64,000 bases of DNA, from positions 96,001-160,000 of the IMG/VR virus record IMGVR_UViG_3300013121_000027, one strand, 5' to 3'. Made by a program: the position numbers and the translations under genes. Below, one piece after another: positions 1 to 64,000 of the stretch (position 1 is the stretch's first letter; every line of letters starts with the position of its first letter). This DNA is from a virus (lineage: Duplodnaviria > Caudoviricetes). The notes beneath the pieces are model-generated. The model did no database searches, was not told the DNA's origin, and worked only from the letters and a program-made list of their open reading frames with translations.

Positions 1-2
1 CG

Positions 3-578
3 AACAATCCACGCTTTTGTTCTTTAAAGTGTTCTGTTCATTGGCAAAACAAAGCGCGGGCTTGGGCAATAGGATATTGTAAAAATTGCTCTAAAGTTTT
101 TAATAAACGAAAAAAATCCGAAAAACAATTCTGTACTTCCTCATGCGCTGCTACCTATAATAATAAGAGGTTTCCTAAAAAAACTGCCGTTGACAAGTCT
201 AAAAAATGTTTAGGTTGTGGGGATTTAACAAACAATCCATATTACTGCAGCACTTTGTGTCAACAACAATCATATTATGAAAAAAGAATAGCCAATTGGC
301 TTGCCGGAAACGATCCTGGATATTCAACAATAGGAAATGTTAAGCCATATATTCGTAAATGGCTATTCGATAAGTATAATTCAAGCTGCTCTAAATGTGG
401 ATGGAGTGAAGTTAATCCTTTCAGTAACAAGATACCATTAGATGTGGAACACATTGACGGTAATTGGAAAAATAATCGTCCAGAAAACTTACTTCTCTTA
501 TGTCCAAATTGCCACTCTTTAACCTCCACCTATAGAGCACTTAACCATGGCAAGGGCAGAGAAATGAGAAGAAAATAA
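3..578 (+). CDS. HNH endonuclease with N-terminal Cys-rich zinc-finger repeats (5' partial)
   Basis: The frame is open from position 3 (NNPRFCSLKC...YCKNC...FCTSSC...CLGC...YCSTLC). The C-terminus has an HNH motif: CSKCGW...LDVEHIDGNWKNNRPENLLLLCPNCH. Confidence 0.9.
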   Translation, partial: NNPRFCSLKCSVHWQNKARAWAIGYCKNCSKVFNKRKKSEKQFCTSSCAATYNNKRFPKKTAVDKSKKCLGCGDLTNNPYYCSTLCQQQSYYEKRIANWLAGNDPGYSTIGNVKPYIRKWLFDKYNSSCSKCGWSEVNPFSNKIPLDVEHIDGNWKNNRPENLLLLCPNCHSLTSTYRALNHGKGREMRRK

Positions 579-581
579 AAT

Positions 582-788
582 ATGATTACTCAAGAACAAA
601 AAGAACTTTTAACTAAAAATTTTAGTCGGTTGTCTGGAAGACGTATTTTTTCTATTACTAATAATTATTCTGGAATATTAGAAACATTCGAGGTTCTTGA
701 TAGTGGTGATATACGTTGTACCATTAGGGATAATAACGACATTCTCTACATCACCATCTGTGGTGATGTTCTTATCGAAGACGATTAA
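582..788 (+). CDS. hypothetical protein
   Basis: 68-aa ORF directly after the HNH gene. Confidence 0.6.
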   Translation: MITQEQKELLTKNFSRLSGRRIFSITNNYSGILETFEVLDSGDIRCTIRDNNDILYITICGDVLIEDD

Positions 789-988
789 GATTAACGGATC
801 TGGTAGGCATTCCTAATTTGCCTAAATCGATACCAAGATATAGAATATCAGCTGTATGTCTATATTAAAAAGAATGCACCAACAAAACAACTATTTTATA
901 ATGATGAATAATAAGATAGATTGTGCATTGAAAGCCTTATCGTCAATCCGTGTTCCGGTCAAGAGAAGGCATATTAGGTTCATCACAG

Positions 989-1065
989 GGCTCGTTAGCT
1001 TAGTCTGGTAGAGCATCGGCTTGTCACGCCGAAGGTCATGGATTCAAATTCCATACGAGTCGCCA
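989..1065 (+). tRNA. tRNA-Asp(GTC)
   Basis: Full cloverleaf: acceptor GGCTCGT/ACGAGTC, D-arm GCTT..GAGC, anticodon stem TCGGC/GCCGA with loop TT-GTC-AC, T-arm ATGGA-TTCAAAT-TCCAT, discriminator G and an encoded CCA. Confidence 0.95.
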
Positions 1066-1286
1066 TGTATATTATATTAGTTTCATCCGAAGGTAGTGGT
1101 GCCGGAAAGGCTTACGGTCCATACGATACCAAAAAAGAAGCTAACGAATACCTCGATCAGATGTTTCCTAAAGACAATCCAGAGTTTTGGGATGATGGTG
1201 TTTGGATTTGTTGTGAATGGTATGATGTTCTTAAAATGGATTCTAAAAATCTTTTACATAAACATATAGAAGAATATTATGAATGA
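1065..1286 (+). CDS. hypothetical protein (start corrected to the ATG at 1065)
   Basis: The track start at 1038 lies inside the tRNA. The next in-frame ATG (MYIILV...) begins at the A of the tRNA CCA. Confidence 0.65.
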   Translation: MYIILVSSEGSGAGKAYGPYDTKKEANEYLDQMFPKDNPEFWDDGVWICCEWYDVLKMDSKNLLHKHIEEYYE

Positions 1287-1512
1287 CAATCCATATATAC
1301 TTAATGACAATGATTTAAGTATTGTTAAATATTTAATAGATAATTCTACGCTTGAAAATCTTGTGGGAATTCGCGAGATGCATCAAAAATCTATAGATAA
1401 TCTTTCCCAAGAACTTGAAGAATTACATAGATTAACAAATGCAAAGTATAGGGTTATTGCTATGCGTGAACGAGTTTTATTAGAACTTAATGAAAGGTTT
1501 CCGCCAGATTGA
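1279..1512 (+). CDS. hypothetical coiled-coil protein
   Basis: 77-aa ORF whose start overlaps the upstream stop. Confidence 0.6.
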   Translation: MNDNPYILNDNDLSIVKYLIDNSTLENLVGIREMHQKSIDNLSQELEELHRLTNAKYRVIAMRERVLLELNERFPPD

Positions 1513-1618
1513 TTTATGATTTTCTTGATGCAATAGCTACAGTTATAGCTGAATCTGATTCGTTAACCTTTCCAAAATATTTCTCACAGTTGGTGGGTTT
1601 TACAGAAAGAACCAGAAT

Positions 1619-1948
1619 ATGAAGATTTACACTTTAACCTTGGATAATAAAGATGTTTTTAAAATAGCAGCTGAAGATGCGGATGATGCGATTTCTGTTG
1701 CTATAGAATTTGACATAATAGACAATCCACTTGACTATGCTACGGTAGATTTAAGTGGTTGGACTGATTTTTTTAATCCAGATGTGAAAGGTTTAGTTTG
1801 TAAGCTATTAGAGACTCAGCAATTTTGTGTTACCGACGTCTTTGGGGATGATCACCTTTTTGGCGAAGCAATCCATGTAGATCTTGATCATGGCAAAATT
1901 ACAGCCAATGGATTTGAACCTCGTGTAAAAGAAAAATTTGAATTTTAA
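1619..1948 (+). CDS. hypothetical protein
   Basis: 109-aa acidic ORF within the + strand gene run. Confidence 0.7.
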   Translation: MKIYTLTLDNKDVFKIAAEDADDAISVAIEFDIIDNPLDYATVDLSGWTDFFNPDVKGLVCKLLETQQFCVTDVFGDDHLFGEAIHVDLDHGKITANGFEPRVKEKFEF

Positions 1949-2495
1949 AGAAAGAGTAAAAATGACCCCCGAAGAACTAAAGAAAATTGCAGTAGATTCC
2001 TATGTAGAGATGAAGTCTGAATCTTCTAAGCTGGAAGCCACTTCTGCTTTTGTGCCACCAATATTATTTTGGCATACAGACCAAGAAGAGAATAACACAA
2101 CCGTTATTGCTATGCCAGATTTAAATACTTTAGATCTTGGAGCTATCGTTATTGGGTTAAAAGAGAAGTTAGGCGAACCCAAATCCATTATGTTTCTAAG
2201 CGATGCTCATGCTAAAATTATTCCGCAAGAAGATACGACTGAAGAGTTTGGAAACTACGAGCGTGGGCAATATGCTAAGGACTTTGATGCTGGTAAAGCT
2301 GACATATCTGAATGTCTCGTCTTCATGTTCTTAACCTTGGATGAAATCTCTGGTGCAACTGCTCTCTATCATTATGATGAGAACACGAAACAAATTGTTT
2401 TCAAAGACGACATAAACGACTTAGAGTTCCTTCCCGGTATGGATGCCGTTGTTCCTTCAGCCCTAACAAAGGCTTTTATGCCTGGAAAGATATAA
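1938..2495 (+). CDS. hypothetical protein
   Basis: 185-aa ORF. The start may be the ATG at 1962. Confidence 0.75.
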   Translation: MNFKERVKMTPEELKKIAVDSYVEMKSESSKLEATSAFVPPILFWHTDQEENNTTVIAMPDLNTLDLGAIVIGLKEKLGEPKSIMFLSDAHAKIIPQEDTTEEFGNYERGQYAKDFDAGKADISECLVFMFLTLDEISGATALYHYDENTKQIVFKDDINDLEFLPGMDAVVPSALTKAFMPGKI

Positions 2496-2500
2496 TTACA

Positions 2501-2707
2501 GTGCGCAAGATAAAGCAAAAGATAGTTAAGATTTGGAATAAGATAAAGAGTTGGTTTACGAAACCCGCAAAACAAATCTTCGTAAATCCACAAGTAGCAC
2601 AAGAAGATCCTATTCTTGAAGATATAATAACAAGACTAAATAATCAGTTTAATGACATGCCAGCAATGTTTCAGAATCTCTTTACTGATTTTAATGGAGC
2701 AGTATAA
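2501..2707 (+). CDS. hypothetical protein with a basic amphipathic N-terminus
   Basis: 68-aa ORF that abuts the next gene. Confidence 0.6.
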   Translation: MRKIKQKIVKIWNKIKSWFTKPAKQIFVNPQVAQEDPILEDIITRLNNQFNDMPAMFQNLFTDFNGAV

Positions 2708-3247
2708 ATGACAGAAGATAAGAAAGAACATTTTCTTTTTATCGATCTTGAAACCTCAGGATTGGATCCTAAAAAGGATTCTATTTTAGAAATTGCTATA
2801 ATAATAACTGATTTTAATTTGCGAGAACTTGATCGCTTCCATTCTTATGTTTCCAATCCAGAAATCACTAACGACTTCGTAAAGAGTATGCATGAGAAAT
2901 CTGGATTAGCTCAAGCTCTTAATAAAGAAACTAATTTTCCCACATTAAAATCTCTTCAAGATCATCTTCTATTACTGTTAGATACGAACGCAACATATTA
3001 TTATGCTGGGTCTTCAGTACATTTCGATGCAGCATTTATGGCTGTGAAGTTTCCTAAATTCGCAGATAAAATAAGCCATAGACATTTAGATATAACTTCT
3101 CTTAAGTTTGCTTTAAGAATAAAGAATCCTAAATTTAAAGACAAGTCAGAAAAAGTATTCCCTGCACATAGAGCAGAAGCTGACATTCAATCTGATTTGA
3201 ATTTCGCCCGTAAATACTTTGGTAAGAAGAGACGTTGGAATAAGTAA
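2708..3247 (+). CDS. orn: oligoribonuclease-like DEDDh 3'-5' exonuclease
   Basis: Motifs FIDLETSGLDP..DSILEIAIIITD, MHEKSGL, AGSSVHFD, HRHLDITS and HRAEADI match the Orn family. Confidence 0.85.
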   Translation: MTEDKKEHFLFIDLETSGLDPKKDSILEIAIIITDFNLRELDRFHSYVSNPEITNDFVKSMHEKSGLAQALNKETNFPTLKSLQDHLLLLLDTNATYYYAGSSVHFDAAFMAVKFPKFADKISHRHLDITSLKFALRIKNPKFKDKSEKVFPAHRAEADIQSDLNFARKYFGKKRRWNK

Positions 3248-3410
3248 AAACCTTAGTGCTTTGATGGCGTAGTCGTTGCAACAGGTTTAGCTACTGTAGT
3301 TACTACAACTGGAGCTGGTGCCGGAATCACAGGTGGAATCCCAGCGGTAACAACAGGCGTTTGAGGGGAGAGTTTTTACGTCCCCAATTAGAGAGGCGTT
3401 TTTTTATTTA

Positions 3411-4319
3411 TTAGCCAATAAGCATGCAGAAATGAATCAGTCTTGAATATATATCTGCTGTTGCGTCGTCCCATACATTTGTTACTGGTACACCAAATAA
3501 TTTTTGGGCATCTCCGATAGTTCCCCATCCCCAAAAGTCTACAACCGCTTGTAGTTCTTGTGGAGTAGCTTGTAGTGTCATATATTTATTAGTGCGGGCG
3601 ATTACCCATTTCCAAGGGAATGCGGGACCAGGATCACCGTGATCGGATTGATGGTAAACATTATTCACATCAACATGTCCAGCCCAGCCTTTTTTGCCAG
3701 CCCTAATGTCAGCTGGTGTAATATGTTGCATGGGGATTCCCCATCTCTTGAAGGCGTAGACCATAAACTTAGCGACAGCTTCCATTTCCTGGACGCTTCC
3801 GCCTTGTCCCCACTCTGCTTCAGTTTGATATCTTCCTGGCATACAAATCGAAACTGCTGAATCGTTCCATGGTGGGTTAGCATTTACGGCTGTATCATCT
3901 GGATTGACCGCCATATAAAATTCTCCGTCAATACCGGCTATACAGTGATATCCAGCACCATAACACCACGGCATTGGATCACCTTTAAGTAAGCCTAAGG
4001 CGGTACTACCAGAACGGTATACAACAGTATTAGAACCTGGATATGGCTTTGCTTGCTTGGGATCTGTTGTTTGTGTGCCTAATGGGGTTTCCCATAACCA
4101 TTGCCCAGCTGAATTTCTACTTTGAAACGTCCTTCCAGACATTGGTAAAGCTGGAGTTGCAAGTTGCTTAAGATATCTATCTGGTCCATCTTCTGGAGAT
4201 ACCCATAGGTGTACTACTCCGTATTGTAGAGGAACATTAGCCCTACGCCTACCTCTTGAGCCATTTAAGGGCTTCCATCCATTCACTGCCGATGGTGCTG
4301 CATAGCCAGTATAAATCAT
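3411..4319 (-). CDS. endolysin, N-acetylmuramoyl-L-alanine amidase (Amidase_2-like)
   Basis: Zn-amidase motifs VVHLW, GYHCIA, SICMPG, WAGHVDV and DHGDPGPAFPW. Short peptidoglycan-binding-like C-terminus. Confidence 0.8.
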   Translation of the reverse strand: MIYTGYAAPSAVNGWKPLNGSRGRRRANVPLQYGVVHLWVSPEDGPDRYLKQLATPALPMSGRTFQSRNSAGQWLWETPLGTQTTDPKQAKPYPGSNTVVYRSGSTALGLLKGDPMPWCYGAGYHCIAGIDGEFYMAVNPDDTAVNANPPWNDSAVSICMPGRYQTEAEWGQGGSVQEMEAVAKFMVYAFKRWGIPMQHITPADIRAGKKGWAGHVDVNNVYHQSDHGDPGPAFPWKWVIARTNKYMTLQATPQELQAVVDFWGWGTIGDAQKLFGVPVTNVWDDATADIYSRLIHFCMLIG

Positions 4320-4340
4320 ATTAATCTCCGTCTTTCAGTA

Positions 4341-4574
4341 TCATTCTCCAGCATCTGGATCTACAGTCTTGGCAACTGTCTCAATCGCACGAAGGGTTGG
4401 TGCGATTAAGGCAACTAAAAGACCGGTAACAGCACCGCTCCATCCACGTGCACCAAACGCATCAAAGACCTGAGTGCCGCCAACCACAGTAGCAATTGCG
4501 CGAAGATACGATGCGGTAATTCTTCTTAGGTCGAGAACGAGCTTTGATTTCATATTAATAAGTACTTTTTTCAT
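4341..4574 (-). CDS. putative holin
   Basis: 77 aa with two hydrophobic segments, located between two lysins. Confidence 0.55.
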   Translation of the reverse strand: MKKVLINMKSKLVLDLRRITASYLRAIATVVGGTQVFDAFGARGWSGAVTGLLVALIAPTLRAIETVAKTVDPDAGE

Positions 4575-4581
4575 TGTATTA

Positions 4582-5133
4582 CTACTCCTTTTTTCTTGGT
4601 GGGTTAGTTTTTAAGGTTGGCGCCAACTGTCGTACAACTGGCGTAATTTCTTCTACAATTGGTACGATTTCTTTTACAATTGGCACTATGTGTTCTACCA
4701 TGAAAAGTTTTTTATCAAAGATATCTAACTTGCTGTCTATCTCATCTAATCTTTTAATGGTATCATTTTTGTCTTGAGTTTGTTTTAATATAAATGCGTC
4801 TATTTTTGTATGTAGTTTATAATCATCAACGATAAAATTATTTAATTTCTCGCTTATTTCAAATATATTCTGTTGAATTATCCCTTGAGTATGTATTAAA
4901 TCAGATGTTTGATTCATCAAGGAACCTTTGCCATTGGGTATACCTATGGCTTCATCTATCTTAGTAGCTGTTTTTTCTTCTCTTCTTTTATTACTTTTGT
5001 TAGATTTATATAAAAAAAATGGACCACCTATTGCTCCAATTGCCGCGAGAACAGCAATAATTATTGTGACCCATGGAGCATCTTCTTTATTTGAAGCCGT
5101 ATCCTGTGCTAATCCTATAATCATTGAAAACAT
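4582..5133 (-). CDS. membrane protein of the lysis module (one TM segment plus coiled coil)
   Basis: WVTIIIAVLAAIGAIGGPFFLY is a TM helix, followed by a coiled coil. Confidence 0.65.
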   Translation of the reverse strand: MFSMIIGLAQDTASNKEDAPWVTIIIAVLAAIGAIGGPFFLYKSNKSNKRREEKTATKIDEAIGIPNGKGSLMNQTSDLIHTQGIIQQNIFEISEKLNNFIVDDYKLHTKIDAFILKQTQDKNDTIKRLDEIDSKLDIFDKKLFMVEHIVPIVKEIVPIVEEITPVVRQLAPTLKTNPPRKKE

Positions 5134-5147
5134 TCCGCACTCTCACT

Positions 5148-5954
5148 TTAATGATTTAAAAATGCTTGGAAGGCTTTTTGAGTAACAGGACCATACACTC
5201 CATCAACCGTAACTTTGAGTGCTGTTTGCATTTTCATAACTGCTTGTGCGGTCTTTGCCCCAAAGTCTCCATCTACAACCAATTCATACCCAAAAGAATC
5301 TCTCCATTTCCAGAAGTTGCAGGCGGCTTGCAGTTCACGAACTTGCCCAGCATCATTTTTTCCAGCCAAAAGACCTATGCGCTGTTTCAGAACTGGAAGA
5401 GGTGCTAAAATACCAATTGGCTGAGATGCTTGCGCACCGGGAAAGGTCCAGGGCTTCAGTGGCTCATGAAGAGTACTTTTATATTGCGAACGCCCATGTG
5501 GGATTTCACTTGGCTGAGCGTGCCATGGCTCAGAGTTTACATGACTGAATTCAAACAAGCCAAACTCATTGGCGTGAGCAGCTAAAAATTTTAAATTACC
5601 AACAAAATCAATAGCTAAACATTTACCTGCTGCAGTAGTAGGCTCATGATACGAGCTACCTGGAGGGGCAGCATGTGCTACACCAGAATTTAGCGCGTAT
5701 CTTTGTCCATTGTACTTGCAACATCCACCAACTGAGACTACATGGTGTCGAGATAGAAAGAGGGATGTTTGTCCTGCCGTAGTTCTTATAGTTCCACCGA
5801 CACCCAAAGGTGTTCCGGCAGTTATCGAAGCATTTATTATAGCTTCGATTCTTCGTGCGAATTCCGGATCTAACCCTGTCCACCTTGCTGTCTTTTTTAA
5901 AGCCGCCCATGTCATGGTTGCGCCAGAATATCCTGATACAATCAAATTCGCCAT
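5148..5954 (-). CDS. endolysin, M15-family Zn peptidase with a C-terminal peptidoglycan-binding domain
   Basis: M15 motifs AAPPGSSYHE...AIDF...EPWH. PG_binding_1-like repeats VDGDFGAKTAQAVMKMQ and VDGVYGPVT. Confidence 0.85.
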   Translation of the reverse strand: MANLIVSGYSGATMTWAALKKTARWTGLDPEFARRIEAIINASITAGTPLGVGGTIRTTAGQTSLFLSRHHVVSVGGCCKYNGQRYALNSGVAHAAPPGSSYHEPTTAAGKCLAIDFVGNLKFLAAHANEFGLFEFSHVNSEPWHAQPSEIPHGRSQYKSTLHEPLKPWTFPGAQASQPIGILAPLPVLKQRIGLLAGKNDAGQVRELQAACNFWKWRDSFGYELVVDGDFGAKTAQAVMKMQTALKVTVDGVYGPVTQKAFQAFLNH

Positions 5955-6018
5955 ATATTTGACTCCTAACGTAAACCCGTTGTCCAGTTTATAGTAGTCA
6001 AAGAAATAATGTTTTCAA

Positions 6019-6047
6019 TTGTCAGACCAGGACTTTTAAGGTATACT
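6019..6047 (+). promoter_or_regulatory. sigma70-type promoter
   Basis: TTGTCA-17 bp-TATACT upstream of the kinase gene. Confidence 0.75.
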
Positions 6048-6078
6048 TAATTAAGTCGATATTTAAAAAGGATTATGA

Positions 6079-6861
6079 ATGAAGATATTCTCAAAGACTG
6101 AGCCAATTTATGTGGGATTTGTCGGGCAAGCGGGGACTGGTAAGACGTTTACGGCAAAATCCATTGTACCTTCAAGTGTGTCATTTTTTTATCACGACCC
6201 ATTACGCGATATTGTGTGGGATCATCAATGGTTATCATTACCCCTATACGAAATATACAATATAAGAACACAAACTATAGGTGGAGATGTAAAAAACCGT
6301 ATTCTCTATGCTATTCATGAAGTGGTTTCTTCTGTTCTAAAAAATAATGTTGCGTATGACGACATGATTGAGTTGGTATATGATTTATATACTTTAGAAA
6401 TAACAAATAGAGAGGGCGAAAAACCCCGCACTTTCCTTCAAAAGGCGGGGGATCTTTTTCTTAAGAATAACTTGAACTGCTTTATAAATAGTTCTAAGTA
6501 TAAAATAATAAATGCACAACATAAAATAAATGCAGATTATGATCTAAATGAGATGGAATATCCATGGTTTATTGGTATAATCTCTGATGTTAGACAAACA
6601 CACGAGGCTAAGGTAATCCATGAACAAAGAAATAATTTATTAATCAAGTTCGAAGCAAGTAAAGAAGCCCTCCAGGAAAGATTACTTAAGAGAGATGGTA
6701 TCTCGCTTTCTGAAACTGAAGCCTCACATAGAACCGAAAACGAAATTGACAAGATACCTTATGAATGGTATGATCTGGTATTGGATACGTCTCTCTTAAC
6801 TAAAGAGGAACAAGTTAGCATTGTTAAGAATTTTATTCTTAGCCATATAAAAGAGGTTTAA
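6079..6861 (+). CDS. deoxynucleoside monophosphate kinase-like P-loop protein
   Basis: GFVGQAGTGKT Walker A, KPRTFLQKAG, IISDVR..HE and SHRTE are typical of phage dNMP kinases. Confidence 0.8.
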   Translation: MKIFSKTEPIYVGFVGQAGTGKTFTAKSIVPSSVSFFYHDPLRDIVWDHQWLSLPLYEIYNIRTQTIGGDVKNRILYAIHEVVSSVLKNNVAYDDMIELVYDLYTLEITNREGEKPRTFLQKAGDLFLKNNLNCFINSSKYKIINAQHKINADYDLNEMEYPWFIGIISDVRQTHEAKVIHEQRNNLLIKFEASKEALQERLLKRDGISLSETEASHRTENEIDKIPYEWYDLVLDTSLLTKEEQVSIVKNFILSHIKEV

Positions 6862-7176
6862 ATGCCTAAAATTAATTCAAACGCATCAGACAAACAACAG
6901 GACGCAATGACTACTACAACAAACTTAATGCAAAATATTTCAATCTCTTCAGATCCAGTTGTCATAACTGCAGTACAGAGAAAGGCAAATATCGGCAACT
7001 ATGAAACCGTGGATATCTACATGGCAGTAGCAATTCCGCAAAAAGATCTGAATCTTTTAGACAAAGAAATGCTTAAAGAGCAGCTTGCTGAGGCAGCTGA
7101 TTATGGCTTCTCTGTCGTGGCAAAGACAACGGGGGAAAAGTATTTAGCAATAAAAGAAAGCATAAAGGGTAGGTAA
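6862..7176 (+). CDS. hypothetical phage protein
   Basis: 104 aa, contains RKANIGNYETVD, abuts the kinase gene. Confidence 0.7.
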   Translation: MPKINSNASDKQQDAMTTTTNLMQNISISSDPVVITAVQRKANIGNYETVDIYMAVAIPQKDLNLLDKEMLKEQLAEAADYGFSVVAKTTGEKYLAIKESIKGR

Positions 7177-7184
7177 TACAAAAT

Positions 7185-7216
7185 AAAAGGGGAGCCCCTT
7201 CGGGGGCTCTTTTTTT
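7185..7216. terminator. intrinsic terminator, probably bidirectional
   Basis: GAGCCCC-TTCG-GGGGCTC followed by T7 and preceded by an A-run, between convergent genes. Confidence 0.85.
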
Positions 7217-8033
7217 ATGCATCAAAAAGCTTTACCATAATAAATCTACCCTTAAGGTTTATACTGCTTGCGCTACCATTAAAAGCCCATACTTTAACAG
7301 GATCTCCAGCAGCTAAATCGCAAAGAGCAAAAGTCGAGCTTCCAGCACCTCCAGATCCCGCTCTCCAACCCGGAGTTGCAGCTGGAGTACCGGTATCTAT
7401 TTGTATGTAGTCTGTTGATGTATTGGCAAATCCATAAACACTCGTAGCTATTATATAAAGTCCATCTTTAGCTACTGGGATTGTTACTGTTGTATTAGGA
7501 ACAGAAACAACAAATCCATCAGTATCAGTTGGTTTTGTATCCCAAGATATATATGCGCCAGAGGTTCCGCCCAAAGCTTGGACGGCAGTCCTTGTCATAA
7601 TTAGTTTACTTGATGCGGCAACTTTTTGATATGTTATGGCATCGGCAGCTATTTTATTTGCACTAACCGCACCATCCAATATTTTATCTGAAGTAACAGC
7701 AGCGCTTTTTAGTTTATCCGAACTGACACTATTATTTCCTAATTTAAATTCATTGACAGCAAGGTTTTGTATTTTAGCGGTTGAGATAGAGTTATCCAAC
7801 ATAGTAGAAACCATTGAGGATCCAATGGACGCAAGATCATTTTCAATATCTTGAAGTCTGGCTTTTACTGTTTCAAATCCGCCCTGCGGTAAAATACCCA
7901 AAACTGCCTGTATAGCTTCAATAGCATCGTTTACGTTTGCATGCTGCTGGGCGTGTGGTACTACGCCAGAATTTGTAAGGTCACTGCTTGACGGATTGGA
8001 AAAATTGTCAAGGCTATTCGGATAATTAGACAT
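7215..8033 (-). CDS. putative virion fibre or structural protein
   Basis: N-terminal YPNSLDNF...HANVNDAIEAIQ..LG motif, repeated (A/S)V(T/S)xxK(I/L) units and a beta-rich C-terminal head. Confidence 0.7.
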   Translation of the reverse strand: MSNYPNSLDNFSNPSSSDLTNSGVVPHAQQHANVNDAIEAIQAVLGILPQGGFETVKARLQDIENDLASIGSSMVSTMLDNSISTAKIQNLAVNEFKLGNNSVSSDKLKSAAVTSDKILDGAVSANKIAADAITYQKVAASSKLIMTRTAVQALGGTSGAYISWDTKPTDTDGFVVSVPNTTVTIPVAKDGLYIIATSVYGFANTSTDYIQIDTGTPAATPGWRAGSGGAGSSTFALCDLAAGDPVKVWAFNGSASSINLKGRFIMVKLFDA

Positions 8034-8061
8034 TGTTGAACCACCTCAGATATAGGACTGT

Positions 8062-8991
8062 CTAAATAGTAAACTCTTTTTCGAGTATATGTCTTATTTC
8101 GTCTCTTATTTCTTGGATCTGAGCTCTACATGTATTAGGGTGCTCTGTTGTTTTTATAGCAATCTGCGATGCCTTTAATCCATCAACAAATCTCCACTTA
8201 ATAAGTTGTCTTTGTTGTATTGTTAATTGATCAAATGGGAATATTGTTGTTTCGCCTAATACCCAAAATTCATCAAATTCTATATGAGAAGCATGCATTA
8301 TGACATCCTCAAGAGATTCAGTTTCCGGTATAACTGTCGTGTGAGATACGTTTTCATCAACAAAAGCAGATGATACACCATCGTCTGTATATAGTGGAAA
8401 AGACTTTCTGCCCAATTGATATATTAAAAATGTATCTACGTTCTTTTTTAACACAAAATAGAAATAGCTATATATAAATCCACTAAATGGAATAGATCCC
8501 TTTCGCTTGTATTTACTTACGCATGTTAAAAATGTCATCTGAACGGTCTGTTTAACGTCAGCCTCTTCGGCATATCTATTAACCATATATTGAATACCAC
8601 GCATTGTTTCATTAACTGATTTATACGTTTTATGATTTATTTGATTTCGCCTTAGTCTTCTTCTGACTTCAGGATCTGGAATAAAAAGAGAAATAAAAAG
8701 TCGGACATCATAGTCATGCAAGTCATACTTTGACTTATATAAAAGAGCAGTATATTTTAAGATAAAATTATTGAAAACCTTTAATAACTCAGCCTGATCG
8801 CGAATACTTCCAGCTTGAGCTTTTTCAATTATATTCTGCAGGTCTTCTTCTGGTATATTATAATAATTTGCCGAGACAGCTTTCCTTGCTTTCTCTTTCT
8901 TTTTAGCCTCATCAACAATAATATTATCATCATCAGGCGCAGTAGGTTCGGTCTTTTTCTTAGCTCTTGGCATTAGTGCCGCCCTTCCCAA
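8062..8991 (-). CDS. phage RNA polymerase sigma factor (sigma70 family)
   Basis: Region 2-like IEKAQAG...ELLKVF...DVKQTVQMTFL...FSGFIY and a region 4 HTH LTIQQRQLIKWRFVDGLKASQIA. The start is probably the ATG at 8973. Confidence 0.8.
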   Translation of the reverse strand: MGRAALMPRAKKKTEPTAPDDDNIIVDEAKKKEKARKAVSANYYNIPEEDLQNIIEKAQAGSIRDQAELLKVFNNFILKYTALLYKSKYDLHDYDVRLFISLFIPDPEVRRRLRRNQINHKTYKSVNETMRGIQYMVNRYAEEADVKQTVQMTFLTCVSKYKRKGSIPFSGFIYSYFYFVLKKNVDTFLIYQLGRKSFPLYTDDGVSSAFVDENVSHTTVIPETESLEDVIMHASHIEFDEFWVLGETTIFPFDQLTIQQRQLIKWRFVDGLKASQIAIKTTEHPNTCRAQIQEIRDEIRHILEKEFTI

Positions 8992-9560
8992 TGCGCAATT
9001 TTATTAGCGTATAGTTTAACTAAATGCTCATAGAATAAAATATTCTGTACGCCTAACTTCTTAAAGAAGAATTTATTATTCTTATTACTCTTAGATATAA
9101 TGACAGAAAGTTTTTTAAACTCTTCTGGATAGTGTTTCTTGAATTTGCGAAGTTTATTTCTACCCCGTGCATCTAACATACCTTTTACTTCTATATATTC
9201 TTCAGTCTTATTTAGATATATATCAGGAAGATAGGCACTTGTTCTACCGCGTACGTCTGGTGGAAATGAGAATACGGTTGGTTCAAATTCAAAATCTATC
9301 TTAAATAATTGTAGAACCCTTAAGACGTCTGATTCCCAAGAACTTCTACATACTATTCCGCCAAGGTCACTTCTTGCGCCAGTCTTGGTATGCTGGTACG
9401 CATTGCCTTTAGTTTTTTTCTTTTTGTTGGCGATAAGGACAGGGGCATCAGCCGTTGCTTGCTCGGGAGTTAACTTCTTTTGGGCTCGCGGATTTTTTAT
9501 CCTGCTCCTTGATTTAAAGAAAGTATCCTCAAAGGACAAATCATTATCATCTTCCCTCAT
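8973..9560 (-). CDS. PD-(D/E)XK endonuclease (phage endonuclease I/DUF790-like)
   Basis: RSSWE...FEFEP...YLPDIYL...YIEVKG. Confidence 0.8.
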   Translation of the reverse strand: MREDDNDLSFEDTFFKSRSRIKNPRAQKKLTPEQATADAPVLIANKKKKTKGNAYQHTKTGARSDLGGIVCRSSWESDVLRVLQLFKIDFEFEPTVFSFPPDVRGRTSAYLPDIYLNKTEEYIEVKGMLDARGRNKLRKFKKHYPEEFKKLSVIISKSNKNNKFFFKKLGVQNILFYEHLVKLYANKIAHWEGRH

Positions 9561-9632
9561 CTGTCCTCCAAATTACAAAGGTGTTACACTTTATATATTA
9601 TAACATACTCTGAAAAAAAAACCAAAAAGAGG

Positions 9633-9661
9633 TTGCAAAAAGTAGGAGATGGTGATAAAGT
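9633..9661 (+). promoter_or_regulatory. sigma70-type promoter, probably giving a leaderless mRNA
   Basis: TTGCAA-17 bp-TAAAGT, with an ATG 7 nt downstream at 9669. Confidence 0.55.
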
Positions 9662-9668
9662 ACCATCC

Positions 9669-9881
9669 ATGAATACAGACAACACATTCAACACATTAGT
9701 AGCCGACTCCTTCACTCGCATTAACGATGAAGTCTATTGCAATCTGGTAGATATGGGTTTTCAATCCGACGACTCCTACCGTCTATCCTATATAGATATC
9801 CCGTTAGATAATCCAGAAGTGGAAACTATTGTTTTCAATCACTCAGAAGATTTTGACGACGCAATCTTAATTGCCCTGTAG
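9669..9881 (+). CDS. small acidic hypothetical protein (lone + strand gene)
   Basis: 70 aa from the ATG at 9669. It overlaps the 3' end of the convergent Cas4-like gene. Confidence 0.6.
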   Translation: MNTDNTFNTLVADSFTRINDEVYCNLVDMGFQSDDSYRLSYIDIPLDNPEVETIVFNHSEDFDDAILIAL

Positions 9882-10632
9882 GACAAATACCATCCTTAGC
9901 ATAAGAACACCATCTACAAGCTCTTTCGTTAGAGGTAGTAGTAAAATTTTCTTTAGCTACAATTTCATTAACTTTATCTAACAAAATAGATTCAACTTGC
10001 GAGAGGTCATCTTCTGTAAAGAGATGACCTTTTGCTTTACCCGTTCGTAAATAATAAAGTTCCGCATATATTTCTTTGCCTGGAAAGAGATTTTTTACAG
10101 CCAGAGCATAAATACCCAATTGTAAATTAGACTGAATATTTTTATAAGCCACTTCCTGTTTACCGGATTTATAATCGCGTATAGTGATACGATTTTCATC
10201 TTCAGCAACGAAGTCAATAAAGCCATTAAATCTCGCAGGTCCTAAAACGAATGAGAATTGTAATTCCTTAGAGTGTAGATTAATCTTATCCGGAAACATA
10301 TCTACAAATTGTGTAAGCATGAGCTCGCCATCAGCAATCATGTGATCTGGAATGTTTTTCTCAGGATCATAGTCGCCCACTGCCGCGCTATAATTATCAA
10401 GTAGCTCTCTCAGATTTATTTTTTCTCCGTCTTCTAAAGAAATCTCTAAGGCTTTATGTATAATGTTTCCCAATAAAGCCGGATTACCAAAATCAGCAGG
10501 TTCTTTAAGAACATAAGAATAGAAGTATCTGGCTTCGCATTCGGAAAACGTATTAATTCTACTGTAGGAAAAATCTTGTAGAACTAATCTATGAAGTGGA
10601 TCTATATCTTGTTCTCGCTTAATCATTTTCAA
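9835..10632 (-). CDS. Cas4/RecB-like PD-(D/E)XK exonuclease with an Fe-S cluster
   Basis: FSYSRINTFSECEARY, GNIIHKALE, GFIDFV, IRDYKSG, QLGIYALA and a C-terminal CRWCSY...C. Confidence 0.9.
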   Translation of the reverse strand: MKMIKREQDIDPLHRLVLQDFSYSRINTFSECEARYFYSYVLKEPADFGNPALLGNIIHKALEISLEDGEKINLRELLDNYSAAVGDYDPEKNIPDHMIADGELMLTQFVDMFPDKINLHSKELQFSFVLGPARFNGFIDFVAEDENRITIRDYKSGKQEVAYKNIQSNLQLGIYALAVKNLFPGKEIYAELYYLRTGKAKGHLFTEDDLSQVESILLDKVNEIVAKENFTTTSNERACRWCSYAKDGICPTGQLRLRRQNLLSD

Positions 10633-10996
10633 ATAAAAATCTCGTCAATTCTCTATTACGTCTTAACGTATCCAATAAGGTACCGGTTAACATTGATACT
10701 ATTCTTTCTTCATCTGCCTCTGAATAAGCCCAGCCGCCTACTAACGCCCAGATCGCATGCAGAATTTCGTGCAGCAAAGTATCCGCAATAACGTCTTCTT
10801 TGTGTCCGTTAGCAAGAAAAATAGTTTGATCTTTGGGAGATAAACACCCATACACCATTCCAGTGGAGTGTTGCTGTTCTTCCTCTTGAGAAGATAGACT
10901 CCGAAGTTTTTCCGTAATATTTTCTATAAACTCTATAGAGTATTTAAACGGACCAACTTGTACAACGCTTGGGATCTTATTCTTTTTCTCGGTCAT
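10619..10996 (-). CDS. HExxH zinc metallopeptidase-like phage protein
   Basis: DTLLHEILHAIW...EERIV. Confidence 0.75.
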   Translation of the reverse strand: MTEKKNKIPSVVQVGPFKYSIEFIENITEKLRSLSSQEEEQQHSTGMVYGCLSPKDQTIFLANGHKEDVIADTLLHEILHAIWALVGGWAYSEADEERIVSMLTGTLLDTLRRNRELTRFLFEND

Positions 10997-11225
10997 GCCA
11001 CCACTCGTATTCTTGATCTAAATACCATTTATTTTCTAATAATTCTTTATCAAATTCATTTGGATCAAAGACAAGTTCATCTTTTTCGTTAAAGACACGA
11101 CCATCTGGATCTATTTTTTCTTTAGTTTTCTTATTAAGAAACCATCCATTCTCAATTGGAATTAAATTGCTCTCTCCAAATTCAACAAAATCATTAGACA
11201 TTTTTACGCTCCAATGAGATAGCAT
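10977..11225 (-). CDS. hypothetical protein
   Basis: ORF within the - strand operon. The start is probably MSNDF. Confidence 0.6.
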   Translation of the reverse strand: MLSHWSVKMSNDFVEFGESNLIPIENGWFLNKKTKEKIDPDGRVFNEKDELVFDPNEFDKELLENKWYLDQEYEWWHDREKE

Positions 11226-11397
11226 CTTTCATTTCTTTTAGGTAAAATAAGATATTATCTATTTGATTCTCTTTCAATTCAACTAAAGCGACACCAACCT
11301 TAAGCCAAATTCGATAATCATCTTCCCCTAATTGGTATAGGCTAAGAGATATATCGTCGTCCTCACCCTCAATAGTGCCTATAAAATCAGCTTGCAT
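11194..11397 (-). CDS. hypothetical protein
   Basis: 67-aa ORF within the operon. Confidence 0.6.
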   Translation of the reverse strand: MQADFIGTIEGEDDDISLSLYQLGEDDYRIWLKVGVALVELKENQIDNILFYLKEMKDAISLERKNV

Positions 11398-11794
11398 CCT
11401 TAGGAACCTCCCCTAAGTTTTTAAAGTGAGACGAGGAATACTTACCATCTATAAGTATTGGATCATAATTAGGATTATCTAATTTTTCTCTTAGATCCCA
11501 AACATAAGATTCCCAATCTTTTTCATCTTGCGTTTTAGATTCTGTAATAATCTTAGTCTTAAACGGATTAGTCTTATACTTGCTAATAATAAGTCTTCCA
11601 TCTTTGGCTCTCCATCTAAGGATTCCTTGCGTGCAAGAGCAGAAGTCATCGGGATCGGGATCAGTTCTCAAAAATGGATCATGACGTCCGCTACATTTAT
11701 TACATTTGGTATACCGACCTTTATCCTCGCATCTATAGCATGCAGGGCATGTTTTCCAGCATGTTTTGCTGGATGGATTAATACTAATAATCAT
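11387..11794 (-). CDS. Cys-rich metal-binding hypothetical protein
   Basis: CWKTCPACYRC...CNKC...CSC. Confidence 0.7.
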   Translation of the reverse strand: MIISINPSSKTCWKTCPACYRCEDKGRYTKCNKCSGRHDPFLRTDPDPDDFCSCTQGILRWRAKDGRLIISKYKTNPFKTKIITESKTQDEKDWESYVWDLREKLDNPNYDPILIDGKYSSSHFKNLGEVPKDAS

Positions 11795-11795
11795 G

Positions 11796-14700
11796 TTAAA
11801 CCTCTAACAAAAGCTTTAAAGTGGGTTCTACACTCTTGGATGTGGTAGTATTAAATCTAATTTTAACTTCACTACCATTATCTAAAAATGTAAGAAATAC
11901 TGGACTATTTCCTTTATTATTATCTATTATATCATTTATTCTTTTTAATTGCGAAACAGATACTTCATTGAGGGAATTGAGGAAAATTGGAGTACCACCT
12001 ATAAGGTGATTGTCATCAACCTTTTCCACATCAAATGCGATAATCCCAATAGAAGTATTCTCATCTTCCCCATCCTTTCTCGTCTTGCCGACAGCTACCA
12101 CAATGTCCCCGACTTTAAATGGATCATCGGGCAAATTTATAGCTTGCTGCGGCATGATAGTAATCTCTATCCCGTCCTGCTCATCTTCTATCCAGAGGAC
12201 AAACATTTTCTTTCCTTGTCTCGTTATCTTTTTAGTGCAACTAATAACAACACCAGATACTTTTACTTTTTCTTGCGCTGACATTTTTAACACTTGCGAA
12301 ATGGTATGTGTTGCCTTGCCCTCAACTAAATCTTTTACATTGTTAAATGGGTGATCACTTAGAAAGATACCTAACGTATTTAATTCTCTATATAGAACCT
12401 CGTTTTTCGTCTTTCTATTAAAGTTAACGTTTGGCAAATCTAATTGAGCAAAGAAATCATCTAAACATCCCGCATCTATAAGACTTGAGACGGTCCCACG
12501 ATCAAGATATTCATTATCTGCATCTCTTAGAAATTGAAAAAGATTAACATATTCTTTCTTATCTCTTCCTATAAGTTCTACGGATTTTTCACCAAATCCT
12601 TTAACAGATTCAAATCCATAGACAATTTCTTTATCGTTTAAAACATCGAATTCAGCGTTTCTTTTTTGGATAGAGGGGGGAAGAACTTTTATTCCCTTCT
12701 TTTTGCATTCACCCAAATAAAGTCTTAACTTATCCTTATTGGTAGTCTTAGAGCCAAGCGATGTCATAGCTGCTGCCATGAATTCTGTGGTGTATTTGAT
12801 TTTAAAGAATGCCGTGAGATAAGATGTATATGCATAAGCAAAGGCATGGCATTTACCAAAGCTATAGTCTGCGTGATGCTCTATCTCTTTGAAGAGCTGT
12901 TCAGCGATTTGATGTGGCATTTGAGATGTTGAAACGCATCCGTCAATAAATTGAGTACGCCATTTTTTCATCTCTTCTGGAATCTTTTTACCTACAGCTT
13001 TACGAAGACCGTCAGAATCTGGCACCGAAAATCCTGCAACGAATCTTGCAATATCTAACACCTGTTCCTGATAAACTAAAAGCCCATAGGTATCTTTTAG
13101 ATATGGCTCTAATGCCTGGTGAAGATATTTAACTGGCTTTCTACCATGTTTACGTTCCACATATTCAAGATGGAAATTAGAACCCATCGGACCTGGGCGA
13201 TAAAGGGCGATCAGCGCCGCAATATCTTTCAAGCAGGTAGGTTTCATGGCGACCAGAAGATTTAATAATCCATCGCTTTCGAGTTGGAAAACACCAATAT
13301 TATCCCCGCTACCTAATCCCGCATAGACTTCTTGATCTTCATCATCTACAAGTAGATATGGTTCTTGGAAAACTAATCCCTTTGTTTTTTCTATAGTATC
13401 CATAGCCATTACTTCCATAGAGATATTTCTAAGTCCAAGAAAGTCAATTTTTAAAAGACCAAGACGGTCGATTTGTTTCATATCCCATTGGGTTATAATG
13501 GGTTTATCCTCGCCCTTTTGAAGAACTGGTACATATTCAATGATTGGTTTATCAGTAATAACTAATCCAGCCGCATGAACTCCAACCTGACGCCATTGTC
13601 CCTCAAATACTTTTGCGATATCTATAATCTCACGTGCTACTTCGTCTTTTTCATACAGTCGCAAAAACTCTTCAGATTTTAGACACTCATCAAGACTCTT
13701 GCTCTTGCCATAAAGAGCGGGTGGCATGGCTTTATTAATCTCGTCACCTACAGAATAGGGATGGTTAAGTACGCGCGCAACATCCTTAATCGCTGTCTTT
13801 GCTCCGATTTCGGAGACGGTCCCAATCTGGGCAGTGTGATCGAATCCATACTTATTTCTTGTGTATTGGATTACCGCATCCCTATATCTATCATCGAAGT
13901 CCAAGTCAATATCTGGCAGAGATTTACGCCCCGGTATTAAGAAACGCTCAAAGGGAAGACCATACTTAAGAGGGTTAACTTCAGTAATCTTCATGCAGTA
14001 TGAGACTAAAGATCCAGCAGCAGAACCACGACCTGCGCCTGCCATAATTTTATTCTGTCGTGCCCACTCTACAATGTCCGCAACGATCAAGAAATAATTA
14101 GGAAATCCCATCTCACAGATGACGCCTATCTCATATTGAAGACGATCAAATACTTCCTTATTATCTCTCCAATTAGAACCAAATCTTTCTCCTGCCCCAC
14201 GATAAATCCAATCTTTGAAATGATCATCTACAGTCTGATTGTTAGGCACTGGAAAATTAGGCATGTGGCTATCGCCAAATTGAAGATTTACCTCATGCTT
14301 TTCAAGGACTAAAAGAGTATTCTTTAAGTACTCTTCAGGAAAAATCTGAGCCATTTCATCATAAGACTTAAGATAGAAGTGTGGTCCAGAAAATTTAAAT
14401 CTATTAGGCGTATCTATTCGGCTACCGGTATTCACACACAATAAAATGTCATGCTCGTGGGCATGTTCCTTACATACATAATGCGAATCGCAAGTAGCAA
14501 CGATCGGAGCATTAAGATAGTTGGCTATTTCAATCAGTTTTGGATAGTTACGAATCTCTTCTTCGATACCGTGATTCTGAACTTCAATAAAGTAATTCTC
14601 TTTACCCACAATGTCTTGCATTCTTGCTGCTGCATTGCGAGCAAAATCAAAATCATCACGAAGAAGAGCCTGCTGTACTTCTCCTGAGAGGCAGCCAGAT

Positions 14701-15134
14701 AGGGCTACAAGCCCCTTAGAATGCTGCGCCAGTAGTTCATGGTCAACTCGTGGTTTGACATAAAAACCTTCCAAGTATGCTTTAGAAGATAGCTTAATGA
14801 TATTATTATAGCCTTCATTGTTATAAGCTATAATTCCAAGGTGATAAGGTCCACGCTGTGCCCACTCAGCGCTTTCCTTACCCGACTGCTCTTCTGGATC
14901 TTTATCGAAGCGTGTCTTACGTGCTTGGTAAAATTCAATACCAGGTAAGTATTTTAGCCCATATTTTTGGGCAGCGTCATACCCATCTAAAAGCCCATGT
15001 AGATTACCGTGCTCCGTAAAGCAGATACCTTTCATTCCAAGAGCCTGAGCTCTCGCTGCATACTCGTCAAACTTCGCCATACCATCCAGCAGAGATGAAG
15101 TGCTATGGGCATGAAGATTAGCGTACTCTTTCAT
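11796..15134 (-). CDS. dnaE: DNA polymerase III alpha subunit
   Basis: PHP domain (LHAHS...LLDG), GRGSAAGSLV, PDIDLDF, KIDFLGL, RPGPM, YQEQV and a C-terminal OB fold. No intein is visible. Confidence 0.97.
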   Translation of the reverse strand: MKEYANLHAHSTSSLLDGMAKFDEYAARAQALGMKGICFTEHGNLHGLLDGYDAAQKYGLKYLPGIEFYQARKTRFDKDPEEQSGKESAEWAQRGPYHLGIIAYNNEGYNNIIKLSSKAYLEGFYVKPRVDHELLAQHSKGLVALSGCLSGEVQQALLRDDFDFARNAAARMQDIVGKENYFIEVQNHGIEEEIRNYPKLIEIANYLNAPIVATCDSHYVCKEHAHEHDILLCVNTGSRIDTPNRFKFSGPHFYLKSYDEMAQIFPEEYLKNTLLVLEKHEVNLQFGDSHMPNFPVPNNQTVDDHFKDWIYRGAGERFGSNWRDNKEVFDRLQYEIGVICEMGFPNYFLIVADIVEWARQNKIMAGAGRGSAAGSLVSYCMKITEVNPLKYGLPFERFLIPGRKSLPDIDLDFDDRYRDAVIQYTRNKYGFDHTAQIGTVSEIGAKTAIKDVARVLNHPYSVGDEINKAMPPALYGKSKSLDECLKSEEFLRLYEKDEVAREIIDIAKVFEGQWRQVGVHAAGLVITDKPIIEYVPVLQKGEDKPIITQWDMKQIDRLGLLKIDFLGLRNISMEVMAMDTIEKTKGLVFQEPYLLVDDEDQEVYAGLGSGDNIGVFQLESDGLLNLLVAMKPTCLKDIAALIALYRPGPMGSNFHLEYVERKHGRKPVKYLHQALEPYLKDTYGLLVYQEQVLDIARFVAGFSVPDSDGLRKAVGKKIPEEMKKWRTQFIDGCVSTSQMPHQIAEQLFKEIEHHADYSFGKCHAFAYAYTSYLTAFFKIKYTTEFMAAAMTSLGSKTTNKDKLRLYLGECKKKGIKVLPPSIQKRNAEFDVLNDKEIVYGFESVKGFGEKSVELIGRDKKEYVNLFQFLRDADNEYLDRGTVSSLIDAGCLDDFFAQLDLPNVNFNRKTKNEVLYRELNTLGIFLSDHPFNNVKDLVEGKATHTISQVLKMSAQEKVKVSGVVISCTKKITRQGKKMFVLWIEDEQDGIEITIMPQQAINLPDDPFKVGDIVVAVGKTRKDGEDENTSIGIIAFDVEKVDDNHLIGGTPIFLNSLNEVSVSQLKRINDIIDNNKGNSPVFLTFLDNGSEVKIRFNTTTSKSVEPTLKLLLEV

Positions 15135-15592
15135 TCAAATCCTTTATTTTTAAGAAAAGTCGATAGCAGAAGATTTTGTCTATAGTCATTTAATTTATGT
15201 AAATGTGATGTATCTACAACTTCAAGATGTTTACCATACAAAACGATATCTTTACCTAATAAACTGGTTCCAGTTTTATATCGTTTATGTGTCGAAGGAT
15301 CATGGAAAACCGTTCCACCCTCATGCATTAAAATCGCATGAGTTCCATTCTCATAATTTAAAGAACGCACAGTTGCAATCCATAAAGAAGTTCTCCATAT
15401 TGGACCATTGGCAGTTTCATCCGGAGAAAGCTCTAATCCAAATTGTCCAAGAAATTTTCTCCAAGTAAAATACCATATTGGTGAATGATCATTTGGTAAA
15501 ACTTCAGGCGGTAATTGAAGTAATGTAGCCATACAGGCACGAAAGCAATCACCAATTTCAGAATCAACAATAAGTTGATTGTATTTTTTCAT
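15131..15592 (-). CDS. hypothetical protein, possibly a papain-like (C39-type) peptidase
   Basis: Cys/His/Asp arrangement GDCFRACMATLL...HAIL...HDP. Confidence 0.6.
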   Translation of the reverse strand: MKKYNQLIVDSEIGDCFRACMATLLQLPPEVLPNDHSPIWYFTWRKFLGQFGLELSPDETANGPIWRTSLWIATVRSLNYENGTHAILMHEGGTVFHDPSTHKRYKTGTSLLGKDIVLYGKHLEVVDTSHLHKLNDYRQNLLLSTFLKNKGFE

Positions 15593-15597
15593 ATATA

Positions 15598-15966
15598 TTA
15601 CTCTCGTTTTCCGCCAAAGTATGCAACACCATGTCCGGCTTGTATAATAGATTCACTAATGTTAGTTATTCCGGGTGCTATTGCTGATGGATCAATGAAG
15701 GCTAAATACCTACCATACTTTTCTTGCACTTTAACTGTCTTAAGTTTAAGTGGAAAATCTTCACCATTGAGAGTACCAGAAAGTACGTGCTGGACATAAT
15801 CTTTTGCTTCTTTATATCCAGGTTGCCCATGTTCAGGAGTATTAACCCCAGCGAGTCTTACATGCAATACGTGATGAATCCCAAATCCAAGGTCTATTTC
15901 AACCTCTACAGTATCGCCATCTACAGCGCGAATAAATGCCGCCTTATAATTATACAAATCACTCAT
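15598..15966 (-). CDS. thermonuclease (SNase family)
   Basis: VDGDTV, VRLAGVNTPE, EKYGRYLA. Confidence 0.9.
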   Translation of the reverse strand: MSDLYNYKAAFIRAVDGDTVEVEIDLGFGIHHVLHVRLAGVNTPEHGQPGYKEAKDYVQHVLSGTLNGEDFPLKLKTVKVQEKYGRYLAFIDPSAIAPGITNISESIIQAGHGVAYFGGKRE

Positions 15967-16436
15967 CGATCATCCCCACTTCCAGAAAGGGTTCCCTCTT
16001 CCTTACGCTTAGCAAGTTTTCCGATATTAATTCTGGCTACATCTTCTAATGTCATTCCAAGATCTTTAGCGATGTTTGCGCAATACCATAAAACATCACC
16101 AACCTCTTTAGCTATCGCTTGACGATCTTCCTCTTCCATGAAGAGAAGATTCTGGATACCGCCCTTATCTCTAATGAGTTTCTTAATCTTTTCAGCTACT
16201 TCGCCCGCCTCACCGGCGAGCCCCAACGCTGGGTAAATTATAAGATCCTTATAGATTGCGGTTCCACGAGCAATTCTTTGATATTTATTCATTTCTAATG
16301 GCATTTTGGGTATTTCATCTTTCTCTAATTCTGGATTACACCAAATACAAACGTATTCTTCACCGTCATAATAATCGCTTTCCAACCATTGGAGTTGGTG
16401 CACGCATAAACCGTTTTTAGCTGATAACTTCACCAC
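15963..16436 (-). CDS. MazG-like nucleotide pyrophosphohydrolase
   Basis: LGLAGEAGEVAEKIKK...KEVGDVLWY...NIGKLAKR...GSGDDR. Confidence 0.9.
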   Translation of the reverse strand: MVKLSAKNGLCVHQLQWLESDYYDGEEYVCIWCNPELEKDEIPKMPLEMNKYQRIARGTAIYKDLIIYPALGLAGEAGEVAEKIKKLIRDKGGIQNLLFMEEEDRQAIAKEVGDVLWYCANIAKDLGMTLEDVARINIGKLAKRKEEGTLSGSGDDR

Positions 16437-16623
16437 TATCTCTACGCTTTCTCAGGCTTTCAACTTGACTTAAATCGGTAACTATTACAGGTCCATGACA
16501 AAATGGACAAACTCCCATCATCCCTTGCTGTAAGAATTTATCTTTTTCTGCGAGATGATCCGGGATAACAGTTCCGCATCCTGTGCAAAATGCAACTACA
16601 GTATCGTCTTCTGGTATACTCAT
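16417..16623 (-). CDS. small zinc-ribbon protein
   Basis: CTGC...CPFC. Confidence 0.65.
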   Translation of the reverse strand: MSIPEDDTVVAFCTGCGTVIPDHLAEKDKFLQQGMMGVCPFCHGPVIVTDLSQVESLRKRRDSGEVIS

Positions 16624-17864
16624 AATTTTCCTTTCGGTATTGTGTAAGTGTGGCGAATAGGGCTTGGTGCGCTAAATTCTTCCGTCTCTATATATTTATT
16701 ATTGCCCAAAGTAATAATCTTTTTCTTTGGTTCCATTCCATCACAGCTACTACACATTATACCAACTTGCTTTGCTTTTGTACAGGTGAAAGGTCTACCG
16801 CCTATACCATATTCTCTTCTTTTTATCCAATCTTGGATATGAGAATTGGTGACCTCAAAGTTATAATCGGTACATTGTGATAGTGTTTTATGTAAAAAAT
16901 CTATAGCATCCGTTGTATAAGTAAGAAGCGAACAAAGAAAAAGTCGCTCATAGTGTTCAAGATGATGTTGGCTATTGGCTTTATTTACTAAATCTCTTGC
17001 TGCTGGACAATTTTTAAATAGCTTAAATTGATCAAATCTTTTATCTAAATCAAAAGATTCTCTAATACCACCAGATCCCTGCTCTAAAAATCGAGAGAGT
17101 AAATCTTGTTGCGAGGATGTTTTAATTAGTTTGTCTTGTTCAAACTTATAAACAAATTCTCGATACCAAAAGTTGGCATGGGGATTAAAAACCTGTTCTG
17201 GTACTTCTTCTTCTCTTGGTTGAGATGCCCAATCTTGTATTTCCCCTATAGAAGCATTCGCCTTAATAAGGTCTTTGCATGGGACTTTAAATAGTCCGCT
17301 CTTCTGATGTCTCGTATTAGGCAAGCGCCACATTCTACGAATGTCATACACCTGGAAGTCCATACTAGATATATCTAATTCTTCAGCTAATGTATGAGCT
17401 ATGAAACTATATATATTAGATAAGTCTTCTGAGGTACCAGTATTTAAACAAATCGCTTCGCATTCTATATGAAAACCTTTCCCTCCAGAAAAATAAATTC
17501 TGATAGCATCGTCGGGAACATACTGAATCAAATATTCATATAGTTTATGGGAATCTTCCAACGATTGAGAAAGATCCTGCGAGTCTAAATCGAAGTAGAG
17601 TGAGCTCATGTACGAAGCCGAGGAAAAATCCTTACTGTTATATTGAAAAATGGAAGTATATATTCCTTCGTTATTATTCTTAGCAGCAATATCTTTAATC
17701 TCTTCTTCGGAAAAAAGAAAAGGATCACTACCTTCACCCTTTTTTCCCTTTACTTTACGTGCAAGTACCCCTTTTGGATAATCTTCACATGGTGGAATAA
17801 ATACTGCGACTTCAACATATTTGAATAAAGAGGAATACTTAGTGTTGTCATCAGGTAGTCTCAT
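16620..17864 (-). CDS. archaeo-eukaryotic primase (AEP) with a fused PriL-like Fe-S C-terminal domain
   Basis: AEP motifs LYFDLD, FSGGKGFHI and D..RMWRLPNTRHQKSG. C-terminal CPA...HLEHYERLFL...PFTC...CSSC. The start is probably MRLPDD. Confidence 0.85.
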   Translation of the reverse strand: MRLPDDNTKYSSLFKYVEVAVFIPPCEDYPKGVLARKVKGKKGEGSDPFLFSEEEIKDIAAKNNNEGIYTSIFQYNSKDFSSASYMSSLYFDLDSQDLSQSLEDSHKLYEYLIQYVPDDAIRIYFSGGKGFHIECEAICLNTGTSEDLSNIYSFIAHTLAEELDISSMDFQVYDIRRMWRLPNTRHQKSGLFKVPCKDLIKANASIGEIQDWASQPREEEVPEQVFNPHANFWYREFVYKFEQDKLIKTSSQQDLLSRFLEQGSGGIRESFDLDKRFDQFKLFKNCPAARDLVNKANSQHHLEHYERLFLCSLLTYTTDAIDFLHKTLSQCTDYNFEVTNSHIQDWIKRREYGIGGRPFTCTKAKQVGIMCSSCDGMEPKKKIITLGNNKYIETEEFSAPSPIRHTYTIPKGKL

Positions 17865-18033
17865 ATACTTTTGCCGTTCCTCGTTCAGAACCCATAGTCC
17901 AAAGATGGATCTTTTCATTCTTAAAATACTGTTTCATGTCGCGATGGAAAATTACTTCATCCATAAGCCATTCAAAATTTAATCTAATCCAAAATCGTCT
18001 ATAAAGAACGTTGTCAATGTCTAAAATATCCAT
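17851..18033 (-). CDS. hypothetical protein
   Basis: 60-aa ORF filling the gap between the HD and primase genes. Confidence 0.5.
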   Translation of the reverse strand: MDILDIDNVLYRRFWIRLNFEWLMDEVIFHRDMKQYFKNEKIHLWTMGSERGTAKVYETT

Positions 18034-18701
18034 CTTTCCAATTTCGTTTCTGGTCCATCAGTAATAATGTGTAGATTAGCTGCTATTGAATCTGCGTAGT
18101 GTAAAACTTTTTCTAATTCAGTGACCGGTATAGTTTCTGGAATAGCTGACCAATATCCATGAGAGCATCGAATCAATCTTAATATAAGCCCCACAAAAGA
18201 AATATCTATATCCAACGTATTATCTTCATCGGAAGATCCCTGATCCAAACACTCTTGTCTTGACCAGTCTACAAATCTATCAACTGTATAAGCATGCATA
18301 GGATCGTATAGGAATTCGGTTTCTTCCCCTTCAACCAATAAAAATCGAGTAACGTCATGTAGTATAGCAGCAGCTAATAAACAATCGAATTCATTTTGAT
18401 TTTCAAATTCTAATGAAGAAGAAAGGAGTATAACGGCTCTAACCACACGCTTAGTATGTGAAAGTAATCCACCCTCAGTCTCTTCATCGGGTGGGTGAAT
18501 TCCGCTCTGCAATGAGGCTGGTGCTTTCCAAAATGGATGAGCTCTTTTTAAGAGATATCTGACGAATTTCTTAATATTAGGATCAGAGATTAAACCAATC
18601 TCCATGTCTAATTCGCTTATATCACACAAATCAGCTTGATCGTCTAATGACTTTGCCTTTTGACTTAGGAAGCTTTTCGATATTGAATTATCATTATTCA
18701 T
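18021..18701 (-). CDS. HD-domain phosphohydrolase
   Basis: APAS...HP...GGLLSHTKRV, AAILHDV, SHGYW, LHYAD. Confidence 0.85.
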   Translation of the reverse strand: MNNDNSISKSFLSQKAKSLDDQADLCDISELDMEIGLISDPNIKKFVRYLLKRAHPFWKAPASLQSGIHPPDEETEGGLLSHTKRVVRAVILLSSSLEFENQNEFDCLLAAAILHDVTRFLLVEGEETEFLYDPMHAYTVDRFVDWSRQECLDQGSSDEDNTLDIDISFVGLILRLIRCSHGYWSAIPETIPVTELEKVLHYADSIAANLHIITDGPETKLERWIF

Positions 18702-18837
18702 TTTCTGCCTCTATCACATGGAACATCGTTTCTATAGCGTATTCAAACAACTGATTTACCGTATTTAATTCACAATATTTCATTAAGTCGTCTATTTTTC
18801 TTGAATCTTCTTCGTCAAATAAAATTCCGTATCTCAT
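18694..18837 (-). CDS. small hypothetical protein (47 aa, possibly ribbon-helix-helix), absent from the ORF track
   Basis: MRYGILFDEEDSRKIDDLMKYCELNTVNQLFEYAIETMFHVIEAENE fills the gap and overlaps both neighbours. Confidence 0.6.
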   Translation of the reverse strand: MRYGILFDEEDSRKIDDLMKYCELNTVNQLFEYAIETMFHVIEAENE

Positions 18838-19640
18838 TTTGGATCAAACATCCATTTCGAACAAGGCATGTCATACTCACAGCTTTTACAATAAGAAGTT
18901 AATCCTCTTCTTGGTGCAAAAACAATTTCTTCATTAGACTGCTTAGACCAATATTTTAACAATTCTAAATCTTTCTTTTCAATAAGGACCTCTTTATCTC
19001 CCGGCATATAAGATCCAAAGTTCCAAAGATGTACTCTGACATCTAATGGAACATTATCATTTCTGTATTTAAACGCATAGTACAGAATAGTTAGATCAAA
19101 GATCCAAAATGCTGTAGCGCGTTTAAAGTTTGATGTCACCCACTTATAAATGTGATACTGATAATGTCCATCTGCTTTCTTCTCTCGAATTACTGCATCA
19201 AACATACCATCTAAAATAAGATCCTTATCCAAGGGTACATTAAATGGTTCGTCTATTAAGATAATTTCTTTATCGGGTTTATTGGCAAAATCTTCAAAGA
19301 AGGCAAGTAGGGAGGCGGCGGCTTGACTAGTATACGATACGTCATTAGCCCAAGCTACTTCGTATCTGCTTGAGGCTATATCTGCAGCTTGTGTTCCATC
19401 AGCAAACCAAAGCTTCTGCCATCTATTGAGAAGCGCTTGATATGAAGGCTCGGAAAAGGCTTGTTTCTTATAGAAGAAGAAGGCTGCAACTCTACGAATA
19501 GTTGCTTCGAATTTTGTGGCTCTACGTTCCCTAATGTCAGGAGACACCTTAACGCCCGATTCCATTCCAGCATGGCGATATCCATAGAGTAAGGCGCACG
19601 TTTGATAGTCTTTAAGATTTTCTGCTGTTATCTTTTTCAT
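18834..19640 (-). CDS. Cas4/RecB-like PD-(D/E)XK-fold protein, probably catalytically degenerate
   Basis: Fe-S cysteines LKDYQTC...CKSCEYDMPC are retained. The nuclease motif reads FDAVI...IYKWVT. Confidence 0.7.
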   Translation of the reverse strand: MKKITAENLKDYQTCALLYGYRHAGMESGVKVSPDIRERRATKFEATIRRVAAFFFYKKQAFSEPSYQALLNRWQKLWFADGTQAADIASSRYEVAWANDVSYTSQAAASLLAFFEDFANKPDKEIILIDEPFNVPLDKDLILDGMFDAVIREKKADGHYQYHIYKWVTSNFKRATAFWIFDLTILYYAFKYRNDNVPLDVRVHLWNFGSYMPGDKEVLIEKKDLELLKYWSKQSNEEIVFAPRRGLTSYCKSCEYDMPCSKWMFDPK

Positions 19641-21076
19641 GTTGGATCTAACCCACCAAAATCTTCAAGTAAGGCTTTTTCATAGGCAACTACTCCATCT
19701 AAAAGGTTTGCGTCATAATTGACGTATGATTTAATTCTATCATCATATTGAAGGATTGGGGGATTACTGGCAAAAACAGTTCCGGTTATTCTATTTTTAG
19801 GAATCTGAACTTGCATGAGAGTGTCGCTTAGGGTTTCATCTCCAGTTGCATCCTTCATAGGCGTAAGGAACATTACAACAGACGACTTCTGCGTAATAGT
19901 TACTGACCCACCCATATCCGACTGGTTAATAACTTCTCGTTTTTCTTTGGTAGAGTTAATATTTTGTTGAGCTGTAAGAATGAAGGCGGCATCCATGTCC
20001 TTGGCTAACTTCTCAAGTCTTACCATGATCTGCTCAAACTCACCCCATCTTGCTTTTCCGCCAGACTTAGTGAACATGGATTGGATTGTGTCAATGACTA
20101 CAACAGTCGGCTTTTTAACACCATGTCCTAAAATGTCTCTTAGCCAATTTTCCAAATCCTCAAAGAAAAGGGTATCAGGGTCATGTCTAACCATTAAGTT
20201 ATCGCCCCATTGTGCAAGCTTATCTTTGAAAACTTTTGTTAACCATTCTTTTTTATTTTCGGGAATATCTTGCGCTTCTGCATAAACATTCGTCTTTGTG
20301 ATTTGCGTCATTAAGGTACGTTCCCAATGGGATTTGGTTTCCTCAAAGTTAATAAACAAAACCGTTTCACCCTGATCTAACCAATGATTACATAGACAAC
20401 GTATTAAGGTTGACTTACCGAATCCTGAAAGGGCAACAATTGTTGTAATAGCAGATCGTGGGATACCGCCAGTCTCAGCAGAGTACCCTAAAGCCTGATT
20501 AAGAGCGGGGAATTGGGTCGGAAGAAATGGAGGAATATCCCATAAATCATCTACCCCATCCGCAATGTCAAATGCTGTACGGACAGAAGCTAATGGATTA
20601 TAGTTTAGATCCTTTTCGAGCTCTCTAATTTGATCCGTTAATGAACCAATTTTCGCCTTGTCATCTTCATTCAGCTGACCCTTCTTTGTTATAAGAAATT
20701 TCAACTCTTGAAGCTTATCTAATTGTCGTCTTTTATTAGCCCTATAATTAGTGAGTTTAATGATTGATTCAACGGAAGATAATTCCGTACTTAAAATTTG
20801 TATAAATAGATCGTCAAGAACAACTACGCCACCTATGGCTTCTACAATCTCAGTCTCTGACTGAAGCCATGATTTAAACGCTACAGGATCAACAATGTCT
20901 GTATCTATTTGACTATGATAAGAGACCAGACTTTTATATATCTCGTGTATTCCAGTAAATCCATGAATAAATCCAACATTGATTGGATCTAATTCTTTAG
21001 AGAATTTTTGAATAGCACCTGGTATGGAGAATGAAGCAGCTAATATTTGATATTCGAAAATATCTTCACCGTGCAT
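19637..21076 (-). CDS. dnaB: DnaB-like replicative helicase
   Basis: ALSGFGKST Walker A, FINFEE, VVIDTIQ Walker B, LTAQQN, KNRI. Confidence 0.88.
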   Translation of the reverse strand: MHGEDIFEYQILAASFSIPGAIQKFSKELDPINVGFIHGFTGIHEIYKSLVSYHSQIDTDIVDPVAFKSWLQSETEIVEAIGGVVVLDDLFIQILSTELSSVESIIKLTNYRANKRRQLDKLQELKFLITKKGQLNEDDKAKIGSLTDQIRELEKDLNYNPLASVRTAFDIADGVDDLWDIPPFLPTQFPALNQALGYSAETGGIPRSAITTIVALSGFGKSTLIRCLCNHWLDQGETVLFINFEETKSHWERTLMTQITKTNVYAEAQDIPENKKEWLTKVFKDKLAQWGDNLMVRHDPDTLFFEDLENWLRDILGHGVKKPTVVVIDTIQSMFTKSGGKARWGEFEQIMVRLEKLAKDMDAAFILTAQQNINSTKEKREVINQSDMGGSVTITQKSSVVMFLTPMKDATGDETLSDTLMQVQIPKNRITGTVFASNPPILQYDDRIKSYVNYDANLLDGVVAYEKALLEDFGGLDPT

Positions 21077-21290
21077 TAGGAACTCGATTCAGATATCTAT
21101 CTATTGTGTTATCAAAGAATTCAGAAAGCGTCAGATTACTTTCTCTCGCCGCTCGCTTAATGACTTTAAATTCTTTCTTCTTTAATCTTAATCGACAAAC
21201 CTTATCGCCATTCGTCGTAATCACCTTGATCAGGATCGTATTCTGTTTCATTTTTCTGCGCTCTGGCTTTGTCATTCTGCTTCTTCTCAT
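21066..21290 (-). CDS. small basic DNA-binding protein (RHH-like)
   Basis: RLRLKKKEFKVIKRAARESNLTLSEF. Confidence 0.55.
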   Translation of the reverse strand: MRRSRMTKPERRKMKQNTILIKVITTNGDKVCRLRLKKKEFKVIKRAARESNLTLSEFFDNTIDRYLNRVPNAR

Positions 21291-21900
21291 TTCTTATTTT
21301 ACGTCTTAGCTCTCTCTTGTACGCATTTCTTTTTGCTTTGACCTCTTGATAGAGAGCGCTATTTGTGACTTTCTTTGTCTTAATTTCTTTTTGGTTAGTC
21401 TCCGAATTTTTTATTGCATTAAGAATTCGACTATAAACTATATCTTCTGCCAGATTATCATTATATCTGAAGACAACCAACGTGATTCCTTTTTCTTCAC
21501 ATAGTTGTAGCTTTCGCTCATCTCTCTCTTGAGAGCGAACAAAATCTTCATGGGTCTCATGGAAATGGACTATGTGTTTAAAGTGTTGAATGCCATGATA
21601 TTCGATTGCTAATTTATAACTTGGACAATAGATATCTATCTTCAATCTTTCCCCTATATGAAATTCGTTTACGATTTTTTCATTAGGAAGGATTTTCTGT
21701 AAGATTTTTGTTAGGGCAGTTTGCCCTCTTGACATCTTTCTCGGCTGTTGGAGAATCCAATCTAAGCCTAAAAGTTTAATTCTATGTATTAGAAACTTTT
21801 CGGATACCTTTATATCCTCAGCCATTTCTTTTAAAGAAAGTTTTGATTCAAGCAGTAATTCGATTATATGGTTATCGCAATCATCACGATCATCATACAT
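21202..21900 (-). CDS. HTH plus Vsr/DUF559-like endonuclease
   Basis: N-terminal HTH, then MSRGQ...IDIYCPSYKLAIEYHGIQH...RDERK..LC. Confidence 0.8.
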   Translation of the reverse strand: MYDDRDDCDNHIIELLLESKLSLKEMAEDIKVSEKFLIHRIKLLGLDWILQQPRKMSRGQTALTKILQKILPNEKIVNEFHIGERLKIDIYCPSYKLAIEYHGIQHFKHIVHFHETHEDFVRSQERDERKLQLCEEKGITLVVFRYNDNLAEDIVYSRILNAIKNSETNQKEIKTKKVTNSALYQEVKAKRNAYKRELRRKIRNEKKQNDKARAQKNETEYDPDQGDYDEWR

Positions 21901-21920
21901 AATAGACCCCTTACATAATA

Positions 21921-22328
21921 TTAAATATCTTCGGTTTGAAATATTACGCAGGGTAGAACAGAAGCGTAAAGTGGTGTTAAGAATTTTTCATTGATTAAAT
22001 GAATATTATTTATATATAGGTATTGAATATTCTTTCCGTGTGAGTAATGATCGCTTGCTGGGATAAAGAGACATTCTCTTTTGCCGACCAAAACACTATT
22101 AAGCTTTTCTTTAAAAGATACGTCAAAAGATGTCAACTTATCAATCAACATTTTCTTAAAAAATTCAGAAGATGTTAAATTAGGAGAAACCGCTAAGATT
22201 GTGAATTCTTTATCTAATGTTTTGTCGATTAGATGGATGACTATTGAATCGATTAAGAGATTAGTTTTTCCTGGTCTTGGTCTTATAACTGAATTTTGTC
22301 TTGGTCCAATTCTTACAATATCGCTCAT
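21921..22328 (-). CDS. degenerate terminase-ATPase-like small protein
   Basis: RPRPGKT (Walker A-like), ILAVSP, and GKNIQYLYINN at the Walker B position with no DE. Confidence 0.45.
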   Translation of the reverse strand: MSDIVRIGPRQNSVIRPRPGKTNLLIDSIVIHLIDKTLDKEFTILAVSPNLTSSEFFKKMLIDKLTSFDVSFKEKLNSVLVGKRECLFIPASDHYSHGKNIQYLYINNIHLINEKFLTPLYASVLPCVIFQTEDI

Positions 22329-22329
22329 T

Positions 22330-23079
22330 TTATTTTCCATAATTCTCTTGTACATATTTTGGATAGGTCTCATCTATTTCTTGAAACTTTAACGGAAATC
22401 TATCAAATGGATCAACACCATTTTCTATTCTATACAGAATTTTCTCTTGTTCTTTAAATTCATCAAGATTATATTCTGAATGCGCAAATGATTCTATCTT
22501 AGTTTTTATTTTTTCGCAATCACTAAAAAAAGAAAAATGCCAGCCCGCATTAGGCACTCGGGGTACTTGCATAGCTCTAAGCTCTTGCGGGGTTGCGTTC
22601 ATATCATCTATAGTGACAAGTACTGGTCTTGCCCCTTGGTTGCAGTGTTGTGGGACTTTCCAATTAAAATTCCAAAAGAATTGATCTACATCCAGTTGAG
22701 TTCTAAGGCGTTTACCCGGACGACTAAAGAGCTTAATTTTTGAAGCTCTTGGTATTTCATCAACGTCACCTATTATAATGACATCTCTGCCATTAGCGCC
22801 ATGTAACCCTTGCATTATGGCATTGCGCTGAAAAGTTTCTCTCTCCCATGTAGTCATATTTCTGTGGGGAAATCCATCGAGACGCACCCGAATAATCTTA
22901 TCTTTCCATCTATCTATCCAGTTTGGGATATCGTCAAAGTAGAATGGTTTTTCTTTTCCAGTGAACGTTTCTGATGATTCTACTATTACAAAATAATCAG
23001 CTGCTGAATCCATCTCTTCGAGATGAATCCGCAATATTTCTTCTTCATTAAAATAAGTAAAGCAGTCGTAAATTTTCAT
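22330..23079 (-). CDS. glycosyltransferase family 17 (beta-1,4-GlcNAc transferase-like)
   Basis: IYDCFTYFNE..IL..L, FVIVES..TFTG.EKP, WERETFQRN, GDVDEIP, GWHFSF, KIESFAHSEYN. Confidence 0.9.
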   Translation of the reverse strand: MKIYDCFTYFNEEEILRIHLEEMDSAADYFVIVESSETFTGKEKPFYFDDIPNWIDRWKDKIIRVRLDGFPHRNMTTWERETFQRNAIMQGLHGANGRDVIIIGDVDEIPRASKIKLFSRPGKRLRTQLDVDQFFWNFNWKVPQHCNQGARPVLVTIDDMNATPQELRAMQVPRVPNAGWHFSFFSDCEKIKTKIESFAHSEYNLDEFKEQEKILYRIENGVDPFDRFPLKFQEIDETYPKYVQENYGK

Positions 23080-23570
23080 AATTCAATCTTTTGGTATACG
23101 AGAATATTTCTATCTCTTAGAAAGCTATATTGTTTCGTCTGTTTTTCTAAATCTAATCTTTGTTTAAAAATAGCGCTTAAATTTAACCCATCAAGATATG
23201 AATCTATTAAAAGAATTATCCCACCAGACTTCATTAACTCAATAATTTTTATGGTTTCTTCAAACGAATCATATCGTTCGCTAAATAATTTGGGATCATG
23301 TTCAAATGCTATGAATAATTTACAAAAATCATTTCCAAAAAAAGATTCAGTCATAGGATTCCAAAAATGTATAAACTCACTATTTATACTCAGAGCCTCA
23401 TCGCTATTTAAAACCCAAGTCTCAAGACTGTGTTTTGAATTTCGAGCAAATTCCAAGAATGGATAAGCTTTATTATAACATACGATAGAATCTTCGGGAT
23501 TAAAAACATCTCTTATTACGTGGGTAAAAAAATCCCAATTCATATGACCTCGTTTATTTTTTGCGACCAA
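23076..23570 (-). CDS. hypothetical protein, possibly a degenerate methyltransferase fold
   Basis: LMKSGGIILL resembles the post-II motif of class I methyltransferases. It lies in the glycosylation operon. Confidence 0.5.
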   Translation of the reverse strand: MVAKNKRGHMNWDFFTHVIRDVFNPEDSIVCYNKAYPFLEFARNSKHSLETWVLNSDEALSINSEFIHFWNPMTESFFGNDFCKLFIAFEHDPKLFSERYDSFEETIKIIELMKSGGIILLIDSYLDGLNLSAIFKQRLDLEKQTKQYSFLRDRNILVYQKIEL

Positions 23571-24210
23571 TCCACCATAATTGAATAGGACAACGTGGGT
23601 CGTGGTCAGCGTAGAACGGCTGTTTCATAGCTTCTTCCGGTGTATATGTACGCCCACCAAGAACAAGATCCTTATTGTTAGTATACTCCCAACCTACACG
23701 AGCTGCACTTCCCCATGTATCAAATAGTAAAGTTTGCCACATCTCATCGGGAAAAAGTACCTTATATCCATGCGGCATAATACGCCAACAATCCATAGGA
23801 CTTGGATGTACTGGATAAAGTCCGGGCGTTGCCACAATAGCTAATCCACCCGGTTTTAGCACTCTCAAAAAGGTTTCTGCAGCCAACCATGGTCTTTGTA
23901 CGTGCTCCAGAACTTGATCAGCAACAACAATATCTAAACTGTTAGATGGAACTGCATTAAGGTTTTCTGCGTCATATTGCGGATAAGTTCCAAGGATATG
24001 GTTAAGATTTTTACCTAACAAATCCTTAAACATCCAACGCATATAGGTTTGCCAACCCCCATCAGGATCACCAAACCACTCAGAGCCAAAATCTAAAACA
24101 TCATATTTACGATCTTGCCATGGATATTTGCTAAGTACCCCGTAAATCGATTCATACAAAAAATGTCTTAAATGATCTTCCTTACTCCATGTTTTAAATG
24201 TTTCTTCCAT
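23554..24210 (-). CDS. class I SAM-dependent methyltransferase
   Basis: VLDFGS, DIVVADQVLEHV..PW, RVLKPGG, P.HP.P.DCWR. Confidence 0.9.
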   Translation of the reverse strand: MEETFKTWSKEDHLRHFLYESIYGVLSKYPWQDRKYDVLDFGSEWFGDPDGGWQTYMRWMFKDLLGKNLNHILGTYPQYDAENLNAVPSNSLDIVVADQVLEHVQRPWLAAETFLRVLKPGGLAIVATPGLYPVHPSPMDCWRIMPHGYKVLFPDEMWQTLLFDTWGSAARVGWEYTNNKDLVLGGRTYTPEEAMKQPFYADHDPRCPIQLWWIGRKK

Positions 24211-24211
24211 T

Positions 24212-24985
24212 TTAAATCTTTCTTTTTGAACCTAAGAGCGGATATCTTGGTTGGGTCTGAATATATCTTGCAGTTTCCATTACTGTATCAGTGCCTAAAT
24301 GCGTGTGTTCGTTTAGTGGATTACACGCGTTATATAGATACAGGATTTCGTGTATATATCTCGCATGTTGGGGTCCAGCCATTTCTATCATCGGATACAT
24401 AAGAGCTAAATCTGGAGCCATTTGATAAAATTGTCCATCGCGTTTAAAATCTTCGACGTTAATATTATTAAAGAGCCACGTTTTATATGTTCTTAAATGC
24501 GAGAATATAAATGGATACGATCTATCGTGTCGATCATCTGGAGCCTTGCTTAAGAATCCTCGTGGATCAGCATGAGGATCTGGATTTCGCGATTCCATAT
24601 CATATGCGAATGAGCCATAGGTTATCCAAACGTCTGGATCTAAATAGGTATTATCTAATTTTTGTAATACAAGATTACCAGCTAATTCATCATCACCATC
24701 AAGATTAACTATAATTTCATCTTCATTACAAAGCTGAGCCATTTGATAGTGATTAGCTAAAACCCCTATCCTATTTCTATTTCTGCGAATAGATTTTATC
24801 TTATCCTTATTAGGATGATAATAGCATACATCATAAATAATATCCCAAGTTTTATCGCTTGATTGATCATCTACAATGATAACTTCATAATTGTCATAAA
24901 CTTGATTGAGTGCTGAGTTTATTGCTCTTGCTATATATTTTTCAGCATTAAACGTTGGAATGGTGATCACGAACTTATTAGACAT
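24212..24985 (-). CDS. glycosyltransferase family 2
   Basis: IPTFNAEKYI..AINSALNQ, IVDDQSSD, LDGDDEL, SHLRT. Confidence 0.92.
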   Translation of the reverse strand: MSNKFVITIPTFNAEKYIARAINSALNQVYDNYEVIIVDDQSSDKTWDIIYDVCYYHPNKDKIKSIRRNRNRIGVLANHYQMAQLCNEDEIIVNLDGDDELAGNLVLQKLDNTYLDPDVWITYGSFAYDMESRNPDPHADPRGFLSKAPDDRHDRSYPFIFSHLRTYKTWLFNNINVEDFKRDGQFYQMAPDLALMYPMIEMAGPQHARYIHEILYLYNACNPLNEHTHLGTDTVMETARYIQTQPRYPLLGSKRKI

Positions 24986-25652
24986 TTTTTTGCACCTTCT
25001 GTATAAGAAAGATCGCTAATCCGTTCCACCATTCGTCATAATCTCCTACTTTAAAAGCTGGGAGTTCCCATTGATGCAGGACATTTAATTTTTTATTTTG
25101 TAAAGCTTTTTTGGTGCCCTCTTGAACCTTATCCCAATTCCAATCATCTACAAGCAATAAAAATTCTTTAGTCATAACTCTTGTGCCAAGAGCAACTGCT
25201 TCATATTGGGATTCAATTTCATGATCACCATCATAAAAAAGAATATTAAAGCTATTAGCTTTAAGTGATTTTATTGCGTCTTTAAAGTCTAAATCTATAA
25301 GTTGAACTGTGCTGCCTAAAAATTTCTCACAGTTACTATTAAACTCAAGTTTTTCGACACTGCCGTCTTCGGATTCAAATGGGTGCCCAACGTTATCCCA
25401 ATGACCAGAAAAATTATCTATCGCACAAGACGGAATATTATTACCATAAAGTGCAGAAATATGCGTAGAGCCTTTCCATACTCCAACCTCTAAGAACTTT
25501 GCGTCTTGGTTAGAGCATAGATTATTTAGAAGATGCTTTATTTTTTGTGAAGACCAACCCTGGATATCTAAAACATCACTTGGTACTTTTGATTCTAATC
25601 GATTTGATTTTTCAATACAGTCATTAATATATTCAATGGTTAATAAATTCAT
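24978..25652 (-). CDS. class I SAM methyltransferase (Methyltransf_24-like)
   Basis: FLEVGVWKGST, IDNFS, FYDGDH, VDDWNW, WWNG. Confidence 0.88.
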   Translation of the reverse strand: MNLLTIEYINDCIEKSNRLESKVPSDVLDIQGWSSQKIKHLLNNLCSNQDAKFLEVGVWKGSTHISALYGNNIPSCAIDNFSGHWDNVGHPFESEDGSVEKLEFNSNCEKFLGSTVQLIDLDFKDAIKSLKANSFNILFYDGDHEIESQYEAVALGTRVMTKEFLLLVDDWNWDKVQEGTKKALQNKKLNVLHQWELPAFKVGDYDEWWNGLAIFLIQKVQKNV

Positions 25653-25658
25653 TTTTCC

Positions 25659-26690
25659 TCAGTAAGGTTTCATTAAATTGGTTTTCCAATTATATCCATT
25701 ATACCATTCACCAGTTAGATTAAACCATTTATTGATGGCTATATCGCGATCTCTCATATAGGCATTGGGATTATGTTGATGTTCCCAATGCATGTAGTCG
25801 TTTCTTAATGTCCTATGAATAAGGTACCTATTGCCTTTAATGGTTAGGATTTGTTTTCCGGAAAAGGCATCAAGCTGATCCCAATAGGATGTTGCGTCTG
25901 TGCCAATTAAATCTGGTGCTGGATTAATATTAACGCCCTCTTGTAAAGCCCAACGACGCATAAATTCCTCATCGGGTGGCCAATGCTGCATTAGGGAAAC
26001 TGGATCAGTTCCGTATGTCCATCCTTTACCTTTGAAATAAGAAGCCCACTTGTCTCTAAACTGAACGCATCCTAAATGTTCACGAGCTTTAGAAATATCA
26101 CTTCTTGGACCACCTGGATCGTTATGGAAAATACTAATGCCTGGCACTCCAGCCACTCTTAAATCAGACATACGTACGCGTAAAGCCATGTCGCATTCGT
26201 TTTGATGCATAAGCTGAGGGTCATATCCGCCAATTTCATCAAATAGACTTTTACGAATCGCCCAACACATACCTAATCCCCATTTGAGCTCGTCATAATC
26301 CTCATGGTGGATGGCTTCATTATACGAACCCGGCATTGCCATGCCTATTTCTGGACGCATTATATAATTGCGAAGGATTTGGTTCCATCCTGGAGTTTGA
26401 ATAATGCAGTCATCATCTAAATGGATCAGGCAATCACCAACGCCCGCAGCTAACCCCTGGTTTGTTCCGATAGAAAGCCCCTGGTTTGTTTCGTTACGAA
26501 TAACTTGATACTTCTCACTTAATGCAGTCAAATAATTAATCGCTTCTGGATCGGTACTTCCGTTATCTACAATGATAATCTCATATGGTGGTGCGCAAAA
26601 TTGTTCTAAAGCAGTAATGGTTTGGCGTAGAGTATTAACTCTATTCATTGCTAAAACACAAATACTCGTTCCTGTCATTAATAAATCCAT
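25659..26690 (-). CDS. glycosyltransferase family 2
   Basis: EIIIVDNGSTD, NQGLS.G.NQG, HLDDDC, IGGYD. Confidence 0.9.
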   Translation of the reverse strand: MDLLMTGTSICVLAMNRVNTLRQTITALEQFCAPPYEIIIVDNGSTDPEAINYLTALSEKYQVIRNETNQGLSIGTNQGLAAGVGDCLIHLDDDCIIQTPGWNQILRNYIMRPEIGMAMPGSYNEAIHHEDYDELKWGLGMCWAIRKSLFDEIGGYDPQLMHQNECDMALRVRMSDLRVAGVPGISIFHNDPGGPRSDISKAREHLGCVQFRDKWASYFKGKGWTYGTDPVSLMQHWPPDEEFMRRWALQEGVNINPAPDLIGTDATSYWDQLDAFSGKQILTIKGNRYLIHRTLRNDYMHWEHQHNPNAYMRDRDIAINKWFNLTGEWYNGYNWKTNLMKPY

Positions 26691-27622
26691 TCTACTAAAT
26701 CAGCTTTTAATTGTTCCTTATCCATACGCTTAGCTATAAATGAATTGTACTCCGTATAGTGTGCATTGGTTTCTGTTAAGGGCGGACTTGACGGGTTGTA
26801 AATAAAATAACCACGATCTAAATATGTACGAGACATCTCATCTGCGGTGAGTAATCCTTCGTGATGCTTTTCCCCAGGGCGCTCCCCAACAATTTCAATT
26901 TCCGAGTATCCACGCATCACTTCGGCTAATTCCCCAAGAGTGACTGATTCCATTTCTTGTGACACGATTAGACCCGGACCCACACCAGTTAAACAGTATT
27001 CGATAAGGGCGACTGCATCTTCTAACGTAAAAAAGAATCGTGTCATATCAGGATTAGTTATCGGGAGTGTGGCTCCAGCCTCTCTACGCTCTTTCCAAAA
27101 CGGAAGAACTGATCCACGAGTACCTATAACATTACCATATCTGGCTACGTTAAAAATGGTTGTTCCTTTTTTGCCTTGGCGATTACAAGCCTCTAAGAAT
27201 AATTTTTCTAATAGCGCCTTAGTATAGCCATAAGTGTTAACTGGCATGCACGCCTTATCGGTCGAAATACCGACACAGCGTTCAACAGTTTTCTCGTCTA
27301 ATACTGCGTTGACCAAATTAAGCGTTCCCATCACATTTGTAGAGACATATTCTGATGGTTGCAGTTCACTAATATTTACATATTTTAATGACGCGCCATG
27401 TATAACAATATCTATATCTCTAACGGCATCGCGAACCGCCGCATAATCTCTTATATCGCCTAATTTATAGGTATATTCGGGAAATAGTTTCTTCATGTCG
27501 TATTGCTTTTTTTCATCACGACTGAAGATAACAACGTCAGAACCTAATGTTTGAAATCGAGCTGCTAATGCATGACCGAGACTACCAGTCCCACCGGTAA
27601 TTAAAACTTTTTTATACTTCAC
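26678..27622 (-). CDS. NDP-sugar (UDP-GlcNAc) 4,6-dehydratase, PseB/CapE/FnlA-like
   Basis: LITGGTGSLG, FSRDEKKQ, STDKA, YGYTK, RYGNV.GTRGSV, ITNPDMTRF, RPGEK.HE. Confidence 0.93.
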   Translation of the reverse strand: MKYKKVLITGGTGSLGHALAARFQTLGSDVVIFSRDEKKQYDMKKLFPEYTYKLGDIRDYAAVRDAVRDIDIVIHGASLKYVNISELQPSEYVSTNVMGTLNLVNAVLDEKTVERCVGISTDKACMPVNTYGYTKALLEKLFLEACNRQGKKGTTIFNVARYGNVIGTRGSVLPFWKERREAGATLPITNPDMTRFFFTLEDAVALIEYCLTGVGPGLIVSQEMESVTLGELAEVMRGYSEIEIVGERPGEKHHEGLLTADEMSRTYLDRGYFIYNPSSPPLTETNAHYTEYNSFIAKRMDKEQLKADLVEWIY

Positions 27623-28324
27623 TTAATCCTCCCAGGGAAATTGTCTAAGAACTGGATCTGTATCCATGATTGAAATAATGTGCGCATTCGAATGAAATGC
27701 CCCACCATCTATATTCATATATCTGTCGTACTTGGCTTTCTTATCCGCATCTTTGATATAGGAGAGATGCTTCATAACTAACCCACTGTTTTGTAGGTAT
27801 TGACCGTTTCTTACCATAGCCTGAACGTAAGTCGGTTCGGATCCGCAAGCTAACTGTCTCTCTAAGAACTTTCCGCCAGGAAGATATCTAAAGAATCTTG
27901 TGCTTCCATGTGGACGCCATGCCTTATCAACTCTAAATTCTTCTTCATTCCACATGTGATAGAAGTCTATATTGATTACAGGGTAATTATCCTGATTAAC
28001 TAAATCTCTAAGTTCAAATTTAGTCTCGTATAACATCTCATCACAGTCTATAGCCAAAATAAATGCTTCCTGTGTAGGAAGAACACTTTCTAAATTCACC
28101 CATGATTGTTGGCGAATTTTTCCCTCATCGGTGCTGAAGGTTGGCTTGTCCATTTGGAAAACTTTTGCGCCAAACGACTCAGCGATATTGGGGGTATCGT
28201 CATCTGAGCAGTCGTCAGTAAAGATGATCATGTCAACTTGAGACTTAAGCCTATTTAGGACCGGCTTTAAATAGCTGTCGGCTTCGTTTCTGCCGATCAT
28301 ATTTGCGATAATTTGTCTTTTCAT
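27623..28324 (-). CDS. glycosyltransferase family 2-like
   Basis: GRNEAD, TDDCSDD and IDCDE (DxD). The start is moved to MKRQII, downstream of the terminator. Confidence 0.8.
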   Translation of the reverse strand: MKRQIIANMIGRNEADSYLKPVLNRLKSQVDMIIFTDDCSDDDTPNIAESFGAKVFQMDKPTFSTDEGKIRQQSWVNLESVLPTQEAFILAIDCDEMLYETKFELRDLVNQDNYPVINIDFYHMWNEEEFRVDKAWRPHGSTRFFRYLPGGKFLERQLACGSEPTYVQAMVRNGQYLQNSGLVMKHLSYIKDADKKAKYDRYMNIDGGAFHSNAHIISIMDTDPVLRQFPWED

Positions 28325-28339
28325 TTTATCTCCAAAAGA

Positions 28340-28376
28340 AAGAGAAAAGGGGACCCCCACCGAAGTAGGAGTCCCC
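28340..28376 (-). terminator. intrinsic terminator
   Basis: On the - strand: GGGGACTCCTAC-TTCG-GTGGGGGTCCCC followed by TTTTCTCTTT. Confidence 0.85.
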
Positions 28377-28392
28377 GATTCTTAGCCCTTAC

Positions 28393-28584
28393 TCAGACCA
28401 TCTCACCAACGAAGTAGTGAGCATCAGCAGATGAAATATTTTGAACGGTCGAAGACTCAGCAAGTACCTTAGCCTCGGGAAGTGGCTTACGTACGCTTGC
28501 AGCCGTCAACGCATTGGTCTTGTTGTTCGCACGAACAATCTTAGTAATGGTGACCTCAAAATACTTATTCTTATTTGAACTCAA
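28393..28584 (-). CDS. small basic protein in its own transcription unit
   Basis: 63 aa, flanked by a consensus promoter and a terminator. Confidence 0.7.
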   Translation of the reverse strand: MSSNKNKYFEVTITKIVRANNKTNALTAASVRKPLPEAKVLAESSTVQNISSADAHYFVGEMV

Positions 28585-28642
28585 TTTTCTATTCCTTTGT
28601 GTTTAGTAGGTATTTCTTACCTTGCATTAAGCATTCTATCTT

Positions 28643-28671
28643 GTTGTATTAGATTTTGCAACATCTATTTT
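28643..28671 (-). promoter_or_regulatory. sigma70-type promoter
   Basis: TTGCAA-17 bp-TAGAAT on the - strand. Confidence 0.7.
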
Positions 28672-28683
28672 ATTACAATTTGA

Positions 28684-29277
28684 TTACGCTACTGGAAACT
28701 TTTCCTCAACGTAATTTAATAGTCCTGTCCATCCATAGACGCGTGGGGCATCCGTTAAATGCCAGTTCCATGGTTGGTCGAATACTACCATATTATTCTC
28801 ACCGGACTTTTTATTCTTTTCGAATTGATATGGGGCATCATCAAAAAGTACATCGAACCCATACCCAAACTTATCATCACTCAATATCAAATCATTGTAC
28901 GGAAGACCAGCGACATTATTTACCCAATAATAAGTAGCTTCGTAAGCCAGCTTAGGTTGGGCTGGTGTAAATCGCGAAGTGATAAGAACTATGTGATCTT
29001 GTCGTATATGATACAAGTAATCTACGGCTTCTTTACAGCCATCATACATCTGACCTCGCCAAAACAGGTCACTATCTTTTACACCTGCTGCTACAATTTG
29101 TTTATACTCGGCAAGGGAATATCCCCAATCCTCATAAAATTCCCAACGAGTTGCTGGAGGCATCTCGTCAAGGGCGCGTCCTGTAGATTCATAAATATAG
29201 AATCTTAGGGCGTCTACAAACTTGTAACAAACGCCGTCCAAGTCCAAGCCCACGCGCGCCATTATGCTACCCCCCAT
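28684..29277 (-). CDS. 5'(3')-deoxyribonucleotidase (HAD/NT5C family)
   Basis: GLDLDGV, ITSR, LFDDAP, FDQPWN. Confidence 0.88.
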   Translation of the reverse strand: MGGSIMARVGLDLDGVCYKFVDALRFYIYESTGRALDEMPPATRWEFYEDWGYSLAEYKQIVAAGVKDSDLFWRGQMYDGCKEAVDYLYHIRQDHIVLITSRFTPAQPKLAYEATYYWVNNVAGLPYNDLILSDDKFGYGFDVLFDDAPYQFEKNKKSGENNMVVFDQPWNWHLTDAPRVYGWTGLLNYVEEKFPVA

Positions 29278-29732
29278 CTATTTTTCATAGCTGTTTTTGC
29301 AGCTGTGCTTCTACAGGTAGAGCAGAAGAGTCTATTCCCACGACCATGCTTAAGTGGATGTCCATATATGCATTGTGGATTTTTAAGAAATTCTAAATAC
29401 TGTTTAAGCATTAATATAAAACTTTCTTTTTTAGGTTCACTTAAAAACTCCCAAAACGCAGCGCAGATAAACTGTACGTTTTGAAAACTTTCAACTTTAT
29501 AGGTAAAATACGGACTGCTATTGGCTGTTTTAGGCTTATATGGTCCACCGATACTGCCCACATTAAAAACGGATTGGAATTTGTCTAATGGTTCTCTTCT
29601 GACTTGGGCTATTTGTAAAATTAATCTTGGACTTCTTCTTTTATTTTTATTTGAATAATATATATTACCTTCGCCATCAAAAAACCCAGCAGCCCAAGCT
29701 AATTCCTCCCTATCAAGTCCTATTTTAGCCAT
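29262..29732 (-). mobile_element. free-standing LAGLIDADG homing endonuclease with a C-terminal Zn finger
   Basis: ELAWAAGFFDGEGNI motif and C-terminal CIYGH...CSTC. Confidence 0.85.
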
Positions 29733-29977
29733 TAGACATTCTCTCCAAGTTTCTTTCTTATATCCACTGCAAGCTGCGGATATTTATCTTCAATGATATT
29801 AGCATAATAAAGCATCGCCAACCAAGCATATGGATCATTGACCCAATCCATGACATAGTATCGAGCATTTTCTTTGTCCCTACCGGGAGTGTCTCTTCCG
29901 TCTACTCTGGAAACTAAATATTTCTCATAGACTGGACCATCTTTAGCCATAATTTTTAACCTTTCTTGAACTTTCAA
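29732..29977 (-). CDS. hypothetical phage protein
   Basis: YEKYLVSRVDGRD...YYVMD...DPYA. Confidence 0.65.
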   Translation of the reverse strand: MKVQERLKIMAKDGPVYEKYLVSRVDGRDTPGRDKENARYYVMDWVNDPYAWLAMLYYANIIEDKYPQLAVDIRKKLGENV

Positions 29978-30548
29978 GATCTTTAGTATATAGGCAGACC
30001 TTAATTCCTTTTAGTCTTGGAGAAAGAGGATCTCTTAACATTGGCTTAATTAATTTCCAGGTTGTTAAATGATGAATAATTGCATTTGGGGAATCCCAAG
30101 TTGGAACGAACACTAAAGCCAATAGGTCATTGTCGTAATCATTTGACGATAGGAGTTTGTCTGTTCCGAAAAATCCATTTCCATTCCCCATTTGAAAAGT
30201 CCAAGATTCTGTCTTTGCATAATCTAAGGTCTTTTGACTACAGGTTTTAACATGTACATCGGGAAAGTCTAAACCCAATGTTTTATACGGGAGGTCCGCA
30301 TCCCAATTCTTTTTCTTGCTTGAGTAAATTTGAACATCAGGAGCAACTTCTTTTCCAAAAGTTTCTTTAATATACTTGGCAACAATAAACTCACCCTTCT
30401 TGCCAGTCATACTATCGTCTTTTGGCTTTGAGGCATTTCGCTGTTTCGCCCAAAACTTATGGCTTGCTTCCATGCCATCTCCATAAGTCTCAATAATGTC
30501 ATTCATCTTCTTATTTTCTTTGGGTGTTAATTTAACTTCTACGAGCAA
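29943..30548 (-). CDS. putative restriction-endonuclease-fold protein
   Basis: GKKGEFIVAKY...PD...DADL...VHVKT. It is adjacent to a DNA methylase. Confidence 0.55.
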   Translation of the reverse strand: MLVEVKLTPKENKKMNDIIETYGDGMEASHKFWAKQRNASKPKDDSMTGKKGEFIVAKYIKETFGKEVAPDVQIYSSKKKNWDADLPYKTLGLDFPDVHVKTCSQKTLDYAKTESWTFQMGNGNGFFGTDKLLSSNDYDNDLLALVFVPTWDSPNAIIHHLTTWKLIKPMLRDPLSPRLKGIKVCLYTKDLESSRKVKNYG

Positions 30549-30560
30549 AATATGCCCCTT

Positions 30561-31394
30561 TCATTGTTTTGGCGAAATGAATAATTCGCTCTTAGCTCTG
30601 GCTGTTGTTATAGTGTAGTTCACGGGCACTTCTTCTATATTAGCCCAATCATACATCTCTTTAATCTCTGAACAACTATCATACGACAAAAGCCAATGAG
30701 AATCAACCTTTTTTAAAGAATTTGCTAATCTAGCATGATCATCTTTTGAGAATGAAAATTGATATAAATCAGAACCCTTATCGAAGTAAGGTGGATCTAC
30801 ATAGATAAAAGTATTTTGTGTAGCGTTTGTATCAATTACTTTTTCAAAATCAGTAGCAAATAAATAAGTATTGTATGGCGCAAGTAACGCATGATCTTTG
30901 TATATTTTTTTCGCCATGGAGTCTGGAGACCATCTACAACCTATATCGTATTTCGAATTCTGTTTGGCACCACCAATTGGTCCACCAGCTTTAACTCCCA
31001 ATCCGGAATATGACATCTGGTGCAAGGCAATCTTTTTAAAAGCTATAGAATCAAACGATTCATTTGTATAACTACAACTTTCAAGTTCTTTCTTAAACGT
31101 GTAGAAAGCTTCAGTGGATGGAACAAAATCTTTTATTCTATCGACAAGTAGTTTAGGTTCATGGTAAACAGTTCTCCAAATGCAATGAATTGCAAAGTCG
31201 GTATCATTTGCTACAACAGTTTGAAGATCTGGAAAAACATTCTCTTTAAGCGCAGCAAAACAAATACTTCCACCGCCAAAGAATGGTTCCATATATCTAT
31301 GAATTAATTTATCTTTTGTGATTTCTTTAATTTTTTGGATGATGGGCTTGCTAAGTTTAGCCTTACCGCCTGGATATCTAAAGAACGACATCAA
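30561..31394 (-). CDS. DNA adenine methyltransferase (Dam/D12 family)
   Basis: FRYPGGK, YMEPFFGGGS, YVDPPY, WLLSYD. Confidence 0.93.
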   Translation of the reverse strand: MMSFFRYPGGKAKLSKPIIQKIKEITKDKLIHRYMEPFFGGGSICFAALKENVFPDLQTVVANDTDFAIHCIWRTVYHEPKLLVDRIKDFVPSTEAFYTFKKELESCSYTNESFDSIAFKKIALHQMSYSGLGVKAGGPIGGAKQNSKYDIGCRWSPDSMAKKIYKDHALLAPYNTYLFATDFEKVIDTNATQNTFIYVDPPYFDKGSDLYQFSFSKDDHARLANSLKKVDSHWLLSYDSCSEIKEMYDWANIEEVPVNYTITTARAKSELFISPKQ

Positions 31395-32206
31395 TTACAC
31401 TCGTGAGGAATTCCCAACGCTTCGCACGTTTGGATATACATTTGTCTACTTGTTTGAAATAAATTTTGTAACTTTTCATTGTGAGATCCTGTTGACGCAT
31501 TCCACGTATGTCCAGCCGTATCAACCGTTCCATCGTACCATACTTCGTACCCTAAATGTTGTACTAATTGAGAATAAAAAGTCTCTTCAAAATACATTGG
31601 AGTAGGGAGCCATGCACCTCTCAAGTTTGGATACAGCGTCTTAAATGGCTCATATTCGGCTACCTCATCCCAAACATTTCTACGCATATAATATATAGAA
31701 CCAGAGACAGTCCAACAGGGTACTCTATCCTTGTAAGATGCATCAAATGGATCCTTCATCGACCAACCCCTATGGATTGGATTCTTAACTCCATCCCAAA
31801 AGATTCCGCCATGTCGAATTAATTTATTTTCATCCATCTGCTTAACACCAATAACCGCAGCGTTGGGTGTCTTATGAAAGGACTCTATTACTTGTTTTAC
31901 ATGGCTTGTTGTAAACCATGTATCAGCATTGACAGCACAGAGGAATTCGCTATTGGATCCAGCTTTAGATAAGGCTACCAAATTATTGATAGCGGCTGAA
32001 TAACCTATATTTTCATTAAAGCCAAAATATTTCAAATTATACTTGTGAAAATTTTCCGTTAACCATTCTCTTGTACCGTCAGTAGATGCGTTGTCTGAAA
32101 TGTAAATATTCCAAACGCCTGGTTCATAATCGCTATGTAGCGTATCAAGAAGTCTCTCCAGTAATTTCTTCGTGTTGTAGTTCACGATCAAAAGATCCAC
32201 TGCCAT
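31391..32206 (-). CDS. glycosyltransferase family 2
   Basis: IVNYNT, DNASTDG, NIGYSAAIN, NADT, VSGS, MYFEET. Confidence 0.9.
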   Translation of the reverse strand: MAVDLLIVNYNTKKLLERLLDTLHSDYEPGVWNIYISDNASTDGTREWLTENFHKYNLKYFGFNENIGYSAAINNLVALSKAGSNSEFLCAVNADTWFTTSHVKQVIESFHKTPNAAVIGVKQMDENKLIRHGGIFWDGVKNPIHRGWSMKDPFDASYKDRVPCWTVSGSIYYMRRNVWDEVAEYEPFKTLYPNLRGAWLPTPMYFEETFYSQLVQHLGYEVWYDGTVDTAGHTWNASTGSHNEKLQNLFQTSRQMYIQTCEALGIPHECN

Positions 32207-32471
32207 TATTTTCCTCTTCTACTTTCTCTATTCCGTAAAACATTAAATCTAAATCATGAGGTACAAGTAAAACTTTTTTATCTGGAAAAGCTTCTTTCAA
32301 ATTCATACTCATATTTTCAAAATCAACACTTTCACTATTGCCGTTAAATCTTGCTATAATAAAATCATTAAAGGATTCGGCTTCAATAGCTTCTATATAA
32401 GTTTTTTCTGATTCAATTTGATATATATAAAGCTTAACAAAATTGTTTTTACTCATATCGCCCAAATTCAT
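32145..32471 (-). CDS. hypothetical protein
   Basis: ORF within the - strand operon. Confidence 0.6.
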   Translation of the reverse strand: MNLGDMSKNNFVKLYIYQIESEKTYIEAIEAESFNDFIIARFNGNSESVDFENMSMNLKEAFPDKKVLLVPHDLDLMFYGIEKVEEENNGSGSFDRELQHEEITGETS

Positions 32472-32667
32472 CCTCTGACGGATCTAAGGTTCTGGTTACC
32501 CAATCTTCTATAATCGCAGCGATTGAATACCATGATTCTTTTTCTTCTTCTGGAGAATCAACAGCTAATGAATTATAGACGTCAATGATGTGTTGGAAAA
32601 TAGAAGTGTCTGCAACTACACACGCTTCTCCTGGCATCAATTTAATTGTCAGTTTTCTCTTGCTCAT
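32449..32667 (-). CDS. hypothetical protein
   Basis: 72-aa ORF within the operon. Confidence 0.6.
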   Translation of the reverse strand: MSKRKLTIKLMPGEACVVADTSIFQHIIDVYNSLAVDSPEEEKESWYSIAAIIEDWVTRTLDPSEDEFGRYE

Positions 32668-32881
32668 TTTTCAAATCCTCTACCTGCATTTGTTCTTCTG
32701 TTAATGGAAAAACACATAGTTCTTTTGTGTCTGGTAAAAATGATACGAATAAAATCTTACGCCCATCGAGAGTACATCCTTTGGGTACTGGCGTTTTAAG
32801 TGCTGTCGTTAGATTCGTAGCCGAATAAACTTGAGCAGATTGTTCGTAGCATATTATGTAATTAGTCTTAGCTGCGGGCAT
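32642..32881 (-). CDS. hypothetical protein
   Basis: 79-aa ORF within the operon. Confidence 0.6.
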   Translation of the reverse strand: MPAAKTNYIICYEQSAQVYSATNLTTALKTPVPKGCTLDGRKILFVSFLPDTKELCVFPLTEEQMQVEDLKNEQEKTDN

Positions 32882-33065
32882 AATTAAAAAGTCCTAACCC
32901 AGCAAGTGCTGTGCCTATTGACATACATGTTATCAAGAATGAATAGAAATGCAACATCCATACATTTTGTATTTTCTCTTGTAAATGTGCGGTGAACGAT
33001 ACATTAAAAGCCCAAACAAGAAAAAAGGCAGAAAATAAGAAACATAATACAGATAGATATATCAT
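32868..33065 (-). CDS. small two-TM membrane protein
   Basis: Two hydrophobic helices. Confidence 0.6.
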   Translation of the reverse strand: MIYLSVLCFLFSAFFLVWAFNVSFTAHLQEKIQNVWMLHFYSFLITCMSIGTALAGLGLFNYARS

Positions 33066-33808
33066 AGTGCGAAAGCTCCCAACGTCACAGGGAAAAGTGG
33101 TTGTATTATCTTATACACGGCTTTTGCGTAGTCTTGTATTTCTACTTGCGCGTCTTCTGCTAATCTCTGTGAGAGAAAATGAAGTACAGATTGAAGACTC
33201 GCTGACCATCTATAATTTACATAGAGCCCATAAGCCGGAAGAAAAAGTCGCGCTTGTTCAGCGCAAATACTGTTATCCATAGCCCAACGATAATGCGACA
33301 ATTGACGCTCAACATCCTCCATCAATAACTGAAAGGCTAATCCGCCAATTTCAAATGAAACAATATCACCAGACCCCTGCTTTTTATTCTCTGGCGCAGA
33401 ACGCCATTGATCTGGACCGGGAATATAAAATTCCTCATCTGAGGTCACATAGCGGCGACTTGATTCATTCCAAGAGTCCATTGTATGATCACTACCAACA
33501 ATGTACTTCCAATGTTGGCGAGCTACCATGAGCGGTGCTTTAAATTCGAACGTAATAAACGCATGGCGGAAGGGACTAAAGTGTCCTTCCTTTAATAGAA
33601 AAGCTATAAGTCGAGCGTCTGCTTGATTAAGCTCAGTGCTTTCTTTAGCGAACGAAGCTCGTGCAGCATTTACCACTGATAAATCAGATCCCATAAAATC
33701 GACCCGTCTGACATACCCCTTATCCAATACTGGTATCAATACTGGTCTATCGGAATCGTCAATCTGTAATTCGTGTAGGTTAAGTGTGGCTGGATATAAA
33801 TTTTTCAC
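33062..33808 (-). CDS. thyX: flavin-dependent thymidylate synthase
   Basis: DLSVVNAARASF, HFSPFRH, APLMVARQ, WNESSRRY, EQARLFLP, AQVEIQDYA. Confidence 0.9.
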   Translation of the reverse strand: MKNLYPATLNLHELQIDDSDRPVLIPVLDKGYVRRVDFMGSDLSVVNAARASFAKESTELNQADARLIAFLLKEGHFSPFRHAFITFEFKAPLMVARQHWKYIVGSDHTMDSWNESSRRYVTSDEEFYIPGPDQWRSAPENKKQGSGDIVSFEIGGLAFQLLMEDVERQLSHYRWAMDNSICAEQARLFLPAYGLYVNYRWSASLQSVLHFLSQRLAEDAQVEIQDYAKAVYKIIQPLFPVTLGAFAL

Positions 33809-34140
33809 TCTTCATCCTCGTCATCATATTCATCATCATCTTCGTCATCTTCATCGTCAAATTCATTCTCAAAAAATTCTTCACAAAACTTTTCTGCCGC
33901 ATAGAACATTTCTTTTGCGTACAAAATTGCTTCGTCCGAAAGTGCTGGGTGTTCCACTTCGTCTTCCTCAAAGGAAGAAAAGAAATCATGAATGAATTCA
34001 GTTATAACAAAAAGTGCCTGAGAAAGATTCTTAATTCCAACGTGTAATTCTTTTACATTCATTTCATTAACGCTTGCGTCTGAAATATCCTGCAGATTAC
34101 TATTGGTTATAATTTCCATAAACTCATCGTCTGAGGGCAT
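33805..34140 (-). CDS. highly acidic hypothetical protein
   Basis: 111 aa ending EFDDEDDEDDDEYDDEDEE. Confidence 0.7.
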   Translation of the reverse strand: MPSDDEFMEIITNSNLQDISDASVNEMNVKELHVGIKNLSQALFVITEFIHDFFSSFEEDEVEHPALSDEAILYAKEMFYAAEKFCEEFFENEFDDEDDEDDDEYDDEDEE

Positions 34141-34184
34141 ACTAACTCCTAAAATAATTAAAGGGAGGTTTTACCCTCCCCCTA

Positions 34185-34213
34185 ATTATACCTTGTTATC
34201 TTTCTATTTTCAA
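34185..34213 (-). promoter_or_regulatory. sigma70-type promoter overlapping a terminator-like hairpin
   Basis: TTGAAA-17 bp-TATAAT, followed by GGGAGG-GTAAAA-CCTCCC-TTT. Confidence 0.7.
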
Positions 34214-34464
34214 TCGTTTAGACTTGCAAAGCCTCTGTCATCTTGAATCATTTCTACTAACTCATAACCATCTTCTGACAATCCATCAAGATAGTCTGCA
34301 AAGGCACGAGCCATGTCAGCCGCTTCACCTAGGGAAGAAGCCCCATCCAAAATATACTGCGCCCGAACGACAACAGTATTAACATCTAATGATTCCGATC
34401 CATCAAATCCTTCCTCGTCATCTAAGAGGAAGGCATTAAAGAGTTCGTCCATTTTGATTGTCAT
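34210..34464 (-). CDS. small acidic hypothetical protein
   Basis: 84 aa, D/E-rich. Confidence 0.7.
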   Translation of the reverse strand: MTIKMDELFNAFLLDDEEGFDGSESLDVNTVVVRAQYILDGASSLGEAADMARAFADYLDGLSEDGYELVEMIQDDRGFASLND

Positions 34465-34497
34465 TATTACCCTTTCGGAGTTGTTTTCTGTCAGGGC

Positions 34498-34526
34498 AGA
34501 ATATCACTGTTTTGATCAAAGCGCAA
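34498..34526 (-). promoter_or_regulatory. sigma70-type promoter
   Basis: TTGCGC-17 bp-TATTCT on the - strand. Confidence 0.5.
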
Positions 34527-34553
34527 CCTTTAATTATTACATTTTAATTACAG

Positions 34554-37031
34554 TCAGCCACATTTTGAACTACCGCAAGACTTACAAATCATACAGCCCT
34601 CTTGATATATCAAATCTTGCGCACCGCATTCTAAGCACTTTTTGTCTATCTTGGTACCATCTTCGATATAATGCTTTAGAACGCGGCTAACAGCCTTAGA
34701 GAAGCTAAAGAGGTCGTCCTCTTTCTCTGCTCCCTTTTGAATCTGCTCAACTACGAATCTAACATCGGTTCCATGTCTAAGCGCTAATGAGATAGTTCTT
34801 GTGAATGCTGAGTATGTAGCGTTGTCGAAAAGTGTGGCTATATCTTTCAGTACTGTCTCATTATCTTCATCTTCTTCATAATCATAATGAAAATCGTATC
34901 TGGCTTTAGGTGTTGTAGGACCATTATGCTTTACAGTTTTTCCATGCTTAACTCTCTTGGGCATAGTGACATTAGTAGAAAGACCGCCCATTATTTCATA
35001 TGGTCTTCCCTCAAGTAACCCAACAAAGAAAGTCCATTTCTCCCCCTGCACTGTCATATGATGCACTTCGCAGGGTAAAACGATTGGTCTTTTAGGAGCA
35101 TGATGTATATGAATTTGTGGTTTATCTTCTTTGTTTTGTTTTGGAGCGTTAGAAACAAGAACGCCAGAACGAGAACCATCACGATAGATCGTTACACCCT
35201 TGGTTCCCAATTCCCAACCAGTCATATAAATATCTTTAACGGTCTCTATTGAGACATCTTCTGGAAGATTGGTAGTATTTGAAATAGCATGGCAAACCCA
35301 TTTTTGAGCCGCCGCCTGAATTTTTACTTTCTGGAGCCAATCGATATCATTCGCAGTTGATTGATAATACGGCGAATCTTCCACGTCTTCCTTACCGGTT
35401 ATCTCCATCCATTTCTTAAACCAATGATGATAAACAGGAAACTCTAACCATTTATCCCCCATCTCATCTATGAAATCGGGTTTGACATCTCCGTCATTCG
35501 GATTAATTTTCTTACGACGTGTATACGACAAAGAAAATACGGGTTCAATACCAGAAGTAGTTTGTGTTTCAAGAGAAACAGAACCCGCTGGAGCCGTAGT
35601 GGTAAGTGCTATATTGCGTCTGCCATACTTCTTCCATTCATCAGTCAATCCTGGTATTTGACTAACGATTTGGTTGATGAATACGTGATTTTTTTCCAAT
35701 TCATAATCATAAGCAGGGAACGTACCGCGCTCTTTCGCTAATTCAATAGTTGACTCATAACAACCAATAGCTAATTCCTTATAGATATTCTCCACCACTT
35801 CTATACTCTCATCTGAACCGTAGCGTATATTCAAACCAGCAATCGCGTCTCCGATAGCTGTAAGACCAGTACCAGTACGACGACCATTAACACACGCATG
35901 GCGTATTTTTTGCCATAGGGAACGTTCGATTGCCTTAACGTCCTCTGGCTCTGGATCTATATCTATCTTTGACAGGATCTTATCGATACATTCAATTTCA
36001 AGATCAACCATGTCATCCATCAAGCGTTGCGCTCTAATACATACATTTCTAAAAAGGGGGAAATTGAACTTTGCGGCTGGCGTAAATGGATTCTCCACAA
36101 AGGATACAGTATTAACTAATAATAGACGGCAACTGTCATATGGACTAAGTACAATTTCTCCACATGGATTTGTTGATATCGAGCTAAATTCTGGATATGC
36201 ATCTGCTGGAGTTCTACGTTGTACCGTATCCCAAAATAGAAGACCTGGCTCGGCGCTATCATGTGCGGCAGTTATAATCTGATCCCATATGGATCGTGCA
36301 TTTACTTTTTTGACAATTGTTGGATAAGGCGAATCTACCGGAAATCGTAATTCAACATCGGTATCGTCTTTCACCGCCTGCATGAACTCATCCGTTAATC
36401 GGATTGAAATATTGGCTCCAGTGACCTTGGTCTTATCTCCCTTAATATGAATAAATGTTTCAATCTCTGGATGATGTACCGAGATAGAGAGCATGAGAGC
36501 CCCGCGTCTGCCTCCCTGAGCGACTTCGCGACAGGTGTTGGAGAATCGCTCCATAAACACGCCAATACCATCTGTGGTCTTTGCTGCGTTAGCCGTGCCA
36601 AGACCCTTAGGTCGAATGGTTGAGATATCAAATCCAACCCCACCACGACGCTTCATTATCTGTGCTTCTTCTTGATCCGTCTTTAGGATCCCGGCATAAC
36701 TGTCAAATGGCGCATCGATAACAAAACAATTAGAGATAGACATATTCTGATATGGATTACCAATACCAGCCATTGGGGAACCTTGCGGAACTATATACTT
36801 AAAATCTTTGAACAATTCAAATATCTCGTCTTCTGACATTGGATTTGAATATTTTTGTTCAATACGAGCAAATTCTTTAGCCAGTCTGCGATGCATATCA
36901 TCTGGCGTTTCTTCTAAAAGATTTCCTTGAGGATCTGTAAGTGCATACTTTCCAAGGAAAACATTTGCTGCTAAATCATCTCCCTCAAAATACTTAGTGG
37001 ACATTTCTAATGCTTCACTGCGCACTACCAT
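34554..37031 (-). CDS. nrdJ: class II (adenosylcobalamin-dependent) ribonucleotide reductase
   Basis: SNCFV, RRGGVG.D.S, TNPCGE, APAGS.S...TTSGIEP, ISNT.NLP, KGVTIYRDGSR and a C-terminal Zn ribbon. Confidence 0.95.
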   Translation of the reverse strand: MVVRSEALEMSTKYFEGDDLAANVFLGKYALTDPQGNLLEETPDDMHRRLAKEFARIEQKYSNPMSEDEIFELFKDFKYIVPQGSPMAGIGNPYQNMSISNCFVIDAPFDSYAGILKTDQEEAQIMKRRGGVGFDISTIRPKGLGTANAAKTTDGIGVFMERFSNTCREVAQGGRRGALMLSISVHHPEIETFIHIKGDKTKVTGANISIRLTDEFMQAVKDDTDVELRFPVDSPYPTIVKKVNARSIWDQIITAAHDSAEPGLLFWDTVQRRTPADAYPEFSSISTNPCGEIVLSPYDSCRLLLVNTVSFVENPFTPAAKFNFPLFRNVCIRAQRLMDDMVDLEIECIDKILSKIDIDPEPEDVKAIERSLWQKIRHACVNGRRTGTGLTAIGDAIAGLNIRYGSDESIEVVENIYKELAIGCYESTIELAKERGTFPAYDYELEKNHVFINQIVSQIPGLTDEWKKYGRRNIALTTTAPAGSVSLETQTTSGIEPVFSLSYTRRKKINPNDGDVKPDFIDEMGDKWLEFPVYHHWFKKWMEITGKEDVEDSPYYQSTANDIDWLQKVKIQAAAQKWVCHAISNTTNLPEDVSIETVKDIYMTGWELGTKGVTIYRDGSRSGVLVSNAPKQNKEDKPQIHIHHAPKRPIVLPCEVHHMTVQGEKWTFFVGLLEGRPYEIMGGLSTNVTMPKRVKHGKTVKHNGPTTPKARYDFHYDYEEDEDNETVLKDIATLFDNATYSAFTRTISLALRHGTDVRFVVEQIQKGAEKEDDLFSFSKAVSRVLKHYIEDGTKIDKKCLECGAQDLIYQEGCMICKSCGSSKCG

Positions 37032-37731
37032 TTGAGACTTCTTTCCCTATATATTTAATAAGATTACTACCGCTGTTTTTTAATTTCATTATTTCATGAG
37101 TCTTTATTTCTAAGAGTTGTTTTTCGGAATAAACTTCATGAATTAGTCGTTCAAAAAAATATCCACTACGCCAATGAGGCAGTCTTTTTATCTTAGTAGA
37201 ATATTCTGGTTTCTCAAAAACTCCACAAATAACTCTACCACCATAAATATATACAAGATTTTGTAACTTCTCAGTAGATATCGTAGACTCTATAGTAGCG
37301 TTCTTTTCTTCTGCTTCTTGCATAAGCCAATTGAACGCTTGTCTTGTAATTGGATTGTAATGAAGAGGATATATAATACCTAAATCTAAACATTTATTTC
37401 GTATATCTTCAATCTTTTGGTCTGTTATATATATATCTCTTAACTCTGCTATCCAATCACGAGAGTTGTATTGCTGCCATTTAAAACACCAATTAAAAAG
37501 ATTAACTAAATCCGTATTCTTAAAAGCGGTAGGTTCATATTTGGGTAACATGGCAGAGAAAGCTACTCTTTTCCATTTCTCTTCTGTGCTGATACCCAAA
37601 GATCTTAAGTTGTTCAATATTGGAGACCAATCTATATCAGCCACATACAATGAAAGATATTTTTCTCGATCTATATTTACAATCTCCGGTAGGGCTTTTC
37701 TATCCTCAACGGATAAGCCATTCTCTTTCAC
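37015..37731 (-). CDS. hypothetical protein upstream of nrdJ
   Basis: An AGGAG RBS precedes the GTG at 37731. The track start at 37779 lies inside a hairpin. Confidence 0.7.
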   Translation of the reverse strand: MKENGLSVEDRKALPEIVNIDREKYLSLYVADIDWSPILNNLRSLGISTEEKWKRVAFSAMLPKYEPTAFKNTDLVNLFNWCFKWQQYNSRDWIAELRDIYITDQKIEDIRNKCLDLGIIYPLHYNPITRQAFNWLMQEAEEKNATIESTISTEKLQNLVYIYGGRVICGVFEKPEYSTKIKRLPHWRSGYFFERLIHEVYSEKQLLEIKTHEIMKLKNSGSNLIKYIGKEVSNGSAQ

Positions 37732-37754
37732 TTTTACTCCTGAACATCTCTTAT

Positions 37755-37794
37755 AGAAAACAGTACCCCTTCTACTCAACGTAGAAGGGGACTG
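37755..37794 (-). terminator. strong hairpin with a short U-tract (terminator or attenuator)
   Basis: CAGTCCCCTTCTAC-GTTGA-GTAGAAGGGGTACTG-TTTTC. Confidence 0.65.
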
Positions 37795-37811
37795 AAATTT
37801 AAGCTACTTTT

Positions 37812-37840
37812 AGTATAGTGCACATAGCTGGAGATGACAA
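37812..37840 (-). promoter_or_regulatory. sigma70-type promoter
   Basis: TTGTCA-17 bp-TATACT, with the same hexamers as the promoter at 6019. Confidence 0.75.
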
Positions 37841-37846
37841 CTGTTT

Positions 37847-38095
37847 TCAGATTTTTTTTCTAAGTTCCTTGACTGAATCTCTTGCGTTCTTGCTTAAAAA
37901 CAAATGATGAATAAGAACACTCCAACTTAATACTGTAAGAGGAAGTTTGAATGGATCCTGTAAAGCTTGCCAAAGTGCTGTTGACATCGTTTCTGCTTTT
38001 TTGGTTTTGATCGCAATAATATCATAAGTCGCTATAGCAAAAGCCATAGTAATCCAGGCGTACTCTCCAGTGGTTATTCTTTTTGTTTTATTCAT
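37847..38095 (-). CDS. small membrane protein
   Basis: 82 aa with two hydrophobic segments. Confidence 0.65.
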   Translation of the reverse strand: MNKTKRITTGEYAWITMAFAIATYDIIAIKTKKAETMSTALWQALQDPFKLPLTVLSWSVLIHHLFLSKNARDSVKELRKKI

Positions 38096-38104
38096 ACTAC
38101 GCTA

Positions 38105-38680
38105 TTATAGCGCCTTAGCGGAAGGAACACCAGCCCATTCATTGATCTTATTGCGTCCGTAGTCGCTTTCTGTATTAGCTTGTCCACCATCATACAGAGC
38201 GCCGTCAGTAACACCCTTATAGGTATAGGGCTCAAATGCACCACCATAAGAAACATTTATCCTATGAGCATGCCCAGTACCGATTGCGACATCGGCAGAA
38301 GTAACACCATCAAAAACATAATTATTGTAATTACCATAGTATAAACTTCTTTGAGCATGACCATATCCGCTTGGAAATGCTGGAACTGTTCCTTTATACT
38401 CCAGCATTTTAAGTCTGGCATAATCAAGTCTCTCCCCGCCACCAGCTCCGGACATAGGAGCAATATGACGTCCGCCAGCATAAATATACTCAAGGATACG
38501 AGCATGCTTTACTGTACCAAGGGTATACTCATTGTCTGGGAAACCAGTTAAAACGCTGTCGGATGTCGACATAAGCGACCAGTTAGAATAAACGCCGACT
38601 TCACTGGTGTAAGTGTTGATCCAGTTATTGGTGTTGTCGCCTTGAAGGACTGGGCGATAGCCCACATAATAGGTTGTCAT
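38105..38680 (-). CDS. putative virion protein with internal repeats
   Basis: Gly/Tyr-rich, with repeats GHAQR...YVFDGVT and GHAHR...YTYKGVT. Strong RBS. Confidence 0.7.
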   Translation of the reverse strand: MTTYYVGYRPVLQGDNTNNWINTYTSEVGVYSNWSLMSTSDSVLTGFPDNEYTLGTVKHARILEYIYAGGRHIAPMSGAGGGERLDYARLKMLEYKGTVPAFPSGYGHAQRSLYYGNYNNYVFDGVTSADVAIGTGHAHRINVSYGGAFEPYTYKGVTDGALYDGGQANTESDYGRNKINEWAGVPSAKAL

Positions 38681-38778
38681 ATTGTATATCTCCTATGTTA
38701 AGATTTATGGCGTATGGAGCTATGGCAACTATAATGCGATCCTAAGGAAATAGCCCCATACGCTCATTCATATAGTAA

Positions 38779-40041
38779 TCAGGTATATTTAAGAATCAAT
38801 CCCGATAAACTTGGTGAGCCACCCAATTCCGTTTTATTAAGAGTAACCTCGACCCATACCCTCTTGCTCAGCGGTACAGGAGTTAGGGTATAAGAACCAC
38901 TATTGTAAGAGGTTTCCCATATAACTCTTGAAGAAAAGCACGTGCTCACTGAGTTTTCTGGTATATTCCAAATCTGCGGAGTGAGGCTTGTTATGTTTGA
39001 AATGGTAGACCCGTTTGGTGCGTCAAATCTTATCATGGCTTTACCCGAATTTAAGAACTTGTCATAGCGAATATCTAATTTTGACATGCCATAAGAATAA
39101 ATATACTTGCCATTTTCGCTAAAACTATTCTTTTGTCTTAGTTTGAATCTAATTCCAGTTATTGGAAGTGGATCGAAATAAAAATTCTTCATTCCAGAAC
39201 TTAGAATTTCGTCACCAGACCATCCACCGGGAATAATATTGCCTGCCGCACCAGGCACATTGTAATAATGGGATAGATTATTAAAGACAGTCCATTGATT
39301 ACTTGCCGCCCCAAAAATAACATTTGTATCAGTAGTATAAGCTATCTCAAGAACATCTATAGATTTTAATGGGAAGGGAGTAAAAGATAGGCTATTAATG
39401 TCTGGAGTAATGGCGAGATCTGACGGAATTCTCACATACAGATAACATTGAGCCCCATTAGATAGATTTTGCGTAGTTGTTATAACGTTTCTTTCCCAGA
39501 TTTTACCGACCCTTGACATAAGAGCGTTATACGGTTGCGAAGTGTCTATTATAGCAGAGGCGTTATCTGCCGATGATTGGATCGGAGAAACGAACATTTC
39601 TAATGATGCCGGAATATTAAATGTGCCATTATCGTCTGTGTACTTAATTTTTGATAATGAACTTGATTCAACAAGTGGAAGGGTTAAGACGTTATACGGA
39701 TCATGGTAGGTGCATCTATCCACTGAATTGATTGTGAAAGATGGGGCAGAATCAAATCTGGCATTATCAATTTGATCCGCATCCACAAAAGCAATGGAGC
39801 TATTTGCCTGCTCCAATGCTAATAATCTATCTTCAAATGTTTCTATAAAATTAAGAAGACTTAAAGAATCTTTAATTGAAATTAAAAACCCATTATTCAT
39901 ATCGGCATTAAGACTAGCGATTTTATTGCGAAGAAAAACTAAATCTTTATATTCTTCTTCTATCCTCGCATTATAATCATCGCTATTTTGCGGACCTCTA
40001 AACTGAAATTTTCTTCTTTGCGTATAAGGTACATCAGCCAT
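38779..40041 (-). CDS. virion structural protein (paralog family)
   Basis: N-terminal RGPQNSDDYN and coiled coil. C-terminal strand-SP-strand motif shared with its neighbours. Confidence 0.75.
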   Translation of the reverse strand: MADVPYTQRRKFQFRGPQNSDDYNARIEEEYKDLVFLRNKIASLNADMNNGFLISIKDSLSLLNFIETFEDRLLALEQANSSIAFVDADQIDNARFDSAPSFTINSVDRCTYHDPYNVLTLPLVESSSLSKIKYTDDNGTFNIPASLEMFVSPIQSSADNASAIIDTSQPYNALMSRVGKIWERNVITTTQNLSNGAQCYLYVRIPSDLAITPDINSLSFTPFPLKSIDVLEIAYTTDTNVIFGAASNQWTVFNNLSHYYNVPGAAGNIIPGGWSGDEILSSGMKNFYFDPLPITGIRFKLRQKNSFSENGKYIYSYGMSKLDIRYDKFLNSGKAMIRFDAPNGSTISNITSLTPQIWNIPENSVSTCFSSRVIWETSYNSGSYTLTPVPLSKRVWVEVTLNKTELGGSPSLSGLILKYT

Positions 40042-40394
40042 TATGCTAAGCCTTTCTCAATGATTTCTAATCTCGTATTGAGAGAATCAATTCTACTGCA
40101 TAGATCTGCCATTCCATTTAAAGAAATAGAATTAGGAGTAGCATCTCCGGAAAGATAAATTGAAATTGTTTCATTCGATCCATCTGCTAAAATAGATAAT
40201 TTTTCTAATAAATCAGTTTCTAAATCAGTCTCTTTTGCGAAAAGATTATAAACATCATAGGCAAAAAGCCCAGATTCTAAATTTAATCTTTCGCTATTCA
40301 TAGGTGATCTTAAGGCTTGACGCAACCTAATATAATTTGGCTGATAGAAGCTCGTAGTCGTATTATAAAATTGCGATAGAAAAGAAATGCTCAT
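40041..40394 (-). CDS. virion structural protein, coiled coil
   Basis: RSPMNSERLN motif resembles that of the downstream gene. Contains one DATP. Confidence 0.65.
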   Translation of the reverse strand: MSISFLSQFYNTTTSFYQPNYIRLRQALRSPMNSERLNLESGLFAYDVYNLFAKETDLETDLLEKLSILADGSNETISIYLSGDATPNSISLNGMADLCSRIDSLNTRLEIIEKGLA

Positions 40395-42571
40395 ACTGTA
40401 TCACCATACGAGAACCTTACTCTATAAGAGTCTAAAATTGGAGTGGATTTAACATCTTTTGAAGATCGAGCAAAATCAGCCCTTAATCTTAAAGCTGTTG
40501 GAGCAGTCAAGGTAGGCTTCTTATAACTTATCTTGAAGTTATTGGTAGGTTTTTTCCTTGTTATAATTTCACCATTATAAATAGTAAATGTATTTGCCGT
40601 ATTAACCTGGTTGTTCTTAAACTTATACAGGTCCACATATGTCCAATTATCTAATTTAACGACACCAAAATTAGACATATCATCATCAGACATTAGATTA
40701 ATAGTTCCAATATATGGATATTGATTGACGAGAGTTGTCGGCGGAATATTAATCATTGCAACTATATGATTTTTACCCTGCTTTAATTTCCATGGAACTG
40801 TTATCTTATCGATTCCAACTGGCATATTTGCTATTTCTCTACCGTTAAGAAATATTCTTACATCCCATATCCTTGAGTTGGTATCAGATTTCCTACACTC
40901 CTTAAGTATAACCGGTAATTCTTTTTCTACGTTTAAGAAAGTTTCCACGTAAATACTTTTATTATCTTCGCCTATATCTGCTCCATAGAAAAATTCATGT
41001 CCGGAATCTATTTCTCCATATGTTGTAGAATATGATGTTGGATCATCAAATTTCTGTTTCCAAAATGCAAATCCATTAGTGATAGCATTTTCATCGAGGT
41101 CTGTATAGAAGATTCTGGTACTATTGATACCTTCCTCAAGGGACAAAGTATTAGACAAAAATTCATCAGTAAATCCAGCAATGCGATAAACATCCAGACC
41201 GGCTATATAAGCTGGGGTCGGATTTCTTTTTGTTAAATCACTACTTGTAGAGTTTTGGTCTATTAGCTTTAAATCTGAAGCTGTTCTTGTATTTTTTCTA
41301 ATCATTTTAGATGATACAGTAGATCCATTAAATCTAACTACAGACTTAGTAGAATCTTGAGATATTGATATCGGAGTTATTTCTTTCCAGTCAAAATTAC
41401 TTATGGAAGAACCACCGTTGGGAATATCTTGTGCTATATAATACCTTATTGAAGTATTAGTAGGTATGAAATCTTGCGTAACGAGAGATACTGCGTCTAT
41501 GGCGGTTTCACTTGTTAACTCTGAAGCTATACCAAATGGTTCTGTTACTAAGGTAGCAAATGAGTCGTATACTTGTTCAAGAATCATAATTTCTTTGAAT
41601 CCAAAAGTGTAAACATATACGGTAGCTCCATTTATCTGTTCAACCGTATCAAATTCATTTTTAGACAATTGCAAATTAAATTTATTAATTTGATCCTTTA
41701 TTCCATCTCCAATGAATGAAATTTTCTCAGTACTTCTTTTAACATAAGAGCAAAATGGTTTTGTATAAGTAGTTGAATCTTCTGCTACAAACGTTGCGTT
41801 AATCCCGCACTGAACAGGTGTGATTCCAAATGGAGTAAGATCGATTCTACTCACAGCACCGGAAGTGAATTGAGTTGGTAACATCATCTGGATATCTACG
41901 GTAATAGGTTCTGGATATTGAACTTTGACATCAAAAAACCAAGCGGTATTTGTCATTCCATCAAACGCATTTTCAAAAGATGTTTTAATTAAAATAGGTA
42001 CAGTATTACCGCTTGAATTTCTTGCGGTTACAACAGGCTCAGATAACGCAGCCAGATTTAATCTTTTTGACATAGAACTTATTGCTGGAAGCGAAGCTAA
42101 TCCTGAATCCACATCAACAAAAGCGGAGGTTAAATTAAAATCAATAAAATCAGTAAAAGATAAATCATCAGAAAAAGAATAAAAATAGCCATCTGAATTA
42201 AAAATTCCAAGTAGAAAGTCATCTATCTTCTGTTCTAACATCGTCCTTTTAATCTTTAACCTTTGGAGATGCGTTCGCAGCACTGTATTAAGAATCATCA
42301 AGTCGTCTATTTGTTGTGCGCAAGCCTCATATAGGGTATCTATATTGACTATAACCATAGCCATAAAATCGTTTAACAATTCGGGATCACTAACTATATT
42401 TCTTGCAAAGACATTTAAATCAAAAATAATAGGATTGCCAGGTACATTTTTGCTAAAGTATTCGTTTAAGAATGGGTGAAAATCATCCCCCGTTGGAGCA
42501 ACGCCATTAACGAAATATGACTTAGCTATAAGCTCTAATATATTTTTGATCTGTATCTGACTTATGCTCAT
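40391..42571 (-). CDS. virion structural protein (paralog family)
   Basis: 726 aa with a C-terminal LRLRADF...STPILDSY. Confidence 0.75.
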   Translation of the reverse strand: MSISQIQIKNILELIAKSYFVNGVAPTGDDFHPFLNEYFSKNVPGNPIIFDLNVFARNIVSDPELLNDFMAMVIVNIDTLYEACAQQIDDLMILNTVLRTHLQRLKIKRTMLEQKIDDFLLGIFNSDGYFYSFSDDLSFTDFIDFNLTSAFVDVDSGLASLPAISSMSKRLNLAALSEPVVTARNSSGNTVPILIKTSFENAFDGMTNTAWFFDVKVQYPEPITVDIQMMLPTQFTSGAVSRIDLTPFGITPVQCGINATFVAEDSTTYTKPFCSYVKRSTEKISFIGDGIKDQINKFNLQLSKNEFDTVEQINGATVYVYTFGFKEIMILEQVYDSFATLVTEPFGIASELTSETAIDAVSLVTQDFIPTNTSIRYYIAQDIPNGGSSISNFDWKEITPISISQDSTKSVVRFNGSTVSSKMIRKNTRTASDLKLIDQNSTSSDLTKRNPTPAYIAGLDVYRIAGFTDEFLSNTLSLEEGINSTRIFYTDLDENAITNGFAFWKQKFDDPTSYSTTYGEIDSGHEFFYGADIGEDNKSIYVETFLNVEKELPVILKECRKSDTNSRIWDVRIFLNGREIANMPVGIDKITVPWKLKQGKNHIVAMINIPPTTLVNQYPYIGTINLMSDDDMSNFGVVKLDNWTYVDLYKFKNNQVNTANTFTIYNGEIITRKKPTNNFKISYKKPTLTAPTALRLRADFARSSKDVKSTPILDSYRVRFSYGDTV

Positions 42572-42572
42572 T

Positions 42573-44552
42573 TTAGTCTCTTTTAATTATTTTTAGTTTA
42601 TAAGAATGAACTATTGGGGTGGCAGTTTGTTGATCGCTTGGTCTATCTATTTCTATTTTAACCCTTAAAGAGTTAACGGTTCCCTTTATATCATAATATC
42701 CAACCCCTGGATCTCTTAGATCACTTGGGGTAGGGTCGTTAAAAGCTATAATTTCTGGAATGTTTAAGAAATCGTCTTGAATTCTGGAGATTTGATACCA
42801 ACTCTTTCCATCATCTGGACTAATATAAAACTTAATCCAAGGCTCTGAAGAATCATAGCCGTTGGGTATAGATATATCTGCCTCTATCGAAACTCTATCT
42901 ATAATGCCAGGTATATTAAATTTTCTTGAGACAATAATACCCTTTGTATTGTATATATTTTTACCAACTTGTATATCACGAATACCAATAGCCCATCTTT
43001 TACCTTTAAAGTATTCTCTCTTTTGGACTAAATCACCCCAATCCAAATACCCTTGCGGATTACTAACCGAAGGATTCGGACCTAATCTTCTGAAACTTAA
43101 ATCATTTACATAGGAAGCAGATACAGTATTCCCTACACCGGCACCAGATCCAAGAATAGAACCACCACTATTAGACCCTACTGGATCTGGCGAGGGCGCC
43201 TCTTCAGTTCCAGAGTAGGCGATTGGGGAATCGTATGGAATACTTGCGTCATATGTCTCTGACGGTAAATTATAAACTGGATAATCTACAATATAGTTTG
43301 GGATATTGCCGGTATTGACGTTTGGATCATTAACTACATAATAGGTATGTCCTATATTACAATCTATTGGTTTTGGTTGTTCTATATTAAACCTAACATA
43401 TCTCACCATAGATCCTTCAGTTAGAAAAACCGCCGAACCGATTAATACTCTTTCGGTGTTAAGATTAGATATTTGTCTATTGATACTATTAGAAATCCAA
43501 ACATTTTCCGGACTTACCAAGTCCCAATTAGTTTTATCTACAGATGTTAAAATCTGAGTTATTTTAATGGGGTTATTAATATTGTCAGAAAGTCCAAATG
43601 GTATAAGGCTTATGTTATTTACTTGCTGCGCAGCTCCAAGATCTAACTCAAAACTTAATCTTAATATATTATCGACTAATCCATCAGCCCAATTGATAAG
43701 AGTACCAGATGTGCCATTCGAATCTCTCAAATATTTATCCATATCATCATTATTTAAAACATAATCAAAATTAAAGTTTCCAGCTAATCCACGTGCGACT
43801 TTACTTATGAAGTATTTTTCAAATTCAAACCAAGTATTTGGTTTTTGATCCAAAATATGATCAAGTTTTGCGTGACGATCAGTTTCTGCTTTGAATTGAT
43901 ATAATTTCTGTCCAGTAATCGGATTATATAATGCTGTCTGTGGGTCTAAAATTTCTTGATTATTACCCATTAACCCATTAGAACCATTCAATATGGTAAT
44001 CGTTGAAGTGGCAGTCAAACTAGAAGAGGTCGAGTTTATTTTTAAACAAACATTTCCGCTACCGACAAGAGAAGCTCTATTGTCTGGATGAACTAAATCC
44101 CAATCTATAAAGTCTTCTGTTATAAATCCATCGCCAAAATATATAAGAGATTTATTATCTACACTTGAATACATTTCAAGAGTTTTTATTTTGTTTTGAA
44201 GTTTTGTATTTTGCCCCATTGCCTTTAATACTTCGGTTTTCACAAAGTTATGAGAAAAGACAACTGAGGCATTAAGTAGATCTATTTGATCTTGTAAAAG
44301 ATTAACGTCATCCTGTACAGAAGCCCAAAAAGTATTCATCTTAGATGAAAGAGGAATCTCAGAAATGACCACTGGATCATAATTCGTTAATGCTTTACCA
44401 GCATGTAAATTGAACTTATTGAGGGTCTCATTTATAGTCTCTGAAATTTCTTGCGGTGTCTGATTTTTACTTGTGCTATACGCTTGTTGCATTTTTTTTA
44501 TTAATTGAATGGCTTGCGTATACAGCATTCGCGAAGGTGATTCTTGAGCCAT
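42573..44552 (-). CDS. virion structural protein (paralog family)
   Basis: 659 aa with a C-terminal LRVKIEI...ATPIVHSY. Confidence 0.75.
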   Translation of the reverse strand: MAQESPSRMLYTQAIQLIKKMQQAYSTSKNQTPQEISETINETLNKFNLHAGKALTNYDPVVISEIPLSSKMNTFWASVQDDVNLLQDQIDLLNASVVFSHNFVKTEVLKAMGQNTKLQNKIKTLEMYSSVDNKSLIYFGDGFITEDFIDWDLVHPDNRASLVGSGNVCLKINSTSSSLTATSTITILNGSNGLMGNNQEILDPQTALYNPITGQKLYQFKAETDRHAKLDHILDQKPNTWFEFEKYFISKVARGLAGNFNFDYVLNNDDMDKYLRDSNGTSGTLINWADGLVDNILRLSFELDLGAAQQVNNISLIPFGLSDNINNPIKITQILTSVDKTNWDLVSPENVWISNSINRQISNLNTERVLIGSAVFLTEGSMVRYVRFNIEQPKPIDCNIGHTYYVVNDPNVNTGNIPNYIVDYPVYNLPSETYDASIPYDSPIAYSGTEEAPSPDPVGSNSGGSILGSGAGVGNTVSASYVNDLSFRRLGPNPSVSNPQGYLDWGDLVQKREYFKGKRWAIGIRDIQVGKNIYNTKGIIVSRKFNIPGIIDRVSIEADISIPNGYDSSEPWIKFYISPDDGKSWYQISRIQDDFLNIPEIIAFNDPTPSDLRDPGVGYYDIKGTVNSLRVKIEIDRPSDQQTATPIVHSYKLKIIKRD

Positions 44553-47038
44553 TATATAATCTTTCTCGGATTTGCCTTAAGTGTCTTTGTTTTGAGTTGA
44601 ACATAGTTAACTGAAGGACTTACATAAGTATTGTCGTTTACTCTTAGGATAATTCTAAACCTTAAGTTGTTTGGTAGATACTGATAGAAAACCGTAAACT
44701 TTTCCGATATAGGCTTATTAAAAGCGATGCTTCTTCCAGAATGAACAAAAGCAGTTTGCGTTTCACTAAAATCAGAAAGAGAATTTTGAATAAGACCTTT
44801 ATAGTTCGTTTGATTCAAGGCAACAGATCCGTCATTCATTATTATAGTAATAGGTTGGTACGTACCCTGAAAACCATATTGTGAAGAGTAAGATCCAAAC
44901 TCTTCGATTTTTGTATAATCAACAAAAGGATCATTTTTTAAATCAATAATTTGATTATTATATGTTGAAGTAAATGTTTCTCCAGCGCCATAATCATCAA
45001 ACGCGGAAGCTAACAAAGATTGTCCGAAACCAAGATCTTCAAAGTTCACAATCTTACAAGTTGAAGATGGCTCATAATCAATTGTAAATAAATCTAAGTT
45101 ATTGAAAAATCCAGGACGGATCTGAATACCTTTTATCGTATTATTACTTACATTCTTAATGATATCAAAATTTGATGATTCAAGCAGAAATCCATTCTTA
45201 TAGATCCGAACCGATTTATTGATATCAGCCTCGAATCTAAACGTACCCGAGCCTGCCTCATCTATAAACAGCCTTTCACCATTAACCATAGATTCGTCTA
45301 TTGGAAGAATTGGAACCCAATCTGACTCTTTAGATGGGTTAGATTTATTCGAAACCGAGTACTCTATAGATGTGATTAAACTTGTATCTCTACCTCGTCC
45401 CTCAAAAATATAGTTTGTGTCATCAACTTTTATTTTTACTTCCCCAGAATCACTTGGGGCTGGTACTTTCTTTGAAACGAAAATACCTCTAAAAACACGT
45501 TCACCAGAACCAATCTGTATATTTCTTAATCCTAAATTATACTGATAGTCTAAAAACTTTTCTTCTTGTAATTTGGCATATGCGATAAGATCAGCAGATA
45601 GTGGTTGTTGTGGAGAAAGATCTATTTGGGCAGGGCGAGCATTTCCAGATACCATCGTAGATTGGTATGGAGAATTTGTTCTCATGAAGAATGGGTTAGC
45701 ATTAAAGATATGTCTATCCCTGAGCATTTCTGTATTACTAGCGAAAATATTTTCGTCAATCATTCTGCTCATAAAATGATTTATTTGGCTTTTAGAATTT
45801 ATAAAATCTTTCTTCGGATTATTTGAATCATATCCCATTATAATTTTATCTATAGTCAAAGGTCCAAATGAGGCATCAAAATCTATCTCTGGAATCTCCG
45901 ACTTAAATATTTTTACATTTTTTTGTTTTTTTTGTGATTTTATAAACAGTCTCTTTAATGCCTTCTTATTCCTCTTAAAGGAATTATCGGTATATATTGC
46001 AACTTCATTTTTATTTTTCTTAACTTCTTCACTGACTTTTCTGTAAACTATTTCCTGTTGTATTGGTGGAATTTCTCCCCTAAAATAAACAGATTGATTA
46101 AGTATTATTTTCACTTTAGAAATGGGACGAAGCTCAAAACCTAATACCGTTGTCTTATCTAATTTTAAGGGTTCATTTAAAATAGATACCGTTTCAGTTT
46201 TATTATTATCGTTGACAAATAGAACAACTTGCATAACGTCAACTACCAAATCAGAAAATGGCGTCAGCACTAATGAATCGCAAGATGATATTGAATTTAA
46301 AAGTATCTCTAATTCGACTTGTGCACCAGCCTTACCAAAAGTATTGTCGATCTTAGAGGTGATTGGCTTAGGGGAAGATACCGCAATACGCCAACCATTT
46401 CCAACGTCCGTATTAAGAGCTTTATCTATTCCAGTATTGGAAGTCACAAATTGTAGACAATTACTATTTATTATCTCTGCACTAATAGGATATTGGTTTT
46501 TTAGAGATTGTCTTAGAGATAAAACACCTGATGCACTATTAACAGCTGCAAGTTCATTACTCTGAAAGTCGTTTCCAGACCTATCGGTAAGTCTTAGTGA
46601 TGATTCCTCACGCATCGTCTCATCGTTAAAAGTTTCTGTGAATGCATAATCGTAGAAGCCACCATCAGAAAGAGTAAAGGCATAGTTAGAAATAGATTTT
46701 TCCATTGCCATTATTTCATCTTCTATTCCTTTAATTTCGGAAGATAGAATTGAAGTATGTGATTCTAATAAAAGAGAAATTCTATTAGCATTGGCAAAGA
46801 GTTCTAATAGCTTATTTGTGATATCTCTATTAGCCGCATGGAAAGACCTTTCGCTAATAATGGATCCAAAAGATTCTCTATTTAAAATAATTGGAGCATT
46901 CTGCTTTGTATCTGAAAGTTTTTTTGCAATTAGATCAAGATCAGTTTTACTTGCTCTTGCCTCTGATAAAAGGCTATATATATTAATTCTTTGTTTGGCA
47001 GATAGAGTAGTTATATATTCATCTAAAAAATTTCTCAT
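44552..47038 (-). CDS. virion structural protein (paralog family)
   Basis: 828 aa with a C-terminal LRFRIIL...VSPSVNYV. Confidence 0.75.
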   Translation of the reverse strand: MRNFLDEYITTLSAKQRINIYSLLSEARASKTDLDLIAKKLSDTKQNAPIILNRESFGSIISERSFHAANRDITNKLLELFANANRISLLLESHTSILSSEIKGIEDEIMAMEKSISNYAFTLSDGGFYDYAFTETFNDETMREESSLRLTDRSGNDFQSNELAAVNSASGVLSLRQSLKNQYPISAEIINSNCLQFVTSNTGIDKALNTDVGNGWRIAVSSPKPITSKIDNTFGKAGAQVELEILLNSISSCDSLVLTPFSDLVVDVMQVVLFVNDNNKTETVSILNEPLKLDKTTVLGFELRPISKVKIILNQSVYFRGEIPPIQQEIVYRKVSEEVKKNKNEVAIYTDNSFKRNKKALKRLFIKSQKKQKNVKIFKSEIPEIDFDASFGPLTIDKIIMGYDSNNPKKDFINSKSQINHFMSRMIDENIFASNTEMLRDRHIFNANPFFMRTNSPYQSTMVSGNARPAQIDLSPQQPLSADLIAYAKLQEEKFLDYQYNLGLRNIQIGSGERVFRGIFVSKKVPAPSDSGEVKIKVDDTNYIFEGRGRDTSLITSIEYSVSNKSNPSKESDWVPILPIDESMVNGERLFIDEAGSGTFRFEADINKSVRIYKNGFLLESSNFDIIKNVSNNTIKGIQIRPGFFNNLDLFTIDYEPSSTCKIVNFEDLGFGQSLLASAFDDYGAGETFTSTYNNQIIDLKNDPFVDYTKIEEFGSYSSQYGFQGTYQPITIIMNDGSVALNQTNYKGLIQNSLSDFSETQTAFVHSGRSIAFNKPISEKFTVFYQYLPNNLRFRIILRVNDNTYVSPSVNYVQLKTKTLKANPRKII

Positions 47039-50000
47039 TCAACCCACCTATTTCCATCAAGATCTTCTATTTGATAAGCTACGCCTATTGTAATGTTTCT
47101 TTCGATAACATCTTTTATTTGTTGATAGGTAAAATCATCTCTTAATTCAGCGGGAAGTCTTATGATTACAAAGCCACCTTTTTGATATGAAACTGCCTTA
47201 TCTGAAATAATATCCCAATAGGATTCTGCCTCTGGTTGTATAGTAGTCATATCCGAAAGAGAAAAGGCAGTAGATAATCCTCCACCGCGTTTTCTCGTAT
47301 CGAGAATAATTAAGTCGTTAATATCTGATGACGTCGAGATGTGTACTATCCCAATCAGAAGCGCTGTTGGATCGAAATCCACTCTACTTGGATTAAAAAT
47401 AGAATCATCACTTGTAAAATTAACGGTTCGTGTCCTGATAGAATCTGATATTAGAACTCCGGCATTGTCAAAAACCGATTCCGGTAACAAATATATATAA
47501 AGGGGTTTGTTAACAAAGTCAGAATTCTTACTTAAGAATGGATTAAAGTTAATCTTTGTTTGTGCATCGCCTTTGAAATTATATACCTTTTTATCGGAAG
47601 TATAATCTACTTTTATTAACTTTGGATCAAGATTTGACAAAGGACTATTTAATGTTATCGTTCCATTTTTTGAGTCAAAATCTTTAATATCGGAAAAAAC
47701 TAATTCAACCCAAGGGCTTGAAGCGCTACTCCTTCTATATACCGTAAAGACGGGCAAATATGGATCCGCTTCAGAGTTATTGTTTGTAGGAACTTGAGAA
47801 ATAAGAAATGGATACTGACTTATTTTAATGGTAGATTCATCAACTATGGTCGGGGTCTCGCCCTTGATATCCAAATAAGGACGTCCATACTTAGAAGACC
47901 AAGCTTCATTTTTAGCTTCTGGTACCGAATAAAATGCTTTAACTGTAGTACCTTGGTAGTTCTTTAGATAATTAGTATAGGATCCATTATCCCTTAATCG
48001 TAATTGAATATCTCTTGTGAAGAATCCAGTTTTAATTGGTAGAGACCATAGATCAGTTTTAGTGAGACCTTTTGACATGGGCTCTATTTTAATGGTTGAT
48101 TGTCGTCCAGAAGTAATAGAGTAAACTGGCATAGCCCATCTAAATGGGCGCATGATTGAATCTATATTTCCAGGAACATTTACTGACGAATCTAATTCAT
48201 ATATTGTTTTAACAGCTATAAATATATTTTGAGGTCCCCTTCTTACGTAATCATAATAGGAAACTTCGGGTTCGCCAAATGTATTAACTAAAAATTCTCC
48301 AGTCTGAATATCATAGAATCCATAGTAGATAGTTTGATCAGTTCCAAAGGCATTTAGTTTATACCTTGCAAAGTGCGTAGATGTCGTCACATTATCGGGA
48401 AGGGCAGATGGGAAACCAAATGGTTTACCGGACGAATCGCAAATAAGCCTTAATCCATCATCTTTTTTAATCCAACCATAATATTTTTCATATTGTTCAA
48501 TAGCACCAGATGTATTCTTGGTATAGAATCCATTTGATCCATTACCAATCATTACTCCATTCACAAAATTTTCCGAACTCAAAACGCTCTGATAACCCTT
48601 ATAGGTTAGCTTTAATTTATTCAGAATCGTAGATTGCCCATCTTCAGTTTCTTCTTGCGCATCTATGAACTCTACATCAAAGAATGCGCCAGTGCTTGAT
48701 GGCTGAATATCTAATGAATGTATATCCCACTTTATATTCGATAAGGCAGAACCATCTGACGATTGGAGCGCCAATGCTGGCGAGAAGATTTGTGGAACTC
48801 CATACTTAAAATTCACTGTTGCAGAAAACGACAGATCAACTCTCTCTTGGTAAGTTCTACCTGGTACAGTAACCGTGACATCTCTATAGTATCCTGCAGC
48901 TCCTGGGAAAAATTTCTTACCATAAACTGCAACATCACGAATACCAATAAATCTTGCGGAACCCCATCCAGCAGGTCCAGATTGAAATGCCCTAAATATG
49001 ATACTATTTGTCGTCGTTTGAGGAACATCAATATTAATCCATTGTCCATCCCCACCACTTTTTCCGATTATATTACCAGGGAATCCTCTGGAAAAATCAT
49101 ACCCATAAAGAGAATCTCTTTCTGCAATGTCAACCCAATCGATACTTAAATTATTTGTTACCGTATCTAAAGTATACGGAAGAATAGAAATTCTATATAT
49201 TGGGAATCTTTCATTAAACTTAATTAAAAATGCTTCACGAATTTGTCCAGGTCCATTATGTTCCCATGACTGCTTGCAGTAAAAAGTTTCTGGCAAGTCA
49301 TCAGAAAGCGAATTTAACATCATAAACTTTTTAGCATTATTTGCATATGATAAAAGAAGAGGGTCATTAAACCCTGGAATATTAGAAATGGCTATTAATT
49401 TATATCCTAATAGAGACCAAGTTTCAGCATCTACAATGCCATCTATATATCTTGCTCCCATATATGTTTGAAATTTTGTTACGGCAGCCGCCGTTTTAGA
49501 TCCATATACACCATCTACCTGTAATCCTGGTCCAGCTATATCGCCAAAAAATATGACATAGTTTAATATTTGCTGAACGACCTTAACTAATTGTCCACTT
49601 GAACTCGCTGTAGAATTGGTCGTCGCGGTAAAGGTTGGCAACTGTCCAAATCCATTTGGAAAAACTTGATCTATGGTATAATTTTTGTAATAAGAAACGG
49701 CGCTAATAGATGTAGAAGTCCTTATAATGGGAAGTCCAGCATCGTTAGTCGTGAATGAAACCTCATACGGTATCACTCCGTGGTATAGTGGGAGTTCGCC
49801 CTTAACAAAATTTCCAGACGTATCGGTTAATAGTAAGCCAGAACTATTCTTTAACATAACCCATCGACTACCATAACTCCAAACCGGACGATATCCAGAC
49901 GGGTAAGGTGTCGAAGGCGTAATCGTATAAGTTGTAGAGGACGATCCCGCATGCAAGAATCCATGAATACCAGGATACGCCCAGTTATTGGGCAGTGTAT

Positions 50001-53000
50001 TATAATAGTTAGCAGAAGTCCAGGTGTCCATTCCGACCGGTTTTGGATATCCATCCTGATGCTTATATTTTGTTTCGTATCTATTTGCACCATCGGTATT
50101 CCAATGAAGAACAACATCAGAGAACGTATCGGCAGTTGGTGGTACCCATACCTGTGTGGTTGTCGTGCTCTCCTCTACGGTTACACTTCTGATAGCTCTA
50201 CCGGTAAGCGAAAAAGTGACAGTCGTATCGCCTATTGAACTATCTATATGGGAAACGTTTGCCTGTAGTTGATATGGTTTCGTCGGATAAACTCTTTGAC
50301 CAGATCCTGGACCAATACCAGATACCATTTCATCTCTTACAACATAAGAACCCAAATGGAATGGAATATTAAAAGCAGGAGAATAAGCTTTTGTCCATGC
50401 GGTTGGAATAGAGTTGTCGTTTATTAAATCAGTCGTTAATGTTTGAACCAATGGATTTGTTATGACGATAAAGTATCTCTTTGTTGCTCCAGTAAAAGAA
50501 TTAAATAAATCATTTGTATGATTGGGGTCTAACCTATTTATCTCTTCCTGAATGATTTGTTTGGCGGTTTTGTCAGAAAGAATCCTTTGCCAGGTTGGTT
50601 CTACGTCGGTAGATTTAACTGGAAGGAGTGCAAAGTTATACTTTATTTTTTCGTCTTCCGCTAAAATACCATTAGATGGATCTATAACCCATGATGTTTT
50701 CCAATCGCTATAGACGGTAACACTTTGAGTATTGCTGTTATTTGTTCCAATAGTATTATTATTAAAATCCGGTCCAGCTTTATTAATTGTCGAATACAAC
50801 ATGGTATTTAATCTCAATTTCATCTCACACGCATTGGCGGCTGAACTAACCATAGCTTTTAGGTTGCGTAGATATGAAGAATTAAGAAGATTTATATCTG
50901 ACAATTGCAATGAACGAGAAGCCATATTGCCATTAACATCAAATAAATGATCTTCAAAAAGACATGAAGTCGAAATGAATAAATTCCCACCACCATTAAA
51001 TCTCTTATGTAGAGCAGTTTTATGATATGCCTGAGTGTATGACTTTTCTATCGAGCAAGAACCATGAATGGTTATTACTTTCCCAGTCGTATCCGTAATA
51101 GTCTCATCTGGATCTAATGCGGTAAAGTCAGCATTTAAAACAGTGGTTCCATCAATTCCATCTCTAATAATTGCATTAAAGAGTTTTCCAGCCGTTGAGT
51201 AAGCACCGTTAGCGTAAGATCCTATATGAAGACCACCAGTTCCACTGAGATAGATTGATGTGACGCCATTTGTCGTATTGGTGGTAAGCGTAGTCCAAGT
51301 TGTTGGCTCGGTATCTTGATCTGCGGCGTATTTAAATGTGATAACTCTGTCACTACCATTAGCAATGTCAAGAGTAACCTTAATCCAATAAGTTTGTCCA
51401 TCAGAAAATGGAACGACGCTCGAAAGACTTGTTGAAATAGCGGTACCGTTTGTACTCCACCATAGGTTAAGTTTTCCATCTCCATCAACCAAAAGGGCAT
51501 ATTGGTACTCTCCGGATGTCGTCCAAGATTTTCCTATTAATCCCTGATTTTCTCCATATATCCAGTTGTCAAGAGCAACCCTACATACTATTTCTAAATC
51601 GGTATCAATGTTTAATGAGGCGTGATCTGGTGATGTAAGCTGTGTTCCATCTATTCTTTCTGTTCTTATATAAGTTTTATCGGAATCCGTATTAAGAGCT
51701 TCGAGAACTGGTCTAAAAGCGGCTGAGTCATAAGATTTAATAAACTGAAAAGAAACATCGGCTATATTTTGATATGCAGAAAGCGATTCTTCTTTTTCCT
51801 GATCTGTGAGTGACCATCCAGCAATGACATCTGCATCTGAAAGAATGGACCCTGTATCGGTATAGCTATTGATTATATCTGAAACATTAGGTGGCCAATT
51901 TTCCCACATACCAAAGGCACCGAATGTATCATCCTGATTGTCTATAGTAGCGTCATAGATTCTTAACGTAGAGGCTGATACCATATCGGTAACGTTAAGT
52001 GGATCGATTAAAGATGTCTGAAGTGTTTCCGAGAATTCAAAATCGGTTAAGCCAGATAGATCGCAAGAACTTGAAGTCTCAAGAATAAACGTCTTACCGA
52101 GTTGTTCAACGAAATAGTTTATTTTAGGTAAATATGGAGATATATCAATCGACTCCGCGGACGGTGCCCAAAGAAGGATATCGAAATTAGATAATTGATC
52201 TAAAGTTATTGATCCAATGTCTACATGCCAGTATGCGGCTTGTGTCTTTGTAAAACCCACTACATTGGAGTAATCGTAAGTTTCATGAAGTGGATTCACA
52301 AATTGAATTTTCGTGAAATTAAAATCACTTATGTTTAACTGATGAAAGAAGAAATTGGCTCTGGTAGAAAGATGATCGCCACCAGGTGGAACGACAACAC
52401 CAACCCGAATAAAAGTTGGCTCTTGACTAACAGTATTTGTTCCTGTATTTTCTTGCACTCTTGGACGCGTTATCTCACATGCCATCCGCCATCTGAAAAG
52501 CTGAAATACTCTTGGATCTGGAACCGCTTTACGCGGCACAAAGTATTTCCACCCATTAGAATTAACAGTAGAAGTTCCCAGAAGGTTTTGCTTCTTAGAA
52601 TATGGCTTAGATGAAAATATTTTTTCATTTATATTAGCTTGATCTACTACATCTGTTTCTTCTGGAATATATTTAAAATAATTGATAGGATTTATTTTCT
52701 CTTTAAATCCTTCTTCAAAATTTTTTAAGTTACCATTAATAGTTATTTCGGTTTTATTATAAACTAAAAATAGATCTTCAGTAATTGCATCTACGTGTAA
52801 AAAAACATGAATTCTATACACGGAATTTCTTGAGTCGGGATCTACCTGAACGCCATTTGGCTCAACGATAAAAATTTTATATTTCTTTTTTTCATTTTCA
52901 TCAACGAAATCAGATCCATTTTTATCTATAACTTTCACTAAGTTACCTAAATACTCTATCAAAGAACCAAAAGCAAGTCCGGTAAAATCTAAATGAAAAT

Positions 53001-53364
53001 ACCTACTCGCATGCAAAAAGGGTAAAGCCACATCCAAAACATAATCGGATTCTTTTACATTGGAAGGATCATCCATATTAAAGACGTCACCAACTATTGG
53101 ATATTCCTCTTCCCAAACTTGATTGCCATTTTCATCTTCAAGAACACCAAGAGCATTAGCATAGGCTATCTTGACTTTATTCTGTTCCGAGTTGTTAACA
53201 GAAAATGCGGCTTGTGAAGTATCAACTATGACGATATTATTCTCTGGATTAACTTTAGGTGGTTGTACCCACGCTAAGTTTACAGCCCCCTCCGGAACTA
53301 TTTGCCCACGCCTTAAAGCTTGTTCGATATTATCATCGGCTATATTTTCAAATCGTTTTGTCAT
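47035..53364 (-). CDS. large tail/baseplate protein with a LamG-like lectin insert and a peptidoglycan-binding domain
   Basis: 2109 aa. SPDHASLNIDTDLEIVCRVALDNW...LHIGS is ConA/LamG-like. VDGVYGSKTAAAVTKFQ...DGIVDAETW is PG_binding_1-like. Confidence 0.8.
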   Translation of the reverse strand: MTKRFENIADDNIEQALRRGQIVPEGAVNLAWVQPPKVNPENNIVIVDTSQAAFSVNNSEQNKVKIAYANALGVLEDENGNQVWEEEYPIVGDVFNMDDPSNVKESDYVLDVALPFLHASRYFHLDFTGLAFGSLIEYLGNLVKVIDKNGSDFVDENEKKKYKIFIVEPNGVQVDPDSRNSVYRIHVFLHVDAITEDLFLVYNKTEITINGNLKNFEEGFKEKINPINYFKYIPEETDVVDQANINEKIFSSKPYSKKQNLLGTSTVNSNGWKYFVPRKAVPDPRVFQLFRWRMACEITRPRVQENTGTNTVSQEPTFIRVGVVVPPGGDHLSTRANFFFHQLNISDFNFTKIQFVNPLHETYDYSNVVGFTKTQAAYWHVDIGSITLDQLSNFDILLWAPSAESIDISPYLPKINYFVEQLGKTFILETSSSCDLSGLTDFEFSETLQTSLIDPLNVTDMVSASTLRIYDATIDNQDDTFGAFGMWENWPPNVSDIINSYTDTGSILSDADVIAGWSLTDQEKEESLSAYQNIADVSFQFIKSYDSAAFRPVLEALNTDSDKTYIRTERIDGTQLTSPDHASLNIDTDLEIVCRVALDNWIYGENQGLIGKSWTTSGEYQYALLVDGDGKLNLWWSTNGTAISTSLSSVVPFSDGQTYWIKVTLDIANGSDRVITFKYAADQDTEPTTWTTLTTNTTNGVTSIYLSGTGGLHIGSYANGAYSTAGKLFNAIIRDGIDGTTVLNADFTALDPDETITDTTGKVITIHGSCSIEKSYTQAYHKTALHKRFNGGGNLFISTSCLFEDHLFDVNGNMASRSLQLSDINLLNSSYLRNLKAMVSSAANACEMKLRLNTMLYSTINKAGPDFNNNTIGTNNSNTQSVTVYSDWKTSWVIDPSNGILAEDEKIKYNFALLPVKSTDVEPTWQRILSDKTAKQIIQEEINRLDPNHTNDLFNSFTGATKRYFIVITNPLVQTLTTDLINDNSIPTAWTKAYSPAFNIPFHLGSYVVRDEMVSGIGPGSGQRVYPTKPYQLQANVSHIDSSIGDTTVTFSLTGRAIRSVTVEESTTTTQVWVPPTADTFSDVVLHWNTDGANRYETKYKHQDGYPKPVGMDTWTSANYYNTLPNNWAYPGIHGFLHAGSSSTTYTITPSTPYPSGYRPVWSYGSRWVMLKNSSGLLLTDTSGNFVKGELPLYHGVIPYEVSFTTNDAGLPIIRTSTSISAVSYYKNYTIDQVFPNGFGQLPTFTATTNSTASSSGQLVKVVQQILNYVIFFGDIAGPGLQVDGVYGSKTAAAVTKFQTYMGARYIDGIVDAETWSLLGYKLIAISNIPGFNDPLLLSYANNAKKFMMLNSLSDDLPETFYCKQSWEHNGPGQIREAFLIKFNERFPIYRISILPYTLDTVTNNLSIDWVDIAERDSLYGYDFSRGFPGNIIGKSGGDGQWINIDVPQTTTNSIIFRAFQSGPAGWGSARFIGIRDVAVYGKKFFPGAAGYYRDVTVTVPGRTYQERVDLSFSATVNFKYGVPQIFSPALALQSSDGSALSNIKWDIHSLDIQPSSTGAFFDVEFIDAQEETEDGQSTILNKLKLTYKGYQSVLSSENFVNGVMIGNGSNGFYTKNTSGAIEQYEKYYGWIKKDDGLRLICDSSGKPFGFPSALPDNVTTSTHFARYKLNAFGTDQTIYYGFYDIQTGEFLVNTFGEPEVSYYDYVRRGPQNIFIAVKTIYELDSSVNVPGNIDSIMRPFRWAMPVYSITSGRQSTIKIEPMSKGLTKTDLWSLPIKTGFFTRDIQLRLRDNGSYTNYLKNYQGTTVKAFYSVPEAKNEAWSSKYGRPYLDIKGETPTIVDESTIKISQYPFLISQVPTNNNSEADPYLPVFTVYRRSSASSPWVELVFSDIKDFDSKNGTITLNSPLSNLDPKLIKVDYTSDKKVYNFKGDAQTKINFNPFLSKNSDFVNKPLYIYLLPESVFDNAGVLISDSIRTRTVNFTSDDSIFNPSRVDFDPTALLIGIVHISTSSDINDLIILDTRKRGGGLSTAFSLSDMTTIQPEAESYWDIISDKAVSYQKGGFVIIRLPAELRDDFTYQQIKDVIERNITIGVAYQIEDLDGNRWVE

Positions 53365-53366
53365 GA

Positions 53367-56300
53367 TTAAAATTCCTTATAATCAGGATATTGTGGCGTA
53401 GCAGCTATAGAATCGTAAGTCGTTCCCAATATACCCATTTGGTACTGGGTATACTTGTCTATCGCATACCAGGAGGGTGGAGTCCAAATAATAACATCCT
53501 CATTTAACCCTGGTTCTAAAACCAGTTCATCATATGTTGTTGGGAAAGCGGGAGTCGCAGTATATTCTGGAAGATTCCAATAAGGAGTAGATGACTGTTC
53601 GGTACCAAGTGGTAGTCCAGAAATAAGATCTATACTATTAGTAACATCCGGATACTCATACCAATACACTAAATCACCAATTGTGGTAAAAGTTCCAGAT
53701 GGTGAAGCCGATTCGGATTCTGTTGATACAAACCAATATCCCGGAGTATCAGATGGATTAAATGGTCCAATTGAGAATCTACCATTTTGATCCGCTACAA
53801 CTCGTCCGTGTATACCGTCTAATCCTGGAGTCGCAGAAGAAGTATCCCAATCTATATTAAAAACTTCATATATAGTTCTTCCTTTACGCCAATATACATA
53901 AGCATTACTAACAGCATCGTGACCACTTGTGGTTACTTTGCCGTAAACGAAATTAGCATTTTCTGGATCGGCTAAAATATAATCTGAATCTGGTATCGCA
54001 TAAATACTATATGTTTCCGTCGGTATGACTTCAATATCAAATTTCGCAGTAGTAGAAAAATCCCCTTCAACCAGAATAATTCCCTGATCTAAAGTTCCAG
54101 GAGTAGCAGGTGCCAATGCTGGAGTAGAGGGGTAAGCCGGTGTGGCTGGGGTCCAAATATTTGATTGAAGTGTAAATGCGGTAAACCCATTATTATCCGT
54201 TATAACCACATCGTCTGACAAAGATCCAAAGTTAGTAAAAACATTTAGAGATTGGTAGGGTTTTGGATTGCCATTTATATCTGTTGTTTTGACAGTGACT
54301 ATGGCATAATCAATTCCATCGGACACTATTTTTGTTGGACTTATAGAGATATCAATTCTGTCAAGATCATAAATATCGTGATCTATATAGATAAATCCAT
54401 CATCTATAAATGTCTCGTTTGGATTAAGCTCAATATCGGCTGGTGTAGCTGGATCATAAATGGAAACCTCATATTCTATCCTATAGTAATCTGCCCCAAT
54501 TTCTCCAGGTGGTCTATCAAAAAAGACTTTTGTTTTATTTAAACCATCACTATCTACAAAATCATTATCTATATAGTATGAATAATTAGGAATATAATTG
54601 ACGTCATATTCATGAATTGAAATTGTTGGCGTTGCCAACTGTATCTCGTTGGATAATGTATAATTGGCAATCAATCCAAGAGATGAATTCGTGGTCGTAT
54701 CTACGATTGTTATATCTCTTATATCTTGGTATGAAGCTTTAAGCGCAGCCGTGTCATTCCCTGTTATTCTTTCTGTATTATCAATAGATAAAAGTGGTGT
54801 AGCGCTGTCGTAATTAAAGAATGAGGTTTGTCTAAGTTCAGCTATTGGCGTAGCACCATCTATAGCTTTAATTATAATAGGAGCACCTTGTCTGTTAAGA
54901 TCTGAAAGAACTTTATAAGATCCGGTAGCTTGTTCTGTATTTGGACTCGCATATAAATAATACTCATCCGTATCATCGTAAAACCATCCAGAATGGAGCT
55001 TTGGATTCCATTTCTGATTTATATTTGGTCTTAATCTACAAAAAATACGTAAAGTACTTAAATTATAAGTCAGTGTATCTGGATCATAGATCTCTATATT
55101 GACTGTGGATGGATACTGAACGGACAAATCAGTTTCTCCATAGTCCACAACGGCAGGTTTTATTGTGTTGGTTTCAAGCCAAACTATAACATTTGGTTCA
55201 TCAACGCTCTCAACACCAATCCATGTTAAGATATAATCTTCGGTTTCTGGAATATTGAAATCTGCTCTTGTTAATTCAAGATTGTCTAATAGATAGTCGC
55301 TACTATTAAAGTCTTGAGTTTTTCCATTTCTCCATGGTCCACTGGCATCTACGGTTCCACTTATTGGAGTTACGATAGAGCTTTCAAAGATCTCCCATAC
55401 ACCAATGTTAACTGGATAAGCTGCGCCTGACGTAGTAGAAAAGGTTAAGGATGTTGTTCCCGCGCTAAATGTCTTGTAATAATCGTCTGTCCAGGTAGTA
55501 TTTCCGTCTACAGCTATATATGTATTGGGTATAAAAATAGGAGTTGAAGCCACAGCATCAGAATATGCCCCAAACGTAGTAAGATTATAATTTGTTATAA
55601 AATCTACTTTGATAAGCCTTGAGCTTGTTGATGCTGGCCAGACAAAATTTGGAAGAGTTAGAACATAATCCTGAGCAGTCATGTCAGGCATTACGCCATT
55701 TAATGTTATATTATACGTATATTTTTCCGTTTGCCATGTATCAGGCGTTGCACCTAAATAATTTGTACTATGGCTTTCAAACCAAAATGCACCAAAGTGG
55801 TTCCACCAGGTATATGGACTCTTGGTTAATGAAGTTCCACCATCAAGCCCCATAATTGTACCTGGTTCGCCATCAAACCATGCCTTATAATCACTCTGTG
55901 TTGGAGCATTCATATAAGCTGGCGTTGCCGCATCTCCATTAAAGTGTCCTGGATAAATATTAACAGCTGATACTAACGGAAGTGGAATTTGAGACCCATA
56001 ACTAACACCGGTTGATTTATTTTTAAAATCAAATCCGATATCTGTATATCCATCTGGAGTGGTCCATTCTATTAGGGCACGAGAGGCTGGCGATGGTGTT
56101 GGCGTATAGTAATCCACATCACTTTTGGCGGTGGCGGTAACATTACAGTAGAAGGTATGTTGAGTTGGTGAAGCTCCATCTTCATAAACTGATAACTCGA
56201 TTGTAAAATATCCCTGCAAAACAGGATTATCCCAAACGGCATTTGCAGCCGTACCATAAATCTGGACAGCAAACGATAGCGGAATATGTTCTGATCGTAA

Positions 56301-57890
56301 AGTCTTTTTACGTCCCTTTATCTTTAAAGTTGTATTAAAATCATACTTATTTTGCACTTCGCGCGGTCTAAATACATAAAGATCATTACCATCACCAACG
56401 CCAGATTCAAGATACTCTTGTGACACTGGCGTAGCATCTAATTGCCTTGGTAGTGTGTCAAATCCCTTATGTCCATTAAAACCATCAGCATCCCAGAAGG
56501 CATTTCCGTATTTGAAAAATCCCCAAGTCATAGGATATTTAATTGCCAATTCTTGAACCAGATCTTTAAATTTTTGAGTTGGGATACCATCAACAAAGAA
56601 GTCTTCATCATTTTCTATATCGGATATTTCTATGACTTCAGGAGTAGCCCCAAGGAAAGCGGAATCCGGAGTCGCGTTTGAATATCTCCAAAGGTTCAAT
56701 TCTCGTCTTAAAGTTTTCTTAAATAATTCTTTACTAACGCCCGGGTTATTTATATAAACATCTAAAATCCTCTTCCTAAAAGAATCATTATCTTCTAGAT
56801 ACCCATTAGGGGTTGCACTTTGAATCCTAAAGAGATCAACAGAGACACCAAGATCATCAAGCCCATTCCAAATATGATATGGCTTTTGATATACTTTAGT
56901 TCCGTTTATTAAAAGTTCGTCATATAAAATATTAGTAAATATTTCATCTGTAGCCCTAGACCAATAACATGCATTGTCGTCATCTTGTGATGCGTAAAAT
57001 TCCTCAACGCTTGAGGTCTTAGCTAACGATATACCATCACCAGTTATAGACCAAACAATATCTGGTACGCCCTGTGTAATATAAATCCAAGCTTTTTGAT
57101 CTAAATCAACTGTATCGATATAATATTGATATTCCTGATACTTTATTTTTTGAGTAAGATCAGTAAGCCACTCTCCAGCAATAGCATTTAAAAACTCTCC
57201 ACCTACTGAGATTGGTGTTGCTTTATCTTCTTTAAGGGGATCGTCTGGATCATGCTCACGAAGTGCCATCCATTGTGGAAATTTATCTTGTATTTTTTTT
57301 GTTGATGCGAAATATCCATTTGTTACAGGTGGATCTATCTCTACAGCAATAATCATCTCTATAGATTTGCCGTCTACAAGGATAGTCGAATCTAAATCAA
57401 AAATAAGTTCAAAGAACGCATACCTGGACGATTCAATATTGAAAACATTTCTTCCCAAGATGATATTTTCTTGAACGGACCAATCACTTACCATTGATGG
57501 GGTGGCATGAAGATAATAAGGAGTGGAATCAGAAAAGTCGGAGGTGTAAACCGAGAGTTTACTTCCAACAGCCGACGAGATTGAGGCATCGAATGATACC
57601 TTCCAGTCCATAATATCGATTCTGGCTGACGTATCTACGAACCTTCCAGAATCTACAAAACCAATTTCCGATTCAGTTGCAGATAACTGATTTAATCCAG
57701 TATAAACGCCATTATTTAAAAGGTTAGTCCCAAAACCAATCCTTTTAACTGTATAGTTTTTGTATTGTGAATTAAAGTATAGATCGAAAACGTCCGTACG
57801 CCAAGTATACCTCGTATTGGTATCGTCTAAGATATCGGATGTCTTACTGACGAAATCATTTTCAGTAAAACGCAGATGATAAAGTTTCAT
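53367..57890 (-). CDS. large baseplate/tail protein with an Ig-like region and 17 Ala-Thr-Pro motifs
   Basis: 1507 aa, directly downstream of baseplate J. EDNDSFRKRILDV is wedge-like and IVSDGIDYAIVTVKTTDINGNP is Big_1-like. Confidence 0.8.
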   Translation of the reverse strand: MKLYHLRFTENDFVSKTSDILDDTNTRYTWRTDVFDLYFNSQYKNYTVKRIGFGTNLLNNGVYTGLNQLSATESEIGFVDSGRFVDTSARIDIMDWKVSFDASISSAVGSKLSVYTSDFSDSTPYYLHATPSMVSDWSVQENIILGRNVFNIESSRYAFFELIFDLDSTILVDGKSIEMIIAVEIDPPVTNGYFASTKKIQDKFPQWMALREHDPDDPLKEDKATPISVGGEFLNAIAGEWLTDLTQKIKYQEYQYYIDTVDLDQKAWIYITQGVPDIVWSITGDGISLAKTSSVEEFYASQDDDNACYWSRATDEIFTNILYDELLINGTKVYQKPYHIWNGLDDLGVSVDLFRIQSATPNGYLEDNDSFRKRILDVYINNPGVSKELFKKTLRRELNLWRYSNATPDSAFLGATPEVIEISDIENDEDFFVDGIPTQKFKDLVQELAIKYPMTWGFFKYGNAFWDADGFNGHKGFDTLPRQLDATPVSQEYLESGVGDGNDLYVFRPREVQNKYDFNTTLKIKGRKKTLRSEHIPLSFAVQIYGTAANAVWDNPVLQGYFTIELSVYEDGASPTQHTFYCNVTATAKSDVDYYTPTPSPASRALIEWTTPDGYTDIGFDFKNKSTGVSYGSQIPLPLVSAVNIYPGHFNGDAATPAYMNAPTQSDYKAWFDGEPGTIMGLDGGTSLTKSPYTWWNHFGAFWFESHSTNYLGATPDTWQTEKYTYNITLNGVMPDMTAQDYVLTLPNFVWPASTSSRLIKVDFITNYNLTTFGAYSDAVASTPIFIPNTYIAVDGNTTWTDDYYKTFSAGTTSLTFSTTSGAAYPVNIGVWEIFESSIVTPISGTVDASGPWRNGKTQDFNSSDYLLDNLELTRADFNIPETEDYILTWIGVESVDEPNVIVWLETNTIKPAVVDYGETDLSVQYPSTVNIEIYDPDTLTYNLSTLRIFCRLRPNINQKWNPKLHSGWFYDDTDEYYLYASPNTEQATGSYKVLSDLNRQGAPIIIKAIDGATPIAELRQTSFFNYDSATPLLSIDNTERITGNDTAALKASYQDIRDITIVDTTTNSSLGLIANYTLSNEIQLATPTISIHEYDVNYIPNYSYYIDNDFVDSDGLNKTKVFFDRPPGEIGADYYRIEYEVSIYDPATPADIELNPNETFIDDGFIYIDHDIYDLDRIDISISPTKIVSDGIDYAIVTVKTTDINGNPKPYQSLNVFTNFGSLSDDVVITDNNGFTAFTLQSNIWTPATPAYPSTPALAPATPGTLDQGIILVEGDFSTTAKFDIEVIPTETYSIYAIPDSDYILADPENANFVYGKVTTSGHDAVSNAYVYWRKGRTIYEVFNIDWDTSSATPGLDGIHGRVVADQNGRFSIGPFNPSDTPGYWFVSTESESASPSGTFTTIGDLVYWYEYPDVTNSIDLISGLPLGTEQSSTPYWNLPEYTATPAFPTTYDELVLEPGLNEDVIIWTPPSWYAIDKYTQYQMGILGTTYDSIAATPQYPDYKEF

Positions 57891-57905
57891 TCTTATACCT
57901 TATAT

Positions 57906-59057
57906 TTAAGAAAGAGCGACACCAACAACTATATCGCCAGGGATAATTTGTTCATCATAAGCTGGTTTATAATTGCGTCTTGTAAGTTCGCTACCATTAA
58001 TAGAAAATCTTTTAACTATGACATCTTTTATAATACTTGTCGATTCTAATATTGTTGATATAAGTCTATTATATACTAATTGCTCCCCTGGCATCAAGGA
58101 ATTAAGATATCTTACAATGCCAACATTTGCTCTTTGTATTGCGTTCTCGGTAATTTGATTATTTCCAGCCATTGGAATAATTAAATCTACAGAGATATCA
58201 ACTGGTTTAGTTGTGGGAAGACGAACAAACATTCTTGTTCCAAGTGGACGAACAGATTCCATCGCTGCTGTAACTTGCGATGAAACTTGCTTTGTGTTAA
58301 CATTCCTCTCCGGTACGACTATAGCCTCAAATGATCCCATACCATAAGGCGTTTGACCGATGGAAATATCTCTGACTCCGGCTACGCTTAATGCTGCAAA
58401 TCTGACAGCTTGGACAGTTCCACTTGCGTTGACTCTTATTTGCTTTATGATCCTTGCTCTATAAGAATCATCTTCTTCGTAATTAATCAATTGAGAAATC
58501 GTTTTTGGATTAGTGCAAAAAACAGTGGCTCCGGGAGGAGAAGCGAAGTCGTGAAGAATAAGAGAATTTGGAGCCGCAGTGAATACTGAATCGCTAAAGT
58601 TTGGAATTAATCCAGTGTAAGCTACTTTCCTTCCCATAAGAATAGTAGTTTCTTCCTGCGTTTTATATGAAAATGTTCTGCCTATATATGTTGTAGCATC
58701 GGTGTAAACATTGGTTCCACTTGGGATTTTGATATCGAATGGCGCAGGGGTTTGAGTGAAAAATATAAACGCTCCAAGTTTTTTATCTATGATTGCTAAA
58801 TCGTTTATAGTCTTTCTTGTAACCCCATAAAGAGAACCAAATAAATCAAGTGCTGCGCCGGTGGCGGTAGATAATATGTTCTGATTTAGATTATAATCTA
58901 ATATATCATACATGTCACCAAGCTCTGTCGTTATAGCCTCTGTTATTGCTCGCGCGACAGATCCTGGATTCGTTGCGGAAATAGAGGAAGATAAAGATAT
59001 TTTTCTTAGTGCTTGAGATAAAATATCTGCATTATTCTTTTTTAGGTATCCTGGCAT
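57906..59057 (-). CDS. baseplate J-like wedge protein
   Basis: PGSVARAI, ATGAALDLFG..YGVTRK, EEDDSYRARI, GVRD. Confidence 0.88.
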   Translation of the reverse strand: MPGYLKKNNADILSQALRKISLSSSISATNPGSVARAITEAITTELGDMYDILDYNLNQNILSTATGAALDLFGSLYGVTRKTINDLAIIDKKLGAFIFFTQTPAPFDIKIPSGTNVYTDATTYIGRTFSYKTQEETTILMGRKVAYTGLIPNFSDSVFTAAPNSLILHDFASPPGATVFCTNPKTISQLINYEEDDSYRARIIKQIRVNASGTVQAVRFAALSVAGVRDISIGQTPYGMGSFEAIVVPERNVNTKQVSSQVTAAMESVRPLGTRMFVRLPTTKPVDISVDLIIPMAGNNQITENAIQRANVGIVRYLNSLMPGEQLVYNRLISTILESTSIIKDVIVKRFSINGSELTRRNYKPAYDEQIIPGDIVVGVALS

Positions 59058-59067
59058 TTTAAATCCT

Positions 59068-59451
59068 TTAAATAATCCCGAGCTCTTGCTCGATAGAAAG
59101 TATCATTTCAGATCTATTTCCAATAGTTATGTAAATATCAAATCTAATAGATTGAATTCCAGTAGGGATTGCCTTGACTGATACTTGTGTATTAATAAAT
59201 TTATTATTCTTAGCAAGAGCAGCCTTTATTAATTCACACCCATATTGTCCAGTTCTTTCCGTCTGTGGCATGCCTATAAGGGATTCCAATTCGGTACCTA
59301 AGGCTGGGTATAGGGCATAATCAGTAATTGGAGTCATCATAATCATATATGCTTGCTGGGAAAAATCCCTCCAATTAGTATCTGTTAAGGCTAAATCGCC
59401 AGTGCTCGAAATCGTTAAATCTCCAGTGTCTGTCATATAAAGATCGGGCAT
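59068..59451 (-). CDS. baseplate wedge gp25/W-like protein
   Basis: GDL.I...GDLAL, YPALGTELESLIG. It lies upstream of baseplate J. Confidence 0.8.
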   Translation of the reverse strand: MPDLYMTDTGDLTISSTGDLALTDTNWRDFSQQAYMIMMTPITDYALYPALGTELESLIGMPQTERTGQYGCELIKAALAKNNKFINTQVSVKAIPTGIQSIRFDIYITIGNRSEMILSIEQELGII

Positions 59452-59810
59452 TAGGATTCTCCATCTACGAAATGATTTATTCCATCATAAAGCCCAGATG
59501 TTTGGTTCTTGGGAAAAATGAAAGCTGGTTCAGAAAACTTAGTTGCTTTTGGATTAAATGCTAATTTATTCCACTTTAGTCCTTCATCATCTTTGGTTAA
59601 AAATTTAACATTATCACCAACAAGGAATATGCAATGTTGTGAAGCGCTTATAATAATTCCAAGTCCATCTTGAGCCATGATTTGAATATCGCCATTATCT
59701 GATAGTTTTATAAAAGAAAAGACATCAGGATGAGTTATTCCAACTTCTCTACCGTTAAATTTAGACTGCTTTGATAAAAGCTCATAAGGTCTGGTGAATG
59801 AAGTTGACAT
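59451..59810 (-). CDS. baseplate/spike-associated protein
   Basis: SFIKLSDNGDIQI beta-strand repeats and gene position. Confidence 0.6.
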   Translation of the reverse strand: MSTSFTRPYELLSKQSKFNGREVGITHPDVFSFIKLSDNGDIQIMAQDGLGIIISASQHCIFLVGDNVKFLTKDDEGLKWNKLAFNPKATKFSEPAFIFPKNQTSGLYDGINHFVDGES

Positions 59811-59814
59811 ATTA

Positions 59815-60174
59815 TTAAAGTCCTAACAAATAATTAGGCAATCCTATATTGGCTTGTGTTTGTTTAGAATAATCATATTGGCTATACTTGTGATTATAGT
59901 AGTGGGTAATTAGCGGTTGAGAAATGTTATTGTTTTTAAATACAACCCAACATTCTCTTCCCGGTGATGGTGCCACCGTTTGAATTCCAAGCTGGACAGG
60001 ACACATAACTCCATTTAATATATCCTCAATCACATCCGTGTTCTCCCCAGATATCAAAACTGTTGCCGTATTGTCTATAGCATTGTAAGAGGCTATAACA
60101 CCCAATCTGCCCGCAAGATTTTGTTGTCTTCCCGTTGCAAATGCATCTTGGATTTGTTGTTCTATTTTAGACAT
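59815..60174 (-). CDS. baseplate spike OB-fold-like protein (start corrected to MSKIEQ)
   Basis: GVIASYNAIDNTATV...P.PGRECWVVF.NN is typical of gpV-like OB folds. Confidence 0.65.
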   Translation of the reverse strand: MSKIEQQIQDAFATGRQQNLAGRLGVIASYNAIDNTATVLISGENTDVIEDILNGVMCPVQLGIQTVAPSPGRECWVVFKNNNISQPLITHYYNHKYSQYDYSKQTQANIGLPNYLLGL

Positions 60175-60182
60175 AATTATCC

Positions 60183-61910
60183 TTATACTGGCGTTGGACC
60201 TCTTGGGTTGGGTCTTGGTGGAGTTGGGGCGGGAGTTGGTGATGGCGCTGGCACGTTGGGGGGTGTGGTAGAATTTCCTGTGGAGGTTGGATCTCGCAAT
60301 ACAGACATAAGTGTGCCTGCGGCGGATCTTAAAAACCCGCAATGTATGTGAGTAGGATTAACGTCCTTATGTAATTTATAATTATTTGGATACGTATATT
60401 CATACGGTCCAGCTATAAAAGATGGTCTTGATGTCGTTGAAAATGTTGACAAGTATGTGAATAATTTATCCGCAACACGCCTCCAATTTTTTTGATCTGC
60501 AGACCACAAATACGCAGTGCCCTCAGATGCCAACCCAATTTTACCTATATCAATAGCACCACCATATAGATGATTTTCTCCTTCAGATGCGGAATCCTCA
60601 GCAAGACCTCTAAATGATGATAAATACATATCTAAAATAAATCCACCTTCAAGAATAACCCACAAATAGTTAAGAAGAGAAGGGAATAAGAATGCCCTAT
60701 CTCCCTCTCTAAAAAGGGCTCCTGGTTCAGAAGTAATAACACCTTTAGTCATAAGGGCTTGAAAGTTATGAACATAACGTAATAAATCTACTTCATTTTG
60801 CGTCTTACCGGTCCATCCTCTATCTTGACCCATTAAACAATTAGGATGATTTAATATTTTTTGTCCGGCATACTTGATATCAGCTATAGAATCTGTACCG
60901 CCCCCAGCAGTGGACGGGAGACCTTCACTCGCAGCTCCAGCTGGAGGCATAAAGGGACCGACTGGTGTGTCATCTGGCATGAATCCAAGAATAACTTCTG
61001 CTCCATGATTAGTGCCAAGATAAGTATGTGTATCTGCCGTATTACCACAAATCCATGAATTACCAGTGCCATCGGTATCATTATGATAAGGGCGAGGACC
61101 CCAGTCTCCAGGAGTACATACGACACCTTTTTTGGTTTCTACGCTATAAACTAAAATCTTAGTTTTCCAATAGTCAGCTTTAGTTACCGCTTCACTTTGA
61201 TCAGCTATATCATTACGTCCGGCTTTTCTATAATCGGCTTGGGGAGCGCCTTTAAATGGCCAAGCCATAGCCATATAGTACTGTTCGGAAACCGGATCCA
61301 TTAATCCCCAAGCCCCACCTGTTCCTGCGACATTCGCATTATCGGGATTTTCTCCAGCGTTTTTACCATCTGGACGCATCATATAAAGAGGATGTTGATG
61401 CTCTGGTATTATACCCTGTAATTGTTGGTGTTGGGCGATATCCGTTTGCAGATTATCAGAAGTGGCAAGGTGCATTTCAATAGTTGAAAACCCCCTTGAT
61501 TTCCATATAAATCCCTTACCATTTGGAGCTACTTTAGGTAAACTAACGACATAACTTTCTTTTATTGTGCCATCGCCCTCAAAAGGACTATCCCCTCCAC
61601 CTAAAGCCGAATGTATTTTTCCTGACCCATAAGAAGATAGGCTATCGGCGCCGACCCCATAAAGACCTACAAGATCTTGAGTTGCTGCCTTATTTAATAC
61701 TAACAATTGATCTGATGGATCTTTAACGGCAAAAGTACCCTGCATGATATCAGATACATCATATGTTGTTGCGCCATAGGTTTGCTGCCCACTAATGGAT
61801 GCGGTAGTCTTAATTGGACCGCTAGCGTAGGATTGATTCTCGTTTGCGAATGTTCCAACGGAACCGTCATCCATCAAATTTGCTTGTGTGGGCGTAGGAA
61901 AATTACCCAT
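60183..61910 (-). CDS. tail-associated cell-wall hydrolase (DPBB/RlpA-like plus M15-like domains, Pro-rich tail)
   Basis: YYMAMAWP...ILVYS...GVVCTPGDWGP is DPBB-like. NHLYGGAIDIG...HIHCGF is M15-like. Confidence 0.65.
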   Translation of the reverse strand: MGNFPTPTQANLMDDGSVGTFANENQSYASGPIKTTASISGQQTYGATTYDVSDIMQGTFAVKDPSDQLLVLNKAATQDLVGLYGVGADSLSSYGSGKIHSALGGGDSPFEGDGTIKESYVVSLPKVAPNGKGFIWKSRGFSTIEMHLATSDNLQTDIAQHQQLQGIIPEHQHPLYMMRPDGKNAGENPDNANVAGTGGAWGLMDPVSEQYYMAMAWPFKGAPQADYRKAGRNDIADQSEAVTKADYWKTKILVYSVETKKGVVCTPGDWGPRPYHNDTDGTGNSWICGNTADTHTYLGTNHGAEVILGFMPDDTPVGPFMPPAGAASEGLPSTAGGGTDSIADIKYAGQKILNHPNCLMGQDRGWTGKTQNEVDLLRYVHNFQALMTKGVITSEPGALFREGDRAFLFPSLLNYLWVILEGGFILDMYLSSFRGLAEDSASEGENHLYGGAIDIGKIGLASEGTAYLWSADQKNWRRVADKLFTYLSTFSTTSRPSFIAGPYEYTYPNNYKLHKDVNPTHIHCGFLRSAAGTLMSVLRDPTSTGNSTTPPNVPAPSPTPAPTPPRPNPRGPTPV

Positions 61911-64000
61911 TTAATTTCCTCCATTCTCAGGGAGTTGATTTGTTGCGTCATTACGCCAATTATTATTCCAAATAGAGTCTTTCATTTCCACATTACCATA
62001 ACCAGTCATAACCATTTCCCAGTTAACCGTATATGGTCTACCATCTGGTAAATATTGATCAAAAGAAATGGGTGGATATTGGCTCGCATACCCCTTTAGG
62101 ATATTTAATGCTTGACCAGACTCAGTGCCAAGTGGAACATTATTAAAAACTAATCCCACATATCTATCAAAGGATTTTAAGTGCCTCTTGTCGAATCTTA
62201 TGGCTACTTTTCTATTTTCTGGATTCGCAAATTTATTACGCAGATACTGCAAAGCCATTTTTCCCAAATCGTTATCTGGAATAAAATCAGTTTCATCAAT
62301 TGATGTATACGGCTTATCGTGATATTGCAATTCGTAAGTGTTGACTATATTCATTCTTACCTTAACTACATTACCAGCTGAGAAAAATCCTCCACCATCA
62401 ACTATCTTAACGTTAAGAGTGTCACCGTCTTCAACTCCAATCCACTGCTGCCCATCGATAGTTTCTCCTTCGGATCCAATTATGATACCGGTAGCAACAA
62501 TGTAATTCTCATTTGCCACATCTTGAACGTCTCTACCAGCAATTTTAAGAATGTTTGCATTTACTTGATTAACAAACCAAGAGGTATCTCTATAGAGAGA
62601 TACAGTCTCTACTTCAGACCATCCTAATGCCCCAAGTAAATCATTCGTGGTGATTCTAAAATGTCCATTCTCCATTACATTAACCATTCCAGAACCGACA
62701 CCCATTACTGACGGAAGTAATTTGATAGTATGATTTGTGCCAACCGCAACACCTTGATAGTAACCTAATCCAGCATCCATTGGTTGCCCATCTTTGTTAA
62801 GATACTGAATATATAATCCATGTTGATCTATTAGATTTTCTTTGACCCATTCCCACCCTTTCCAAATAAGATCCCCAACAGCCCAACCGGCAGTGGCGCC
62901 GACTATAGTTCCGCCGCCAGGCTCAATAAGCGTACCAATTGCAGCACCGCCAACCGTTAATCCGGCAGTAGCAAGGGCTAAACCTATATCAAGTTTTGCA
63001 GCTTGATTCATTGCTTCGTCTCTCGCGGATAGACCTTTTATACCTTCAGCCGCAAATACGGCACCAAGATCTCTAATAACAGCGGTGTTACCATGGGTAT
63101 ATTGCCATGATCCATGGATCTGTGTGCTCATATTCTTATAGATATCATCTGTAGTGATAGATTCTGTAGCATGAGCTATTGCTCTATCTGTAGTAATGCC
63201 TAAGTAAGCACGCATGTCATCCCTAAGATTATAATTAGACATTTTAGCCCAAGCATAAGAGAGAAGGGAATATCTTACTGGATCATTAACTGAAATAAGT
63301 GGATTGGGGGTTATTGCGGTAACAAAACCGGTTTCTGGAGTAAAGTGATGAATCACTCTTTGAGCTTCAACTACGCCATACATTCTTTCATAGACATCAG
63401 CTATGTAAACCAGGTCAAACGGTCTTATATCGGGATCCCCAATAATGAGAAGCTCACCTTGATAAATTTGCTTTAGACTTTCCCTTAGATGATAAAGGGC
63501 AACTCTTCTTGCAGAAAGTTCATCAGATGATCCTGTAGAAATTTTAGCAACAGCCCTCAAAGATTCTATTGGATGCATGAGAGGTTGTAAAAACCCGAAA
63601 AATCCATTTCCAACCGCGTTATCCCAAAGTAATCCAGTTTCAACAGTTTTTTCCACTTGCCTTTCTGGTGAAACGCCTTTATCGAAGTGGACGGTTACAG
63701 GATGTTTACCACTGGTCGTCGCCGTTATAACGGTTGCAACGCCCTGTAGGTTTTCTTTAATTCCGTTGCTAAGGATGTTATCAAACGAGCTTGTGTAATG
63801 AATTCTTTGAAATGGCTCTCTTATTTCTATAACCGGTTCGCCATATTCTCTGGTGAATGGATTATCAACAAGCCTCAAAATGTCATCTTGATTTGTGCCA
63901 AGTTTATAATATATAGAATCATTTAACGATGCATTTAAAATATTTGCTTGTTTTTGATATGTTCCGCTCATGCTAAGAGCATTGCCGACTTGGGTAAGGG
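61911..64000 (-). CDS. baseplate hub-like tail protein with a glycine zipper and a C-terminal SNase domain (5' partial)
   Basis: The frame is open to the window edge. GELLIIGDPDIRPFD...VIHHFTPETGFVTAI is hub-like. GVEDGDTL...VRMNIVNTYE...FDRYVG...VNWEMV is SNase-like. Confidence 0.7.
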   Translation of the reverse strand, partial: LTQVGNALSMSGTYQKQANILNASLNDSIYYKLGTNQDDILRLVDNPFTREYGEPVIEIREPFQRIHYTSSFDNILSNGIKENLQGVATVITATTSGKHPVTVHFDKGVSPERQVEKTVETGLLWDNAVGNGFFGFLQPLMHPIESLRAVAKISTGSSDELSARRVALYHLRESLKQIYQGELLIIGDPDIRPFDLVYIADVYERMYGVVEAQRVIHHFTPETGFVTAITPNPLISVNDPVRYSLLSYAWAKMSNYNLRDDMRAYLGITTDRAIAHATESITTDDIYKNMSTQIHGSWQYTHGNTAVIRDLGAVFAAEGIKGLSARDEAMNQAAKLDIGLALATAGLTVGGAAIGTLIEPGGGTIVGATAGWAVGDLIWKGWEWVKENLIDQHGLYIQYLNKDGQPMDAGLGYYQGVAVGTNHTIKLLPSVMGVGSGMVNVMENGHFRITTNDLLGALGWSEVETVSLYRDTSWFVNQVNANILKIAGRDVQDVANENYIVATGIIIGSEGETIDGQQWIGVEDGDTLNVKIVDGGGFFSAGNVVKVRMNIVNTYELQYHDKPYTSIDETDFIPDNDLGKMALQYLRNKFANPENRKVAIRFDKRHLKSFDRYVGLVFNNVPLGTESGQALNILKGYASQYPPISFDQYLPDGRPYTVNWEMVMTGYGNVEMKDSIWNNNWRNDATNQLPENGGN

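Follow-up and report, generated by a model that had tools for sequence, protein, structure and literature searches.

A composite set of soluble glycan-building enzymes in a jumbo phage, with virion tail proteins as candidate acceptors

We found that an uncultured jumbo phage (231 kb, genome complete, DTR) carries nine real, intact and co-oriented genes for membrane-free, soluble proteins in which catalytic motifs are kept: a GT17-like transferase, four GT2 transferases, two SAM methyltransferases, a methyltransferase-fold protein and a UDP-GlcNAc 4,6-dehydratase of the PseB/CapE type. The set is composite and comprises two GT2 genes of the phage family core, GT2c and GT2d, together with a mobile accessory cassette. 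The best reading, to which we give about an even chance, is that these enzymes form a phage-autonomous cytoplasmic pathway that assembles a glycan for O-glycosylation of virion tail proteins.

Results

Organisation of the sugar-handling region

The features are listed below, with positions counted from the first nucleotide of the window, that is, the whole 64-kb stretch of DNA that was analysed.

22330..23079, minus strand: GT17-like GT-A glycosyltransferase, 249 aa, accessory cassette (PF04724, E 6e-28)
23076..23543, minus strand: orf155, methyltransferase-fold partner of GT17, 155 aa (AF2 fold, start M10)
23554..24210, minus strand: MT11, class I SAM-dependent methyltransferase (Methyltransf_11, E 1.8e-9)
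24212..24985, minus strand: GT2a glycosyltransferase (PF00535, E 2e-24)
24978..25652, minus strand: MT24, TylF/MycF-like candidate sugar O-methyltransferase (Methyltransf_24, E 2.4e-7)
25659..26690, minus strand: GT2b glycosyltransferase with a C-terminal extension of about 110 aa (PF00535, E 6e-19)
26678..27622, minus strand: short soluble UDP-HexNAc 4,6-dehydratase, PseB/CapE/FnlA type (Polysacc_synt_2, PF02719, E 1.5e-71)
27623..28324, minus strand: GT2c, family-core glycosyltransferase (PF00535, 25.1 bits, barely above the 23.3-bit cut-off)
28349..28376, minus strand: GC-rich 12-bp hairpin and T-run directly upstream of GT2c, terminator-like
31391..32206, minus strand: GT2d, family-core glycosyltransferase (PF00535, E 7e-15)

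All nine genes had been named in an earlier note on this DNA, and every one is an intact minus-strand ORF. The families assigned there were confirmed by profile matches, with the methyltransferase-like ORF recognised by its AF2 fold only. As also described, neighbouring genes abut or overlap and TM segments are lacking, hydropathy averaged over 19 residues staying below 1.6 throughout every island protein. The genes had been drawn as a single island spanning 22330-32206; however, this is not continuous, as the stretch separating GT2c from GT2d holds NT5C, a Dam methylase, a LAGLIDADG endonuclease and two unknown ORFs. Two start sites were corrected, that of GT2c to M13 at 28324 (not 28360) and that of orf155 to M10 on the basis of 57 clusters, giving 23076-23543 instead of 23076-23570. 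The hairpin is the strongest terminator-like site across 20.5-33.5 kb. Here, as in the usual family layout, the genes sit within the replication/nucleotide-metabolism module and not among the virion genes, a position that speaks against virion proteins as acceptors.

Membership of the 'Moraphage' jumbo-phage lineage was rejected. That lineage is marked by a PolB replicative polymerase and, in complete genomes, an Hc1 histone-like protein (PMC12619734), whereas the polymerase of this phage is DnaE-like and Hc1 (PF07432) is absent.

The GT2 transferases and the question of host envelope remodelling

GT2a is present only in this phage and in the related L005, where its DGDD motif is kept, and its PDB matches are K4CP chondroitin synthase, TarS and TarP. 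GT2b has a conserved DDD motif and orthologues at 57-66% in L005 and L006 and at about 30% in the G003-G005 cassettes. The GT-A motifs TDD...DxDE of GT2c are conserved among orthologues; it was found at 80 viral loci (48-57% identity), and a pattern scan detected no bacterial relative. GT2d conserves DNxS. The earlier note would have counted loss of DxD residues against its proposal; metal-binding motifs are conserved in the five transferases, although GT2d has a conserved N-A-D at the expected DxD site.

Structural neighbours of the transferases are generic (TarS, TarP, K4CP, SpsA, ColGalT1, ppGalNAc-T), and acceptor-specific similarity was seen for none of them. In NCBIfam (always below cut-off) and the PDB, the GT2 proteins match exopolysaccharide, teichoic/teichuronic acid and O-antigen enzymes best, and their weak PHROG matches are labelled 'GtrB-like O-antigen conversion'. 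These matches favour an alternative in which the soluble transferases modify undecaprenyl-linked O-antigen, capsule or O-glycan precursors at the inner membrane face and host flippases export the altered glycan, giving infected Bacteroidota cells a changed surface that blocks superinfection or stops progeny from adsorbing to debris. The incomplete 6-deoxy-HexNAc pathway described below, which implies reliance on host sugar enzymes, points the same way, and the same interpretation has been given for aquatic myophages in which GT genes adjoin those for tail fibres (PMC7029224). However, no initiating phosphoglycosyl transferase, flippase, polymerase, ligase or GtrA is encoded, GT2c is a strict family-core gene without a detectable bacterial relative, which would be unusual for a moron-like serotype gene, and the window shows no trace of lysogeny, a lytic jumbo phage gaining only briefly from such a change. 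We consider host envelope remodelling unlikely.

One argument made previously against host action, the lack of TM segments, fails. The usual GT2 enzymes of O-antigen and capsule synthesis are themselves soluble and without TM segments, and therefore this lack does not exclude action on lipid-linked host glycans. The accompanying claim that there is no flippase or GtrA/B was borne out across the complete genome, in which GtrA (PF04138), phosphoglycosyl transferases (Bac_transf), DegT, GT1 and NTP-transferase were all absent, no ORF had more than four TM-like segments and no polytopic membrane protein was found. The genome encodes no GT2 protein beyond these four, and a single SDR.

The dehydratase and methyltransferases

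The dehydratase is 39-40% identical over its full length to PseB/FlaA1, CapE and FnlA. Its PDB matches include CapE (7e-59), FlaA1 (9e-57) and 4tqg (9e-40), which we take to be Mimivirus R141, and the GGTGSLG Rossmann motif, the D-K pair (DKA) and the Tyr...Lys motif (YGyTK...K) align to FlaA1 (2gn4). The match to TIGR03589 PseB reaches E 1.6e-79, yet its 267 bits lie below the 407.75 cut-off; with the partner genes also absent, assignment as the PseB equivalog of the pseudaminic acid pathway was rejected. None of the PseC/H/G/I/F or CapF/G partners occurs in the genome, nor does a DegT aminotransferase or a second SDR. From its sequence, the product of the enzyme is predicted to be a 4-keto-6-deoxy-HexNAc. 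The proposal of a glycan containing a 6-deoxy amino sugar is weakened, since no aminotransferase, second SDR or nucleotidyltransferase is encoded and the finished sugar must rely on host enzymes.

MT11 has a 76% identical orthologue in L005, and a shorter type of MT11 is present in the cassettes of L006, L115, L117 and L043. MT24, which is absent from L005 and L006, scores 32 bits with Methyltransf_24 (cut-off 26.3) and 15.8 with TylF (E 0.009), the latter below its cut-off of 23; it also matches phrog_1458 (E 7e-34). Its invariant residues are ExGxxxG and D141...D169-D170, a spacing resembling that of the metal-binding Asp triad of TylF/MycF/NovP. The top PDB profile match is to the MycF sugar O-methyltransferases, at a non-significant E of 0.2. 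Together with the soluble transferases and the intact dehydratase, this candidate O-methyltransferase agrees with the cytoplasmic, phage-encoded pathway envisaged before.

A GT17-like enzyme with a methyltransferase-fold partner

The GT17 profile scored 98.3 bits (26-bit cut-off), with profile positions 74-305 of 348 aligned. The metal site D105-x-D107 is invariant across 23 homologues, the AF2 model (pLDDT 85.4) has only GT-A enzymes as Foldseek neighbours, and the maximum 19-residue hydropathy is 0.74, so that there is no TM segment. Short homologues number about 1950, many of them located on 100-240 kb contigs. Like the eukaryotic GT17 enzyme MGAT3/GnT-III, the bisecting GlcNAc transferase, the phage protein has the PF04724 domain, GT-A fold and DxD; unlike it, it is a catalytic core of ~250 aa with no membrane anchor and a methyltransferase-fold partner. 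GnT-III adds a beta-1,4-linked GlcNAc to the core mannose in N-glycans, an acceptor not expected in bacteria.

The partner, orf155, lies directly upstream of GT17 in 15/15 occurrences. It matched no sequence family, but AF2 (pLDDT 91.6) models it with the fold of a class I methyltransferase, with Foldseek matches to class I methyltransferases such as MnmM (8h27, E 3.5e-5) at a TM of about 0.5-0.6. The canonical SAM loop (motif I) is absent, GxGxG being replaced by CYNKA, CLNEA or CFGSP. A GT17-orf155 complex was predicted with an ipSAE of 0.70, compared with 0.00 for the best of three controls. Of 80 solved complexes 58 attain this mark, as do 2 of 110 mismatched pairs. Contact agreement between runs was 100%, the partner pLDDT was at least 90, and the predicted interface is built from residues invariant in both families. 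From these models we conclude that GT17 probably works as a heterodimer with orf155 as a degenerate methyltransferase-fold subunit.

A family-core pair and an accessory cassette

GT2c and GT2d are each single-copy in 15/15 long family contigs, with identities of 47-56% and 41-48%, respectively. At 32 of 35 loci GT2d adjoins GT2c in the order ThyX-GT2d-GT2c-HNH-helicase, and in 2/35 the cassette is inserted. This cassette (GT17, orf155, MT11, GT2a, MT24, GT2b and the dehydratase) lies between GT2c and the HNH gene in this phage. Among the long family contigs just 7/15 have GT17, and GT2a, MT24 and the dehydratase are rare within the family. The cassette is mobile: in G003-G005 it is about 12 kb beyond DnaE, adjoining collagen-like tail fibres and poly-Thr ORFs; such ORFs were found within 10 kb of 8/10 close GT17 loci as against 0/100 other loci. 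Family-wide they do not track GT17, occurring in 6 of 11 genomes that have it and 6 of 8 that do not.

The location of the core pair near ThyX, NT5C, Dam and RNR in the replication module, in an order conserved at those 32/35 loci, raises the alternative that some transferases, especially GT2c and GT2d, glycosylate phage DNA, nucleotides or RNA as a defence against restriction. GT-A enzymes resembling TarP are known as DNA glycosyltransferases (10.1101/2023.12.21.572611), and GT2a and GT2d match TarS/TarP weakly. In glycosylated-DNA pathways, the acceptor hydroxyl comes from ThyA-family, TET/JBP or C5-methylase enzymes (10.1101/2023.12.21.572611; PMC13326640). None of these, whether a ThyA-family hydroxymethylase/5-hydroxylase (PF00303), a TET/JBP dioxygenase (PF12851) or a C5 cytosine methylase (PF00145), was found in the complete genome at E<=0.1, and ThyX implies ordinary dTMP synthesis. 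Moreover, sugar O-methylation and five transferases exceed the DNA glycans described in those two reports. DNA, which had been proposed as an acceptor, is left with no known route, and we regard nucleic-acid modification as very unlikely.

Tail proteins as candidate acceptors

53367..57890, minus strand: candidate acceptor, a virion protein of 1507 aa containing 17 Ala-Thr-Pro (ATP) motifs, adjoining a baseplate wedge gene

In this protein, which lacks internal repeats, ATP is the top-ranked tripeptide, with 17 copies against 0.5 expected. The motif is found in two unrelated, non-repetitive tail proteins (17 and 11 copies), and across the family 69 orthologues of the 1507-aa protein have 7-20 copies against 0.32 expected, partly at aligned positions. 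The ATP-rich baseplate protein that had been put forward as acceptor is therefore real and its motif conserved family-wide. Its link to the cassette did not survive, since the motif is equally enriched in complete genomes without the GT17 cassette (G025, G026, G032 and others) and so is not attributable to it. The co-occurrence check suggested earlier was run and gave no help: ATP tracks only GT2c and GT2d, and because all three are universal in the family their co-occurrence is uninformative.

This independence from the cassette, and the lack of acceptor-specific similarity in any transferase, would also fit modification of some other target: a protein of the host, a phage protein outside the virion, or a glycolipid or small molecule. 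The ATP motif would then have no connection with the island and would serve structurally or carry a different modification, such as proline-directed phosphorylation. We think this quite improbable, as there is no positive evidence for such an acceptor, and both the position of the cassette beside fibre genes in relatives and the examples known from other viruses speak for virion proteins.

Discussion

The earlier interpretation of a soluble, phage-encoded pathway holds, while its argument from missing TM segments, its amino sugar, its ATP link and its DNA acceptor have been weakened or corrected. Virion glycosylation by such a pathway has precedents: the virions of mycobacteriophages, the capsids of chloroviruses and the fibrils of mimivirus are glycosylated by soluble virus-encoded enzymes. 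As in the mycobacteriophages, soluble cytoplasmic transferases, accompanied in some phages by methyltransferases, are proposed to O-glycosylate the phage's own structural proteins. There, glycans were shown experimentally on C-terminal extensions of capsid and tail-tube subunits of Che8, Corndog and Myrna (Freeman et al. 2023, cited in PMC12619734). The present system differs in that [A/S]TP motifs scattered over tail/baseplate proteins are its candidate sites, its GT17-like enzyme has a methyltransferase-fold partner and its genes are in the replication module.

The combination of a UDP-GlcNAc 4,6-dehydratase, several GT-A enzymes and sugar methyltransferases is shared with giant-virus clusters (the Mimivirus R141 fibril cluster and chlorovirus PBCV-1 A064R), which make methylated 6-deoxy-sugar glycans on virion proteins and vary in gene content by clade. 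However, those viruses have eukaryotic hosts and carry their own reductase or aminotransferase for the subsequent step, whereas the phage has the first step only, and homology is limited to generic families. Phage transferases presumed to act in phage-host conflict are also found in Gtr cassettes and in DNA-glycosyltransferase clusters (T4 alpha/beta-GT; MT-5mYOX-GT; RB69/DLP3 arabinosyl-5hoC), but the present set has neither the GtrA/GtrB/GtrC membrane components of the former nor the ThyA homologue, TET/JBP or C5-MTase of the latter.

For virion O-glycosylation we infer the identity of the sugar, the order of steps and the acceptor as follows. The dehydratase would use host UDP-sugars to form 4-keto-6-deoxy-HexNAc, and host enzymes would complete the sugar. 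The five transferases would then assemble an oligosaccharide that the methyltransferases cap, and the glycan would be joined in the cytoplasm, ahead of assembly, to Thr or Ser residues on exposed tail proteins. The leading candidate for the attachment site is the [A/S]-T-P motif carried by the two tail proteins. The pathway has two evolutionary layers: GT2c and GT2d are phage-specific core genes shared by a large aquatic family of jumbo myophages whose polymerases are of the DnaE type, and the mobile accessory cassette would diversify the glycan begun by this pair.

Genes of the island and integrity of the enzymes

The nine genes that an earlier note had read as one phage glycan-building island (22330-32206) are all present as intact ORFs, co-oriented on the minus strand and with the family assignments it gave, and they are listed here.

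Genes of the island, with positions in the window
22330-23079, minus strand: GT17-like glycosyltransferase (GT17; PF04724, E 6e-28)
23076-23543, minus strand: methyltransferase-fold ORF (orf155; no sequence family, true start M10)
23554-24210, minus strand: class I SAM methyltransferase (MT11)
24212-24985, minus strand: GT2 glycosyltransferase (GT2a; PF00535)
24978-25652, minus strand: methyltransferase (MT24; Methyltransf_24, weak TylF)
25659-26690, minus strand: GT2 glycosyltransferase (GT2b; PF00535)
26678-27622, minus strand: dehydratase (Polysacc_synt_2, E 1.5e-71)
27623-28324, minus strand: GT2 glycosyltransferase (GT2c; PF00535, marginal; true start M13)
31391-32206, minus strand: GT2 glycosyltransferase (GT2d; PF00535)

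As had been claimed, neighbouring genes between 22330 and 28324 abut or overlap one another, and TM-like segments were found in none of the products. The idea of a single island was only partly borne out, as GT2c and GT2d are separated by NT5C, a LAGLIDADG endonuclease, two unknown ORFs and a Dam methylase, and the origin of the region is composite. The homing endonuclease of this extra block (29262-29732, minus strand) lies alongside NT5C and Dam. A D12-class N6-adenine DNA methyltransferase (30561-31394, minus strand; E 4e-26) directly 3' of GT2d is the sole DNA-modification enzyme seen near the island. Approximately 15 nt 5' of the true GT2c start there is a strong GC-rich hairpin of 12 bp with a T-run behind it (28349-28376, minus strand), which could be a terminator insulating the glycosyltransferase operon from upstream genes or, alternatively, a structured element for the phage's own unusual RNA polymerases. 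Neither the scan for sigma-70 promoters (33 found, 46 expected) nor that for the Bacteroidota -7 motif (64 found, 73 expected) was informative.

Constraint was judged from intact full-length orthologs and conserved motifs; dN/dS was unusable because synonymous sites are saturated at 50-65% amino-acid identity. The expected catalytic motifs are kept in four of the glycosyltransferases: in GT17, D105-x-D107 and some 55 further positions are invariant across 23 homologs (53-62% identity), and the orthologs of GT2a, GT2b and GT2c keep the metal motifs DGDD, DDD and DxDE, respectively. GT2d instead has a conserved N-A-D where the metal motif is expected. Over its whole length the dehydratase can be aligned with the CapE, FnlA-type and FlaA1/PseB structures. 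GGTGSLG, the D-K pair and the Tyr...Lys found in FlaA1 are preserved in it, whereas CapE has Met where FlaA1 and the phage enzyme have Tyr. MT24, for which five near-length homologs and no fused forms were found, shows the motif ExGxxxG together with an invariant D...DD pattern; its top PDB profile matches were to the sugar O-methyltransferase MycF but were non-significant. Sequence searches of the PDB with GT17, GT2c and MT24 returned nothing significant, and matches to GmaR (E 0.01-0.5) were not counted as evidence.

A predicted partner for GT17

The orf155 family (57 clusters) is restricted to the GT17 subgroup with 51% or higher identity to the window GT17, and in all 15 occurrences orf155 lies directly upstream of GT17 in the same orientation. 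Its predicted fold is that of a class I methyltransferase (pLDDT 91.6) that is without the Gly-rich SAM loop. When the GT17-orf155 complex was predicted using both alignments it scored 0.70, against 0.00 for the best of three controls; among solved complexes 58 of 80 attain this mark, and among mismatched pairs 2 of 110. Contact agreement between runs was 100%, with a partner pLDDT of at least 90, and the predicted interface involves invariant residues on both sides (P143/H145/C146, G221 and F228-K231 of GT17; H8 and D12 of orf155). The modelling supports a putative GT17-orf155 heterodimer.

A conserved core pair and a mobile accessory cassette

The window covers positions 96001-160000 of the virus record, which is complete (231,459 bp, direct terminal repeats, GC approximately 37%) and describes a contractile-tailed jumbo phage encoding a DnaE-type polymerase, primase, DnaB helicase, ThyX, a class II-like RNR, a baseplate wedge and very large virion proteins. 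The 50,697 deposited phage genomes include no near relative: a megablast search of these records with the 9.9-kb region gave no match, and tblastn of the polymerase and dehydratase against phages gave distant matches only. Membership of the moraphages, which use PolB and carry Hc1 (PMC12619734), was ruled out since the polymerase is DnaE and Hc1 is absent. Several glycosyltransferase orthogroups are among the core genes of another aquatic jumbo-phage lineage (PMC12619734).

Profiles of GT2c and of a 1507-aa virion protein (53367-57890, minus strand) each recovered 80 loci from one family of uncultured aquatic jumbo phages, with more than 80 contigs of up to 268 kb. One 193-kb record with a homolog is labelled Flavobacterium sp., with which Bacteroidota as host of the phage fits, and the hosts of the family are probably Bacteroidota. 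All 15 long family contigs encode GT2c (47-56% identity) and GT2d (41-48%); GT17 is found in seven of them, and in four of the ten that are at least 90% complete. The complete genomes G025, G029 and G032 have the core GT2 pair only. The order ThyX-GT2d-GT2c-HNH-helicase-primase is seen at 32 of the 35 loci with full flanks (one with a small ORF between GT2d and GT2c), and a GT17 cassette sits between GT2c and HNH, as in the window, at only two of the 35. The HNH endonuclease (21202-21900, minus strand), a neighbour of GT2c at 34 of 35 family loci, marks in the window the junction where the accessory cassette inserted.

Three relatives (G003-G005; DnaE 45%, helicase 52%) have the core pair in its usual place, and their cassette, comprising an RmlD-like SDR, a methyltransferase, a GT2b-like gene, MT11, orf155 and GT17, lies some 12 kb beyond DnaE. 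Locus L117 has a cassette at the window's position but with an RmlD-like SDR; at L115 a TauD-type oxygenase heads the cassette (coverage at both being the flanks of the loci). The PseB-type dehydratase is common to loci L005 and L006, GT2a was found only in L005 and MT24 in neither, and the window cassette is the richest GT17-containing version among those compared. Given these differing positions and contents, we conclude that the cassette is mobile as a whole and that its genes for sugar supply and tailoring vary. In combining a universal core with a variable cassette, the family recalls O-antigen loci and the glycan clusters of giant viruses, an architecture pointing to a surface glycan under diversifying selection.

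In one complete family member of 268 kb, which lacks GT17, four extra GT2-type genes form another cluster (G026:C1:55237-58330) that resembles an alternative cassette for accessory glycosylation. Two contigs of 90-100 kb (G008 and G009, of loci L056 and L096; approximately 26% complete by CheckV) carry three to four copies of distant GT17 homologs and look like fragments of very large, possibly non-phage, viruses with expanded GT17 families.

Collagen-like (GPT/GPS) tail-fibre genes or poly-Thr ORFs lie within 10 kb of the cassette at eight of the ten closest-subgroup GT17 loci and at none of 100 other loci. A family-wide tie of GT17 to such proteins was rejected, as they occur in 6 of 11 genomes with GT17 and 6 of 8 without, and the adjacency may reflect only a shared hypervariable region. 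At L049 the GT17 cassette and a collagen-like tail-fibre gene flank two PF13640 (prolyl-4-hydroxylase-type) 2OG oxygenases (11330-12914, plus strand), which suggests collagen-style hydroxylation in that relative.

A cytoplasmic pathway and its possible acceptors

The four GT2 genes are the only ones in the genome, which has a single SDR. The complete genome lacks a DegT aminotransferase, GT1, sugar nucleotidyltransferase and phosphoglycosyl transferase; GtrA is likewise absent and TM-like segments number at most four in any ORF, in agreement with the earlier report of no flippase or GtrA. The phage alone therefore cannot finish a 4-keto sugar or export a glycan. The gene content and the cytoplasmic, self-contained character of the pathway are firmly established, and the 6-deoxy amino sugar proposed earlier would have to be completed by host enzymes. 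Remodelling of host lipid-linked glycans by the soluble glycosyltransferases, the reading given to similar genes in aquatic myophages (PMC7029224), is in our view unlikely.

DNA had also been put forward as an acceptor. The complete genome has no ThyA-family enzyme, TET/JBP or C5 cytosine methylase, and so lacks every enzyme that generates the acceptor hydroxyl in the DNA-glycosylation pathways of two papers (10.1101/2023.12.21.572611, PMC13326640). Nucleic-acid modification, favoured solely by the position of the core pair, appears quite improbable.

The tripeptide Ala-Thr-Pro has 17 copies in the 1507-aa protein (0.5 expected) and 11 in a 1618-aa tail-fibre protein encoded in another part of the genome (0.8 expected; L128:4773-9629, corresponding to G000:C1:202772-207628 of the phage record, minus strand; PHROG long tail fibre/central fibre matches). 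It is by far the most over-represented tripeptide in both proteins, which have neither internal repeats nor homology to each other. The 69 full-length orthologs of the 1507-aa protein (27-44% identity) contain 7-20 copies (median 14, 0.32 expected), many at sites conserved in position as [A/S][T/S]P, while some 720 large ORFs of unrelated phage loci show virtually no background. From the counts, conservation and background we conclude that the motif is real and under selection. No enrichment was seen near more distant GT17 loci in approximately 1.7 Mb of flanks.

Of the suggestion that an ATP-rich structural protein is the acceptor, the motif itself is upheld as real and family-wide; its link to the cassette is not, as six genomes at least 90% complete and without GT17 keep 8-17 copies (one covered partly), and the motif is equally strong in complete genomes lacking GT17. 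Its consistent companions are GT2c and GT2d only. Because the whole family has both, the association is inseparable from shared ancestry; all 80 viral GT2c matches fall within the family and no bacterial relative was detectable, and there is thus no independent contrast. Outside the window, a 995-aa protein (G000:C1:186850-189837, minus strand) with 36% Ser+Thr and about 25 degenerate repeats of some 33 aa (..VNHPVT.SG.STSSG..) is a mucin-like fibre candidate and possibly another glycan acceptor.

Implications for the phage family

To our knowledge, virion glycosylation by phage-encoded enzymes has experimental proof only in a few mycobacteriophages, where it shields the particles from antibodies. 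We put at roughly even the chance that the island glycosylates exposed tail proteins, a reading that the precedents, the variability and mobility of the cassette and the selected Thr-Pro motif all fit; other acceptors seem quite unlikely. A more specific and decidedly tentative proposal, which we hold to be unlikely as it stands, is family-wide cytoplasmic protein O-glycosylation. In it, a short [A/S]-Thr-Pro sequon, present 7-20 times per exposed tail protein, would be the recognition site of the phage-specific core pair GT2c and GT2d, and swappable accessory cassettes would diversify the glycan from phage to phage, that of the window contributing O-methyltransferases, a gene for 6-deoxy-HexNAc supply and a putative heterodimer of GT17 and a pseudo-methyltransferase. 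Should this hold, it would count as the first described case of sequon-directed glycosylation in bacteriophages. The candidate [A/S]TP sequon offers dozens of conserved sites, and a glycan on the tail fibres, if present there, would bear on host recognition, particle stability and phage-surface engineering.

Follow-up and report, generated by a model that had tools for sequence, protein, structure and literature searches.

The 1507-aa protein and its neighbours

The window, the whole stretch of 64,000 nucleotides that was analysed, comes from an uncultured phage of 231 kb. It encodes a 1507-aa protein, here called P0001 (Table 1), whose gene lies directly downstream of a Baseplate_J gene that is core in 8 of 8 genomes. 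The homologue in Bacillus phage KLEB27-3, annotated as 'structural protein', is also located directly downstream of Baseplate_J. AF2 models of P0001 had pLDDT values of 84 and 81.5. The N-terminal jelly-roll (residues 1-189) resembled phage tail/baseplate proteins (Z 8.5 or lower), and a Big_1 Ig-like domain was matched at residues 1179-1244, below the Pfam cut-off. Further genes of interest are two soluble GT2 glycosyltransferase genes, GT2c and GT2d, and a variable glycan cassette.

Table 1 Coordinates of the features and of the 17 ATP sites in P0001 (A1 and A2, alignments of 77 and 47 homologues; fractions give homologues with the motif)
Feature	Coordinates	Strand	Description
Variable glycan cassette abutting GT2c	22330..27622	-	Pfam: GT17-like, three methyltransferase-type, two GT2, Polysacc_synt_2 (PseB/CapD-like) NDP-sugar 4,6-dehydratase
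GT2c, soluble GT2 glycosyltransferase, 245 aa	27623..28360	-	PF00535 25.1 bits (cut-off 23.3); main candidate reader/initiating enzyme
GT2d, second core soluble GT2 glycosyltransferase, 271 aa	31391..32206	-	PF00535 55.7 bits
P0001, predicted outer baseplate/fibre-network protein, 1507 aa	53367..57890	-	Translation, gene context, models
Site 17, residue 1497 AATPQ	53394..53402	-	Coil, eleven residues from C-terminus; 28/47
Site 16, residue 1445 TATPA	53550..53558	-	C-terminal coil region; 14/47
Site 15, residue 1353 SATPG	53826..53834	-	Coil; 34/47
Site 14, residue 1262 PATPG	54099..54107	-	Same linker as site 13; 15/23 sequences having the segment
Site 13, residue 1249 PATPA	54138..54146	-	First of three motifs in Pro/Thr/Ala-rich linker after Ig-like domain
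Site 12, residue 1148 PATPA	54441..54449	-	T and P invariant, A at least 90% in A2; 46/47; flexible loop, model residues 368-383, pLDDT <50
Site 11, residue 1086 LATPT	54627..54635	-	Coil after strand; rare in family
Site 10, residue 1030 SATPL	54795..54803	-	Loop before strand; 38/47
Site 9, residue 1013 GATPI	54846..54854	-	Turn at strand start; 33/47
Site 8, residue 714 GATPD	55743..55751	-	One of only two motif sites inside a predicted strand; 17/77
Site 7, residue 655 AATPA	55920..55928	-	Loop just before strand 658-660; motif cluster 26/77, over 6 columns
Site 6, residue 486 DATPV	56427..56435	-	Low-confidence loop 454-530; 55/77; outgroup replaced
Site 5, residue 415 GATPE	56640..56648	-	A415 and P417 invariant, T416 at least 90% in A1; 75/77; outgroup not ATP
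Site 4, residue 406 NATPD	56667..56675	-	[AS]TP 71/77 in A1, 114/121 in rough alignment; outgroup replaced (KLEB27-3, NEFA)
Site 3, residue 359 SATPN	56808..56816	-	Coil; lineage-specific loop; deleted in Bacillus phage homologues
Site 2, residue 224 KATPI	57213..57221	-	Coil, 3 residues before helix 229-255; 47/77; deleted in Bacillus phage homologues
Site 1, residue 129 HATPS	57498..57506	-	GCC ACC CCA; coil; insertion in 26/77 homologues, 23/26 with motif
Baseplate_J (T4 gp6 / P2 gpJ-like) wedge protein, upstream neighbour	57906..59057	-	PF04865 62.8 bits; phrog_6 'baseplate wedge subunit'

Enrichment of Ala-Thr-Pro in P0001 and its family

The original prediction held that the tripeptide Ala-Thr-Pro (ATP) is dispersed through P0001 as a motif selected at the protein level, not as a DNA repeat. 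Counting in the translation revealed 17 ATP in the contexts listed there, at residues 129, 224, 359, 406, 415, 486, 655, 714, 1013, 1030, 1086, 1148, 1249, 1262, 1353, 1445, and 1497, and also 4 STP and 3 ASP. The number expected from composition was 0.52 (Poisson tail 2.7e-20), in agreement with the earlier estimate of under one, and the highest count in 20,000 shuffled sequences was 5. ATP was by far the commonest tripeptide of the protein; the runner-up, TPA (6), overlaps it. The adjacent 2109-aa protein contained 0 ATP, and single copies were present in the proteins encoded at 40041-40394, 42573-44552, and 7215-8033, both as noted with the prediction.

The five codon triplets quoted with the prediction are correct and differ from one another. 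Every one of the 17 sites fits GCN-ACN-CCN, and the third bases vary. The DNA word GCNACNCC occurred 17 times in the P0001 gene, each time in frame 0, and was found neither in the other frames nor on the opposite strand of that gene. This confinement to frame 0 indicates selection on the peptide. BLASTP self-comparison detected no internal repeat in P0001; the motif is therefore not a repeated domain, and the sites do not recur at a fixed position within one.

Among 121 family members, ATP was seen 1547 times against 49.8 expected (31-fold), STP was enriched 7.8-fold and ASP 3.6-fold. Across the family, the motif takes the form [A>S]-[T>S]-P. Most other xTP, AxP, and ATx tripeptides were at or below expectation, the top exceptions being AHP (3.3-fold), WTP (2.6-fold), and ATV (2.5-fold). 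ATP was the commonest tripeptide in nearly all of the 120 homologues. That Ser is tolerated in place of Thr suggests that the hydroxyl is the group that matters for function. In the flanks of the motif in these 121 members, Lys/Arg was depleted about 10-fold at position -3 and was also depleted after the motif, and Gly/Ser was enriched at -2. The enrichment persisted in homologues of 27-30% identity, from genomes with a GC content of 36-48%.

An origin of the enrichment in chance, in a composition effect, or in a signal carried by the DNA, for instance a restriction or methylation word, is extremely unlikely and was rejected, given the Poisson and shuffling statistics, the distant homologues across that range of GC content, the frame-0-only occurrence of GCNACNCC, and the varied third codon positions.

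Conservation and turnover of the sites

Conservation of the sites was examined in alignments of 77 (A1) and 47 (A2) homologues and in a rough alignment of 121. The aligned homologues revealed about 8 near-universal site clusters (in at least 70% of homologues) and others that turn over between loops, 24 being present in 20-70% and 46 being rare. Some loops contained up to 16 different motif columns, and the count per protein stayed at about 20. Such positional turnover at a constant count is sequon-like.

The exposure of the sites was judged from predicted secondary structure, not from coordinates. On this mapping, 22 of 24 motif sites in P0001 were in predicted coil. The coil placement is weak evidence, because tripeptides containing Pro favour coil in any protein.

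In the distant P0001 homologues of Bacillus jumbo phages, 0 and 1 motif were found. Five sites of the query lie in the shared core, and all were deleted or replaced in these homologues.

The motif in other virion proteins

Motif enrichment was restricted to virion proteins. Over the virion-side orthogroups of 8 genomes, ATP was seen 162 times against 23 expected; on the replication/early side of the same genomes, it was seen 6 times against 10.6 expected. The depletion in non-virion proteins was not significant (P = 0.10), and there is thus no clear signal of avoidance. The motif was also carried by virion proteins unrelated to P0001, namely the sheath, a fibre of 1618 aa, and three proteins measuring 235, 259, and 264 aa. 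In these non-homologous core proteins the tripeptide columns are conserved amid variable and unrelated flanks. The motif was present at sheath column 202 in 7 of 8 genomes, it is located among the last residues of the 235-aa protein, and the genes of the 259-aa and 264-aa proteins flank the head protein gene. The fibre contains 11 ATP and is without BLAST similarity to P0001. The major head protein showed no notable enrichment (4 motifs against 1.3 expected in 8 orthologues), and the motif was absent from the 2109-aa and 2158-aa proteins.

Together with the frame-restricted word, the 31-fold family enrichment, and the turnover of sites, these conserved tripeptides bear out the predicted selection at the protein level, and the reading of the P0001 motif as a short linear signal is strongly supported.

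Phage maturation proteases typically use short conserved motifs in virion proteins, and the head module has a weak match to a head maturation protease PHROG (E 7.7e-4), so that cleavage sites may be considered. This reading is very improbable, since about 20 cuts would shred a conserved structural protein of 1500 aa and sites 3-5 residues from a C-terminus would yield no meaningful product. Sheath and fibre proteins, which carry sites, are not known protease substrates, and the lack of notable enrichment in the major head protein also argues against cleavage.

The motif might alternatively have no reader and be purely structural, capping loops or forming turns in beta-rich tail proteins through its small residue, Thr cap, and Pro. 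A Ser/Thr that precedes Pro is often an N-cap, many P0001 sites lie 0-7 residues ahead of a strand or helix, and sites 415-417 and 1148-1150 are near-invariant, the latter in 46 of 47 homologues. Several invariant sites and one in a predicted strand would also fit a structural role. As an explanation of the whole pattern it is nevertheless rather doubtful: in the Bacillus phage homologues, all five sites are missing from the shared core domain, which folds nonetheless, and most sites turn over between neighbouring columns. Capping leaves unexplained the requirement for Ala/Ser before the Thr and the exclusion of Lys/Arg at -3, and the motif is found in unrelated folds and at chain ends, yet the 2109-aa and 2158-aa proteins lack it, as do the phage's non-virion proteins.

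Candidate glycosyltransferases

GT2c and GT2d were the only sugar-related genes core in 8 of 8 genomes, with orthologues of about 50% and 37-45% identity, respectively, and always about 1-7 kb apart. No TM segments were found in the phage glycosyltransferases, including these two. All of 10 related large records contained 2-4 GT2 genes. In GT2c, D105-C-D107 is invariant; 711 relatives were found in the protein database, and the nearest Atlas clusters were 82-100% viral. The best match of the GT2c profile in the PDB was GmaR (E 1.9e-8; next match 3e-5). The likeness is confined to the nucleotide-binding half of about 110 residues that is common to all GT-A enzymes, and GT2c is without the C-terminal part of GmaR.

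GT2c and GT2d flank the slot of the glycan cassette. Individual genes of the cassette occurred in either 1 or 4 of the 8 genomes, and the slot of genomes G001 and G004 held different glycan genes. The neighbours of the GT2 pair are DNA-metabolism genes (DnaB-like helicase, ThyX, nucleases), and the sugar might accordingly be destined for DNA or some other acceptor. A non-exhaustive search found no ThyA-type hydroxymethylase, which speaks against DNA.

The original prediction would have failed if phages lacking glycosyltransferases had equally ATP-rich homologues. Neither GT2c nor PF00535 matches were found in the genomes of the Bacillus jumbo phages, whose homologues are motif-poor. This co-occurrence of motif and GT2 genes is a single phylogenetic contrast, between one clade with both and one outgroup with neither.

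A candidate O-glycosylation sequon

The co-occurrence of the tag with two conserved GT2 genes suggests that it is most likely a signal for sugar attachment. We therefore favour, as the best reading and a moderately probable one, a Thr O-glycosylation sequon for the phage's own enzymes. The earlier proposal of such a signal held up as regards a linear signal at the protein level; its glycosylation part fits the gene content, two core soluble GT2 enzymes beside a variable glycan cassette, and is inferential.

A signal with a different reader is unlikely, if well above negligible. Such a reader could be a Ser/Thr kinase of host or phage, a prolyl isomerase, a chaperone of fibre assembly, a docking partner (for example a decoration protein), or the ubiquitin-like conjugation system in the phage core, acting on Thr. 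All evidence for a trans-acting reader counts equally for these, and proline-directed kinases and Pin1-type isomerases classically act on sites built around Thr-Pro. Genes of the JAB and ThiF/E1-like types belong to the core of 8 of 8 genomes, and many core genes have no Pfam family, so that an unrecognised reader could be among them. However, the sole kinase-like ORF (genome positions 17080-18174) scored 24 bits, less than the Pfam cut-off, and occurs in this genome only, whereas the motif is clade-wide, and the depletion of Lys/Arg after the motif does not suit kinase sites of the type [ST]-P-x-[KR]. The usual target of ubiquitin-like conjugation is Lys, a residue that is depleted near the motif. 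It would be unusual for a chain to have about 20 sites for docking or for a chaperone, and for some to lie at the very C-termini of small proteins. The conserved GT2 pair and its cassette would be left without an acceptor.

Under the glycosylation reading, [Ala/Ser]-Thr-Pro would be presented by those virion proteins of this jumbo-phage clade that face outward, in their loops, linkers, and termini. These proteins include the outer baseplate protein, the fibres, the sheath, and small proteins whose genes adjoin the one for the major head protein. In the infected cytoplasm, a soluble GT2 enzyme conserved in these phages would recognise the turn of small residue, Thr, and Pro and put the first sugar on the hydroxyl of Thr; the candidate enzyme is GT2c, which may act together with GT2d. 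The genome-specific cassette of glycosyltransferases, sugar methyltransferases, and NDP-sugar dehydratase would then extend this sugar to a lineage-specific glycan. That the motif is modified by attachment, that a sugar is attached, and that GT2c is the starter enzyme are all points that we infer. If true, P0001 would bear about 20 glycans, and glycans would coat the tail apparatus.

Comparison with known systems

The proposed system may be compared with several known ones. Bacterial general O-glycosylation uses sequons such as D-[ST]-[AILVMT] of Bacteroidota, with lipid-linked glycans and membrane oligosaccharyltransferases in the periplasm. The likeness lies in a three-residue sequon over many unrelated proteins, one initiating system, and lineage-variable glycan clusters; here, in contrast, all enzymes are soluble, a flippase or oligosaccharyltransferase is not evident, and the motif is another.

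The mucin-type polypeptide GalNAc-transferases (GT27, GT-A fold) are eukaryotic enzymes of the Golgi lumen with statistical preferences and no strict sequon. Like the proposed reader, they prefer Thr over Ser, favour Pro at +1 and small residues nearby, disfavour charged residues, and act on sites in exposed loops and in linkers rich in Pro, Thr, and Ala; the comparison claims no homology other than the GT-A fold. Giant viruses (Mimivirus, chloroviruses), which are viruses of eukaryotes, glycosylate their fibrils and capsids and also have their own clade-variable glycan clusters, including 4,6-dehydratases and methyltransferases, which coat the outer virion. Their acceptor proteins are different, and they have no known sequon in common with the phage.

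GmaR, the best solved match to GT2c, is the cytoplasmic flagellin O-GlcNAc transferase of Listeria. It is larger than GT2c and has a further C-terminal region, and we know of no ATP-type sequon for it. As is proposed for GT2c, this GT2 enzyme works in the cytoplasm and O-glycosylates Ser/Thr of a structural protein that is exported or assembled; the match of the 245-aa GT2c is limited to the N-terminal nucleotide-binding half. GmaR of Listeria monocytogenes is a GT2-family flagellin O-GlcNAc transferase (PDB 22ao) that doubles as the MogR anti-repressor (PMC9638930, PMC3150276).

Among phages, mycobacteriophage virions are reportedly O-glycosylated by phage-encoded glycosyltransferases (Freeman et al. 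2023, Cell Host Microbe 31:1216, cited in PMC12582341). The proposed system differs from that of mycobacteriophages in its candidate acceptors, with about 20 dispersed [AS]TP per chain on the baseplate, fibre, and sheath of a jumbo myovirus. The mycobacteriophages are siphoviruses with glycans on the C-terminal parts of capsid and tail-tube subunits. To our knowledge, no three-residue sequon has been defined for them. The likeness is that, in both, soluble enzymes encoded by the phage would probably glycosylate its own structural proteins while these are still in the host cytoplasm, and that the glycosyltransferase gene content differs among related phages.

Ala-Thr-Pro enrichment in P0001 is a property of the peptide

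Recounting in the translation of the P0001 ORF (1507 aa) revealed 17 copies of the tripeptide Ala-Thr-Pro (ATP), in the contexts of the original prediction, together with 4 STP and 3 ASP. Composition gives an expectation of 0.52 ATP, in agreement with the predicted value of less than one, and the maximum among 20,000 shuffled P0001 sequences was 5 (Poisson tail 2.7e-20). The adjoining 2109-aa protein contained no ATP, as had been claimed. Codons at the P0001 sites were of the form GCN-ACN-CCN with differing third positions. The DNA word GCNACNCC occurred 17 times in the gene, all in frame 0 and none on the opposite strand, and a DNA-level signal was rejected on the grounds of this confinement. 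These results bear out the predicted protein-level motif as opposed to a DNA repeat. A repeated domain, named in the original prediction as a refuting case, was also rejected as the motif source: BLASTP self-comparison of P0001 (E<=1) returned the identity match alone, and the gaps between copies are irregular, ranging from 9 to 299 residues. The ATP enrichment of P0001 is real, far above chance and a peptide property, and the probability that chance or a DNA signal explains it is negligible.

Identity and predicted structure of P0001

The upstream neighbour of the P0001 gene encodes a Baseplate_J wedge protein. In Bacillus phage KLEB27-3 the P0001 homologue, annotated as a structural protein, likewise lies directly after Baseplate_J, and by this synteny P0001 occupies the position of P2 gpI and T4 gp7. 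A large LysM 'structural protein' is encoded three genes downstream of the KLEB27-3 homologue. AF2 models of P0001, made with homologue alignments as input, were confident (pLDDT 84 and 81.5) and displayed an N-terminal jelly-roll, a helical core, several beta-sandwich domains (among them an Ig-like Big_1 domain) and flexible linkers. A Foldseek search with the model of residues 1-800 gave zero matches at E<=0.001. VIA-align comparison of the jelly-roll (residues 1-189) gave weak matches to phage tail and baseplate chains (Z 6.9-8.5), a generic jelly-roll or tail-protein likeness. No usable match was obtained in a PDB sequence search with P0001, and none in a DNA similarity search against cultured phages; tblastn returned weak partial matches in Bacillus and Moorella jumbo phages alone, which were the source of the outgroup. 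We read P0001 as an outer baseplate or fibre-network protein of a myovirus. The phage is uncultured, with metagenomes as its sole source; its genome record, complete at 231 kb, has direct terminal repeats and a GC content of 38%.

Among the 24 [AS][ST]P sites of P0001, 22 were located in predicted coil against a background of 61.5% (P = 0.001), which is weak evidence because Pro motifs of any kind prefer coil. Many sites immediately precede a strand or helix, or fall in loops modelled with low confidence, in the C-terminal tail or in the Pro/Thr/Ala-rich linker that follows the Ig-like domain.

Specificity and turnover of the motif in the P0001 family

At E<=0.001, 142 homologues of P0001 were found, with identities down to 27%, and 120 of these were analysed. 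ATP was the commonest tripeptide in nearly all of them, at 7-21 copies each, and STP partly substituted for it in distant homologues. Family-wide, 1547 ATP were seen versus 49.8 expected (31x), and STP and ASP were enriched 7.8x and 3.6x, respectively. Most other xTP, AxP and ATx tripeptides were at or below expectation, the exceptions being AHP (3.3x), WTP (2.6x) and ATV (2.5x). In the flanks, Lys/Arg were depleted about 10-fold at -3 and Gly/Ser were enriched at -2. From these tripeptide enrichments and the flank composition, the motif unit is [A>S]-[T>S]-P, set among small, uncharged residues.

In the trimmed alignments of 77 (A1) and 47 (A2) homologues, about 8 site clusters were present in >=70% of sequences, 24 in 20-70%, and 46 were rare. 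Residues 406-408 (71/77), 415-417 (75/77) and 1148-1150 (46/47) are examples of the widely kept sites. The family used 177 different alignment columns for the motif, and some loops offered 9-16 alternative columns, with the count per protein still near 20. Gain and loss of sites, which the original prediction proposed to examine, was seen as turnover among columns within loops at a steady number per protein. Since the columns shift and the number is stable, selection holds the motif in the loop and not always at the exact position.

Several homologues, including P0003, P0004, P0056 and P0058, are 1800-2190 aa long, with differing or extra C-terminal parts and query coverage of 40-67%. These long homologues suggest that a conserved N-terminal part anchors the protein in the baseplate and that the distal part, facing the receptor, can be exchanged as a module.

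The motif in other virion proteins

Seven related genomes were taken whole, and the ORFs of all eight genomes were called by the longest-ORF rule (table 11) and clustered into orthogroups. The calls of a few small genes, none of them among those analysed, could be affected by the amber-suppressor tRNA of this genome. The P0001 family averaged 19.3 [AS]TP per protein. In the genome of the window, a 1618-aa tail-fibre protein contained 11 ATP, 2 STP and 2 ASP and had no BLAST similarity to P0001; the 590-aa protein next to it contained 3 ATP and 2 ASP.

Several core virion orthogroups carried the tripeptide in conserved columns with flanks free to vary. The motif was present at column 202 of the tail sheath in 7/8 genomes (DPATPGD, TGSTPNS, SPATPSD, TGATPNA etc.). 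A 235-aa virion protein had two motif sites, one of them inside its last five residues. Two proteins of 259 and 264 aa, encoded on either side of the major head protein gene, held it in conserved columns, with one to three [AS]TP each in 8/8 genomes. The carriers thus comprised sheath, fibre, baseplate and head-adjacent proteins. Pooled over the eight genomes, virion-side orthogroups contained 162 ATP versus 23 expected, and early/replication-side orthogroups 6 versus 10.6 expected. The 2109-aa PG-binding protein of the window and a 2158-aa core protein were not enriched. The former has endolysin-like PHROG matches and is probably a cell-wall-targeting virion protein.

No PHROG family was found for the 259- and 264-aa proteins, which may be head decoration or scaffold-like proteins. 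In the related genome G005, the record behind L069 labelled 'linear', same-length ORFs (256 and 638 aa) with the same motif contexts occur near both ends. These lengths and contexts suggest either that several kb are terminally redundant or that the assembly is circularly permuted.

Conserved glycosyltransferases and a variable glycan island

The window contained four PF00535 genes and one GT17-like gene, and no transmembrane segments were predicted in the glycosyltransferases. Among the island genes, GT2c (~50% identity) and GT2d (~43%) were the only ones core in 8/8 genomes; each remaining gene was found in 1 or 4 of the 8. All ten related large records had 2-4 GT2 genes. D105-C-D107 of GT2c, an acidic metal/nucleotide-binding DxD motif, and D38, N39, D43, N93 and D95 of GT2d were invariant among orthologues.

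Within a syntenic core block, GT2c and GT2d bracket a slot of genome-specific content. The G001 slot (L153) encodes two GT-B enzymes, a GT47-like protein, an FkbM methyltransferase and a GT2, and the G004 slot (L099) a PF11397 GlcNAc-transferase and a GT25. The island of the window and the equivalent slots in G001 and G004 look like a hypervariable 'serotype' island within an otherwise syntenic core block. DNA methyltransferases are sometimes found between or beside the core GT2 genes, Dam here and a C5-cytosine methylase in G004. The core GT genes are placed among DNA-metabolism genes, and a non-exhaustive search found no ThyA-type pyrimidine hydroxymethylase anywhere in the genome.

The best solved relative in the GT2c profile search was GmaR, the Listeria flagellin O-GlcNAc transferase (E 1.9e-8; next match 3e-5). 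The similarity is limited to the nucleotide-binding half, positions 3-110 of the 245 aa of GT2c, and a full-length GmaR-type identity was rejected, the match ending at position 110. GT2d profile matches were generic GT2 enzymes. A search for GT2c beyond the clade recovered close, virus-specific relatives alone; the 80 top-ranking loci and 120 top-ranking proteins all had about 47-61% identity.

Coordinates of the features discussed (window positions unless a genome or locus is named)
Feature	Coordinates	Basis or remark
Core replication block	11796-21076 and 33062-33808 (-)	DnaE-type Pol III alpha (1112 aa), DnaB-like helicase, HD-domain protein, ThyX
Glycan island	22330-32206	
GT17-like gene	22330-23079	Pfam
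GT2 genes	24212-24985 and 25659-26690	Pfam
Polysacc_synt_2 (PseB/CapD-type) 4,6-dehydratase	26678-27622	Pfam
GT2c	27623-28360	PF00535, 25.1 bits (gathering cut-off 23.3)
Dam methyltransferase	30561-31394	
GT2d	31391-32206	PF00535, 55.7 bits (gathering cut-off 23.3)
Methyltransferases	glycan island	Pfam
2109-aa protein	47035-53364 (-)	PG_binding_1 domain (residues 1256-1319)
P0001	53367-57890 (-)	
Baseplate_J wedge protein	57906-59057	
259-aa and 264-aa genes	genome G000:C1:193044-195792 (L158:13044-15792)	
235-aa virion protein gene	genome, 183690-184397	
Major head protein gene	genome, 193933-194973	
Prok-JAB and ThiF/E1-like genes	genome G000:C1:65048-67754 (L240:5048-7754)	outside window
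AAA+ ATPase	L240:8934-10547	
Kinase-like ORF (364 aa)	genome G000:C1:17080-18174 (+)	outside window; PF00069, E 1.8e-6, 24.2 bits (cut-off 31.7)
G005 terminal ORFs (256, 638 aa)	G005:156-2844 and 207533-210221	

Bacillus jumbo phages as an outgroup

The P0001 homologues of Bacillus jumbo phages Edson and KLEB27-3 (536 and 590 aa, respectively) share 24-29% identity across query residues 196-549 and lie in the same place after Baseplate_J. In pairwise alignments, all five query sites in the shared core (224, 359, 406, 415 and 486) were deleted or replaced in both, indicating that the fold is independent of them. That the motif is a purely structural cap is improbable in our judgement.

The complete Edson and KLEB27-3 genomes contained no GT2c and no PF00535 gene. 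Equally ATP-rich homologues in phages lacking glycosyltransferase genes would, by the original prediction, have refuted it; in these GT2-less phages the homologues contain 0 and 1 [AS]TP, respectively. The outgroup result speaks for a motif-GT2 link, as a single phylogenetic contrast.

Other candidate readers

Of 47 core genes, 37 were scanned against Pfam and 16 against PHROG, leaving out two that cross locus boundaries. The only other protein-modifying signatures among the scanned genes were those of a JAB/ThiF ubiquitin-like system. Its Prok-JAB and ThiF/E1-like genes are core in 8/8 genomes, and the system is therefore a clade hallmark and not accessory; the AAA+ ATPase is core too. A weak Pkinase-like ORF was without a homologue in the other seven genomes, and a phage kinase was dismissed as the reader because its gene is not conserved. 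For prolyl 4-hydroxylase (2OG-Fe(II)), which would point to a hydroxyproline-type modification of [AST]-Pro, a search of the complete genome with PF13640, the sole family used, gave no match at E<=0.1. A reader other than a glycosyltransferase, whether a host kinase, an isomerase or chaperone, a docking partner or the ubiquitin-like chemistry of the conserved JAB/ThiF genes, is conceivable and rather unlikely. That the motif is a protease site we consider very improbable.

Interpretation and comparison with known systems

The tripeptide is very probably a short linear motif read in trans. That it serves as a Thr O-glycosylation signal is the reading we favour by a modest degree. The most economical candidate reader would be the conserved soluble pair GT2c/GT2d, and the variable cassette would elaborate a lineage-specific glycan on the candidate Thr sites. 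The main weaknesses of the glycosylation reading are that the motif/GT contrast is a single one and that genes of DNA metabolism surround the core GT genes. In its full form, about which we are evenly divided, uncultured jumbo phages of a widespread freshwater clade would encode their own cytoplasmic, sequon-directed protein O-glycosylation: the GT2 pair would recognise [A/S]-T-P on all virion proteins that face outward, and the hypervariable cassette would give each lineage a 'serotype' glycan coat on tail and baseplate.

The motif provides an exact and testable rule (small residue, Thr, Pro), for which two enzymes are candidate initiators and the Bacillus phage homologues, lacking both motif and GT genes, can serve as a negative control. 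If true, it would be the first defined sequon of phage virion glycosylation, and glycosylated virion proteins could be predicted in metagenomes from sequence. The apparatus by which large environmental phages recognise their hosts would then be covered in lineage-specific glycans, with a bearing on host range, on resistance to proteases, grazing and defence systems, and on particle stability. The three-residue tag and its soluble enzyme would form a compact, transplantable pair for glyco-engineering, including cytoplasmic glycoprotein engineering.

Only a few cultured phages are known to have glycosylated particles, and to our knowledge the sites of attachment have not been given a sequence rule. 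Our literature search found no comparable sequon published for phage virions; queries on Thr-Pro or Ala-Thr-Pro motifs of phage proteins, and on sheath or fibre proteins bearing glycans, returned nothing relevant. The proposed system would work like mucin-type and flagellin O-glycosylation, and like the virion glycosylation of mycobacteriophages, with phage-encoded glycosyltransferase genes present here too.
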